Below are positions 1 through 40,807 of a stretch of DNA of 40,807 nucleotides, one piece after another. The notes beneath the pieces were generated by a model. The model saw only the letters and a list, made by a program, of their open reading frames with translations. It had not been told where the DNA came from and did not search any database. The DNA lies in assembly GCA_964628345.1 (NCBI GenBank), contig CAZVLZ010000002.1, positions 1 through 40,807 of the forward strand, given 5' to 3'. Position 1 is the first letter of the stretch. Each line of letters opens with the position of its first letter. The position numbers and the translations under genes were made by a program. The DNA comes from an uncultured Candidatus Peribacteria bacterium (GTDB taxonomy: Bacteria > Patescibacteriota > Gracilibacteria > Peribacterales > Peribacteraceae).

Positions 1-27
1 CTTCTTAGGATCGGACGGTTCGGCCAT
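1..27 (-). CDS. 5' end of an unidentified CDS running off the left edge (MAEPSDPKK...)
   Basis: ATG at 27-25 on the minus strand. It is preceded by TGCTATACT (44-36), an extended -10-like box 8 nt upstream. Only 9 codons are visible. Confidence 0.3.
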
Positions 28-86
28 ATCTGGATAGTATAGCACAAAACAGCCCTTTATGCTGATTCCTTCACAGGGGAGGAAGC

Positions 87-1850
87 CTATTCTTCCGCCA
101 CGCGGATGCCGAGTTCTTTCAGCTGCGCGTCGGAAACGACGGAGGGTGCTCCCATCATGACATCCTGTGCCTTGCCGTTCTTGGGGAAGGCATAGATATC
201 GCGAATCGAGGGACACTCCCACAGCACCATCATGAGGCGGTCGATACCCGGAGCGATGCCACCGTGGGGCGGTGCGCCGTATTGGAAGGCGCGAATCATG
301 CCTCCGAACTTCTTATCCACGTCTTCTTTCGTGTAACCGGCGATGGAGAATGCTCTGTACATGATGTCCGGGCGGTGATTGCGGATGGCGCCCGAACTGA
401 TCTCGAATCCGTTGCAGATCAGGTCATACTGGAATGCGAGAATCTGCAGGGGATCTTTTGAATCGAGCGCCTCCATCCCGCCCTGGGGCATGGAGAAGGG
501 GTTATGCATGAAATCGATCTTCTTCTCCTGCTCGTTCCATTCATACATGGGGAAATCTTTCACCCATGCCCACGCGGCGGATTTTGGGTCTGCGAGCTTG
601 AGTTTTTTGCCGATCTCGCCGCGCACCTGGCCGAGGGAGCGACAGGCGATCAGCCACTTGTCTGCCGTGAAGAAAGCAATATCCCCGTCTCCAAGCGCTA
701 TCTGTTGCGCGATTTTTTCCGAGAAATCTTCACCTAACTTCGTCACGGGTACTCCCTCTAGCTTTCCCTTGGTTCGTTTCATCCATGCGAGTCCTCTGGC
801 GCCGTACGTTCGCGCGACATCGGTGAGATCGTCGATTTCCTTGCGGGAGAATTTCGCCCCTCCGGCGACCCTCAATGCTTTCACCACTCCTCCCTGTGCG
901 ACTGCGTCCGCGAAAATGGAGAATCCGCAGCCTTTGCAGAGAGCGGTGATGTCATTGATTTCCAGGCCGAAGCGCAGATCCGGTTTATCCGAGCCATAGC
1001 GGTCAAAAATTTCCTTCCACGTGAAGCGAGGAAAGGTCCGCTGCGCGATTTTTTTATCACTGAACTTTTCCGTCAGTTCGATCATGAGCGGTTCCACCGC
1101 ATCGAAGACATCTTCCTGCGTGACGAAGCTCATTTCGAGATCCAATTGATAGAATTCGCCCGGGTGGCGGTCAGCGCGCGGGTCCTCATCACGGAAACAT
1201 GGGGCGATTTGGAAGTAGCGGTCCAGGCCGGCCACCATGAGGAGTTGTTTGAATTGCTGCGGGGCCTGGGGGAGCGCGTAGAACATTCCGTGGTGCAGAC
1301 GGCTGGGCACCAGATAGTCCCGTGCCCCCTCTGGCGAGGAATTGGCGAGGATAGGCGTCTGGACTTCTGTGAATCCCCTGCCATGCATGTACGTGCGGAT
1401 ATGCGCAATAAATGTATCGCGTTTCCGCATCATGTCTTGGAGGGTGGGACGTCGCAGATCCAGGAAACGGTACTGGAGCCGGAGCTCCTCATTCACCTCC
1501 TTCTCCTGATCGATTTCGAATGGCGGGGTTTTCGATTCACTCAATGTCTCAAGTTCCTCCGCCAGCACTTCAATGCCACCCGTCGGGTTCTCTTTGCGTT
1601 CCGCTCCTTCCACGCGTTTGCGGACCGTGCCCGTGATCTTCAGAACCCACTCCGGGCGGATTTTTTCCGCCGCTGCGAACGTGGGTTTGTTCTTCGGATC
1701 GAACACGATCTGCGTGAAACCGTAGCGGTCGCGCAAGTCCACGAAGATGAGTCCGCCGTGATCGCGGCGCCGGTGCACCCAGCCGCAGAGCGTCGTGGGT
1801 TCGCCAGCCTGTTTTGCCGTCAGTTCGCCGCAGGTGTGGGTTCGCAACAT
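87..1850 (-). CDS. aspS: aspartate--tRNA ligase (bacterial type)
   Basis: 587-aa ORF. N-terminal OB/anticodon-binding region (GWVHRRRDHGGLIFVDLRDRYG). Class II core motifs (APCFRDEDPRADR, YQLDLEMSF, HGGIAPGIDRL). Confidence 0.97.
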   Translation of the reverse strand: MLRTHTCGELTAKQAGEPTTLCGWVHRRRDHGGLIFVDLRDRYGFTQIVFDPKNKPTFAAAEKIRPEWVLKITGTVRKRVEGAERKENPTGGIEVLAEELETLSESKTPPFEIDQEKEVNEELRLQYRFLDLRRPTLQDMMRKRDTFIAHIRTYMHGRGFTEVQTPILANSSPEGARDYLVPSRLHHGMFYALPQAPQQFKQLLMVAGLDRYFQIAPCFRDEDPRADRHPGEFYQLDLEMSFVTQEDVFDAVEPLMIELTEKFSDKKIAQRTFPRFTWKEIFDRYGSDKPDLRFGLEINDITALCKGCGFSIFADAVAQGGVVKALRVAGGAKFSRKEIDDLTDVARTYGARGLAWMKRTKGKLEGVPVTKLGEDFSEKIAQQIALGDGDIAFFTADKWLIACRSLGQVRGEIGKKLKLADPKSAAWAWVKDFPMYEWNEQEKKIDFMHNPFSMPQGGMEALDSKDPLQILAFQYDLICNGFEISSGAIRNHRPDIMYRAFSIAGYTKEDVDKKFGGMIRAFQYGAPPHGGIAPGIDRLMMVLWECPSIRDIYAFPKNGKAQDVMMGAPSVVSDAQLKELGIRVAEE

Positions 1851-1851
1851 G

Positions 1852-1944
1852 GGGCAGAGAAGGGAGTGAGGTGAGGTGAGGGAAGGCAGTGAGGGCAGAG
1901 AAGGGAGTGAGGTGAGGTGAGGGAAGGCAGTGAGGGCAGAGAAG
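1852..1944. repeat. 41-bp perfect tandem repeat, about 2.3 copies, forming the aspS leader
   Basis: GGGCAGAGAAGGGAGTGAGGTGAGGTGAGGGAAGGCAGTGA at 1852-1892 is identical to 1893-1933. A partial third copy spans 1934-1944. The repeat is C/T-rich on the aspS sense strand. Confidence 0.92.
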
Positions 1945-1947
1945 CAG

Positions 1948-2313
1948 TTAATGAGTTCCGACCATTAGTTTTGTGATGAGGTAACTTATTCTGGCGCAGT
2001 GATCGAGAAGGTCGTTAAATTCCTCTTTTGTAAGATACTGTAGATCAAAAGCTAATTCAGCGAAATTATCTACCTCCACGACTGATCCTCGAGCACGCGC
2101 ATAGAACGCAATCCTATGTGCCTTTGTTGGCATGGCAGAACCTTCTGCAATATTTGCGGTAATGGAACTTGCCGCTCGTCTCATCTGGCTTGTCATTCCG
2201 AAAAGCTCTTCTCTGGGGAAGCGTGCCGTAATTCGATACACCTTTAGAGCGAGTACCTTTGCCTCTTTCCAGACAATGAGCGAACGGAAGCCAAATTCTT
2301 TCTCTTGGGGCAT
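1948..2313 (-). CDS. four-helix-bundle protein (23S rRNA intervening-sequence protein / Avd-like family)
   Basis: 121 aa with family-typical segments (SQMRRAASSITANIAEG, ARGSVVEV). GC is visibly lower than in the flanks. TATAAT (2326-2321) lies 7 nt upstream of the ATG. Confidence 0.88.
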   Translation of the reverse strand: MPQEKEFGFRSLIVWKEAKVLALKVYRITARFPREELFGMTSQMRRAASSITANIAEGSAMPTKAHRIAFYARARGSVVEVDNFAELAFDLQYLTKEEFNDLLDHCARISYLITKLMVGTH

Positions 2314-2379
2314 ATGAAGAATTATACATATTTCTTCTATACCTCCTTGCCTTTTCTGCCATTTTTGCCCTCCCTTCCT

Positions 2380-2826
2380 TTACTTTAAAAGCTGCCCTAA
2401 TTCCTTCTTGAATTCCTGCACATCCTTGAATTCCCGGTGCACGGAGGCGAAGCGGATGTAGGCGACGGTATCGAGTTTCTTGAGCTCGCGCATCACGTCC
2501 ATGCCGATCGTGGAACTGGATACTTCCCGGCGGTTGCCGCCCCATTTTTCCTCCAGCCGGGTGAGCAGGCGGTCAATCTTCTCCTGCGATATCGGGCGCT
2601 TGGTACACGAAAGCCAGATGCCCCGTTCCAGTTTGGTGCGGCTGTACGGCTCGCGGGTGCCGTCACGCTTCACGACGATCAGGTGAGAGAGTTCCTGACG
2701 TTCAAACGTGGTGAAACGGTGGTTGCACTTGGGGCACTCGCGCCGCCGCCGGATGGCGCGTCCTTCTTCGGCAAGACGGGAATCGACGACGGACGTATCG
2801 GCGGTCTTACACCGTGGGCAGTACAT
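2380..2826 (-). CDS. nrdR: transcriptional repressor NrdR
   Basis: Start trimmed to M43 of the track ORF. MYCPRCKTADTSVVDSR...CPKCNHRFTTFE is the zinc ribbon, followed by an ATP-cone (AYIRFASVHREF). 148 aa, which is the canonical size. Confidence 0.93.
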   Translation of the reverse strand: MYCPRCKTADTSVVDSRLAEEGRAIRRRRECPKCNHRFTTFERQELSHLIVVKRDGTREPYSRTKLERGIWLSCTKRPISQEKIDRLLTRLEEKWGGNRREVSSSTIGMDVMRELKKLDTVAYIRFASVHREFKDVQEFKKELGQLLK

Positions 2827-2830
2827 AGTG

Positions 2831-2913
2831 CATGAGAGGCAAACCAGCGGTTTTCCTCTCATGGACTCTCCTTTCCCTTTAAGAGGAAGCGCTCCAGGCA
2901 AGCGGAGCTTGCC
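2831..2913 (-). promoter_or_regulatory. structured nrdR leader: two perfect hairpins
   Basis: 2831-2863 is CATGAGAGG-c-AAACC-agc-GGTTT-t-CCTCTCATG (9+5 bp) and ends 4 nt from the nrdR ATG. 2897-2913 is GGCAAGC-gga-GCTTGCC (7 bp). TATAAT lies at 2929-2924 upstream. Confidence 0.35.
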
Positions 2914-2948
2914 TTCGCGCGTCATTATAACCTCTTCAATGCCGATTC

Positions 2949-3095
2949 TCACTTTTTTCGTCGATTCCTGCGCTGGTCAGAGGCCTGCGTGAGGGCGCTT
3001 GCAGAGACGGTCCGGACTTTCTTGCTCTTGCTCCTCTTTAAGAGCCGCGCCGCGACACGGGCAACACGGGGACTGGTCTTTTCATTTCTGGCCAT
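2949..3095 (-). CDS. small basic protein, 48 aa (MARNEKTSPRVARVAARLLKRSKSKKVRTVSASALTQASDQRRNRRKK)
   Basis: Internal ATG of the 66-aa track ORF. It is preceded by the C/T-rich leader typical of this window (attccccccttctcATG) and by TATACT at 3123-3118. No family recognised. Confidence 0.45.
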   Translation of the reverse strand: MARNEKTSPRVARVAARLLKRSKSKKVRTVSASALTQASDQRRNRRKK

Positions 3096-3129
3096 GAGAA
3101 GGGGGGAATGCACGGACAGTATACCGCAT

Positions 3130-3747
3130 TCAGGAAAGCGAGAGGCCACCCTGTCGTTTTGTCTGCGTGCCGTCTGTTCGGCTCAGGTCGATGATGGTGG
3201 ATGGTGGGACGGAAGGCAGTTCCCCACTATCGAGGATCAGATCAGGCTGCACAGTGGCCGATGCAAACTGCCGTTCAATCTCCTCCGCCGTGTAGGGGCT
3301 GGGTTCCCCGTGAAGATTGGCCGATGTCGTGGAGAGCGGACGGCCGAAGCGCGTAGCCAGTTCCATGGCGAGAGGGTGGGAGGAGATGCGGATGCCAAGG
3401 GAGGGCGTAGGGGATAGGGCGTGGGGCGTGGGGGAAATGGGAGGGGCATCTTTCCGAAGAGGGAGGATCAGGGTGAGGGGGCCAGGGAGGTGGCTGCTTG
3501 CCAGGCTCGTTGCCCGGTCGTTCCATTCCACATATCGTTTTGCCTCCTCCACTGATGGGAAGAGGGCGCTCACCGGCTGCTCCGCCGCACGCTTCTTGAT
3601 GGCGAAGAGTTTTGCCACAGCCTCTTCGCTCGCGAGGTCGCACGCCAGGCCGTAGCAGGTTTCCGTTGCGTGCGCGATGACGCCGCCTGCCGCCAGGATG
3701 CGCAGTGCCTCTTCCACTGCCTTCGGCGAAACCGCCACGCGCCGCAT
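3130..3747 (-). CDS. tsaC: L-threonylcarbamoyladenylate synthase (YrdC/Sua5 family)
   Basis: 205 aa with HATETCYGLACD, PGPLTLIL and LSTTSANLHGEP motifs. The start overlaps the dnaE stop (TGATG). Confidence 0.9.
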   Translation of the reverse strand: MRRVAVSPKAVEEALRILAAGGVIAHATETCYGLACDLASEEAVAKLFAIKKRAAEQPVSALFPSVEEAKRYVEWNDRATSLASSHLPGPLTLILPLRKDAPPISPTPHALSPTPSLGIRISSHPLAMELATRFGRPLSTTSANLHGEPSPYTAEEIERQFASATVQPDLILDSGELPSVPPSTIIDLSRTDGTQTKRQGGLSLS

Positions 3748-6700
3748 CAGGCCGCCGGAGAAGCGTAGAGGGCGAGAACATCTTCGATCTTCTTCTCGAG
3801 GATCGTCGACATGTTGATGGTCAGTGGCAGCGGAATCAGCTGGTCACCGATTTTGAGCTGCACTTTCTCCTTGCCGGGGAAGGTCTCGAGCACATGCTTC
3901 AAATCGAGCAGGAGTTTCTTGGGCGCTCGTTCCGGCAGCTCGATTGTGTGGATGGAAATCTGCGTCGAATAGGTTTTGGGTTCTGCGGGAGGAGCGGCCG
4001 TTTTCTCTTTGGATTGCGCCGGTTTACGCCGGGTGTCTGTTTCCTTCACGGCGGCTTCGGGCGCTTCGGTGTTCCCGAATCCCATGTCCTGCAGGAGATC
4101 CGCAACCGGCATTCCTTTGAGAATCCAGGCACTCAGGGGTCCATGGAAATCATCCCCCTGCGCGGTTTCAGCCACGGTCACCGTTGCACCGGCAATGACA
4201 TTTCCCTCCTCATCGACCAACTCGATTTCCTCCTGATCTTCGGGGCGCTTTCTGACGATCGACAGACCTGCACGGGCCTCCTCTTCGTCGAAGAATCCCT
4301 CCGCTTTCGCATGTGTGATCATCGTGGAGAGGACCGCGCGCTTGAGGGCATCGGCACGAATCTGCAGCTGGCCCGCTCGCAAATCCACTGTTCCTCCCAC
4401 GACCAGCACCGAATCCGGCATTTCCAGAATTTGGGCGAATTCGGCGTACACGCGCGGGAAGAGCGTAGCCTCCATCTTCCCCGTCGGGTCCTCCAGCAGG
4501 ATCACCGCCATCGTCTCGCCCTTTTTGGTCTGGATGCGCTTGATGTTCTCCACGAGGCCGGCGATCTTCACTTTCTTGCCGCTGTCTTTTGCAGTGAGGT
4601 CGGCGATGAGCTGCGCCTTCTTGCCGATGTACTTCTTGAGACCCGCGAGCGGGTGGCTGCTGACGTACATGCCGAGGGTCTCTTTCTCCCACTGGAGTTT
4701 TTGCAACGATGTCGCCTCCGGCGTCTTGGGAAACTCGATCTTCGCCTCATCCATGCCGGCATTGGTCGAAGCGAAGAGGTCATGCTGCGCCGCAGAGACA
4801 TCCCCGCTCCCCTTGGAGTAATCGACGATGCGTTCGTAGTGTTCGACGAGCGTTCGCCGCTCTCCGAGCGAGTCCAAAGCACCGGATTTCGCGAGAGCCT
4901 CAATCAACTTCTTGTTGAGCACTTTGGACGGCACACGACGCGCGAAATCTTCAATGGAGGTGAAGGGGCCGCGACACGTCACTCCATCCGTGCCTTTCGG
5001 TTCCCGGATATCGATGATCTGCTGCACGGAGCTCTCGCCGATGCCTTTGATCGCGGTCAAGCCGAAGCGGATGGAACCTACGGGTGAATGGCCGTTCGTC
5101 ATTTTCTTTCCGGGGGGCGGGATGGCGGTGAAGTGCCTGAGTGATTCATTGATGTCGGGTGGGAGTACCTGAATGCCCATCTGACGGCATTCCTCGATCT
5201 CGATCATCACGCGGTCCGTCCGCTGCGCATCCGAAGAGAGGAGCGCGGCCATGAATTCCGTCGGATAGTGCGCCTTGAGGTAGGCCGTCTCGAATGCGAT
5301 ACGGGCGTAACACGCGGCGTGCGCCTTGGGGAAACCATAGCCCGCGAACGGCATGATCACGTCCTCAAAGATCTTTTCGGCGAGCGCCTGGCCGTACCCC
5401 TTGCTCACGGCTCCTCGAATGAATTTGTCGCGCTGGGCATCGAGTTCCTTCTTAATCTTCTTGCCAATCGCCTTGCGCAGGATGTCCGCCTCGCCGAGTG
5501 AGTAACCGGCGAACACGCGTGCCAACTGAAGGATCTGTTCCTGATACACGCCGATGCCGTACGTCTCGCGGAAGATCGTCTCGAGATCCGGATGGATGTA
5601 CTCCACCTGCTCTTTGCCGTGTTTGCGCTTGATGAAGCTGGGGATCCAGTCCATGGGGCCGGGGCGGTAGAGGGCGGCCATCGCGGTGATGTCGCCGAAG
5701 GACGTGGGGACGAGTTGTTTCAGATACCGGCGCATGCCGGCAGATTCCAACTGAAAGACGCCCGTCGTGTCGCCGCGCTGAAGGAGCTGGTAGGTCTCGC
5801 GGTCCGCGAGCGGGAGCTTCGTCATGTCGAGCTTGATGCCGTGCAGTCGTTCGATGATCTCGAGCGTGGTCTGGATTACCGTGAGGTTGGTGAGGCCCAA
5901 GAAATCCATTTTGAGCAGTCCCAGTGCCTCGAGCGGCTTGGCTTCGTACTGCGTGATGATGATCTGTTCGTCCTTGGGCGCGCGCTGCAGCGCGGAATAC
6001 TGCACGGTGGGTTCCGGCGTGATGATGACCCCGCATGCGTGCACCGATACGTGACGCGCCTTGCCTTCCAGCCTGAACGCCGTGTCGATGATCTTCCTGT
6101 ACGTTTCGTTGCTGTCGTAGGCCGCCTTTAGTTCTGTAGTGTCCATGGCGTCCTTCAAAGTCGTTCCGGGGCGTTCGGGAATGAGCTTCGCCAGACTGTT
6201 CATTTCGAGGAAGGGCACGCCGTATGCGCGCCCGACGTCTTTCACCGCCGCGCGGGCCGCCAGCGTTCCGAAGGTGCAGATCTGTACCACGCGATCGCGT
6301 CCGTACTTTTCCCGCACGTATTCCAGCACTTCGTCACGGCGCGTATCGGCGAAATCCGTGTCGATATCCGGCATGGAGATGCGTTCGGGGTTTAAGAAGC
6401 GTTCGAAGATGAGGCCGTGCTCCAACGGATCGAGCGTCGTGATGTTGAGGCAGTACGAGACGATGGAACCTGCCGCTGATCCGCGCCCGGGTCCCACGGC
6501 GATGCCGCGGCGTTTCGCTTCGTTGATGAAATCGGCCACGATGAGAAAGTAGCCGGAGAAGCCCATGCTCTTGATGATGGAGAGTTCATGGTTCAGGCGC
6601 TCCTTCTGTTCCTGCGTCGCATTCGGATACCGCTGCGCAAAACCCTCTTCCGCGAGACGGCGGAGCGTCGACTCTTCCGTTTCCTGCTCTGCAACCGGAA

Positions 6701-7565
6701 AACGGGGGATGCGGTATTTCCCCAGCTCCAGTGTGACCGAGCAGCGATCGGCAATAATGCGGGTGTTTGCCAATGCTTCCGGCACATGGGCGAATGCCTT
6801 TTCCATCTCCTCAAACGGACGCATGGAGAAATCGCTGTCGCGCATCGAGAAACGCGTGGGGTCGCCGACGTTCGCATTCTTCTGGATGCAGAGCAGGACG
6901 TCGTGCGCCTCACTGTCCAGGGGGCGGCAGTAGTGACTGTTGCAGGTTGCGACCAGAGGCACATCCAGTTTTTTCGCCCAGGCGATGAGCTGCTGATTCA
7001 CCTCGTTCTGCCCCGTGACGTTGGGCAGGTCCATGAGTTCAAAGTAGAGATTGTCCTTTCCGAAGAACGAGCGGTAGAGCTCCGTGATTTCCCGGATGCG
7101 TTCGCCATCTTCCACGAGCGCCGCTTGCGGGACGGCGCCCGAAATGGGTCCCGTGAGAGCGATGAGTCCTTTGCCATATTGCCTGAGGAGCTCGCTATCC
7201 ACGCGCGGCTTGTAGTACATGCCTTCCATCGCCGCCTGCGTGGCGAGCGTGAGGAGGTTGCGATATCCCTCATCGTTCTCCGCGAGCAGTACGAGGGGGT
7301 AGCGTTTGGTGTCGGTACCGCTCTCCTGGTCGAACCGCGTGCGTGCGGCTACGTAGGTTTCGAGGCCGAGGATCGGCTTGAGTCCCGCTTTTCGGGCTGC
7401 CTGGTAGAACTCCACGAGGCCGTAGACGTATCCTTTATCGGCGATGCCGACGGCGGTCTGGTTCAGTTCTTTGGCGCGTGCCACGATCTCTTCGGGGCTG
7501 GGCAGCGCCTCGAGGAGGGAGTACGTACTATGGCAGTGTAGATGGACGAAATCTGGTGCTTTCAT
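3747..7565 (-). CDS. dnaE: DNA polymerase III alpha subunit
   Basis: 1272 aa. N-terminal PHP domain (HLHCHSTYSLLEA), polymerase core (PDIDTDF, GPGRGSAAGSIVSYCLNIT), OB-fold region, and a C-terminal extension. Confidence 0.97.
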   Translation of the reverse strand: MKAPDFVHLHCHSTYSLLEALPSPEEIVARAKELNQTAVGIADKGYVYGLVEFYQAARKAGLKPILGLETYVAARTRFDQESGTDTKRYPLVLLAENDEGYRNLLTLATQAAMEGMYYKPRVDSELLRQYGKGLIALTGPISGAVPQAALVEDGERIREITELYRSFFGKDNLYFELMDLPNVTGQNEVNQQLIAWAKKLDVPLVATCNSHYCRPLDSEAHDVLLCIQKNANVGDPTRFSMRDSDFSMRPFEEMEKAFAHVPEALANTRIIADRCSVTLELGKYRIPRFPVAEQETEESTLRRLAEEGFAQRYPNATQEQKERLNHELSIIKSMGFSGYFLIVADFINEAKRRGIAVGPGRGSAAGSIVSYCLNITTLDPLEHGLIFERFLNPERISMPDIDTDFADTRRDEVLEYVREKYGRDRVVQICTFGTLAARAAVKDVGRAYGVPFLEMNSLAKLIPERPGTTLKDAMDTTELKAAYDSNETYRKIIDTAFRLEGKARHVSVHACGVIITPEPTVQYSALQRAPKDEQIIITQYEAKPLEALGLLKMDFLGLTNLTVIQTTLEIIERLHGIKLDMTKLPLADRETYQLLQRGDTTGVFQLESAGMRRYLKQLVPTSFGDITAMAALYRPGPMDWIPSFIKRKHGKEQVEYIHPDLETIFRETYGIGVYQEQILQLARVFAGYSLGEADILRKAIGKKIKKELDAQRDKFIRGAVSKGYGQALAEKIFEDVIMPFAGYGFPKAHAACYARIAFETAYLKAHYPTEFMAALLSSDAQRTDRVMIEIEECRQMGIQVLPPDINESLRHFTAIPPPGKKMTNGHSPVGSIRFGLTAIKGIGESSVQQIIDIREPKGTDGVTCRGPFTSIEDFARRVPSKVLNKKLIEALAKSGALDSLGERRTLVEHYERIVDYSKGSGDVSAAQHDLFASTNAGMDEAKIEFPKTPEATSLQKLQWEKETLGMYVSSHPLAGLKKYIGKKAQLIADLTAKDSGKKVKIAGLVENIKRIQTKKGETMAVILLEDPTGKMEATLFPRVYAEFAQILEMPDSVLVVGGTVDLRAGQLQIRADALKRAVLSTMITHAKAEGFFDEEEARAGLSIVRKRPEDQEEIELVDEEGNVIAGATVTVAETAQGDDFHGPLSAWILKGMPVADLLQDMGFGNTEAPEAAVKETDTRRKPAQSKEKTAAPPAEPKTYSTQISIHTIELPERAPKKLLLDLKHVLETFPGKEKVQLKIGDQLIPLPLTINMSTILEKKIEDVLALYASPAA

Positions 7566-7695
7566 GAGATAGACAGAGAGCTGTCCTCCGTGAGGAATAA
7601 TGGAATATTAGAGTATCAGATTATCGGGGGTAAGCGCGGGATTTCATTACACAGAAATTCGCGATATTTCCCTATTCCAGCATGCCAATGCTCTC

Positions 7696-9288
7696 TTACA
7701 ATTCCGCGGCGCTCCTACACTGCTCCGCCACCTCCGTATCGAGTTCCGCACCGTTGATGTACGGAAAGCACTCGTCCTTGAAGACGATTTTCAAGATACG
7801 GTCCAGCTGCTTGTTGCAGGGACGGAAAATGCAGGAGGTGCGCAGGAATGCGGCGAAGTCGCGCACGAATTTTCGAAGCCCCTTGTCGGAGGTCTGTACG
7901 GTCAGAGAGAGCGCACGCACCTCCGTGCGCAACGGTACGAGGTTCTCGAAGACCTGGAGAGGAGCATCAATGGTTTTGGCGATCTGCATGCTCTCTTCTC
8001 TGGCCTGATTGAGGCTGAATTTCTGCAGGTACTGCTGCGCGTCAGCGCGCGCGCCGAGCATCCAGAGGAACATGCCGTTCTCCAGTGCTTCGGCGGCATC
8101 CCGTTCGGGCGTACCCTCGGCCAATGCATCGGAGTTGCGCAGGTACGCAGGAGGCAGACGGTCGCGACCCCAGCCGTTCCATAGGATGGAGAGCTTGGGC
8201 AGGAGGACGGTTTCGTTCGGTGAGAATGAGAAGGGACCGCGCCGCTCCCACTCGGCGACGCCCTCCGGGAGCTTTTCGCCTTCCGACAGACAGCCATTTT
8301 TCACCTGGTGCTGCCGCTTGCCACTTGCCCCCGCTCCGAAGTTTGAAAGATCCGTTCCCCCTCCGCCCAGGCGCTGTTCCAGATGCACGATAGTGTCTTT
8401 GACTGTGCCGATATCTGCAATCGCAGCGTCGCGGTCCTGCATCAGCTTCTGCAGACCTTCGATTTCCTTCTTGATGCCGTCTGGACCATTCATGCGACTC
8501 TGCAGGACCGAGAGGTCGCATCCGTATCCGATACCGGTGGGGGGCAGATAGTCGGTGGAGAAGGGGCAGGGCTCCTCTTCATCCTGCCCGCCCGTCTCCG
8601 TCGACGTGCAGCCCGCATCCACGCAGGCATAGCGTCTCTTGTAGACCGATCCGCGCGCGCCAACGCATATGTTATATTCCTCGTCGTTGCTCATCTGTTT
8701 GCATGCGGAAAGTCGTCCGTCTTCCTCCAGATCGCCCGGGCAGCACCAGTAGGGGGGCGGATCGAAACTGTAGTACGTCCCCTCTTCCTCATCCACATAG
8801 GTGGGGTCCCGTGCGCCGAGCAGGAGTGCCTTGTAGCGATTATTCAGGTAGCGCTGCATCGAAATCAATCGCGCCGCCTCAGAGACTTTGCCCGCTTCGA
8901 GAGCTTCGTTCTTGCGCATGCGCGCGCGTTCCATCCATCCTTCCAGAATGAGGGTGTCGAGCCGCAGGCAAGGTGGATTCTCCGCGAGGTCCTGCCGCTG
9001 TTCCACGATGCGCAGGTCCGTGTCGATCGTGAGGAGGAAGAAGCCGGTAACCTTGTCGAGCCAGAAAAGTCTGAGCATCTTATCTGTTGTGGATTCGCCT
9101 CCGTCGGAATTCCTGAGTCCCGCATCGACCCGGCGCACCACCCGTTCCACGTAGGGCGAGACGGGTGTGAGATCGGCGTACTGATCACCCTCCTGCGCCA
9201 AGGCTTCGGCGGGCAGGCCTGCAGCCACTGACCCGAAGACCAGGGAGAGGGAGAGGAAGCCGGCGAACGACAAGGGAGTGCGCTTCAT
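7696..9288 (-). CDS. secreted Cys-containing orphan protein (gene 5 of a 5-gene operon)
   Basis: 530 aa. Signal-peptide-like N-terminus (MKRTPLSFAGFLSLSLVFGSVAAGLPAEALA). ATGA overlap with the upstream gene. No recognisable family. Confidence 0.75.
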   Translation of the reverse strand: MKRTPLSFAGFLSLSLVFGSVAAGLPAEALAQEGDQYADLTPVSPYVERVVRRVDAGLRNSDGGESTTDKMLRLFWLDKVTGFFLLTIDTDLRIVEQRQDLAENPPCLRLDTLILEGWMERARMRKNEALEAGKVSEAARLISMQRYLNNRYKALLLGARDPTYVDEEEGTYYSFDPPPYWCCPGDLEEDGRLSACKQMSNDEEYNICVGARGSVYKRRYACVDAGCTSTETGGQDEEEPCPFSTDYLPPTGIGYGCDLSVLQSRMNGPDGIKKEIEGLQKLMQDRDAAIADIGTVKDTIVHLEQRLGGGGTDLSNFGAGASGKRQHQVKNGCLSEGEKLPEGVAEWERRGPFSFSPNETVLLPKLSILWNGWGRDRLPPAYLRNSDALAEGTPERDAAEALENGMFLWMLGARADAQQYLQKFSLNQAREESMQIAKTIDAPLQVFENLVPLRTEVRALSLTVQTSDKGLRKFVRDFAAFLRTSCIFRPCNKQLDRILKIVFKDECFPYINGAELDTEVAEQCRSAAEL

Positions 9289-11750
9289 TCTTGAGATGAA
9301 CTCGATGCGCCGCAGAAATCAGGTTTTTCAGAGGCGACACGCGGGCAGGTCGTGAGCGGGAATTGCGTCTTCTCCATTGCCCTGAGGAGTTGATTGCCCG
9401 TGCGCAGCGTGTCGGAGAGAACCATGCCTGCCCACGAGAGATACCGGCTCAGGAGCGAGGTGCCGATGCGTGTCGAAATGCTCTGCGTCATACGTTGCAG
9501 CGCGAGCGTGGGGGTTTCGTTCTCCTCAATTTGCGCGGTGAAACTGAGTACCGTCGACACGTAGTCGCTGCCGGGGATATCCAATCGCCGCAGATAGTCG
9601 AACTGGCAGAGGATCGGCGGGGTGGAAGAAGGGAGTCCGTTGATCTGACACAGTGCGCGATCCAGCGATTCCACGAGCAGGCGTGGATTGTAGGCGGGTA
9701 GCAGGGGAGGTGAGATGGCGGGGAGCGTGATCAAACCACCGGCCTGGGGATCACTGACAGCGCAGGTATCCCAGGGAAAGGCTTCATCCCCCGCGACCAA
9801 CGGCATGCGGCCGGGAATCACGCGCGATTGTTCGACGGACTGTTCCACGCACTGCCCGATGTAGCAGAGGTTATTGCCGATCGTGTTTTGGTACTTCGTC
9901 TGGCACCCGGGCGAACAGGCACCATTGAGACCTTCGATCATGGAAAGAACGCGGCTGTCCAGGCGGGCCATTCCCGAAAGTCCACCGCTCGTCAGTTCAT
10001 TGCAGGACGGTGAGGTTGTCGTCGCATCTTTGCGCTGGAGTTGTTGCTCCACCAGTGTCTTCATATTGGCGACGGCGAATGCGGAACAGGCCTTTTCCCC
10101 GAAGCGCTGACAGCTCGCATTGGCCGATCTCCCGGCGCATTCCTCCAGAGACATGCCCAATGCCTCCAGGATGCCATCCTCCGCCAGAATGCGGCAGGAG
10201 GCGCGATAGGCTTCGAATTCGTGCGCGCAGCAATGTTCCGCCGTGTCAAAAATATCCGTGTCGGCTGCGAGATTGCAGAGCTGCTGTGCATGGGTGAGTT
10301 CGTGGACCAGCATCGACAAGAGTCCGCTGCGTGGAGTATCGCTATCAATGCAGATGCGTATCTTTCCGTTTTCATCCTTGCGGCTGGTAGAGCCTGATGC
10401 CCCTCCCTCGCAACTCTCGTTGCATGCGATCTCGATCGAACAGAGGCTGCATTCCGATGTGCCTTGGGAGCTGGAAGAGGACTGCATGAGGACATCGCCC
10501 GGGATGCGCCACCAGCCCGTGCGGCAGATGTCGGGTCCGGAGGCCGAGAGCGTCACCGGTTGTTTGGCCTGCATCGGCTTGCACTCCGTCAGCACGATGG
10601 AGCGCGGCTCCTTATCTTCGATCTCAGCGTTGCACCGGTCATGGCGCAGCGGGCGGCAGAGGTAGCCGTCACGCGCGAAGGCAAGATGGCACAGCCCGCC
10701 TTCCTGCTCCGTGGGTTCCACGGGCGGGTCTTCGTACCGTCCTCCCGGGCGGATGGCGAAGCGCTCAAGCACCGTGCAGTACGACTCGCCGAGTGTGCGT
10801 GGGTCGCAATTCTCCCCGCCCACCATGCCGATGGGAACGGGCGTGAGCATCAGATCCCATCCCACGCCCACATCCCGCTTGATGGTCCCGTCCACATTCT
10901 CCGCCATCATCCAGACGATGACATGTGCCGGACTGTCGAGCCTGCGCAACGGGAAGATCACAATTTCTCCTTTCTGCAGGGGGGGGTCAAATGAGAGCGC
11001 CGCGGAGGGCAGGGCATTACGCAGAGCACGGAGTTTCTCCTCCACCTTGCACGCACGCTTCTCGATGGCTTCGAAGAGCTCTGTCGGGCCATTGACCTCG
11101 CGGCACGGTTCCTTGTCGAAAGCGCTGATGCCGTAGCGGTACCGCCAGACGGCGTGCGGCATTGCATTCTGGAGCTCCGCGCCCAGTTCGCTGAACATGC
11201 GGTCCGTGACGCTGTCCGGGCGGGGAACGGCGCGCACCTGCGGAAAGACTTCGGGAGTCAGCAGGACGTCATCCTGACTGCGCCAGAGGTTGCGAATCGT
11301 CAATGTGCGCTCGGCGATGGTGAACACCTCTCCCATGTTGCCGCTCACGCCGGTCTCGTAGCCCGTTGCGATGTGCAGGAGGTCCGTTGCGAGTGTCCGT
11401 GTTTCAAGGATGTCGGTTCCCCAGTCGCGGAACATCTGGTACTTCTGCGCACAGGCATCGAACGTGGCATCGTACATCTCGCAGAAGTCGTCGTAACGCG
11501 TTTCAAAGGCCGCCTTCACCACCTCTTTCATGTCCTCCACACTCTTGCCCTCCGGGATCATTTTCTCCTGCCCGGCCATCTGCGCCACGTATGCGATGAT
11601 CTCATCATCCACCTGCTCCAGAGCCACTTCCTGAAGCGTGATGGTATGCATCGTGTCGTAGAGCTGCAGTTCGTCGGGAGCCTGTGCGAGCACCGTGCCG
11701 ACAGGCAGGAGGAGGAGGAAGAAGCCGGCGTAGAGTGTACGGCGGTTCAT
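9285..11750 (-). CDS. secreted Cys-rich protein with an HExxH zincin-like motif (gene 4 of 5)
   Basis: 821 aa. Signal peptide MNRRTLYAGFFLLLLPVGTVLAQA. HELTH is encoded at 10304-10290, followed by HEFEAY 23 residues later. The start abuts the upstream stop. Confidence 0.78.
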   Translation of the reverse strand: MNRRTLYAGFFLLLLPVGTVLAQAPDELQLYDTMHTITLQEVALEQVDDEIIAYVAQMAGQEKMIPEGKSVEDMKEVVKAAFETRYDDFCEMYDATFDACAQKYQMFRDWGTDILETRTLATDLLHIATGYETGVSGNMGEVFTIAERTLTIRNLWRSQDDVLLTPEVFPQVRAVPRPDSVTDRMFSELGAELQNAMPHAVWRYRYGISAFDKEPCREVNGPTELFEAIEKRACKVEEKLRALRNALPSAALSFDPPLQKGEIVIFPLRRLDSPAHVIVWMMAENVDGTIKRDVGVGWDLMLTPVPIGMVGGENCDPRTLGESYCTVLERFAIRPGGRYEDPPVEPTEQEGGLCHLAFARDGYLCRPLRHDRCNAEIEDKEPRSIVLTECKPMQAKQPVTLSASGPDICRTGWWRIPGDVLMQSSSSSQGTSECSLCSIEIACNESCEGGASGSTSRKDENGKIRICIDSDTPRSGLLSMLVHELTHAQQLCNLAADTDIFDTAEHCCAHEFEAYRASCRILAEDGILEALGMSLEECAGRSANASCQRFGEKACSAFAVANMKTLVEQQLQRKDATTTSPSCNELTSGGLSGMARLDSRVLSMIEGLNGACSPGCQTKYQNTIGNNLCYIGQCVEQSVEQSRVIPGRMPLVAGDEAFPWDTCAVSDPQAGGLITLPAISPPLLPAYNPRLLVESLDRALCQINGLPSSTPPILCQFDYLRRLDIPGSDYVSTVLSFTAQIEENETPTLALQRMTQSISTRIGTSLLSRYLSWAGMVLSDTLRTGNQLLRAMEKTQFPLTTCPRVASEKPDFCGASSSSQE

Positions 11751-12533
11751 TTACGGCAAATCACGGAGAGGATCTTTTGCATTCCAGATGCGCGGCAGAC
11801 AGGCAGCGGCTTCCGCGCCCAGTGCGAGAGCATTGCGGACGTCGATGGATGCGCGCTCGATACACTGCAGTTCCGTATGGAGCGGGAGAAGACGGCTCAT
11901 GCCTGCCAGGACCGCGAGCGAGCGATTGAGTGTGGCCCGCGCGGTCGTGAGTTCCCGCGCGATGATCCGGTCTTCTTCCGTTGTTTCCTCCAGGAGCTGC
12001 GTGAGCACGGTTTCCGTCGATTCCCCCTTGGCTTTCAGTTTGCTTTCCAGCTCGTTGAGCGCGTCAGGGTGCAGGAAGTACAGGCGTTCCTCCAGTGCAC
12101 ATTCGTAAGAGCGGAGGAATTCGAGGAGCACGGCACTCATCTCCCACTGACTGACGGAAGTGTCCTTCCATCCCGGCAATTGAGCGGCCAGTTTCGTAAG
12201 CTCGGGTCCCGCGGGCAGCACGCCATTCCCCGTTTCCGCAGCGCACTGCGGCGCGCGTGCGAACGACTGTATGTGCTCTTCAATGACGGCGGCGGCGGTA
12301 TCGTGATACGCCTTCGGCCAATCGGCGAAATTTCCGTTCGTGAACGGCAGCCGCGAGTACCCTTCGCTGAAGCGCGAACAGGGCGTGAGAATGGAATTCT
12401 CCTTTTCGCGTTGTGCGAGCAACGCGATGCTCGTCCCCGTGGGCGCCATTTTGTTCATGACGATTCCGGCTCCACCCACCGCCAGCAGGAGGAAGAGGAG
12501 AGAGCCGATGATGCGCGAGGAGCGGTATGTCAT
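11751..12533 (-). CDS. signal-anchored / secreted orphan protein (gene 3 of 5)
   Basis: 260 aa. N-terminal hydrophobic segment IIGSLLFLLLAVGGAGIV. ATGA overlap with the upstream gene. The rest looks largely helical. Confidence 0.7.
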   Translation of the reverse strand: MTYRSSRIIGSLLFLLLAVGGAGIVMNKMAPTGTSIALLAQREKENSILTPCSRFSEGYSRLPFTNGNFADWPKAYHDTAAAVIEEHIQSFARAPQCAAETGNGVLPAGPELTKLAAQLPGWKDTSVSQWEMSAVLLEFLRSYECALEERLYFLHPDALNELESKLKAKGESTETVLTQLLEETTEEDRIIARELTTARATLNRSLAVLAGMSRLLPLHTELQCIERASIDVRNALALGAEAAACLPRIWNAKDPLRDLP

Positions 12534-13366
12534 TCTTCCGATGTGATGGGAGGACTTTCGTCACAACTGGCGATGAAGCAGGGGATGCGATAGAGGCTGC
12601 CGACGAGCTCCGCGGTTTTGCGCAGGGAATTGGCGAGCGGCCAGCGGAATTCCTGCAAAAAGGCGTCCATCTGGCCCGAAAGCTGGAGCAGGGAACGGTA
12701 GCCGGCGTCGTATTCCGTCGTCTGCTTCAGAAGATCCTTCTCGCGCTGCACGAGGCCGTCACGCACGAAGCGGCAGTACGTCAGCACATCGGCCTCCTCC
12801 ACTTTCTGTCCGTCCGCCGCGAACAGATGGCATGTGGGGAAGGTGGTCCGCTTCTCCTCAATGCACCCCGGCACCACAATCGTCACTTCCTGCGGGTCGG
12901 TGCCCGCCTGCTGCAGGGAATTCTCCACAACCTTGCAGACGATCGTGGAGCGGCACTTCAGCGTGCGGAAGGCCTGCGTGAGGTATGGCACCAGATCCGA
13001 GGTCGCGACGCGGCGTGTTTCGAAAATGCCTTTGCGCTGCGGGAGTTCGCTGCGCTCGTCCATCAGTGCATCGCGCCATTCCGTCTCTTCGTATCCCGGC
13101 GAAACCGATCGCCAGGTGTTCTCCTTCTCCTTGATCCAGGGCAGTCCGTCCGTGTCGAACCGGACTTCATTGACGGGAGCGTCTTTCGCCTTCTTCTGGC
13201 CGAAGAGGACGCTGCGGTACAGGCGCTGTTCTCTGGCGAGGGCCGTCTCGACCTCCGCGCGGCACGAGGCCATGTCCGCTCTGGCGGCAGACTGCGAGAA
13301 TCCCAGTGCGGGGACGATGAGCAGGAGAACGACGAGTGGCCAGTGGAGAGCTGAACGGCAGGTCAT
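12530..13366 (-). CDS. secreted orphan protein (gene 2 of 5)
   Basis: 278 aa. Signal peptide MTCRSALHWPLVVLLLIVPALGFSQSAARA. The start lies 1 nt after the upstream stop (TGAcATG). Confidence 0.72.
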   Translation of the reverse strand: MTCRSALHWPLVVLLLIVPALGFSQSAARADMASCRAEVETALAREQRLYRSVLFGQKKAKDAPVNEVRFDTDGLPWIKEKENTWRSVSPGYEETEWRDALMDERSELPQRKGIFETRRVATSDLVPYLTQAFRTLKCRSTIVCKVVENSLQQAGTDPQEVTIVVPGCIEEKRTTFPTCHLFAADGQKVEEADVLTYCRFVRDGLVQREKDLLKQTTEYDAGYRSLLQLSGQMDAFLQEFRWPLANSLRKTAELVGSLYRIPCFIASCDESPPITSEE

Positions 13367-13367
13367 G

Positions 13368-16300
13368 TCATGGGGAGGAGCTGCTCTGTCCGAAACGGGG
13401 AACGGGCAGCGTGATGGGGGCTGGAATATTGAAGGATGGCAGCATGTCGTCCGGATCGACGATGTAGGGGAAGGAGCTCGAGCTGTTTCCCGGGATTGTT
13501 TCCTTCCTCAGACGGTTGCGCAGATTCGCGAGATCCTCCTTGCCGGCATCTTCCTTTACTCCCTCGATACGCCATCCCTCGCGCGCGTACGATTTTTGCA
13601 CATTGAGAATCTGGCAAGCGAAGTCCTCGCGCGGGCAGGGCGGAACAGCTGTCGGGGGGGTAAGCTGCATACTCGGCAGTTTGCCTGCCGCATCAGCGCT
13701 CTTCAGCACCGTTGTCCGCTGTAACCCATACGCGGCGAAATCTTCCTTCAATTGGACGGCCGGCCGGGCGCCGATGCGGGTGAAACGTTCGAGCAGGTCC
13801 ATCTCGACGTGGACACAGGGCATGGCACTGAGGTTCTGGCAGTCCCACTTCTTCTCAGGGACATCTTGTTCGGGATAGGTCGTGATGCTGTCCCAGAACG
13901 TCTTGTACGTCTCATCCATTTTCGTGAACATCTCTGCGATGCGGTCCATCACCTGTCCGACCTTCGGCGGGAGAGTCGCGACAGTCGGATTCGCCTGTGA
14001 AGGGGAAGACAGGTGGATGACCTTGGTTGGAAAGAGAGTACTCAACACTTCCCGATAGATGGTCGGCACGGGAGGGAGATCCGGCAATTTGCTCAGCTCT
14101 TCCAGCTGCGCAGACACATCGGCGACATCTTCGTAGAACGCAGGAGGATTGAGGAGGGGTTGATTCAGCCGGATTTGGATGGGATTCAGGACAGGCAGCA
14201 GGACGGTTCCTGTCGATACCCGCAACGCCGTGAAGTCGTACACGAGATCGGGCAGAATCGTGACGTTCAGCCGCGGGAGTTTTTCCGTTTCCAGATCATT
14301 CGCCGGCGGATCATCGATGTTCAGTGTGAGATTGCGCGGATTCGCCGGCCCCGGCATCCACTGGTCAAGGAAGGAGTAAACGGGTGTGGTGAAGCGGTCA
14401 TTGCGGCACCAGGGCATGTTCGTCTGGTCGTGGAAGACGCGGTATTTCTGCTGAATTTCCTCCCACTTCGGTTTGAGCGTGAGGCTCTGCTGCCGGAGGG
14501 CGGAGTAGCGCTCCCACGTTCCCAGGTTCTGTGTCAGCCAATCGCCGATTGCCCGCATCATCTCGCCCTGGTAGGTGAGCAGTCTGCCGATGTACTGCGC
14601 CATTTCCCCCCGCAGTTGTCGCACCTGATCGATGCGCTCCGCGTAGTCCTCGAGTTTTTTCGCCACCATCTCCGCTTTCACTTTTGCCTCTCCCTCCCGT
14701 TCCTCACCCCAGCGCTTCCAACCCTGTGCGAGTGCACGGAGCTCCGCGGGAGAGGCAAGCGGTACGACGAGCGGAACCGTTTCCTCCTGCACGTGGATGA
14801 GGAGGCCGTTCTGCAGGTAGGCGCTCACTTCGGAAAGCAGGTCTTCGGGTGAGGAGCGGACCTGGATGTCAATGATCTGCCGGTTGAACGGACGCGAACT
14901 CTGCGCACTGCTGCTTTGCGGAGTCAGGAAAGGATCATGGAGATCCAGTCCGACGGTCGTGGGCGTTGGCAGGATGAGCCGGAGGACGGGAGAGGTGAAA
15001 AGTTTGTGCGCCTGCGTCTGCTGCTCTTGCCACCACTCCGTGATCACGCGTCGACCGGGGTTGTCGGTATTGACTGTGTCATCCGTGGATCGCAGTAAGC
15101 TCCCGCTCGAGAACGGCCGTTCCTTATCCAGCTGTGCCGTGGGCATCATGTCGGTACTGTCGAGTTGCAGGAGCGGGAAGAGGTTGTCTTTGGGCGATTG
15201 CTGGATCTTTTTGCCATTCAGGAGCGAAAAAGCATCGCTGAAATCGTTCACCCACAAATCCTTGCGCGTGTCGCGCGCGGCCGCGTGCTCGTATGCGGGA
15301 TCCGTCAGGTTCGAGTTTTGCCCGTATTCCCCTTTTCCCTTCTGCGTCTCCTTCATGGTGTTGAATTTCTTGTCGCTCTCTTCCAGCCGGATCACGCACC
15401 GGTAATCGTCCGTGGTTGTGCGGCGGGACCTGGGATCGAATTCGTCGTACGGGCAATAGCAGTCGACGGGAATGTCGGTTCGTCGCGTGTCGTCCCGTTC
15501 CACGGCGGGCAGGGCATCGCGTTCGTAGCTGACGAGATAGCGCCGGTAATACGACAGGTATTCCCTGCCGTTCGCAATCGTTTTGCCTTTGCGGCATCCG
15601 GTGTCTTCGAGATCCGCCGGCACTTCGGCGTTGAAGTCGAAACCGGGGTTGTTGCGATCTTCCAGCCCATCCCCTCTGCAGGTAATGCAGTTGGCATTCG
15701 CCGTATCCGCAATGGGGGCATCGGAGCAGCAGTAGAGCTGTTCGTCGGTCGCGCACGAGACGGAGGCATAAGGATAGGATGCCTGCAGACGCTGATCCAC
15801 CGGCACCCAGGACTCGTCTCCGCTGTGGCACCAGTCGTTATTCTGGTTGTTGAAACACGGGCTGGTGTCTTCCATAGTCACCGAGACAACCGTTGCCGGA
15901 TCACCTTCCAGCCACGATGCCGTGCAGATCATGTGTCGCTTCACCCAAAAGTTCAGTTGCGTGCACACTTCCTGGCAGCCCTCCGGACTCGCGCATTTGT
16001 ACTCCTCATAGTTCCCGCCAGTCGGAAGACACTCCTGCTTGTACGGAAAGCTGAAATCACATTCATTCACACGGCAGACGGTGGATCTGCCGGTTGCTTT
16101 GTCCGATGGCGGGAAGACGAAGCCGTTTTCCAGCGCTCCACTGGTTTCGTCGCGCCTTGCCAGGCCGCCTGCCGTCACTTCTGACATCAGCGTGTTCGTC
16201 GTGTCCACGAGCAGCCCTCTCCGTCCCGGTGCACCTGTCACCTTCGGGATCTTTCCGTCGATGCTCTGCGCAAAATCCCAGCCGCCGCACATCGCCTCGG

Positions 16301-16454
16301 CGATGTCGCCCCGCACCATACCCACATTGGTCTGCACCGTCTCGAAATCCGTCGGCTCATCGATCGTGAGGGCGCTCGCGCTCTGCGCGAAGAGAGCCCC
16401 CGACGTCAGCAGACCTGCCACGATGATGAGAGGGGATTTCAGACACACGTGCAT
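13368..16454 (-). CDS. large secreted Cys-rich orphan protein (gene 1 of 5)
   Basis: 1028 aa. Signal peptide MHVCLKSPLIIVAGLLTSGALFAQSASA. The N-terminal ~350 aa are dense in Cys, followed by a long helical mid-section and a Pro-rich C-terminal third. No recognisable family. Confidence 0.78.
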   Translation of the reverse strand: MHVCLKSPLIIVAGLLTSGALFAQSASALTIDEPTDFETVQTNVGMVRGDIAEAMCGGWDFAQSIDGKIPKVTGAPGRRGLLVDTTNTLMSEVTAGGLARRDETSGALENGFVFPPSDKATGRSTVCRVNECDFSFPYKQECLPTGGNYEEYKCASPEGCQEVCTQLNFWVKRHMICTASWLEGDPATVVSVTMEDTSPCFNNQNNDWCHSGDESWVPVDQRLQASYPYASVSCATDEQLYCCSDAPIADTANANCITCRGDGLEDRNNPGFDFNAEVPADLEDTGCRKGKTIANGREYLSYYRRYLVSYERDALPAVERDDTRRTDIPVDCYCPYDEFDPRSRRTTTDDYRCVIRLEESDKKFNTMKETQKGKGEYGQNSNLTDPAYEHAAARDTRKDLWVNDFSDAFSLLNGKKIQQSPKDNLFPLLQLDSTDMMPTAQLDKERPFSSGSLLRSTDDTVNTDNPGRRVITEWWQEQQTQAHKLFTSPVLRLILPTPTTVGLDLHDPFLTPQSSSAQSSRPFNRQIIDIQVRSSPEDLLSEVSAYLQNGLLIHVQEETVPLVVPLASPAELRALAQGWKRWGEEREGEAKVKAEMVAKKLEDYAERIDQVRQLRGEMAQYIGRLLTYQGEMMRAIGDWLTQNLGTWERYSALRQQSLTLKPKWEEIQQKYRVFHDQTNMPWCRNDRFTTPVYSFLDQWMPGPANPRNLTLNIDDPPANDLETEKLPRLNVTILPDLVYDFTALRVSTGTVLLPVLNPIQIRLNQPLLNPPAFYEDVADVSAQLEELSKLPDLPPVPTIYREVLSTLFPTKVIHLSSPSQANPTVATLPPKVGQVMDRIAEMFTKMDETYKTFWDSITTYPEQDVPEKKWDCQNLSAMPCVHVEMDLLERFTRIGARPAVQLKEDFAAYGLQRTTVLKSADAAGKLPSMQLTPPTAVPPCPREDFACQILNVQKSYAREGWRIEGVKEDAGKEDLANLRNRLRKETIPGNSSSSFPYIVDPDDMLPSFNIPAPITLPVPRFGQSSSSP

Positions 16455-16464
16455 CGTGGCCGAT

Positions 16465-16473
16465 ATCGTACCA
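16465..16473 (-). promoter_or_regulatory. candidate extended -10 (TGGTACGAT) for the 5-gene operon
   Basis: TGnTAnnnT lies 10 nt upstream of the ATG at 16454. It is embedded in the inverted repeat CGTGG(16455-59)/CCACG(16471-75). Confidence 0.35.
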
Positions 16474-16478
16474 CGATA

Positions 16479-16513
16479 GGGATTGGGGATTAGAGATTAG
16501 GGATTGGGAATTG
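16479..16513. repeat. five tandem heptamers: GGGATTG GGGATTA GAGATTA GGGATTG GGAATTG
   Basis: Read directly from the sequence. Located in the divergent region between the 5-gene operon and ssb. Confidence 0.9.
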
Positions 16514-16643
16514 TGGGAGCTTGAATACATTGCGAATGAGACTCTGCGATTGTTCAACTCCTTTCGTTTGCGCGGGGATTTCTCGGGTGTACCGTGCCCC
16601 TCCGCGGCACAGTGGCCTCCTCTATTTACTTTCCCCATACGGC

Positions 16644-17501
16644 ATGTTTTCCCTCAATCGCGTGCACATCATCGGTTATCAGACACAACCTGTTGAAATT
16701 CGCCAGACTCCCGGAGGGACGAGTGTCGTTGATTTGAATCTGGTCGTGCCGTACTCCTTTCAGGCTGAGAAGGGCGAGACGCTGCAGGGGCGCGCGTTCC
16801 ACACGGTGACCCTTTGGGGCTCCATGGCGGATTTCGCCGGCCAGTACGTGCGGCCGGGTTCGCAGATCTTCATCGGCGGACGACTGCAGACGGACTCCTG
16901 GGAGGATCAGACCACGCACGAGAAGCGCAACAAGACGAAAATCGTGGCGCTCGACATGATCCTGCTCGATCCGAAGGACGGGCAGCTGCCGACTCCGGAT
17001 GCCGCCAAACTCACCCTCAATGCCGTGAACCGCGCGGATATCGTCGGCAACATCACCCGTGACCCCGAGATCCGCACGACCACCGGCGGCAAGCAGGTGC
17101 TCACACTGGGAGTCGCCACCAATGATCGCTGGAAGGAGCGTTCCACCGGCGAGACCAAGGAGCGCGCCGAGTTCCATAACGTGGTGATCTGGGGTGCGCT
17201 TGCCGAGGAGGTGGGCAAGATCGTGCACAAAGGCAGCCGCGTCTTTGTCTCGGGCCGCGTACAGACACGGAGTTGGGAAACACAGCAGGGTCAGAAGCGC
17301 ACGACCACCGAGATCGTCGCCGATCAGTGCGCGCTGCTCGGCGTGCGCAATGCTTCTGCGCTTGAGACTGTGGAGACGAGTGCGCAGCGTCGTTCCACCC
17401 CGCGGTCGCACGAGGCGCCTTCCGCCGAAGCACCGGCATCGGCAGATATCCCCGACATTCAGTATGCCTCTGAGGTGAAAGTGGAGGATCTGCCGTTTTG
17501 A
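16644..17501 (+). CDS. ssb: single-stranded DNA-binding protein with two tandem OB folds
   Basis: Start trimmed to MFSLNRVHIIGY. Two SSB-like OB domains (NRVHIIGYQTQPVEIRQTPGG...GRLQTDSWED and NRADIVGNITRDPEIRTTTGG...GRVQTRSWET). Disordered tail ending in EDLPF. Confidence 0.9.
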   Translation: MFSLNRVHIIGYQTQPVEIRQTPGGTSVVDLNLVVPYSFQAEKGETLQGRAFHTVTLWGSMADFAGQYVRPGSQIFIGGRLQTDSWEDQTTHEKRNKTKIVALDMILLDPKDGQLPTPDAAKLTLNAVNRADIVGNITRDPEIRTTTGGKQVLTLGVATNDRWKERSTGETKERAEFHNVVIWGALAEEVGKIVHKGSRVFVSGRVQTRSWETQQGQKRTTTEIVADQCALLGVRNASALETVETSAQRRSTPRSHEAPSAEAPASADIPDIQYASEVKVEDLPF

Positions 17502-17558
17502 TGCGTTCGGTGCAGCCGTATCCATATTGACGTTTCCTGCCAGAGAGAAGAAGCTTTC

Positions 17559-18254
17559 ATGCCAATGGAAGTCCCTTCACCCATTAATCCCTTTTCTCAA
17601 GCGGAGGATTGTCCGCCCCTTCCCCGTCAGGATTGCAGCGTCGAACAGGTGACGGCCTTCTATCACAACCTCTCGCAGCAAACGTGTCCTGCGCTGCGTG
17701 CTAAAGATGGTGCGTCTATCGGGTACCGGAGAGATGGTCACACGTTCATACTCGCGTTCGATCACGACTCGGCGTCCGTCGCATCTTCTGCGCCCGCGGA
17801 ATGGGCGGCGGAGTCCAGTCTTCCTTTCACCGCGGATGATCTGCCGGTTTTTATGGGTGCCATCAAAGCGGTTCGTACCGAGACGCAGAAAACCCGTCAG
17901 CAGGTATCTGATCTTTCCCTGGCATCGGAAGATCCATCATTTTCGTGCCTGTCCGATGAATTACCTTCTTCCCTCACCGTTCCTGTTTTTTCCTGCGTCA
18001 TTCCGTCACCACGGGCCGATGAGGTCAATGTGCTCGCACTCGTCAAAGGGGAAGAGCGGTACGTGCTTCTCTACACTGACGACAATCGTGCGGAGGCGCT
18101 GCGTGTGCTCGGAAGATTCGCGAGCGATCCGGATCTCAGCTTCACCTGGTACGACGCTGCTGTTTTAAGCCAGAAAATCCGACACGAGTCGCAGAAAACA
18201 CAGTCCTATCAACAGATGTTTCCGTGGGCTCCGCCACCTGTTTTCCATTTGTAG
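17559..18254 (+). CDS. hypothetical protein
   Basis: 231-aa ORF downstream of ssb with genome-typical codon bias. No recognisable motif. The start could instead be M3 (17565). Confidence 0.55.
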   Translation: MPMEVPSPINPFSQAEDCPPLPRQDCSVEQVTAFYHNLSQQTCPALRAKDGASIGYRRDGHTFILAFDHDSASVASSAPAEWAAESSLPFTADDLPVFMGAIKAVRTETQKTRQQVSDLSLASEDPSFSCLSDELPSSLTVPVFSCVIPSPRADEVNVLALVKGEERYVLLYTDDNRAEALRVLGRFASDPDLSFTWYDAAVLSQKIRHESQKTQSYQQMFPWAPPPVFHL

Positions 18255-18549
18255 GCACACTTGTCTCTACCAAGGAATTGCACTGGAGATATCGTCAAAA
18301 GAGATCATCGTGGAGGATCGAATTGCCTCTGTTCAAATGCGAGACACCGAGCTGCCTGTTCACGGTTCAGGGCACGGTGTCGACGCAAAGACATTTCCTG
18401 CCGCTCGATAGGCGGAGGCTTTTCGGGTAGGAAATCGGCCCGCACGGGCGGATGGAGGCGGGTATGAATGTCCGGGTGCAGCGATCGGAGCATCAAAGAA
18501 TCTATACCGCATTCTCCTGAAGGGACAACGCTCTTCACGGTGTCGCCGT

Positions 18550-19440
18550 TTACTGCAACAGGGAGCCAGATTCCCCAATGAAGCGCATTTCAAGTTCCAG
18601 TGGTTTGCCCGTGCGTTCGCGGATTGTCTCGACCAGTCGGCTGGCATCTGCGAATGTCCCGTTGCCCGTATTGATGAGGAAGTTCGCATGTTTATCGCTC
18701 ACCTGAAGGTCACCCACCCTGTAACCCTTCAGTCCTGCCGCATCGATGATTTTCCATGCGGGCGTTCCCTCTACCGCTTTGAAGCAGGAGCCGGCTGTGC
18801 GTGTGAAGGGCTGGGCGACAGTGCGTTTTTTCAAGAGGATGCCGATATCCTGCTCAATATCTTTCGCCGCGCGCGATGGTACGGAGAGTGTCACTTTCCA
18901 TAGAAGAGGATTGTTCAGTTTTTTGAAAATGCTCTCTCTGTAGCCAAATCCGCATTCTTCCCGCGAGAGGGTCTTCCATTCCCCTTCAAGAAAGACGGTC
19001 ACGGTCTGCACAAAGTGATCGATCCACGTGCCCTGGGGTCCCTGCCCTGCATTGCCGAAGATCGCTCCTCCAACGGTTCCCGGGATGCCGGATACAGCAG
19101 AAAGATCCAGCCCGCGTTTGGCGAGATGTGTCACGACAGTGGCGAGCGAAGCTCCGGCTTCCGCCCGCACGGTGTTGCCGCTGACTTCGATGCTCTTGGC
19201 CACCACCCGCACAACAAGCGCCTCGATGGTTCCGTCCGCGAAGATGGTGTTCGACCCGGCGCCGAGCACGATCATGGGGATTCCTTTGCTCTGCGCGAAC
19301 TGCATCGCCTCTTCGGCGTCCCGTTGTGTCTGCAGTTCCGTGTAGTACCGCGCATTGCCGCCAATGCGCATGGTGGTTTTTGGCGCGAGGGGGATGCGTT
19401 CCTGGATCTGCATTGCGGGAATAGTGTACAGAGTACTCAT
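18550..19440 (-). CDS. murB: UDP-N-acetylenolpyruvoylglucosamine reductase
   Basis: Start trimmed to MSTLYTIPAM (alternative: M at 19467). FAD-binding region LAPKTTMRIGGNARY...VLGAGSNTIF. C-terminal GSCFK motif. Confidence 0.9.
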   Translation of the reverse strand: MSTLYTIPAMQIQERIPLAPKTTMRIGGNARYYTELQTQRDAEEAMQFAQSKGIPMIVLGAGSNTIFADGTIEALVVRVVAKSIEVSGNTVRAEAGASLATVVTHLAKRGLDLSAVSGIPGTVGGAIFGNAGQGPQGTWIDHFVQTVTVFLEGEWKTLSREECGFGYRESIFKKLNNPLLWKVTLSVPSRAAKDIEQDIGILLKKRTVAQPFTRTAGSCFKAVEGTPAWKIIDAAGLKGYRVGDLQVSDKHANFLINTGNGTFADASRLVETIRERTGKPLELEMRFIGESGSLLQ

Positions 19441-19470
19441 TACTTTCTCTTTGATTTTACCCTCCATCCC

Positions 19471-19578
19471 CCCGCCCGTACCGATCTTCGGTACGGATCG
19501 GGCGGGCCGCCCCTTCCTCCCCGGGAGGAAGGGGAAATTTTTCCATAAAACTGTTCCCCCTCTCCTCGGGAGAGGGGG
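19471..19578. repeat. cluster of three perfect GC-rich hairpins (palindromic elements)
   Basis: A, 19471-19506: CCCGCCC/GGGCGGG enclosing GTACCGA-tct-TCGGTAC. B, 19510-19534: CCCCTTCCTCC-ccg-GGAGGAAGGGG. C, 19556-19578: CCCCCTCTCC-tcg-GGAGAGGGGG. Followed by the direct repeat GGGGGAGAGGTT x2 (19582-93, 19616-27). Confidence 0.85.
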
Positions 19579-19642
19579 CAAGGGGGAGAGGTTTGCGAAA
19601 AAAAGAGAGGAGGTTCGGGGGAGAGGTTGGATGCAAAGAGCT

Positions 19643-20107
19643 TTATTTTTTGGATAAGAACTGCGCCGTGCGTTCCATTGCGTCCGCAATGCGCTGCGCA
19701 CGGGCCAATTTTTGCATGCGTGCGAGGACGGAGGTCAGGACGGCCAATCCGACCAGTCCTCCTGCAACGAGCATGAGTTCCCGTGTGCCCAGTCTGTAGT
19801 CCAACATGGCGAGTGCCACTTGAGCCAGCGCGAAGAGGAAAATGCCGAAGAGCGTCCCCACCCCCAATGTGACGATGATGAGGTGTGTGCGGTTTTCTTG
19901 GCTGTCCTGCGGGGCGCTGGCGAGCTGCGTGAGGAGCTCGCTTGAGAGGATCACCGGTTCCTTATCCCATTGCTTGAACAGCTGGAAGACTTTGCGCTGC
20001 AGTACGAGGCTGACAAAAGTGCGGAAGGGGACCGATGTTTTGCCGGTGATGACGGCTTTGCTCTGTTCCGTTCGAAGTTCCACTTCAAGATCGGCGGTTT
20101 CGGACAT
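19643..20107 (-). CDS. hypothetical membrane protein (two C-terminal TM helices)
   Basis: 154 aa. Hydrophobic segments LIIVTLGVGTLFGIFLFALAQVALAML and LMLVAGGLVGLAVLTSVLA. C/T-rich leader ttttccccctgacccATG. Confidence 0.65.
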   Translation of the reverse strand: MSETADLEVELRTEQSKAVITGKTSVPFRTFVSLVLQRKVFQLFKQWDKEPVILSSELLTQLASAPQDSQENRTHLIIVTLGVGTLFGIFLFALAQVALAMLDYRLGTRELMLVAGGLVGLAVLTSVLARMQKLARAQRIADAMERTAQFLSKK

Positions 20108-20137
20108 GGGTCAGGGGGAAAACGGCGATATCGTACC

Positions 20138-20320
20138 TCATTTCTTTCCCTCCGGCGCAGCACATGCGCGCACGGCCTCTGCTGCGCAGTATCGATGGCC
20201 TGCGACGGTCATCAATGCGCGCTGTTGCGGCGTGAGCTGCCCCGTTCTCATCGCATTGACGAATGTAAGACACTCTGGTAGTTGCCTCAATTCGCGTGGT
20301 TGTTGTGGTTCCGGACTCAT
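20138..20320 (-). CDS. small hypothetical protein, 60 aa (MSPEPQQPRELRQLPECLTFVNAMRTGQLTPQQRALMTV...)
   Basis: Internal ATG of the 107-aa track ORF, located after the gltX stop. TGTTATACT ends 6 nt upstream of the ATG, suggesting a leaderless transcript. 30 nt upstream of the membrane-protein gene. Confidence 0.45.
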   Translation of the reverse strand: MSPEPQQPRELRQLPECLTFVNAMRTGQLTPQQRALMTVAGHRYCAAEAVRACAAPEGKK

Positions 20321-20326
20321 GTCGCG

Positions 20327-20335
20327 AGTATAACA
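20327..20335 (-). promoter_or_regulatory. candidate extended -10 (TGTTATACT) 6 nt from a start codon
   Basis: Minus-strand sequence gtgTTATACTcgcgacATG, read directly. Confidence 0.4.
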
Positions 20336-20348
20336 CAAGCCGTTCGTC

Positions 20349-21818
20349 TCACCGGAAGAGCGCCCGTGTGGCCTCCAAACGCAGGAGCGTCGTCTCTTTT
20401 CCCAGTGCTGCTGCCACCTCAAAGGCGCCAGGGCTATAGGGCTGGCCAGTAAGAGCGGCACGAAGCGGCCAAAGCAATTGTCCCTGTGAGAGCGCCTCTT
20501 TTTTGGCGCATGCCTGAAGTTTTTCTTTCAGTGTTTCTATCGTCCATTCATCCCCAGTAACTTTCTCCAGGGTTTCGACCAGCACTTTGAGAATTTTCGG
20601 CAGCAATTCCTTCGTGACTTTCTGTTTTACGTTTGCGAGAAGATCCACATTTACTTTCGGGTCCAGATAGAAGAACGCGAGCATGTCGGGCCCCTCTTTC
20701 AGGAACGTGACGCGTTCGTGGACGAGCGCTGCTTTGTCTTTGAAATGCGCATCGTGCGCGGCTTCCGGAAAGCGTTCCGCAGTGAGCATCTGCAGCCGGT
20801 CTGCAAATTCCGCAAGCGGGAGTTTGCGGATCCACTGGCCCTGCAGCCAATCCAGCTTGGTCAGGTCGAAGATTGCCCCTGCCTTCTGCACGCGTTCCAG
20901 TGAGAAGGCTTCCACGAGCTCCGGGAGCGAGAAGATCTCCTGCTCCGATCCGGAATTCCAGCCGAGGAGCGCGAGAAAGTTGAGCAGGGCTTCGGGCAGG
21001 TAGCCTTTGTCGATGTACTCCTCGGCGGCTACGGACTGCTGACGCTTGCTCAATTTCGTCCGGTCTTTATTGAGCAGGAGCGGGACGTGGGCGTACTTCG
21101 GCGGTTGCCAGCCCATGTATTCGAACAGCAGGAGGTGCTTGGGCGTGGAGCTGAGCCATTCTTCTCCACGGATGACGATGTCGATGTCCATCAGATGATC
21201 ATCCACTACGTGCGCGAGGTGGTACGTGGGAAAACCGTCGCTCTTGATGAGCACCTGATCATCCACCGTGTGTCCCTGAAACGTCACCTCGCCGCGGATT
21301 TCGTCCGTGTAGGTGAAGGTACGGTCATGCGGGACCAGGAGGCGAAGCACGTGGGCATCGCCGTGCGCCAGTCGTTCTTCCGCTTCATTTTTAGGCAAGT
21401 GCGCGCAGTGCCGGTCGTACATAGGAGCCTGTTTGCGGGCCATCTGATCCTCGCGCATCTTCGTCAATCGTTCCGGCGTGCAGAAGCACGGGTAGGCATG
21501 GCCGTTCTTCAACAGTTGCTGCGCGAATTTGCGGTAGAGATCCAGCCGTTCCGATTGGATGTACGGTCCCTTCGTGCCTTCCTGCGCGATAATGCCCTTG
21601 CGTATCATCACTCCTTCATCCGGATCGATCCCCGCCCAGTGTAGAGTGCGCAGGATATTCTCCACTGCCCCTTCGACACTGCGTCCCTGATCTGTGTCTT
21701 CAATGCGCAGGAGAAACCGTCCTTTCGTCTGTCTGGCAAGCAGGTACGCGAAGAGCGCAGTCCGCAGCCCGCCCACATGCAAGAATCCGGTGGGGGAGGG
21801 GGCAAAACGGGTACGCAC
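20349..21818 (-). CDS. gltX: glutamate--tRNA ligase
   Basis: PSPTGFLHVGGLRTALF (HIGH region) and KLSKRQ (KMSKS). I place the start at GTG 21818, giving MRTRFAPSPTG. The track ORF extends to a GTG at 21899, which is less likely. Confidence 0.93.
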   Translation of the reverse strand: MRTRFAPSPTGFLHVGGLRTALFAYLLARQTKGRFLLRIEDTDQGRSVEGAVENILRTLHWAGIDPDEGVMIRKGIIAQEGTKGPYIQSERLDLYRKFAQQLLKNGHAYPCFCTPERLTKMREDQMARKQAPMYDRHCAHLPKNEAEERLAHGDAHVLRLLVPHDRTFTYTDEIRGEVTFQGHTVDDQVLIKSDGFPTYHLAHVVDDHLMDIDIVIRGEEWLSSTPKHLLLFEYMGWQPPKYAHVPLLLNKDRTKLSKRQQSVAAEEYIDKGYLPEALLNFLALLGWNSGSEQEIFSLPELVEAFSLERVQKAGAIFDLTKLDWLQGQWIRKLPLAEFADRLQMLTAERFPEAAHDAHFKDKAALVHERVTFLKEGPDMLAFFYLDPKVNVDLLANVKQKVTKELLPKILKVLVETLEKVTGDEWTIETLKEKLQACAKKEALSQGQLLWPLRAALTGQPYSPGAFEVAAALGKETTLLRLEATRALFR

Positions 21819-21837
21819 GAGAGGAGGGAAACGGAAA

Positions 21838-21941
21838 AGAGGAAAGAGGAACGTTTGCGGATCAAAAACCTCACGACGGATATACCCTAGCGTTCTCACT
21901 TTCCACTTTCCACTTACATCTTTCCTCTTTCCTCTTTCCTC
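21838..21941 (-). promoter_or_regulatory. gltX leader with heptad repeats complementary to its own initiation region
   Basis: TTTCCTC x3 on the plus strand at 21921-21941 (GAGGAAA x3 in the mRNA). This is complementary to GAGGAAAGAGGAA at 21838-21850, which is the C/T-rich stretch just upstream of the GTG start in the mRNA. CTTTCCAC/TTTCCAC also occurs at 21899-21913. Confidence 0.4.
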
Positions 21942-22604
21942 TTATTTCACCTCCACCGTGAACGTGACCGGTTCCGCGGGCTGCTCGCGCTCGCCGGTTT
22001 GTACCTGACTGATGGCGTCCACCACATCCATGCCCTCTGTCACATGGCCGAAGGGTGTGTGCTTACCCACGAGCCACGGCGTGCCATCGGCACGCGTGAT
22101 GATGAAGAACTGGCTACCGTTGGTATCGGGGCCGCGGTTGGCCATGGCGATCGCTCCGCGTGCGAGAGGGATGGGATTATTCGCCGTTTCGTCTTCAAAC
22201 GTCGGGCCGAAAACACTCGCTCCCCCCGTTCCGTTTCCGTTGGGATCGCCTCCCTGAATCATGAAATCCTTGATGACACGATGGAAGGTGAGCCCGTTGT
22301 AGTAACCGATGCGCGACAGCACGACGAAGTTCGTGACCGTTTTGGGAGCGCTGTCCGCGTCCAGCTCCAGCGTCACATCACCCATGCTCGTGCGCAGGAT
22401 GACCGTGTGCTTGCCGGTGAGGAGCGTTCCGTCAAAGATGGATTCGATGGTGGGAGGCACGTTTTCGGGAGGAACACCAGATTCCGGAGGAGTCGTCTCT
22501 CCAGGGACGGATGGGGTTTCTTCTGCCGGCGTATTCTGCTGCCCGCACCCCACAAGGAGAGCAAGCGCAAAAAGCGGGATGAGGAAGACGTAGTACTTTT
22601 TCAT
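21942..22604 (-). CDS. ppiB: peptidyl-prolyl cis-trans isomerase, cyclophilin type, lipoprotein
   Basis: FHRVIKDFMIQGGDP and the wider cyclophilin core. N-terminal signal with lipobox LLVGC. Confidence 0.92.
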   Translation of the reverse strand: MKKYYVFLIPLFALALLVGCGQQNTPAEETPSVPGETTPPESGVPPENVPPTIESIFDGTLLTGKHTVILRTSMGDVTLELDADSAPKTVTNFVVLSRIGYYNGLTFHRVIKDFMIQGGDPNGNGTGGASVFGPTFEDETANNPIPLARGAIAMANRGPDTNGSQFFIITRADGTPWLVGKHTPFGHVTEGMDVVDAISQVQTGEREQPAEPVTFTVEVK

Positions 22605-22637
22605 AGGACCCGCGGCAGGCTACTCGTCAAAGCCGGT

Positions 22638-23684
22638 TCAGGCAAGTTGCCGGGCAATGACAACAGCTATTTGTCGAGCTGCCTCCGGTTTGCATAGCGT
22701 CCGGATCGCGCTTGCCATCATACGGCGGGAATCCGTTGCCTCGATGAGATGACGCACGGTCGAAGTCAATGACTTCGACAAACGTTCCTGCTCCAACAAA
22801 ATGCATCCTCCGGACGCAACCGCGGCTTCGGCATTGCGGCGTTGGTGATCGTGCGCAACGCCTTCCAGCGGCACGAGTATGGTCGGCAGGCCGACCGCTG
22901 CCAGTTCCATGAGTGTCGTGGCTCCCGCGCGACTGAGTGCGAGATCCGCGGTCGCAAAGAGATGCGGATACTCTTCGGCGGCGAACGGACACTGCCAGTA
23001 ACCGGGAGGATTGCCGACGACCGTTTCTTTGCCTCTGCCCGTGAGGTGGATGATCTCGCAGCAGTCGAGCAATTCCGGCAGATGGCGCGCCACAGCCCGG
23101 TTGATTGCGAGCGCACCCTGGCTGCCGCCCACCACCAGCAGGACCGGGCGCGTGCGTGACAGGCCGGTGATCGTGAGTCCCCGCTGGCGGGAGCCTGCTG
23201 TCATGTCCTCTCGAATGGGGATGCCCGTGAAGACGGCTTTGGGGCTTTTGATACTTCCTTCGAAGCCCGTGCAGATCGCCGCCGCCCACCGGCCGACGAT
23301 CCAGTTGGCCCATCCGCTCACGGTGTCTGATTCATGAAGAACAATGGGAATTCCAAGGCCCCTGGCGGCGAAGCAGACCGGCACGCTCACATATCCTCCT
23401 TTACTGAACACGGCTGCAGGTTTCATTTCTTGCAGAATGCGGCGTGCCTTCTGCGTGGCGGAGAAGAAGGCGACGGGAAATCGCCACGAGAGTCGGGGGG
23501 CTTCGATGGTGGTGACGGGGAATCCCGCCTGCGTCACGAAAGCAGCATCCTCCGGCCGCGTACTGACGATGAAATGCGCTTCCGCGTCCGGCCGGAGTGT
23601 GCGGAGCGCCTTCGCCACCGCGATGCCTGGGGCGATGTGCCCGAGTGAACCTCCGCCGGTGAACAGCACACGTTGAGGGGACAT
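22638..23684 (-). CDS. murG: undecaprenyldiphospho-muramoylpentapeptide beta-N-acetylglucosaminyltransferase
   Basis: Start trimmed to MSPQRVLFTGGGSLGHIAPGIAVAKAL. C-terminal SRAGATTLMELAAVGLPTILVP. Lies next to ftsW. Confidence 0.92.
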   Translation of the reverse strand: MSPQRVLFTGGGSLGHIAPGIAVAKALRTLRPDAEAHFIVSTRPEDAAFVTQAGFPVTTIEAPRLSWRFPVAFFSATQKARRILQEMKPAAVFSKGGYVSVPVCFAARGLGIPIVLHESDTVSGWANWIVGRWAAAICTGFEGSIKSPKAVFTGIPIREDMTAGSRQRGLTITGLSRTRPVLLVVGGSQGALAINRAVARHLPELLDCCEIIHLTGRGKETVVGNPPGYWQCPFAAEEYPHLFATADLALSRAGATTLMELAAVGLPTILVPLEGVAHDHQRRNAEAAVASGGCILLEQERLSKSLTSTVRHLIEATDSRRMMASAIRTLCKPEAARQIAVVIARQLA

Positions 23685-23722
23685 GATGGTTCCGGGTCTT
23701 GCATCATACAGTGCGCTTTCCT

Positions 23723-24952
23723 TCATGCGCGCGAGAAAGAGGAGGTTCTTTTCTCCGTTCTCCGTGCGGACGCAGCGGCCTGCGTGGAATGCATGGAAAT
23801 ATTGAGCAGGACGCCGACAGCGATGAGGAGAGAGAAGAGAGAGGAGCCGCCGTAACTGATGAAGGGAAGGGTGATGCCGGTGAGCGGGAAGAGTGACAGG
23901 TTGACGGCGATATTGAGTATCGTCTGAAAAGCGATCCACGTCGTGATGCCTGTGGCGACGAGAAAACCGAAGCGATCCGGCGCCTCACGCGCGATTTTGT
24001 ACCCGCGCCAGATGAAGATGCCGAACATCGACACGATGATGAGCAGGCGAAAGAAGCCGAGCTCCTCCGCCATGGCGGCGAAGATCGTGTCTGCCTGCAC
24101 CTCAGGCAGGTAACCGAATTTCTGCACGGATTTTCCGTAGCCGACGCCGAATGCTCCTCCGCTGCCGATGGCGATGAGCGCCTGCTTGATTTGAAAGCCT
24201 ATGGTTTCGGAAATCGAGGGATCGGAGGGCGAGAGAAAGGCGCGGAAGCGATTACGGATGTAATCCTTCTGCAGAATGAGAGGCAGCCCGAGGATCCCCG
24301 CCATCGTGCCGCCCAGGATCACGTGCCCGATGTTGCCGCCTGCCACGAAGAACATGACGACCGCGATGGAAGTGAGCACGAGAAACGATCCCAGGTCCGG
24401 CTGAATCGCGACCAGAATCGTGCTCAAGCTCAGGAGTGTGGCGAAAGGGACGAATCCCTCTTTCCACGTGCCGATGAGCTGTTCGCGTTTCTGCAGCCAC
24501 AGAGCGAGGTAGAAAATGAGCGTCAGCTTGAGCAGTTCCGATGGCTGCATTGAGAAGAACCCCAACCGGAGCCAGCTCTGCGATGTTCCCCACTCCGCTC
24601 CGAGTCCCGGAATGAAGAGGGCGACGAGGAGCAGGAGCGTTGCCCCGAAGAGCGGGAAGGCAAGCTTTCGCCACAGGTTATAGGGGATGAGCATGGTGAA
24701 TCCCATCGCGCCAAAGCCGAAGAACACGTGGCGGAAACTCCGCCAGAGGTAGAAGGAATTGCTCGGCGCATCCCGCAGGCCCTGTGAGACAAGGCGTTGC
24801 GTGATCTGGTAACTCTCGAACACGCTCACGCTCGAAATCATGGCGAGCCCGAACAGCGTCAACACGACCGTAATGCCAAGCAGAAGAAAGTCCGTGCGGC
24901 GGAACATGAGGTCGAAAGCATAGCATGGGATGACGACCATTACTCTCTCCAT
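23723..24952 (-). CDS. ftsW: SEDS-family peptidoglycan glycosyltransferase FtsW (FtsW/RodA)
   Basis: 409-aa polytopic membrane protein with the SMQPSELLKL, PDLGS, LPEVQADTIFA and LPFISYGGSSL motifs. The start may be an internal M (24940 or 24907). Confidence 0.9.
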   Translation of the reverse strand: MERVMVVIPCYAFDLMFRRTDFLLLGITVVLTLFGLAMISSVSVFESYQITQRLVSQGLRDAPSNSFYLWRSFRHVFFGFGAMGFTMLIPYNLWRKLAFPLFGATLLLLVALFIPGLGAEWGTSQSWLRLGFFSMQPSELLKLTLIFYLALWLQKREQLIGTWKEGFVPFATLLSLSTILVAIQPDLGSFLVLTSIAVVMFFVAGGNIGHVILGGTMAGILGLPLILQKDYIRNRFRAFLSPSDPSISETIGFQIKQALIAIGSGGAFGVGYGKSVQKFGYLPEVQADTIFAAMAEELGFFRLLIIVSMFGIFIWRGYKIAREAPDRFGFLVATGITTWIAFQTILNIAVNLSLFPLTGITLPFISYGGSSLFSLLIAVGVLLNISMHSTQAAASARRTEKRTSSFSRA

Positions 24953-24958
24953 CCTTCG

Positions 24959-24986
24959 GTAGGGTCATGGCATGCCGTGACCCTAC
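24959..24986. other. perfect 9-bp inverted repeat just upstream of ftsW
   Basis: GTAGGGTCA-tggcatgccg-TGACCCTAC. The loop is itself palindromic (GGCATGCC). Lies between the GT2 stop and the ftsW start. Confidence 0.5.
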
Positions 24987-25037
24987 GCTGTTGAGTTTTA
25001 TTTCTACGTCGCTTATTCAGGGCGAACTGAAGACCGC

Positions 25038-26000
25038 CTAGGCATGCTTTTTGATATTTGCCGGTCGTTGGTTTCTTATTGCTTTCCTCATTCCCCGTAA
25101 GAAAGCCCGCTGGTGTTTTCCGCTCATGGTCGGCAGGAGTGATCGCGCACGGAGTGCCATGCGCCTGACCACAGAAATTTTCTTTCGAAAATCGGGAACC
25201 TTCTGTGCGAACAGGACGAGCGACTGCCCCAGCGTTTCCATCCGCGCGAGGGACTGTTCCAATGTCATGTGATGGTGGTGCAGGGCCTTGGCATCCGGCT
25301 CGTAGTACAGGCGGATTCCCGTCTGCTTCATCCGGAACCCCCATTCGATGTCCTCCCAACCGTAGAGTGTCATATCCTCGCGGAAGCGGAACTGACGCGC
25401 GATGTCCGTTGGCACACTGATATTGCTCGTATAGGTGAAGTGTTCCTGAATTTTGGTTGGAAGGAACGCATGCGCGTATTGCGCGATCTGCGGATACCCG
25501 AACTGCCAGCCACTCCGCTCGAGCCAGCGCATGACCGGGGTGATTTCCACGACCGGGTCCCATGTGACGAAGCCGAGAACGGCGGTTTGCGTATTGTCAG
25601 GCAGCCCTCTATCCCCCGCCCCCTTTCTCCCGCCGGGAGAAAGGGGAGTTTTCTCTTTTGTGAGACCGGCATGCGCGGCGAGGTTTTTTTCACAGGCATC
25701 CGGTTCCAGAAGAATGTCATCGCCGATGAAGAGGACAAATGGCGCGTGCGCGTGTTTCACACCGAAGTTCCGCGCGACCCCCTGCTGGGATTTGGGAATC
25801 TCGAGATAGGTGATAGGGGGGAGGAGGAAGGAGGAAGGATCCTTGAAGAGAGCTGCCGTTTCGGGATCCGGGCCGTCGCTCACCACGATCACTTGGAGCT
25901 CATCCGCGATGGTTTGCCGCTCCAAGCACTGCAAGCAGAGGCGGAGAATCTGCGGTCTCCTGAACGTTGGAATGACAATGGAAAGGGAAGGCATAGTCAC
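25038..26000 (-). CDS. family 2 glycosyltransferase
   Basis: LSIVIPTFRRPQ...VIVVSDGPD and a DDILLEP-type acidic motif. The start is GTG 26000 or ATG 25994. Confidence 0.85.
   Translation of the reverse strand: MTMPSLSIVIPTFRRPQILRLCLQCLERQTIADELQVIVVSDGPDPETAALFKDPSSFLLPPITYLEIPKSQQGVARNFGVKHAHAPFVLFIGDDILLEPDACEKNLAAHAGLTKEKTPLSPGGRKGAGDRGLPDNTQTAVLGFVTWDPVVEITPVMRWLERSGWQFGYPQIAQYAHAFLPTKIQEHFTYTSNISVPTDIARQFRFREDMTLYGWEDIEWGFRMKQTGIRLYYEPDAKALHHHHMTLEQSLARMETLGQSLVLFAQKVPDFRKKISVVRRMALRARSLLPTMSGKHQRAFLRGMRKAIRNQRPANIKKHA
25620..25646. repeat. perfect 12-bp-stem palindrome inside the GT2 CDS
   Basis: CCCCTTTCTCCC-gcc-GGGAGAAAGGGG, 27 nt = 9 codons, encoding PLSPGGRKG within the low-complexity loop KEKTPLSPGGRKGAGDRG. 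Confidence 0.85.
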
Positions 26001-26056
26001 AGCGTACAGCTTATAACTTTTGGCTGAGAGCTTTTAGCGGTATTCTTGGCTCTCTC

Positions 26057-26716
26057 ATGCGTATTCTCTTCGTCGATCTGGCCAGCCATCACGGTCTTTT
26101 GGCCTGCGTGGAGGATCAGACAGTCCGGGCGTTCGAACCGGTTGATCACCGCATCGGCGACCACGAGCTGATTCCGCTTTTTGAGAAGACACTCGATGCG
26201 GCCGGATGGAAAACGAATGATCTCACGCATGTCGCCTGCGTCGTCGGACCGGGCGGTTTCATGAGTTTGCGGGTGGCAGTGGCGTTCGCCAACACGTTGA
26301 TCCATCAGTTGAAGATTCCGGGCGCGGGGATTCATCTCAGTGATGTGTACGCGGCGCGCGTTTCTTCGCCAGATGTTCTCTGGCTCCATTCCACGAAGAA
26401 GAACGAACTTTTTGTGCGTGGGTTTGGTTCCTTTGATTCATTCTGGCCAAAAGCGACGCATATCACGATGGAGGAGTTTTTGGAAAAGCTATCCTCCGCC
26501 CTGTCCCTCCGGGACATCCCTCCTCCGGAGGAGGAGGGTAGAAGGAGAACGCATTTTTGGGTTGGCGAACTGATTCCCGAACACGAGGCGCTGCTCCAGG
26601 AGAAAAAGCTCCAGTCGGCTGCCCTGCGCCCTCTCACAGATGTCCTACCCGCGTTTCTCCAGAGGCAAACATTCGCCGACCAACTCCTCGAGCCGTGGTA
26701 TGGACGGGGGTGGTAA
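26057..26716 (+). CDS. tsaB: tRNA threonylcarbamoyladenosine biosynthesis protein TsaB-like (YeaZ family)
   Basis: MRILFVDLAS...VACVVGPGGFMSLRVAVAFANTL, the ASKHA-fold N-terminal half typical of TsaB. The C-terminal half is divergent. Confidence 0.78.
   Translation: MRILFVDLASHHGLLACVEDQTVRAFEPVDHRIGDHELIPLFEKTLDAAGWKTNDLTHVACVVGPGGFMSLRVAVAFANTLIHQLKIPGAGIHLSDVYAARVSSPDVLWLHSTKKNELFVRGFGSFDSFWPKATHITMEEFLEKLSSALSLRDIPPPEEEGRRRTHFWVGELIPEHEALLQEKKLQSAALRPLTDVLPAFLQRQTFADQLLEPWYGRGW
26518..26538. repeat. perfect 9-bp-stem palindrome inside the tsaB-like CDS
   Basis: CCCTCCTCC-gga-GGAGGAGGG, 21 nt = 7 codons, encoding PPPEEEG. Confidence 0.85.
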
Positions 26717-26787
26717 CCCAGTCTGATCCGCAGATGTCGCTGAAGCGCAGAAAACCATTCCTTTCCTTTAGAAGATCGCCTTTTCTC

Positions 26788-26796
26788 TGCTATTCT
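26788..26796 (+). promoter_or_regulatory. candidate extended -10 (TGCTATTCT) 12 nt upstream of secA
   Basis: Sequence ctcTGCTATTCTccacgctcgaacATG, read directly. Confidence 0.35.
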
Positions 26797-26808
26797 CCAC
26801 GCTCGAAC

Positions 26809-29547
<2,739 letters not shown>

Positions 29548-29565
29548 TGTATTATTGCTCTCGCC

Positions 29566-29859
29566 ATGTCAACACTTATCGTCTACGCAGGAAATACCCT
29601 GAAGCGGGAAGATTACATGAATGACGGAATGCGTGCCGAGAAGCTGCGCACCGTTGAGCAAATTGTTGTGGGGAAGCACATCGCCGGGATTCGTATCGAT
29701 GCTCGCCTGGATGCTACATGCTGTCTCTTTGTAAGAGGCAGTGAGGAGGGATTACGCGCGCTCCAAACAGCTCTGGAGGACGATACCATTGATTCGAAAC
29801 TGGACGATGGACGGCCGACGATCTGGGCGGCAGGAGGCAGAGCAGGAACAGAGATATAG
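29566..29859 (+). CDS. hypothetical protein
   Basis: 97-aa ORF between secA and holB on the same strand, with leader ttgctctcgccATG. No recognisable motif. Confidence 0.5.
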   Translation: MSTLIVYAGNTLKREDYMNDGMRAEKLRTVEQIVVGKHIAGIRIDARLDATCCLFVRGSEEGLRALQTALEDDTIDSKLDDGRPTIWAAGGRAGTEI

Positions 29860-29876
29860 TGCTATTGTGGCTTCCC

Positions 29877-30839
29877 ATGCCCCGCCCGCACTCCATCGTC
29901 GGTCATGACACGATCCGATCGGAACTGGAGCGGGACCTGGTGACCGGGAACGTATCGCATGCCTACCTCTTCGCGGGACCGCGGCACCTTGGCAAGATGA
30001 CATTGGCGCGGTGGTTTGCGACGGAACTTCTGTCCGTGGGATACCCCGAAGAAGCGTTCGAGCGCATTGAGCACGACTGCGGCAAGATGACACACCCCGA
30101 TCTTTTCGTTTTGGACCAGCTCTGGATCGCCGATCAGTGCGAGGATTGGGCGGTGATCGCGCAGACCTCCAATGCGCCGCAGCAGGTGCGCGAGAAGAAG
30201 GGCGTGAAAACCGATACCATCGGTATCGACGACATCCGCTCGCTTCAGGAACGTTTGCAGGAGACGGCTTCGGGGCAGTATCGCTGCTGCATCATCCGGT
30301 CGGCCGAGCGGCTGCAGACCGAAGCGGCCAATGCCCTCCTCAAGATTCTGGAAGAGCCTCCCGCCCCCCTCGTCTTCATCTTTACGACGCAGGCGCTCTC
30401 TTCGCTTCCATCGACCATCGTCTCGCGCATGCGTCTCATCCGCTTCCAGCCGCTCTCCCATCGCGAGTTGCATTCGCTCCTCAAGGGCGTGGAAGAAGAA
30501 GACCGGCAATTCATCCTGCACCTTGCGCAGGGTGCGCCCGGCATCGCACAGGAACTCAAGGAAGATCCCGAGGCATTGCGTCGGCACCGGATCATGCATT
30601 CCAGTGCGCTCTCGTTCTGGCGGACGAAGTCCCTCAAGGAACGGCTGCAGATTCTCAACCCGTTCCTCGAGCGGGGAGAGGAAGCGGATCAACTGCTCCT
30701 CCACCTTGCGCTCGCACTCCGCGAACATTCCTCCTCATCGCAGGCATGGGTGCATGCCCTGCACGAACTTGCCGCGGGGCTGAAAACCAATGCCCATCGC
30801 GGACTTCTGGCGCAGCGTTTCGCGCTCCGTGTTTCTTAA
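29877..30839 (+). CDS. holB: DNA polymerase III delta' subunit
   Basis: HAYLFAGPRHLGKMTLA (P-loop-like), ANALLKILEEPP and TIVSRMRLIRF. ATG at 29877 is preferred over the GTG at 29859. Confidence 0.85.
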   Translation: MPRPHSIVGHDTIRSELERDLVTGNVSHAYLFAGPRHLGKMTLARWFATELLSVGYPEEAFERIEHDCGKMTHPDLFVLDQLWIADQCEDWAVIAQTSNAPQQVREKKGVKTDTIGIDDIRSLQERLQETASGQYRCCIIRSAERLQTEAANALLKILEEPPAPLVFIFTTQALSSLPSTIVSRMRLIRFQPLSHRELHSLLKGVEEEDRQFILHLAQGAPGIAQELKEDPEALRRHRIMHSSALSFWRTKSLKERLQILNPFLERGEEADQLLLHLALALREHSSSSQAWVHALHELAAGLKTNAHRGLLAQRFALRVS

Positions 30840-30924
30840 AGGAAGCAGCATTCTCCCTATTTCCTGCCTTGCCGGTCTCTGCGTCTGATGCTAGCCTCCT
30901 TCGCCGCATCCTGCGGCATCTTCC

Positions 30925-31689
30925 ATGGTGTATGTGTATGTCCTCTTCGGCTCACTCTTCGGCATTTGCCTGATTCTGGGCGGGCGCGTGCTCGTCCGGC
31001 ACCACGCGGTCCGGCGCTTCGTGCGCGGGATCTGTCAGCGCACCGAATCTGCGGGCGAGCGCGGAGCCGTGATTCTGGAAGAGACCGTCATCGAAAAGCC
31101 GCGCAAGAGTCCGCGCGTCTCGGCGATTGAGATGCAGCAGGTCCGTTCCCTCACGCGTGACGCGGAGAAAGCCGTGGCGCAGAGCAAGTTCGACGAGGCC
31201 GAGCGGCTCTTCATTCAGGCGCTCACCATCAACCCCCAGGCATTCGACGTGCAGGCCCAGTTGGCCAAGCTCTACCTGCTCACGGACCGGGACCACAAAG
31301 CGGAGGCCATGTACCGCGAACTCCTGCAGCACCGCGATGATGTTTCGTACTTCGCCAATCTCGGGCTGGCGTACTACCGGCAGAACAAGTTTGTGGAAGC
31401 CTGTCACTCGTACCAGGAAGCACTCAATCGCGATCCCAAGTCTCCCGATCGCAGTGCGGCTCTCGGCCGTGCGTGCATTGCCGCGCAGCGCTTCGAAGAA
31501 GCGGCGCCCCTGCTCGAGAAAGCAGTTGTGCGACTCAACCGTGATACCGCGCTCCTCCACCTGCTCGCGGAGTGCTACCTGCAGCTGGGGCACGCCGACA
31601 AGGCCGAGGAGGTGTACCGTCGCATCAACCGTCTGGAGCCATACGACGAGTCGGTGAAAAAGAAAATCTCCGCATTGGCGCGGATCTGA
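30925..31689 (+). CDS. membrane-anchored tetratricopeptide-repeat protein
   Basis: N-terminal TM (VYVYVLFGSLFGICLILGG). Followed by several TPR-like repeats (AERLFIQALTINP..., ANLGLAYYRQNKFVEACHSYQEALNRDP...). Confidence 0.8.
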   Translation: MVYVYVLFGSLFGICLILGGRVLVRHHAVRRFVRGICQRTESAGERGAVILEETVIEKPRKSPRVSAIEMQQVRSLTRDAEKAVAQSKFDEAERLFIQALTINPQAFDVQAQLAKLYLLTDRDHKAEAMYRELLQHRDDVSYFANLGLAYYRQNKFVEACHSYQEALNRDPKSPDRSAALGRACIAAQRFEEAAPLLEKAVVRLNRDTALLHLLAECYLQLGHADKAEEVYRRINRLEPYDESVKKKISALARI

Positions 31690-31963
31690 GCAATGTTGCC
31701 ATTGCTTGCGATCTTCCCCGCGTCTATTGTGAGAGTGATGGGTACTGGCGCTCAACAGCCAACAGAACGCGTCACTCCTTCAGAGGTCCGTAGGAGTGGC
31801 CTTGGTCACCTGGATAGTGGTTGTGATCTCGTTGAATTGCACCGGCGAGCCTTTGGCTGTGATCCTGATTTAAGTCACAACATGGCTCATTCCATGGGAG
31901 AGCAGCTACGAAAAGCACTCGGGATTCCTCCGAAGAAGAAGGACCGGTAATAGTCCAGATCAT

Positions 31964-32242
31964 TCAACCCTCTACTTCCACCGTCACGTCCCCTTTGACC
32001 GTGGCCTGGCAGCCCAGCCGCTCATCGCCGCTCATGCCCATGGCTTCTTCGCGATCGTTGGGGGGACTCAAGTTCTCAGCGCCCTTGCGCGCATGGCACT
32101 TGCAGGTCATGCAGAAGCCGTTGCCTCCGCAGGCACTTTCCATGGGGATGCCGTTGGCCTGCGCCGCCTGCAGGACCGTGTCCCCGGCATTGGCCTCCAC
32201 TGTTTTTTCCTGACCGTTTACGATAAAAGTGATTTTGGGCAT
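31964..32242 (-). CDS. 2Fe-2S ferredoxin
   Basis: 92 aa. Beta-grasp ferredoxin pattern ACGGNGFCMTCKC...LGCQ. Divergent from sufC. Confidence 0.85.
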   Translation of the reverse strand: MPKITFIVNGQEKTVEANAGDTVLQAAQANGIPMESACGGNGFCMTCKCHARKGAENLSPPNDREEAMGMSGDERLGCQATVKGDVTVEVEG

Positions 32243-32287
32243 GAATCAAATGTAGAATGTGTGCCGTAAAATGTAAAATTATTTTCC
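32243..32287. promoter_or_regulatory. AT-rich divergent promoter region (ferredoxin / sufC) with -10 boxes abutting both starts
   Basis: Plus strand: aTGTAAAAT (32272-79), then 8 nt, then the sufC ATG. Minus strand: TACATT (32254-49), then 6 nt, then the ferredoxin ATG. AATGT occurs three times. Confidence 0.4.
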
Positions 32288-33043
32288 ATGAAGCGTCGCC
32301 CCTTCCTCTCCATCTGCAATCTGCACGTCTCTGTTGCCCAGAAGACAGTGGTACGTGGATTGACACTGGACGTGCGTCCCGGAGAGCTCCATGTGATCAT
32401 GGGTCCGAATGGCGCGGGCAAATCTTCCTTTGTGCATGCGCTCATGGGGCATCCCTCCCTTCGGGTCACGCAGGGGACCGTTCGGTTCGCCGGCAAAGAT
32501 CTGCTCTCCCTCCCGCCTCACGAGCGTGCCAGGGCAGGATTGTTTCTGGCATTTCAGCACCCGCGGGAAATCGCCGGAGTGAGCGTGCGGGATTTTTTGT
32601 ATGCCGCCCTCACGGCACAGCAGAAGAATTTTTCTCCGCTGGAATTCCACGATCGTTTGACGAGAGAAATGACGCTCCTCAACATTGAGCGTGCATGGGA
32701 GGATCGCGCGGTCCATCACGGTTTTTCTGGCGGGGAGAAGAAGAAGCTCGAGATCCTGCAACTCCTCGTTCTGGAACCGCAGCTGGCCCTACTGGATGAA
32801 ACGGACTCGGGACTCGATCTCGATGCGCTCAACGTGGTTGCAGACGGACTGAGGCAACTGCGCAAGCGTCATCCGTCATTCGCAGCCGTCCTCGTGACGC
32901 ACAACATCCGTTTCCTCTCCATCCTCAAGCCCGATCATGTGCACGTCATGCTTGCCGGGCAGATCACCGAGAGCGGGGGAGCCGCCCTGGTCCGCAGGCT
33001 GGAGAAACACGGTTTTCATAAGACAGCCACGACGCGCCCGTAA
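32288..33043 (+). CDS. sufC: Fe-S cluster assembly ATPase SufC
   Basis: GPNGAGKSS (Walker A), FSGGEKKKLEILQL, LLDETDSGLD, and the SufC-typical HPSLRVTQG region. Confidence 0.95.
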   Translation: MKRRPFLSICNLHVSVAQKTVVRGLTLDVRPGELHVIMGPNGAGKSSFVHALMGHPSLRVTQGTVRFAGKDLLSLPPHERARAGLFLAFQHPREIAGVSVRDFLYAALTAQQKNFSPLEFHDRLTREMTLLNIERAWEDRAVHHGFSGGEKKKLEILQLLVLEPQLALLDETDSGLDLDALNVVADGLRQLRKRHPSFAAVLVTHNIRFLSILKPDHVHVMLAGQITESGGAALVRRLEKHGFHKTATTRP

Positions 33044-33131
33044 TGCGTTCATGGCTCGTGGATGGGATAGGGGTCCATATCCTTCGCGGGACAAGTCTGC
33101 TATCATGAGGACTCTTTCCCCCTCTGTACAT

Positions 33132-33881
33132 ATGGATAATTCATGTTGTTCCAGTAAGCCGGCCTGCTGGGTGGGCATTCTGCTCGTCCTCGTCGCCGGC
33201 GGGTTCTACCTCACCGGGAAGGTCATCGAGCAGAAAGACTTTTCACCGATGACGATCTCCGTCGAAGGAACGGGCAAAGCCTCCGCAGTCCCCGATATCG
33301 CCGCCGTGAGCTTCGGCGTGCAGACCGGCCGGCAGACGACGGCGCAGCAGGCCATGAAGATCTTGACCGCGAAAATGACGGATGTCGTGGCGGCCGTGAA
33401 GGCGCAGGGCATCGAAGAGAAAGACATCACCACGAATTCCCTCTCGTTGCAGCCGGAATACGACTGGAGCGAAGGCCGGCAGATCGCACGCGGGTTCCAG
33501 GCCACGCAGACGTTGTACGTCAAGGTGCGTGATCTCGATAAGATCGGGGACCTGCTCGCCGCCGTGACGGGCGAAGGAGTGAATCAGATTGGCGGCGTGG
33601 AGTTCACCATGGATGATCCCGAGGTTCTGCAGGCCGCGGCACGCGAGAAGGCGATTATCAAGGCCGAAGCCAAGGCGAAGCTGCTGGCGGATCAGCTGGG
33701 TAAGAGTATCAAGCGTCTGAAGGGCTTCTCCGAAGGCGGCGGCTATATCCCTCCCACACCGTACGCCAAGGCGAATATCGCGCTGGACAGGGCTGGAGGG
33801 GCTGTCATGGAATCCGTTCAGATCCCGACCGGCGAACAGGAGGTCTCCGTCTCCGTCTCCCTGGTCTACGAACTGCAGTAA
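33132..33881 (+). CDS. SIMPL-domain (DUF541) protein, membrane-anchored
   Basis: Start set at MDNSCC, with leader ctctttccccctctgtacatATG. TM segment WVGILLVLVAGGFYL. SIMPL-like core (ISVEGTGKASAVPDIA...GFQATQTLYVKVRDLDKIG...IPTGEQEVSVSVSLVYEL). Confidence 0.82.
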   Translation: MDNSCCSSKPACWVGILLVLVAGGFYLTGKVIEQKDFSPMTISVEGTGKASAVPDIAAVSFGVQTGRQTTAQQAMKILTAKMTDVVAAVKAQGIEEKDITTNSLSLQPEYDWSEGRQIARGFQATQTLYVKVRDLDKIGDLLAAVTGEGVNQIGGVEFTMDDPEVLQAAAREKAIIKAEAKAKLLADQLGKSIKRLKGFSEGGGYIPPTPYAKANIALDRAGGAVMESVQIPTGEQEVSVSVSLVYELQ

Positions 33882-33910
33882 GGACGTTCTCTTTTGTCTT
33901 CAACGGGCGT

Positions 33911-33946
33911 ACGGATCGGAAAACCGGTCTGCACGTCCGTTTTTTA
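33911..33946 (+). terminator. candidate intrinsic terminator after the SIMPL gene
   Basis: Imperfect GC-rich stem-loop (ACGGA...TCCGT enclosing CGG-aaaa-CCG), followed immediately by TTTTT (33941-45). Confidence 0.4.
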
Positions 33947-33964
33947 TTCCCGAATGTCGTGCAT

Positions 33965-34372
33965 TCATCCGAGCAATCGCGCGATATCCTTGTGCAGAGC
34001 GACCAGCAGGCTGCCCACCGTGATGAGGAGTAAACCGAGCAGGATCGGCAGATCCCATTTTTCCCGTGCCACCACCGTGTTGAAGAGGAGCGCGGCAACT
34101 GGGGCCGCGGCGATCCAGAGCGCAATCACCACAAGAAAATTGCCGAAGGCGCGGTTGCCCCACTGAAAACCGATCCCGTAGAGCATGTTGATGATCACGG
34201 GGATCCAGATGAACGCGATCAGGGTGATCAGGAGTCCGATCAACGGTGAAGAGTACGCAAGGCCGAATGCAGAACCCCGGGCGGGTATTCTGCCCAGAAA
34301 GTACCCGTACCAGGTGATGATGAGTTGCGCGCAGAGGAATGCGAGCAGGACAAGAAGTTTCAGCATGGTCAC
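33965..34372 (-). CDS. small integral membrane protein (about 4 TM)
   Basis: 135 aa, almost entirely hydrophobic segments (LLVLLAFLCAQLII, LIGLLITLIAFIWIPVII, FLVVIALWIAAAPVAALL, ILLGLLLITVGSLLV). Confidence 0.7.
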   Translation of the reverse strand: MTMLKLLVLLAFLCAQLIITWYGYFLGRIPARGSAFGLAYSSPLIGLLITLIAFIWIPVIINMLYGIGFQWGNRAFGNFLVVIALWIAAAPVAALLFNTVVAREKWDLPILLGLLLITVGSLLVALHKDIARLLG

Positions 34373-34412
34373 AGCCTACCACGCTTTGCATGCGGCACGT
34401 GATCCATCACCA

Positions 34413-34532
34413 CTACTGATCGTCCTTGTCTTCCTCCTGCTCATCACACGTGCAGGCATTCTCTTCGCATTGGCACCCGCCGCACAGCTCGCAGATCGGT
34501 TCACTGCAGATTTCGCATGTCGTTTCTTCCAT
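34413..34532 (-). CDS. 39-aa acidic, 8-cysteine peptide (MEETTCEICSEPICELCGGCQCEENACTCDEQEEDKDDQ)
   Basis: Hand-translated; it is below the ORF-track cutoff. ATG 34532-30, TAG 34415-13. Preceded by the window-typical C/T-rich leader (ttctcccctctttcctctcATG). The 69-aa track ORF in another frame looks like off-frame noise. Confidence 0.5.
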   Translation of the reverse strand: MEETTCEICSEPICELCGGCQCEENACTCDEQEEDKDDQ

Positions 34533-34606
34533 GAGAGGAAAGAGGGGAGAAGAGAAAACATTCTCTCTCCATTCATACGCCGCATGCAAGAGGAGGTAGA
34601 TCTTGG

Positions 34607-35824
34607 CTACTCGAAGCGCATCGCCTCAATGGGACTCAATTTGGCCGCACGCAGTGCCGGGTAGAGCCCGAAGATGAGGCCCGTACCCACGGCCATGCCG
34701 AGTGCGAGTGCCACGGAGCCGACGGTGAGGGCGAACGAGAGGCTCCCCAGAAACTTCGCCGCAAGGCGGGTGAGCAGGAAACCGAAGAAACCGCCGCCCA
34801 CGATACCGATGATTCCTCCGAGCAGCGTGAGAGCCACCGCTTCGATGAGGAATTGCAGGAGAATATCTTTTCGCCGCGCCCCCACTGCCTTGCGCAGGCC
34901 GATTTCCTTGGTGCGCTCTGACACAGACACCAGCATGATGTTCATGATGCCGATGCCGCCCACGACGAGTGAGATGCCGGCAATGAGACCGAGGAAGATC
35001 GTGATGGAGAGGGTGACCGTGCCGACGATATCCATCGCCTGTTCGAAGGAGCGCGCGATGAAATCATCTTTGTCGGGATCATTTCCGGGATTATCCAGAT
35101 CATGACGCTGGCGGAGCAGTGATTTGATGTCTTCCTCTGCCAGTTCGACGTTCCCGGATGCCTGCAGAGAAATGTAATCCACGTACTGTCCTTTGCTCGT
35201 CATCGTCTTCGCCACGGTGTATGGGACGTAAATCATGCGATCCATCTGCGTGCCCATCATTCCCCCGAGTCCCTTGAGAACGCCGACGACGGTGAATTTT
35301 TGCTCCCCCACACTGATGCGCTTGCCCAGGGGGTCGGCATTGCCGAACAGGTTCTCGGCAATTTTCGGTCCGATGACCGCCACATTCTGCCCTCCTTTCA
35401 GGTCGCCATCCGTCAACAGTCGCCCCTGTTCAACCTTCAGCGACCAGTTCGAGAAAATTTCCTTGGATGTCCCGAGCACCATGGGAGTCTCTTCCTCCGA
35501 GCCGTATTTCACTTGCTGGGCAATGAATATTGCCTTCGCGACATTCTGCACCGTGGAGAGTTTGCCGAGGGCTTCGGCATCCGCTTCGGTGAGCGTGTTC
35601 ATGCCTTTGCCGATCTGCTCCATGCCTTTGGGCTGGACTTCAAATGTTTTGCCGCTGAAGGTACTCACCTGATCCAGGATGTATCGTTCGAACGTCGCGC
35701 CGACCGAGACCATCAGCACGACCGATCCCACGCCGATGATGACGCCGAGCGTCGTTAAGAGCGACCGCGAGAGGTTTCGCGTGAGTCCTTCAGTGGCCGA
35801 TCGCAGGGTGTCGGAGAGGAGCAT
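34607..35824 (-). CDS. ABC transporter permease, MacB/FtsX family (paralog 2)
   Basis: 405 aa. N-terminal TM (SLLTTLGVIIGVGSVVLMVSVG), periplasmic MacB-like domain, and a C-terminal FtsX 3-TM bundle (ERTKEIGLRKAVGARRKDIL). Confidence 0.9.
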   Translation of the reverse strand: MLLSDTLRSATEGLTRNLSRSLLTTLGVIIGVGSVVLMVSVGATFERYILDQVSTFSGKTFEVQPKGMEQIGKGMNTLTEADAEALGKLSTVQNVAKAIFIAQQVKYGSEEETPMVLGTSKEIFSNWSLKVEQGRLLTDGDLKGGQNVAVIGPKIAENLFGNADPLGKRISVGEQKFTVVGVLKGLGGMMGTQMDRMIYVPYTVAKTMTSKGQYVDYISLQASGNVELAEEDIKSLLRQRHDLDNPGNDPDKDDFIARSFEQAMDIVGTVTLSITIFLGLIAGISLVVGGIGIMNIMLVSVSERTKEIGLRKAVGARRKDILLQFLIEAVALTLLGGIIGIVGGGFFGFLLTRLAAKFLGSLSFALTVGSVALALGMAVGTGLIFGLYPALRAAKLSPIEAMRFE

Positions 35825-35897
35825 TTCAGTGAACGCAGAATGGAGGATGGTGAGGAAAGAGCTTGCAGATGTGAGAAAAACAGTGCTTCATTTTGGA

Positions 35898-37136
35898 TTA
35901 TTCATAGCGAAGAGCTTCCATGGGATTCAGTGCAGCGGCCTTGCGGGCCGGGTAAATGCCGAAGATGAGTCCCGTGCCTGCGGCCATGAGCAGAGCGGCG
36001 ATCATGGCGGTGATGTTGACGGCGAAGATGTAGCGTTCCAGGAACTTGCGGGCGATGCCGACAATGAGGGCGTTCAGACCCAAGCCCAGGAGCAGGCCGA
36101 TGATGCCGCCGATGATGGTCAGGACGATGGCCTCGATGAGGAATTGCATCAGGATGTCTCCGCGCCGCGCGCCGAGCGCTTTTCTGAGGCCGATTTCACG
36201 CGTCCGCTCCGTGACGGCCACCAGCATGATGTTCATGATGCCGATGCCGCCGACCACCAAAGAAATTACTGCAATCAACGTGATGAATGCCGTCAGACTA
36301 AAAGAGACTGTGCCGAGGATTTCCTGCGCCTGTTCGGAACTACGGACCAGAAAATCATCGTTGTCCGTCTCGATGCCGGTGGCGGGAGGCACGATGGTAT
36401 GACGCCGCCGCAGCAGGAACAGGATGTCATTCATGGCGTCCGCCGGATCGCCGGTCGCCGAGGTGGTAACCATATTCACGTAGGATTGCCGTGTCGTGAC
36501 CCGTGCCGTTTCGAACGGGACGATGATGCGTTCATCCATATTCTGGAAGAACTGCGAGCCCTTCGGTTCCAATACGCCGATGACCGTGTACTTCTGGTTT
36601 CCGATACCGATACGTTTGCCGATGGGGCTGGAGTTCCCGAACAGGTCGCGCGCGGTATCGGGTCCGAGTACGGCAACTTGGCGTCCATCGAGCTCATCCT
36701 GTTCATCGTGCAGCCGTCCCTCGGTCGCGACCACTGGCTGGTTGATGTAGGCATCGGGTGTCATCCCGCTCACCGACGCATCGGATTCCTCGGTGCCGTA
36801 CGAGACTTTTCCTTCCATGAAGATGATGGGAGTGACATGCGCAATCGTGTTGAGACGGCGGAGGGCGTCAACGTCGCTGATGGTAATGCTGTCGAAATCA
36901 GGGTTGAGAAACGATCCTCCTTCCTCCGGTCCGTTCTTTCCTGGCCAGATGGCGACGGTTTTGGGGCCCAGCGCGCTGATCTGGCCCAGAATGACGCTCT
37001 GCATGCTCTCGCCCACACTCGTCATGAGCACGACTGCCCCCACGCCGATGATGATGCCGAGCATCGTGAGGAGCGAGCGGACTCTATTGCCCCTCACTGC
37101 CTTGAGCGCGATGGTGACGGTATCGCGGAGTTGCAT
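35898..37136 (-). CDS. ABC transporter permease, MacB/FtsX family (paralog 1)
   Basis: 412 aa with the same architecture ([22 protein letters not shown] ... [20 protein letters not shown]). Confidence 0.9.
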
Positions 37137-37145
37137 GCGGCGGCG

Positions 37146-37886
37146 TTATTTAAGTTCTTTCAGGTTCTTTGCGATGCGACGCTCAAACGCATGGTCATCC
37201 GCAACAATGCGGCCATCCATAATACGGATGATGCGCGCGGCGTGTTCCGCCGTCGTTTTCTCGTGCGTCACCAGGATGATCGTGTGCCCCTCCTCGTGCA
37301 GATTCTGCAGGATTTCCATCACGTGTTTGCCTGCGGCGGAATCGAGGTTGCCTGTCGGTTCATCCGCGAAGATGACCCCCGGTTCCGTGACGAGCGCGCG
37401 CGCGATCGCCACGCGTTGCTGCTGCCCGCCGGAGAGCTGATTACTGAGGTAGGTTGCGCGATCCGTCAGCCCCACGGCCTTGATGGCCTTCATGACCTTT
37501 TCACGCCGCTCCGCCGACTTTGTTGCGCTGTGGTACAACAGGGGCAGCGTGACATTATCGATGACCGATGTTCTCGGGAGAAGGTTGAAGGACTGAAAGA
37601 CGAAGCTGACGCTCGAGGAGCGGATGCGTGCGAGTTCGTCCTCACTCTTCTCCTCCGTCGATTCGCCCCGAAAGTCGTAGTGGCCGGACGTTGGCACATC
37701 CAGAAATCCCAGAATGTGCATGAGTGTGGATTTGCCGGAACCGGAGGGTCCCATGATCGCCACGAATTCCCCGGCATCAATGCGCAGATTGATATCGAAG
37801 AGCACGGGCGTTTCCACCTGCTCATTGAAGTACGACTTGTGCAGGTTTCTCGTTTCGATCAGCGGTGCGGATTCTTTTTTCGTCAT
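37146..37886 (-). CDS. ABC transporter ATP-binding protein (MacB/LolD-type)
   Basis: Start trimmed to [20 protein letters not shown] (Walker A), [26 protein letters not shown]. Confidence 0.93.
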
Positions 37887-37908
37887 GGTGCTGAGGTGCA
37901 TGTGAAAC

Positions 37909-39687
37909 TTATTGTTTGATGAGGACGACCACGGTCTCGCCCTCGGCGAGTCCGCTGCTGATCTCGGCATCCGTGTCGGATTCCATGCCGACGGTGACGG
38001 GTTTCTCGGTCATTGTGCCGTTTTCCAGTGTGCGGATGATTTTGCCCTGGCCGTTCTTTTCCAGAATAGAGCGCACGGGGGCGAGGAGCACATCTTTGCG
38101 TTCGCCGGTGACGATCTCGGCATCCCCTGTCATGCCGATTTTAAATTCATCATGCGGATGCACGAAGCCCAGACTCACGCGGTACTTTGAAACGCCGTCG
38201 ATCTTGGTGGGCCCGGGTTCGACCGACATGACCCGGAGCGCGTAGTTCACTCCCGGGAAGGCATCGAGTTCGATGGAGCCGCTCTGCGACAGCTGGACCT
38301 TGGGGATATCCACTTCCGACAGGAACATTTCGACGTGGAAGGGGGAGGTGCCCAGCATGGTGATGGAGTGGCTGATGTTATCCGCATCACCGGTGAATTC
38401 TCCCTCCTTGAAGTCCACTTTCGTGATGACGCCGTCCGACGGGGCGCGGATGATCGTATCCTCCAGTTTTGCCTTTGCACGGGCGACGCTGGCCCCTGCG
38501 GAATTCATGTTCGCGCGCGCGGCGGCGAGCTGCGTCTCACGCGGGCCGGCTTTCGAGAGTGCCAGCTGCGCCTCTTGCGTGCGCAATGCGGTTTCGTAGG
38601 TGGCGATGGCTGATTCCGCTGCCTGCTTGCTCGCTTTGGCGGCGGCATACGTATTCTCCTCGGTCGTGATGCTGGTCGCGTAGTCCGCCGATGCGTCCCG
38701 CAGACTCTTCATCGCCGTATTAATGGCGCTGAGGGCGGCTTGCGTGTTGGCTCTCTCCGTGGCGAGGGTGGACTTGTGCGCCTCGCGCGTTGCCGTATCG
38801 AATGCCGTCGTGATCGGCAGGTCCGAGATGAGCGCGTACGCCTCCTGCAGAACGTTGCCGACCTGCATGATGACCGTCGTGGACTGCTGCAGGGAGGCAA
38901 GGGAAGCCTCGTATGTCGAGAACCCCGAGCAGCTGAAGGTATTGAGCGTCGTCTGCGCCGATGTCCAGTTGAGCCGGAAGATCGACCAGGATGTGGTGCG
39001 ATACTGCTTGGCCATGTCGGAGATCACGGAGCTTACGAAGACATCGTCGAGCGTCATCAGCGAGGTTTTTGCAATGGATATCTGTTGAGCGCAGGCACTC
39101 GAGGACGTGACGAGATATCCGGCAAGGTTGACGGCAGCTTCCGCCCTGATCGCCCTCAATTTATCCTCAGATGTGCGCAACTTCTCCTCGGCGCTCAGGA
39201 GGTCCGCTTGTGCGGCATCGAGAGCGGCGCGTTTATTGGCAACCTCAGCTTCGGCGATGGCGAGATCCTCCGGGCGCGTGCCCTCCGCCAGTTCCTGATA
39301 ATTCGCCTGTGCCTGACGGTACTGAGCGGAGGCGGCAGCCAGATCCGCGCCATACGATTCATTGCGCAGTTTTGCCAATTCCTGCCCGGCAGTCACTTTG
39401 TCGCCCTCTTTCACCAGGACGCGGGCGACGATGCCCGTCAGGGGGAACTTCATATTCACGTCGCGGTCCGAGGTGATGGTGCCCACCGCCTCGACTTTCT
39501 GGACCAGATCACCGCGCTTTACGGTTTCCGTGATCATTTCGGGCTGCACCGGCGAGAAGATGTACCACAGCAGGAGCCCGAACAGCAGGGCGAACACCGA
39601 AAGCACGGCTGACCAGATCGGGTGCCGCAGGGCAAAGGATTTGAGCGATGCCCAGATGTGCCGCAGGAGGGGGAGGGGGGTCCACAT
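37909..39687 (-). CDS. HlyD-family periplasmic adaptor with greatly enlarged helical insert
   Basis: 592 aa. N-terminal TM; lipoyl half-motifs at ~aa 80-107 (FPLTGIVARVLVKEGDKVTAGQELAKL) and ~aa 411-425 (TIIRAPSDGVITKV); beta-barrel/MP C-terminus. About 300 aa separate the lipoyl halves. Confidence 0.88.
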   Translation of the reverse strand: MWTPLPLLRHIWASLKSFALRHPIWSAVLSVFALLFGLLLWYIFSPVQPEMITETVKRGDLVQKVEAVGTITSDRDVNMKFPLTGIVARVLVKEGDKVTAGQELAKLRNESYGADLAAASAQYRQAQANYQELAEGTRPEDLAIAEAEVANKRAALDAAQADLLSAEEKLRTSEDKLRAIRAEAAVNLAGYLVTSSSACAQQISIAKTSLMTLDDVFVSSVISDMAKQYRTTSWSIFRLNWTSAQTTLNTFSCSGFSTYEASLASLQQSTTVIMQVGNVLQEAYALISDLPITTAFDTATREAHKSTLATERANTQAALSAINTAMKSLRDASADYATSITTEENTYAAAKASKQAAESAIATYETALRTQEAQLALSKAGPRETQLAAARANMNSAGASVARAKAKLEDTIIRAPSDGVITKVDFKEGEFTGDADNISHSITMLGTSPFHVEMFLSEVDIPKVQLSQSGSIELDAFPGVNYALRVMSVEPGPTKIDGVSKYRVSLGFVHPHDEFKIGMTGDAEIVTGERKDVLLAPVRSILEKNGQGKIIRTLENGTMTEKPVTVGMESDTDAEISSGLAEGETVVVLIKQ

Positions 39688-39702
39688 AGGTTCGTCTAAT
39701 GA

Positions 39703-39711
39703 TTATACCAC
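39703..39711 (-). promoter_or_regulatory. candidate extended -10 (TGGTATAAT) for the efflux operon
   Basis: Minus strand gtTGGTATAATcattagacgaacctATG. Perfect TATAAT with upstream TGn, 15 nt from the ATG. Confidence 0.5.
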
Positions 39712-39752
39712 AAAACAATATGTTTGTTTTGCATTTTCCCGGGATTTTATGA

Positions 39753-39770
39753 TGGAAAGTGTGCTTTCCA
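39753..39770. promoter_or_regulatory. 7-bp inverted repeat, candidate operator upstream of sufB
   Basis: TGGAAAG-tgtg-CTTTCCA, followed by a third half-site CTTTCC at 39773-78. Located in the divergent hlyD/sufB region. Confidence 0.35.
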
Positions 39771-39874
39771 TCCTTTCCAGCTATTGGCAGATTCGTTAAA
39801 AAGAATGCTTTTTTACGCGTTTTGTCTCGGGGGTTCTCCCCTCTGTCTCCGTCCCGTAGACTCCCCTGTACTCC

Positions 39875-40807
39875 ATGTCCCGTTCATCCAGGCCACGTGC
39901 GGCACTGCAGATCCCCAACGCCACTCCCTACACGCAGGGACTGGAACGTGGAATCTCGGAAGAGCTCGTGCGCCGGATCAGTGCGGAGAAAGGGGAACCG
40001 CAGTGGATGCTTCAGCATCGGCTGCAGAGTTTACGCATCTTCCAAAAATTCACGCTTCCCACGTGGGGACCGGATCTCTCGGGACTCGATCTTCAGGAGA
40101 TCCTCTTCTACGCCAGCCCCGGCGTTCCGCCGACCGATGACTGGACACAGATCCCCGAGGATATCCGCCTCGTCTACGAACGCCTGGGGATTCCGCAGGC
40201 GGAGTATGCCATGCTGGGAGGAGCGGGGGCGCAGTACGAGAGCGATGTTATCTACCATCGGCTCAAGGAGGAGTGGGCGGAACGCGGCGTGATTTTCCTC
40301 GACATGGATGAGGCGGTGCAGATGTACCCCGATCTTGTGCGTTCCACGTTCATGCAGTGCGTGCGGCCGACGGATCATGCGTTCGCCGCGCTGCACGGGG
40401 CTGTGTGGAGTGGTGGGACATTCCTCTACGTGCCGGCGGGTGTGACTGTTGTTGAACCGCTGCAGTCCTACTTCCGCATGAACGCGCGAGGGATGGGACA
40501 GTTCGAGCACACGCTCCTCATTCTCGAAGAGGGGGCGCAAGCACACTATATCGAAGGGTGCTCGGCGCCAAAGTATGTGAGTCCCTCACTGCATGCGGGA
40601 TGTGTGGAGGTGTTCGTGAAGCCGGGCGCGCGGATGCGCTACTCCTCCGTCGAGAACTGGAGCCTGAATACGTTCAACCTGAATACGAAGCGCGCGATCG
40701 TCGAGCGTGAGGCGACCATGGAGTGGGTGGGCGGCAATCTGGGCAGCGGTGTCACCATGCTGTATCCGTGTTCGATCCTCAAGGGTGAAGGCGCGCGCTG
40801 CGAGCAC
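39875..40807 (+). CDS. sufB: Fe-S cluster assembly protein SufB (3'-truncated by the window edge)
   Basis: Hand-translated in frame 2 from ATG 39875 (in-frame TAG at 39857). Sequence: ...GISEELVRRISAEKGEPQWMLQHRLQSLRIFQKFTLPTWGPDLSGLD...FAALHGAVWSGGTFLYVPAGV...HTLLILEEGAQAHYIEGCSAP...ENWSLNTFNLNTKRA. Absent from the track because it has no stop within the window. Confidence 0.95.
   Translation, partial: MSRSSRPRAALQIPNATPYTQGLERGISEELVRRISAEKGEPQWMLQHRLQSLRIFQKFTLPTWGPDLSGLDLQEILFYASPGVPPTDDWTQIPEDIRLVYERLGIPQAEYAMLGGAGAQYESDVIYHRLKEEWAERGVIFLDMDEAVQMYPDLVRSTFMQCVRPTDHAFAALHGAVWSGGTFLYVPAGVTVVEPLQSYFRMNARGMGQFEHTLLILEEGAQAHYIEGCSAPKYVSPSLHAGCVEVFVKPGARMRYSSVENWSLNTFNLNTKRAIVEREATMEWVGGNLGSGVTMLYPCSILKGEGARCEH

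Follow-up and report, generated by a model that had tools for sequence, protein, structure and literature searches.

A five-gene operon of exported, cysteine-rich orphan proteins conserved across Peribacteria, with a possible role in a membrane-tethered extracytoplasmic complex

Peribacteria and other CPR bacteria are uncultivated, and their envelopes and cell-cell interactions are known largely by inference; CPR genomes often contain conserved operons of orphan genes. Among the closest described systems is a set of large Cys-rich extracellular proteins in P. riflensis, proposed to act in attachment (Anantharaman et al. 2016, PeerJ, PMC4736985). The published set averages 1655 aa and ~7% Cys (most entries 5-11%), has members annotated as pappalysin- or FG-GAP-like and differs from strain to strain. 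The same study reported one disulfide-formation protein in P. riflensis, as well as genes for type IV pili, type II secretion, sortase and S-layer elsewhere in Peribacteria genomes (PMC4736985). The orthologues of the five genes analyzed here are RIFOXYC2 ORFs 963-967, which are listed only as 'hypothetical protein' (Anantharaman et al. 2016), the sole description of these genes that we found in the literature, and which are absent from Table S4, the table of variable Cys-rich proteins (PMC4736985).

Layout, conservation and surroundings of the operon

The operon, from the class Peribacteria (Peregrinibacteria, CPR), lies in a stretch of 40,807 nt that was analyzed as a whole (the window). Its genes, P1 to P5, and the flanking features are as follows.

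3747..7565, minus strand: dnaE, the usual downstream neighbor, identified with Pfam
7696..9288, minus strand: P5, 530 aa; signal peptide, 14 Cys, C-terminal motif
9285..11750, minus strand: P4, 821 aa; signal peptide, scaffold of N- and C-terminal parts, Cys-rich HExxH module inserted between them
9921..10517, minus strand: module in the middle of P4 (optional; ~residues 412-610), including H483-E-L-T-H487 (nt 10290-10304) and E511
11751..12533, minus strand: P3, 260 aa; candidate membrane tether, 5 Cys
12530..13366, minus strand: P2, 278 aa; signal peptide, 8 Cys
13368..16454, minus strand: P1, 1028 aa; signal peptide, Cys domain, helical bundle, conserved C-terminal region
16465..16473, minus strand: extended -10-like element TGGTACGAT, 10 nt ahead of the P1 start codon
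16479..16518, no strand: heptamer array, GGGATTG x5.6 (TRF), in the divergent ssb/P1 intergenic region
16644..17501, plus strand: ssb, with two OB/SSB domains (Pfam), divergent from P1

An earlier note on this DNA had described five minus-strand ORFs joined by junctions of +1, -4, 0 and -4 nt as a single coupled transcription unit. We reproduced both the sizes and the junctions, which read TGAcATG (P1/P2, +1 nt), ATGA (P2/P3, -4 nt), TAAATG (P3/P4, 0 nt) and ATGA (P4/P5, -4 nt). In almost all of the 19 other species compared, spacing was between -8 and +7 nt, and the outliers are due to uncertain start calls and to one split P1 gene (in L022). Thus, tight junctions here and across species support a single coupled unit, which makes up 8.8 kb of a genome of ~1.25 Mb (taking the size of P. 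riflensis).

The block was checked in 18 GTDB species representatives, 20 metagenome loci (from a scan with a 6-sequence alignment as the query) and the two most distant P1 relatives. P1-P5 were contiguous and in the same order in all ~45 related loci, usually between ssb and dnaE, so that linkage in relatives, which the note had proposed to check, does hold. The block was found in every sampled Peribacteria genome, is apparently single-copy, and keeps the same order and size throughout the class. Insertions at these loci fall outside the block only; the interval between P5 and dnaE holds additional genes in L014, L017, L040, L045 and L046. When the word-index homologue search was repeated with an alignment of P4 from 19 species, it recovered the same 21 proteins and no others.

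Rates of divergence are similar for the five proteins and about twice that of DnaE. Their identity drops to 25-35% where DnaE retains 65-74%, with individual loci at ~71-78% versus 85% for DnaE (L007) and 28-36% versus 66% (L021). Invariant Cys, Trp, Pro and Gly columns persist in all five proteins down to 25-35% identity, and the conservation of the ORFs is, as judged from the alignments, far beyond chance, that is, indicative of real coding. Evolution faster than that of DnaE also fits proteins that face another organism.

The housekeeping neighborhood proposed for the operon was confirmed by Pfam for the dnaE and ssb flanks; murA/lspA/ftsW/murG/murB lie upstream in the operon neighborhood and dnaE downstream. 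This position beside housekeeping genes may reflect only the stable gene order of small genomes. The gap between P5 and dnaE (130 nt) contains a promoter-like site and no terminator-like site.

Upstream of P1, the candidate extended -10 that had been picked out as the operon's own, TGGTACGAT, is conserved in relatives: GGTACGATAnnnnnCCAC(G/A)ATG is kept in 8 of them, and distant lineages have TATACT or TAAAAT 7-8 nt ahead of the P1 ATG. The window contains the extended -10-like motif twice, where 0.04 occurrences would be expected, and no Shine-Dalgarno sequence is present before the P1 ATG. Since the -10-like element is so close to the ATG, we infer that the P1 mRNA, and with it the operon mRNA, has a leaderless or near-leaderless start. 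The G-tract heptamer array singled out as unusual does exist, although it is not special to the operon: comparable arrays are found in the window upstream of aspS and gltX, and we rejected the array as an operon-specific regulator for that reason. It is C-rich when read on the operon strand, C-rich repeats occupy the equivalent ssb/P1 position in close relatives only, and it is probably promoter-region low-complexity DNA. An Rfam search of the window gave no match.

Export signals, cysteines and the P4 module

A basic N-terminus followed by a hydrophobic stretch had been claimed for every product, and it is present in the homologues as well. The hydropathy scan found exactly one hydrophobic 19-mer in each of P1-P5, N-terminal and with K/R before it, and every homologue examined likewise has a single N-terminal hydrophobic segment. 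With signal peptides assigned from hydropathy and conservation, P1-P5 all have a basic n-region, an h-region, a small-residue cleavage site and no other membrane segment, as is expected for Sec export. The N-terminal anchor of P3 looks uncleaved in this genome. A lipobox (L-[AS]-[GA]-C) occurs in none of the window's five proteins, but P3 has one (LAGC or LTGC) in L021, L022 and L024, and P2 of L019 is a lipoprotein (LAGC) with a Ser-rich linker. P3 is thus a candidate membrane tether, by signal anchor here and by lipobox in other lineages. No member of P1-P5 ends in an LPXTG motif with a hydrophobic segment and basic tail; sortase anchoring through an LPPTG in P5 (residue 248) was rejected, since the motif is internal and no C-terminal hydrophobic segment follows.

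The mature proteins contain 24 (P1), 8 (P2), 5 (P3), 33 (P4) and 14 (P5) cysteines, matching the earlier hand counts (~24, 8, 5, ~33 and 14), with Cys contents across the five of 1.9-4.0%. Parity is strongly maintained in the homologues. The count is even in 27/27 for P1; P2 has 8 invariant Cys and a total of 8 in 26/31; P3 has 5 invariant Cys and an odd count in 33/33; and P4 has an odd count in 132/137 even though its totals span 13 to 41 (binomial p ~4e-33, ignoring shared ancestry). Since parity is conserved though totals vary, cysteines are gained and lost two at a time, and one unpaired Cys appears to be retained in P3 and one in P4. Each of these two residues may be a free thiol or bind a metal. 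The possibility that the unpaired Cys of P4 serves as a cysteine switch was rejected because homologues that lack the HExxH module also have odd counts. A haem-binding CxxCH is found in none of P1-P5.

In the AlphaFold model of P1, an elongated, beta-rich Cys domain (~residues 58-360) and a helical bundle (569-679) can be seen, and its conserved C-terminal region includes PWCRNDRFTTP and CVHVEMD. A Pfam search of 31 P1 members gave no match. An RGD in P1 (260-262) was dismissed as a functional motif since its Arg is not conserved. The SSSS tracts mentioned in the note were located in P1 (at 991 and 1024) and P4 (at 424 and 816). P5 has a conserved C-terminal motif, CIFRPCN...ECFPY.

The HExxH site that had been noticed in one of the proteins is HELTH at P4 483-487. 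It lies in a module inserted between the conserved N- and C-terminal parts of P4, a scaffold that has 13 core Cys, an odd number. Across the alignment of 19 species, H483, E484 and H487 do not vary. Among 149 P4 homologues, the module is missing from 19 (13%), and among the 130 that bear it, the motif is intact in 86 (66%) and degenerate in 44 (34%), such that the catalytic residues are not conserved throughout the family. The module is the sole part of the P4 AF2 model at pLDDT 80-88 (54 for the model) and weakly matches two Pfam entries, below their cut-offs, M76 (432-549; 18.7 bits against 25.2; 3/19 members) and DUF6782 (462-497; 20.1 against 27; 2/19 members). On these grounds, the module looks like a putative zinc metallopeptidase, and it appears to be an optional insert, accessory to the core function of the P4 family, with an HExxH site that is apparently dispensable in many homologues.

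Searches for known relatives

Searches of P1-P5 against Pfam, NCBIfam, PHROGs, PADLOC and PDB sequences matched no family, as the note had anticipated in assigning none, and the five family profiles against PDB sequences gave noise only (E >= 0.16). Foldseek searches with whole-chain AlphaFold models, the structural comparison that the note had suggested, likewise matched no described machinery, with nothing significant for P4 in the PDB or for P1 in the PDB and BFVD. For P4 the best E was 0.67, with DPP III and a collagenase peptidase domain among the non-significant matches. For P1, viral class III fusion glycoproteins (rhabdovirus G) appeared at E 0.1-4, probability <= 0.1 and TM-score <= 0.12, and we set both rhabdovirus G and arrestin aside as noise (probability <= 0.1). 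A fold-level relationship to a known system could hide behind the low-confidence P4 model (pLDDT 54).

All-against-all hhalign comparisons revealed no paralogy among P1-P5 beyond the signal peptides; five mutually unrelated families are expected for distinct subunits rather than for a paralogue array. A phage, plasmid-like or defence origin was rejected, since no PHROGs or PADLOC profile matched and no relatives were found on viral contigs. Thus, the picture of an exported orphan set stands, with no known family matched, ORFs and linkage conserved in relatives, and export signals present, and P1-P5 appear to constitute five new protein families with no detectable relative elsewhere.

Possible roles and comparison with known systems

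The reading we favor, which we regard as about evenly poised between right and wrong, is that P1-P5 form a new, constitutive, membrane-tethered extracytoplasmic complex, and that this complex is more likely a housekeeping component of the cell envelope or surface than a variable adhesin. The five genes would be one constitutive transcription unit specific to the class Peribacteria, transcribed from the conserved -10 located ~10 nt before the P1 ATG to give a leaderless or near-leaderless mRNA. Downstream cistrons would be translated by termination-reinitiation over the TGAcATG, ATGA and TAAATG junctions, and such coupling would yield the products in fixed proportion. All five are predicted to be Sec-exported, oxidatively folded outside the cytoplasm and locked by disulfides. 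P3, held in or on the cytoplasmic membrane by its N-terminal anchor (a lipid anchor in some lineages), would tether an assembly that contains P4 and probably also P1, P2 and P5. The most economical reading of the unpaired Cys in P3 and P4 is an intermolecular disulfide, either P3-P4 or homodimeric, while the zinc-metallopeptidase-like module, intact here, would be accessory to the core function.

The proposal of a multi-subunit surface apparatus gains as far as assembly is concerned, from a block uninterrupted in ~45 loci, similar divergence of its members and the odd Cys of P3 and P4; as for partner-cell attachment, the example given for it, a constitutive envelope role fits at least as well. 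We base this comparison on the apparently single-copy, invariantly ordered block, the adjoining murA-ftsW-murG-murB and dnaE, the lack of adhesin domains and the absence from Table S4. We consider it rather unlikely that the proteins serve to attach to or interact with a host or partner cell, as a disulfide-stiffened surface structure that binds another organism. CPR bacteria are thought to be symbionts, and Cys-rich proteins have been proposed for attachment in P. riflensis (PMC4736985); export of all five proteins, divergence at ~2x that of DnaE and the elongated beta-rich Cys domain of the P1 model agree with this role. However, an apparently single-copy block of constant order and size across the class argues against it, as does our failure to find adhesin-type domains or repeats in P1-P5, and ORFs 963-967 fall outside the variable Cys-rich set of Table S4 (PMC4736985). 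We noticed no sign of variation at the strain level.

If the products instead acted independently, as secreted or wall-zone proteins (a protease, hydrolases and binding proteins for scavenging) that are co-transcribed without forming a complex, five unrelated families and an intact HExxH...E site in P4 would be natural. Yet the HExxH is degenerate in 34% of the module-bearing homologues and the module is absent from 13% overall, while the remainder of P4 and the operon are conserved, gene order and tight coupling are kept over deep divergence, P3 and P4 both have odd Cys parity, and an enzyme family was detected for no member besides P4; we judge this improbable. It seems highly improbable that the operon encodes a known machine in strongly diverged form, be it a type IV or sortase pilus, an S-layer, or a secretion or conjugation system. 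Genes for type IV pili, type II secretion, sortase and S-layer are found elsewhere in Peribacteria genomes (PMC4736985), and low model confidence leaves room for missed similarity, but there was no HMM, PDB-sequence or Foldseek match. Moreover, the block lacks the ATPase, polytopic membrane protein and prepilin-type N-terminus of type IV pili and type II secretion as well as a C-terminal LPXTG; Pfam and NCBIfam revealed no VirB4/VirD4-type ATPases or VirB6/VirB8-like components in P1-P5 or the flanks, and no SLH or other recognized S-layer or anchoring domain in any member. An unrecognized type of S-layer protein is possible.

Since the same order is found in every sampled Peribacteria, the tethered assembly is probably a lineage-defining surface or envelope complex. 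A bolder form of this reading, which we advance tentatively as doubtful, is a previously unknown, class-defining, covalently linked extracellular machine, membrane-tethered and joined by a P3-P4 disulfide, that forms a new envelope layer or a host-contact organelle; if so, P1 would act at its far end as the effector, and the metallopeptidase module of P4 would serve in maturation or remodelling. Presence in every sampled genome, a length of 8.8 kb, lack of detectable relatives and strong signatures of oxidative extracytoplasmic folding make the operon a concrete candidate for a surface structure that defines the lineage. It provides a defined unit for expression, and it makes specific predictions, namely that P3 is anchored, that P3 and P4 have one unpaired Cys each, that the protease module is optional and that the mRNA starts without a leader.

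Among known systems, membrane-tethered, disulfide-linked complexes of monoderms, such as lipoprotein-anchored assemblies, resemble the operon in that a subunit with an anchor or lipobox is co-encoded with Sec-exported partners, but this is an analogy only, as we found no relationship in sequence or fold. The P4 module shares with M76 (Atp23-like) and DUF6782 an HExxH, a conserved Glu 24 residues downstream and richness in Cys. In contrast to these families, it scores below the gathering cut-offs, with few members matching, it sits as an insert within an unrelated scaffold of 600 aa, many homologues have a degenerate motif or lack the module altogether, and the P4 model has no significant structural match. 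The large Cys-rich extracellular proteins of P. riflensis come from the same organisms, have signal peptides, are predicted to be extracellular and exceed the bacterial norm in Cys, and envelope or attachment roles are proposed for both sets. P1-P5 differ from them in their lower Cys content, in having no repeat architecture and in an order that is invariant throughout the class.

Organization of the five-gene block

The earlier note described five consecutive minus-strand ORFs (1028, 278, 260, 821 and 530 aa), and the ORF coordinates in the window match that description exactly. We refer to these genes, and to their products, as P1 to P5 in transcription order.

Genes of the block
13368-16454, minus strand: P1, ORF of 1028 aa
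12530-13366, minus strand: P2, ORF of 278 aa
11751-12533, minus strand: P3, ORF of 260 aa
9285-11750, minus strand: P4, ORF of 821 aa
7696-9288, minus strand: P5, ORF of 530 aa

The junctions are likewise as claimed, +1, -4, 0 and -4 nt, reading TGAcATG, ATGA, TAA followed directly by ATG, and ATGA. We found no canonical Shine-Dalgarno sequence ahead of any of the five start codons in the window, and no minus-strand terminator-like site anywhere in P1–P5 or in the 130 nt separating P5 from dnaE. Downstream of the block lie dnaE, on the same strand, and sua5, nrdR and aspS; upstream on the strand of P1–P5 are a GT2 gene, ftsW, murG, a cyclophilin gene, gltX and murB, with murA and lspA also upstream in other genomes. 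The flanking ssb is divergent and encodes two OB domains (16644-17501, plus strand; 285 aa, two Pfam SSB/OB stretches in a single polypeptide), an architecture best known from Deinococcus-Thermus. Two more ORFs have no Pfam match, at 17559-18254 (plus strand, 231 aa) and 35679-37919 (plus strand, 746 aa); the latter sits between a MacB-like and an HlyD-like gene and overlaps the ORF called on each side, and therefore may not be a real gene.

Immediately 5′ of P1, GGTACGATAnnnnnCCAC(G/A)ATG is kept among Peribacter-level relatives, and in lineages further away TATACT or TAAAAT stands 7-8 nt ahead of the P1 ATG. This conservation supports a promoter from which the P1 transcript would start at, or a few bases 5′ of, the start codon. 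An identical 12-mer, GGTACGATATCG, occurs at 16461-16472 (minus strand), 10 nt ahead of the P1 ATG, and at 20126-20137 (minus strand), ~20 nt ahead of the ATG of an orphan 154-aa gene (19643-20107); its core 9-mer has a chance expectation of 0.04 matches. The 12-mer may be a promoter or operator common to both genes. The G-tract heptamer array reported ahead of P1 is real (GGGATTG x5.6, 16479-16518) but is not specific to the operon, as similar arrays occur elsewhere in the window.

Tandem arrays ahead of other genes
1852-1944: directly upstream of aspS
21899-21943: directly upstream of gltX

The 5′ end of the GT2 ORF and the 3′ end of secA each have a further array nearby (25604-25634 and 29363-29401), and all four are short tandem repeats with a repeat unit of 7 to 41 bases. 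The GGGATTG array is therefore one case of a wider feature of the window.

Conservation across Peribacteria

Searched exhaustively with HMMER, the P4 profile recovered 268 clusters (50% identity) at E <= 1e-3. The P4 and P1 homologues are named Candidatus Peribacter, Peribacteraceae or Peregrinibacteria, which places the window in the CPR class Peribacteria. The order ssb, P1 to P5, dnaE is present in P. riflensis and two other lineages, in 18/18 GTDB species representatives found by the P4 profile and in 20/20 metagenome loci retrieved through the most divergent P4 subclass (the whole order where the locus is complete, collinearity up to the contig end where it is partial). The two most distant P1 relatives also keep the P1–P5 order; in both, one small additional gene separates P5 from dnaE, and one of the two (L046) has no recorded ssb match beside P1. 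Every locus recovered among the GTDB representatives, the metagenome loci and the distant P1 relatives has the same gene context, and the check proposed earlier, of co-occurrence in a fixed order among related genomes, thus found the order kept and the block uninterrupted. In the loci examined, inserted genes sometimes occupy the P5/dnaE gap (0.5-5.5 kb in L014, L017, L040, L045 and L046; that of L045 contains a zinc-finger gene of the dksA/traR type) or the ssb/P1 gap (L017), and never fall within P1–P5. Junctions measure -8 to +7 nt in almost all species, and GC content across related loci ranges from 41 to 64%. In divergent loci, identity to the window is 65-74% for DnaE and falls to 25-36% for P1–P5, at a similar pace in all five. 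The P1 gene of one locus (L022:1069-3896) is split into a 658-aa ORF and further matching sequence, either a frameshift/pseudogene or an assembly error.

Export signals, cysteines and the P4 module

All five products carry the N-terminal export signal noted earlier, a single hydrophobic segment after K/R residues, and every homologue of all five families has a signal-type N-terminus. That of P3 is the most hydrophobic of the five, without an obvious cleavage site, and is replaced by a lipobox in three lineages; P3 is therefore likely the membrane tether of the set. In one lineage P2 is a lipoprotein and carries a long Ser linker. In the P2 homologues L016:7813-8706 and L019:690-1685, the signal or lipobox is immediately followed by long poly-Ser tracts, and P3 in both of these lineages has an Asp-rich C-terminal extension; such stretches may serve as linkers or be glycosylated. 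Ser tracts also occur in P1 and P4. P5 contains an internal LPPTG (residues 248-252; 8545-8559, minus strand), kept within the motif DYLPPTxxGYGC, which we rejected as a sortase signal because it is not C-terminal.

Mature cysteine counts after the N-terminal segment (24, 8, 5, 33 and 14 for P1 to P5) agree with the hand counts made earlier.

Mature cysteines by family
P1: 20-34; even in 27/27
P2: 8 in 26/31; even in 27/31
P3: 5, 7 or 9; odd in 33/33
P4: 13-41; odd in 132/137
P5: 14 in 20/36; even in 26/36

The odd parity of P4 has a binomial p of ~4e-33, uncorrected for shared ancestry. Since parity is kept while totals vary, cysteine gains and losses have evidently come in pairs, the signature of disulfide bonding, and one disulfide-formation protein is reported in P. 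riflensis (PMC4736985). By the same parity, P3 and P4, the products of abutting genes, each keep one unpaired cysteine, for which the simplest reading is an intermolecular disulfide, joining P3 to P4 or forming homodimers; a free thiol or metal ligand is the alternative.

The HExxH site of the earlier note is HELTH at P4 483-487, within an optional module (~residues 412-610) that also carries E511. This module is present in 130/149 representatives and missing in 19/149, and exactly this stretch is absent from a P4 subclass of 614-760 aa. HExxH is intact in 86 of the 130 module-bearing proteins (85 of these also with E511) and degenerate in 44; the only Pfam matches, M76 and DUF6782, are sub-threshold. 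Zinc-peptidase activity of P4 is plausible in this genome, but the core function of the P4 family is a different one. In P0018, a close homologue (55% identity), HALAN replaces HELxH (columns ~520-525 of the P4 alignment), an early sign that the motif is dispensable.

Proposed role and comparison with known systems

The earlier note could assign none of the five to a family, and Pfam and NCBIfam searches of P1–P5 indeed gave no significant match, nor did member-by-member scans of the P1, P4 and P5 families. PHROGs, PADLOC and PDB sequences (searched with single sequences or family profiles) had no match for P1–P5, viral contigs and phage genomes held no relatives, Rfam found no element in the window, and the five families are unrelated to one another. 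The AlphaFold2 model of P1 (31 diverse sequences) is usable (pLDDT 67.6, pTM 0.61), with a beta-rich Cys domain spanning 58-360 (pLDDT 80-94) and a region of four helices at 569-679; that of P4 (21 sequences) is poor overall (pLDDT 54), the HExxH module alone reaching 80-88. In PDB, Foldseek matched neither model significantly, and its search of BFVD with P1 likewise gave no significant match. The block encodes no ATPase, polytopic membrane protein, prepilin-type N-terminus or C-terminal LPXTG signal.

As to physical assembly, disulfide partners and function, we infer, as the best-supported model, that P1–P5 form a constitutive, membrane-tethered, disulfide-stabilised extracytoplasmic complex limited to Peribacteria. 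A single coupled and probably leaderless mRNA would supply its subunits in fixed proportions; P3 would be the anchor, and the metallopeptidase-like module would be an accessory part of P4. Host attachment, the example given in the earlier note, is a live alternative. We favour a housekeeping role in the envelope or surface over a variable adhesin because the block occurs throughout the sampled loci of the class, is invariant in order and sizes, and sits amid cell-wall and replication genes, and because in P. riflensis the orthologous ORFs 963-967 appear only as hypothetical proteins, outside the strain-variable Cys-rich set highlighted in 2016 (PMC4736985).

Exported Cys-rich proteins are already a published phenomenon in Peribacteria (PMC4736985). 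In the searchable literature we did not find this operon, its five families, their class-wide synteny, the Cys-parity rule or the modular P4. Because no known system matched, by sequence for all five or by predicted fold for the two largest, P1 and P4 (the P4 model being weak), P1–P5 appear to be a new kind of system, with the caveat that orphan operons are common in CPR genomes. The operon is a clearly delimited and testable candidate for a surface structure that defines the lineage.

Follow-up and report, generated by a model that had tools for sequence, protein, structure and literature searches.

An eight-cysteine microprotein gene conserved in Candidatus Peribacteria: a candidate metal-thiolate protein beside a MacB-type pump

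The window analyzed here, i.e., the whole stretch of 40,807 nt from an uncultured Candidatus Peribacteria bacterium (contig CAZVLZ010000002.1), carries on its minus strand a four-gene MacB-type pump (34607..39687), a very small cysteine-rich gene referred to here as Cys8 (34413..34532, 39 amino acids, stop codon included in the coordinates), and TM4, which encodes a membrane protein of 133 amino acids with four helices (33965..34366). The pump was recognized by Pfam and NCBIfam matches and consists of an HlyD-type adaptor (37909-39687), an ABC ATPase whose start is uncertain (37146-37970), and two permeases with MacB_PCD and FtsX domains (35898-37136 and 34607-35824), all on the minus strand. 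On the plus strand, sufC (32288-33043; TIGR01978, 294 bits, above the cut-off) and a SIMPL/YggE-like gene (32937-33881, start uncertain; PF04402) are convergent with the Cys8-TM4 block, and sufB (39875..40807; TIGR01980, 428.7 bits, also above the cut-off), which runs off the window, is divergent from the pump operon. Pump, Cys8, and TM4, all on the minus strand, are thus enclosed by a split suf neighborhood. A 2Fe-2S ferredoxin is encoded at 31964-32242. An earlier note on this DNA had placed Cys8 74 nt after the stop codon of the last permease gene (34607), which is correct, and 40 nt before the four-helix protein gene, where the actual distance to the ATG at 34366 is 46 nt.

The assignment of Cys8 as a coding sequence is based on its translation, a conserved frame, invariant cysteines, and dN/dS values. 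The translation agrees with the sequence given in the earlier note, namely a 39-residue peptide with eight cysteines, and it ends at a TAG codon (34415-34413, minus strand). Cysteine accounts for 20.5% of the residues (8 of 39), histidine and aromatic residues are missing altogether, and 14 aspartate and glutamate residues face a single lysine or arginine. Much the same composition is found among the 28 unique members of the family, which contain zero to two aromatic residues and at most one histidine. Their total length ranges from 35 to 51 amino acids, and every member has an acidic tail that is variable in both sequence and length. A longer, TTG-started frame of 58 amino acids (start at 34589) was rejected as the gene, since only its ATG-started part is conserved at the protein level and the upstream indels in relatives are not multiples of three. 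The former description of the peptide as unannotated holds for the ORF track of the window but not for the public records of its relatives, in which it is carried as a "hypothetical protein." Cys8 illustrates how small proteins slip past the cut-offs of ORF detection.

The ATG of Cys8 is abutted by a C/T-rich 5' leader of 27 nt without a Shine-Dalgarno motif (34533..34559, minus strand), and C/T-rich leaders are retained at this position in relatives. Two conserved hexamers on the same strand might act as a promoter, a -10-like GAGAAT (34560..34565) and, 18 nt upstream of it and directly after the permease stop codon, a -35-like TTGCAT (34584..34589). CTTGCA is invariant in all nine aligned upstream regions and is followed, after 17 to 18 variable bases, by a conserved GA(G/C/A)AAT block, and no conserved metal-sensor operator is visible between the hexamers of these nine regions. 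A consensus promoter scanner called no sigma-70-type site upstream of Cys8 because TTGCAT matches only three of the six positions of TTGACA, and it is from the conserved footprint that we infer a promoter. Cys8 would then possess its own promoter and leader, with a predicted 5' end some 25 to 30 nt before the ATG, and be transcribed independently. Start contexts were also compared genome-wide between the first ATG of 778 long ORFs and 3346 inner ATGs. C/T-rich leaders precede 8.2% of the first but 0.9% of the inner ATGs (12.7% at gene starts versus 2.8% expected), and a -10-like box is located 5 to 8 nt before 13.4% of the first and 1.1% of the inner ATGs, whereas Shine-Dalgarno-like motifs are not enriched (8.5% versus 10.7%). 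Given this enrichment at gene starts, Cys8 bears a start context that is used by real genes of this genome, in line with the earlier comparison of its leader with those of bona fide genes.

The downstream gene TM4 is lineage specific and without an assigned family. Its translation yielded no Pfam match apart from a weak SMR-like similarity below the threshold (E = 0.03), and its 24 homologues, all from Peribacter or Peregrinibacteria, are unnamed or labeled "hypothetical." A 163-aa ORF at 33900-34391 is not the TM4 gene, as it lies in a different frame. Six nucleotides before the TM4 ATG, the extended -10-like element TGGTAGGCT (34373..34381, minus strand) was noted, and the pattern TGnTAnnnT at this site is conserved in relatives of the same genus, which suggests a leaderless transcript driven by a promoter of its own.

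When 41 related genomes were searched in six frames, an intact Cys8 frame was recovered from all eight other genomes of the genus and from two further genera, so that the homologue search proposed in the earlier note spoke in favor of the gene; two weak matches in genome G015 (E values of 0.11 and 2.08) lacked the Cys8 motif. An order-wide profile search detected Cys8 in 32 of 200 genomes and 15 of 84 genera, including two genomes with stop codons, which are doubtful, and two with divergent variants of altered spacing (G078 and G192). The 44 loci collected, several of which represent one species reached twice, encode 28 distinct peptides with exactly identical cysteine spacing. In an alignment of 33 sequences, C6, C9, C14, C17, G19, C20, C22, C27, and C29 are invariant, N25 is conserved in at least 90%, and the fixed spacing reads C-x2-C-x4-C-x2-C-x-G-C-x-C-x4-C-x-C.

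The 30-codon core was compared by Nei-Gojobori counts among 12 distinct sequences, which make up 66 pairs. For pairs within the genus, pN ranged from 0.01 to 0.14, pS from 0.06 to 1.06, and omega from 0.02 to 0.24. Synonymous sites are near saturation, dS is saturated for many distant pairs, and the highest computable omega of 0.69 stems from one such distant pair. The cysteine codons alternate freely between TGC and TGT. The dN/dS test suggested earlier for this frame hence revealed purifying selection. That Cys8 is no gene at all, and that the ORF is accidental or the conservation that of a non-coding element, could be argued from the shortness of the ORF and from the fact that no RNA data set is listed among 17 sequencing runs. 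This idea has virtually no chance of being correct in view of the codon-level pattern and of residues that do not vary in at least 13 genera; a non-coding RNA was rejected as well, because Rfam returned no match at an E value of ≤1 and shuffled versions are more structured than the RNA itself (z = +2.16). Cys8 is a real and strongly conserved gene. Genomes of Peribacteraceae comprise only about 1 to 1.5 Mb, and the strong purifying selection on Cys8 in at least 13 genera despite such small genomes indicates that the cell needs this protein.

Searches of very large collections returned few members. Seven Cys8 proteins were recovered when 1.84 billion cluster representatives were searched exhaustively with an HMM, and a profile search of a 5.8-billion-protein collection returned 14, of which all named ones are designated "hypothetical protein," e.g., PeribacterA2_0984. 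The ten named contigs with Cys8 are all MAGs titled Ca. Peribacter, Peribacteraceae, Peribacteria, or Peregrinibacteria. Judged by these searches, the Cys8 family is narrow and lineage specific. In Ca. P. riflensis, Table S2 of the genome study (PMC4736985) lists the Cys8 gene as ORF RIFOXYC2_FULL_PER-ii_58_32_945, a "hypothetical protein" with no HMM prediction, and gives a sub-threshold SMR match for the ORF that follows. The cysteine-rich proteins treated in that study, as far as its respective sections and Table S4 are concerned, are large exported ones only (20 proteins of 580 to 3860 aa in the table) and do not include Cys8. Nothing relevant was found in the literature searched for a description of Cys8, nor was a paper found there that combines the terms "metallothionein" and "Candidate Phyla Radiation."

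The genomic surroundings of Cys8 are recurrent but not constant. Within 1.5 kb of the gene, and counted over 30 genomes with one locus broken off by a contig end, a pump permease was present in 18, the SIMPL gene in 17, sufC in 8, and sufB in 2 genomes. The latter are G078 and G107, where no pump gene is located between sufB and Cys8 or elsewhere within this distance. In genus g38, Cys8 is situated between the genes for a peroxiredoxin and MgsA, and in genus g73 it is found near an HD-domain gene and miaA. Four lineages together provide five loci (L015, L018, L022, L023, and L040) at which a gap of 0.5 to 1.6 kb between pump and Cys8 is tolerated, in keeping with signals of its own for Cys8; at four of these loci the gap contains ORFs for a 491-aa cysteine-rich protein, proteins of 187 and 98 aa, and a 23S-rRNA-IVS protein. 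Five Cys8 genomes without a pump nearby were inspected. Both permeases are encoded on other contigs in four of them (G051, G052, G129, and G131), where no Cys8-like ORF accompanies the pump, and no permease was detected at an E value of ≤1e-10 in the fifth, G078, which is 97% complete. Since the pump is located elsewhere or was not found in some of the genomes that retain Cys8, it is dispensable for keeping this gene, and the MacB-type pump is judged not to be its functional partner. These synteny counts are not phylogenetically independent, and because the genomes are kin with a conserved gene order, no linkage to a neighbor proves a function. The recurring neighbors sufC, sufB, SIMPL, and peroxiredoxin point to Fe-S metabolism or oxidative stress as much as they point to zinc or copper.

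Pfam assigned no family to 11 of 12 Cys8 members at an E value of ≤10, the twelfth (P0016) showed a weak zf_UBZ similarity below the threshold (E = 0.79; 9.9 bits versus a cut-off of 25.6), and no metallothionein family appeared among the results for these 12 members. NCBIfam returned zero matches; a sequence relationship of Cys8 to the curated metallothionein and zinc-finger families was thus found in neither database. A PDB profile search with Cys8 yielded rubredoxin only, at a nonsignificant E value of 0.73, and the rubredoxin model PF00301 matched neither the Cys8 peptides nor any other part of the genome. AlphaFold2 models had a mean pLDDT of 80.3 with 33 sequences and of 77.6 with 11 sequences. 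In the metal-free model, consecutive blocks over residues 1 to 30 reached values of 84, 90, and 86, compared to 58 for the tail, and the acidic tail is accordingly predicted to be disordered. Beta-bridges at residues 5 to 12 and 20 to 26 suggest a core of two consecutive hairpin units with four cysteines each, and it is from these DSSP bridges only that the partition of the cysteines into two putative sites is derived.

Structural searches with this core of 29 residues have low power. Two models compared to the PDB by Foldseek reached best E values of 3.7 to 4.7, at a core length that offers little statistical power; the weak rows, none of them significant, comprised zinc-knuckle segments or two-zinc domains, whose knuckle hairpins superimposed with an rmsd of 1.1 to 1.8 Å over 14 to 17 residues. 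The wide VIA-align search, with the same low power, found no Z score of ≥2 among 48,161 chains. In the ESM Atlas, the best feature scores of 0.86 to 0.87 belonged to unnamed clusters, and the nearest named entries (LIM and NinF) scored 0.76, which is chance level. In the second half of the core, C20-x-C22-x4-C27-x-C29, invariant in the 33 sequences, corresponds to the motif CXCX4CXC. According to the literature, CopY binds Cu(I) or Zn(II) at a site with this motif (PMC11672702, PMC7558416), which is also part of the REP copper motifs of Mac1 (PMC4992176).

From the indirect evidence of the cysteine pattern, this motif, the predicted fold, and the lack of a leader or an apparent signal sequence, a metallothionein-like chelator or a zinc-binding microprotein, two of the three options raised in the earlier note, emerges as the best-supported reading of Cys8. 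In its more explicit form, to which we assign a probability of about 0.5, Cys8 would be a metal-thiolate microprotein of the cytoplasm in which two Cys4 units precede a disordered acidic tail and which buffers or donates Zn(II) or Cu(I). The conserved part, a block of 24 residues with all eight cysteines, would fold around metal ions. C6, C9, C14, and C17 (CxxC-x4-CxxC) are the putative tetrathiolate of the first unit, and C20, C22, C27, and C29 (CxC-x4-CxC, the CopY/Mac1 motif) may form that of the second, followed by the strongly acidic and presumably disordered tail. Such a protein could hold its metal, Zn(II) or Cu(I), in the manner of a metallothionein or of a zinc knuckle and act as a buffer or donor. 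Metal binding as such, the identity of the metal, its distribution over two sites, the cytoplasmic location, and the physiological role are all inferred here from sequence and model. Of the two variants, the structural zinc knuckle agrees better than the classical, floppy metallothionein with the conserved G19 and N25 and with the confidently predicted fold. A P1B-ATPase with HMA proteins is encoded on another contig of the genome and was counted against the main reading.

A confident fold with conserved G19 and N25 is also what would be expected of a zinc-finger adaptor or regulator, i.e., a structural two-zinc module whose acidic tail binds a partner protein or a basic surface. Roles such as a regulator, a nucleoid protein, or a ribosome factor can serve as examples. 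A tail that is always acidic, while its sequence and length vary within a total of 35 to 51 aa, agrees with this proposal, as do the weak structural rows, which represent protein- or RNA-binding zinc modules. We nevertheless consider it fairly unlikely: no partner co-occurs consistently (of 30 genomes, just 13 have TM4 within 1.5 kb of Cys8), neither Foldseek nor VIA-align produced a significant structural match, and outside the cysteine core the conservation in the 33-sequence alignment is too low to mark an interface. A different metal is invoked if Cys8 is regarded as a protein that contains iron or Fe-S and is connected with SUF or with oxidative stress, either as a mini rubredoxin-like Fe(Cys)4 redox carrier or as a small carrier or donor of iron or Fe-S. 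Small redox carriers are strongly acidic, and so is Cys8; its first two knuckles are weakly rubredoxin-like (at the nonsignificant E value of 0.73), and its location within the split suf neighborhood (sufC-SIMPL ... sufB), next to sufB and without a pump gene within 1.5 kb in G078 and G107, and next to a peroxiredoxin in genus g38 points in the same direction. Moreover, a search of the genome detected no Fur, no rubredoxin, and no Fer4 domain above the cut-off, yet a 2-oxoacid:ferredoxin oxidoreductase (OFOR) is present. The notion of a missing ferredoxin is weakened by the other carrier in the window, the 2Fe-2S ferredoxin described above, and by the flavodoxin-like gene that adjoins korAB in Ca. 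P. riflensis according to Table S2 of PMC4736985. The cysteine spacing, furthermore, differs from those of the known Fe-S and rubredoxin families, Pfam's Rubredoxin model does not match, the aromatic core typical of rubredoxins is absent, and the suf linkage, which is lacking in genera g38 and g73, is possibly nothing but inherited gene order. A role of Cys8 in iron or Fe-S metabolism is therefore unlikely. Its most pointed version, a previously unrecognized minimal CPR iron or Fe-S protein in which a 29-residue two-site tetrathiolate module would act as a mini redox carrier or donate iron or clusters, in concert with SUF or ferredoxin-dependent enzymes, is quite unlikely; if it were true, Cys8 would be the smallest protein of its kind and a lineage-specific solution in genomes of about 1 Mb.

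The earlier note had also considered Cys8 as an exported or modified substrate of the neighboring pump and had seen likenesses to a double-glycine leader and to SCIFF/ranthipeptide precursors. The attraction of a peptide handled by a MacB-type pump, be it a ranthipeptide/SCIFF-like RiPP, a peptide with a double-glycine leader, or a leaderless bacteriocin, is evident from the co-oriented pump that adjoins Cys8 in 18 of 30 genomes, from the richness of the peptide in Cys, Glu, and Asp, and from the single radical-SAM/SPASM gene of the genome, which is followed by an ABC transporter. However, SCIFF and ranthipeptide precursors carry an N-terminal leader before their cysteine-rich core and have a radical-SAM/SPASM maturase, and a double-glycine leader consists of 15 to 30 residues that end in GG and are cleaved off by a C39 peptidase domain. 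In 25 of the 28 unique Cys8 sequences, some of which start with M-E-C, only two to five residues precede the first cysteine, which thus occupies position 3 to 6 and leaves no room for a leader; nor is a hydrophobic N-terminus recognizable from the sequences. Of the 33 aligned sequences, 7 have S, N, or D in place of the first glycine of the GG pair, and the pair as such is located inside the invariant core between the fourth and fifth invariant cysteines. Peptidase_C39 (PF03412) was not found in the genome, which is 91% complete, and no SCIFF or other precursor family of NCBIfam matched Cys8 at an E value of ≤1. The search for RiPP enzymes covered Radical_SAM, SPASM, and Peptidase_C39. It returned two Radical_SAM matches, RlmN and a 456-aa SPASM-type enzyme that also contains the one, sub-threshold SPASM match and is most similar among NCBIfam families to peptide maturases (PapB family, 72 bits versus a cut-off of 340). 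The gene of this enzyme, on contig C7 of the genome, follows a tmRNA gene and a GIY-YIG-like ORF, precedes the ABC transporter, and resembles an island beside the tmRNA gene. It occurs in 1 of 41 genomes at an E value of ≤1e-5 and in none of the eight other genomes of the genus that keep Cys8, and hence it cannot be a conserved partner. With respect to the pump as the carrier, Cys8 is unlinked from it in several genera, as outlined above for the four genomes with pumps on other contigs, which lack a Cys8-like ORF at their side, and for G078 without a detectable permease. MacB-type transporters possess no transmembrane substrate path and accept their substrates outside the cytoplasm (PMC5985334), whereas no signal sequence is apparent in Cys8. 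In the leaderless-bacteriocin version, the pump would serve as an exporter or an immunity system; bacteriocins would not be expected to show the strict conservation of Cys8 or its net charge of about -13. Taken as a whole, the proposal of pump cargo or a RiPP is very improbable, and we conclude that Cys8 is neither a substrate of the MacB-type pump nor a RiPP precursor. This result corrects a tempting misannotation, as adjacency to a MacB-type pump does not make a gene product the cargo of that pump or a RiPP.

Cys8 belongs to no curated family and is not described in the literature searched. Provided that it binds metal, as the preferred reading of a metal-thiolate microprotein implies, it would define a new and very compact bacterial sequence family of this type. 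It would also be a handle on metal and redox homeostasis in CPR episymbionts, which to our knowledge are not yet culturable alone.

Several known systems resemble the locus in part. The Gram-positive MacB systems of the YknWXYZ type have an extra small membrane protein, YknW, which is described as co-transcribed (PMC5985334); here, genes for an adaptor, an ATPase, and FtsX-type permeases have that of a four-helix membrane protein downstream of them. TM4 differs in having no detectable similarity to a named family and seemingly a promoter of its own, and the likeness concerns the neighbors of Cys8 rather than Cys8 itself. With SCIFF and ranthipeptide precursors, Cys8 shares its small size, its abundance of cysteines, and acidic residues near them, and its genome resembles those of SCIFF systems in holding one SPASM-type radical-SAM gene, but the leader, the family match, and the co-occurring maturase are lacking. 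Rubredoxins contain two CxxCG knuckles about 25 to 30 residues apart around an aromatic core. The first four cysteines of Cys8 form two CxxC(G) knuckles that were aligned to those of rubredoxin (E = 0.73), but the knuckles of Cys8 are four residues apart and enclose no aromatic core.

The closest parallels exist to small metal-binding proteins. MymT has been reported as a cysteine-rich Cu(I) binder of 4.9 kDa that was found as a non-annotated ORF (PMC7558416), and Cys8 was also initially missed by annotation. Like SmtA/BmtA and MymT, Cys8 is very small, with about 20% cysteine in CxC and CxxC arrangements and almost no aromatic residues or histidine, and it is probably cytoplasmic, as bacterial metallothioneins are. 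Unlike these proteins, to which Pfam and NCBIfam revealed no sequence similarity, it combines a strictly fixed spacing and conserved glycine and asparagine residues with a confidently predicted fold and a strongly acidic tail. The second half of Cys8 has exactly the spacing of the C-terminal site of CopY and of the Mac1 REP motif. On the level of sequence, this likeness is one of motif and not of family, and Cys8 is not a CopY: with five residues before its first cysteine it has no N-terminal winged-helix DNA-binding domain, and it is a free-standing protein of 35 to 51 aa that contributes an additional CxxC-x4-CxxC half.

The whole genome of the uncultured Candidatus Peribacteria bacterium showed no enrichment of Shine-Dalgarno (SD)-like motifs in its start contexts, as such motifs were found at 8.5% of gene starts versus 10.7% of inner ATGs. 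A -10-like box located 5 to 8 nt upstream of the ATG was enriched (13.4% versus 1.1% of inner ATGs), which is a leaderless-type context, and the same holds for a 20-nt C/T-rich leader (8.2% versus 0.9%). Examples of start contexts in the window are found at 34533-34565, at 34367-34381, and upstream of 39687. Between the stop codon of the eight-cysteine microprotein gene and the -10-like box of the four-helix membrane protein gene TM4, about 28 additional bases that include the palindrome GTGATGGATCAC are present in this genome only (34382-34412), and the spacing of the two genes is only about 18 nt in relatives of the same genus.

The microprotein gene is embedded in a suf neighborhood. In the region 32288-40807 of the window, a SIMPL/YggE-like gene and an inverted block of TM4, the microprotein gene, and the MacB-type pump lie between sufC (32288-33043, plus strand) and sufB (39875 onward, plus strand). 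In the related genomes G078 and G107, sufB is located at most 1.5 kb from the microprotein gene without an intervening pump gene, and a search of the entire G078 genome did not detect a permease. A 92-aa 2Fe-2S ferredoxin, which matches Fer2 and falls short of the threshold for the ISC-type fdx model, is encoded 1.7 kb past TM4 (31964-32242, minus strand). Elsewhere in the genome, a heavy-metal cluster (contig C18, 8856-12187) encodes an HMA domain-bearing P1B-type ATPase of 788 aa, a small CopZ-like HMA frame, and a 540-aa HMA-containing protein; a Fur-family gene was not found in this genome.

Outside the window, contig C7 of the same genome (9003-13384; loci L024/L027) carries a tmRNA gene and after it, in this order, a GIY-YIG-like small ORF, a radical-SAM/SPASM gene (456 aa), and an ABC transporter (610 aa). 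The top matches of the radical-SAM protein are peptide maturases of the PapB, ScmE, WgkB, and StsB families, all far under cut-off. Since the gene was detected in 1 of 41 related genomes, the region looks like a strain-specific RiPP-type island, for which no precursor peptide was identified.

In some relatives, the permease gene and the microprotein gene are separated by an insertion, e.g., by a 23S-rRNA-intervening-sequence protein gene (PF05635; L040, 946-1341, plus strand) in one genus. In one Ca. Peribacter record, the position after the last permease gene and before the microprotein gene is occupied by a gene for a very cysteine-rich 491-aa protein with a hydrophobic N-terminus (L015, 6423-7898, plus strand), which resembles the large exported cysteine-rich proteins described for Peribacteria.
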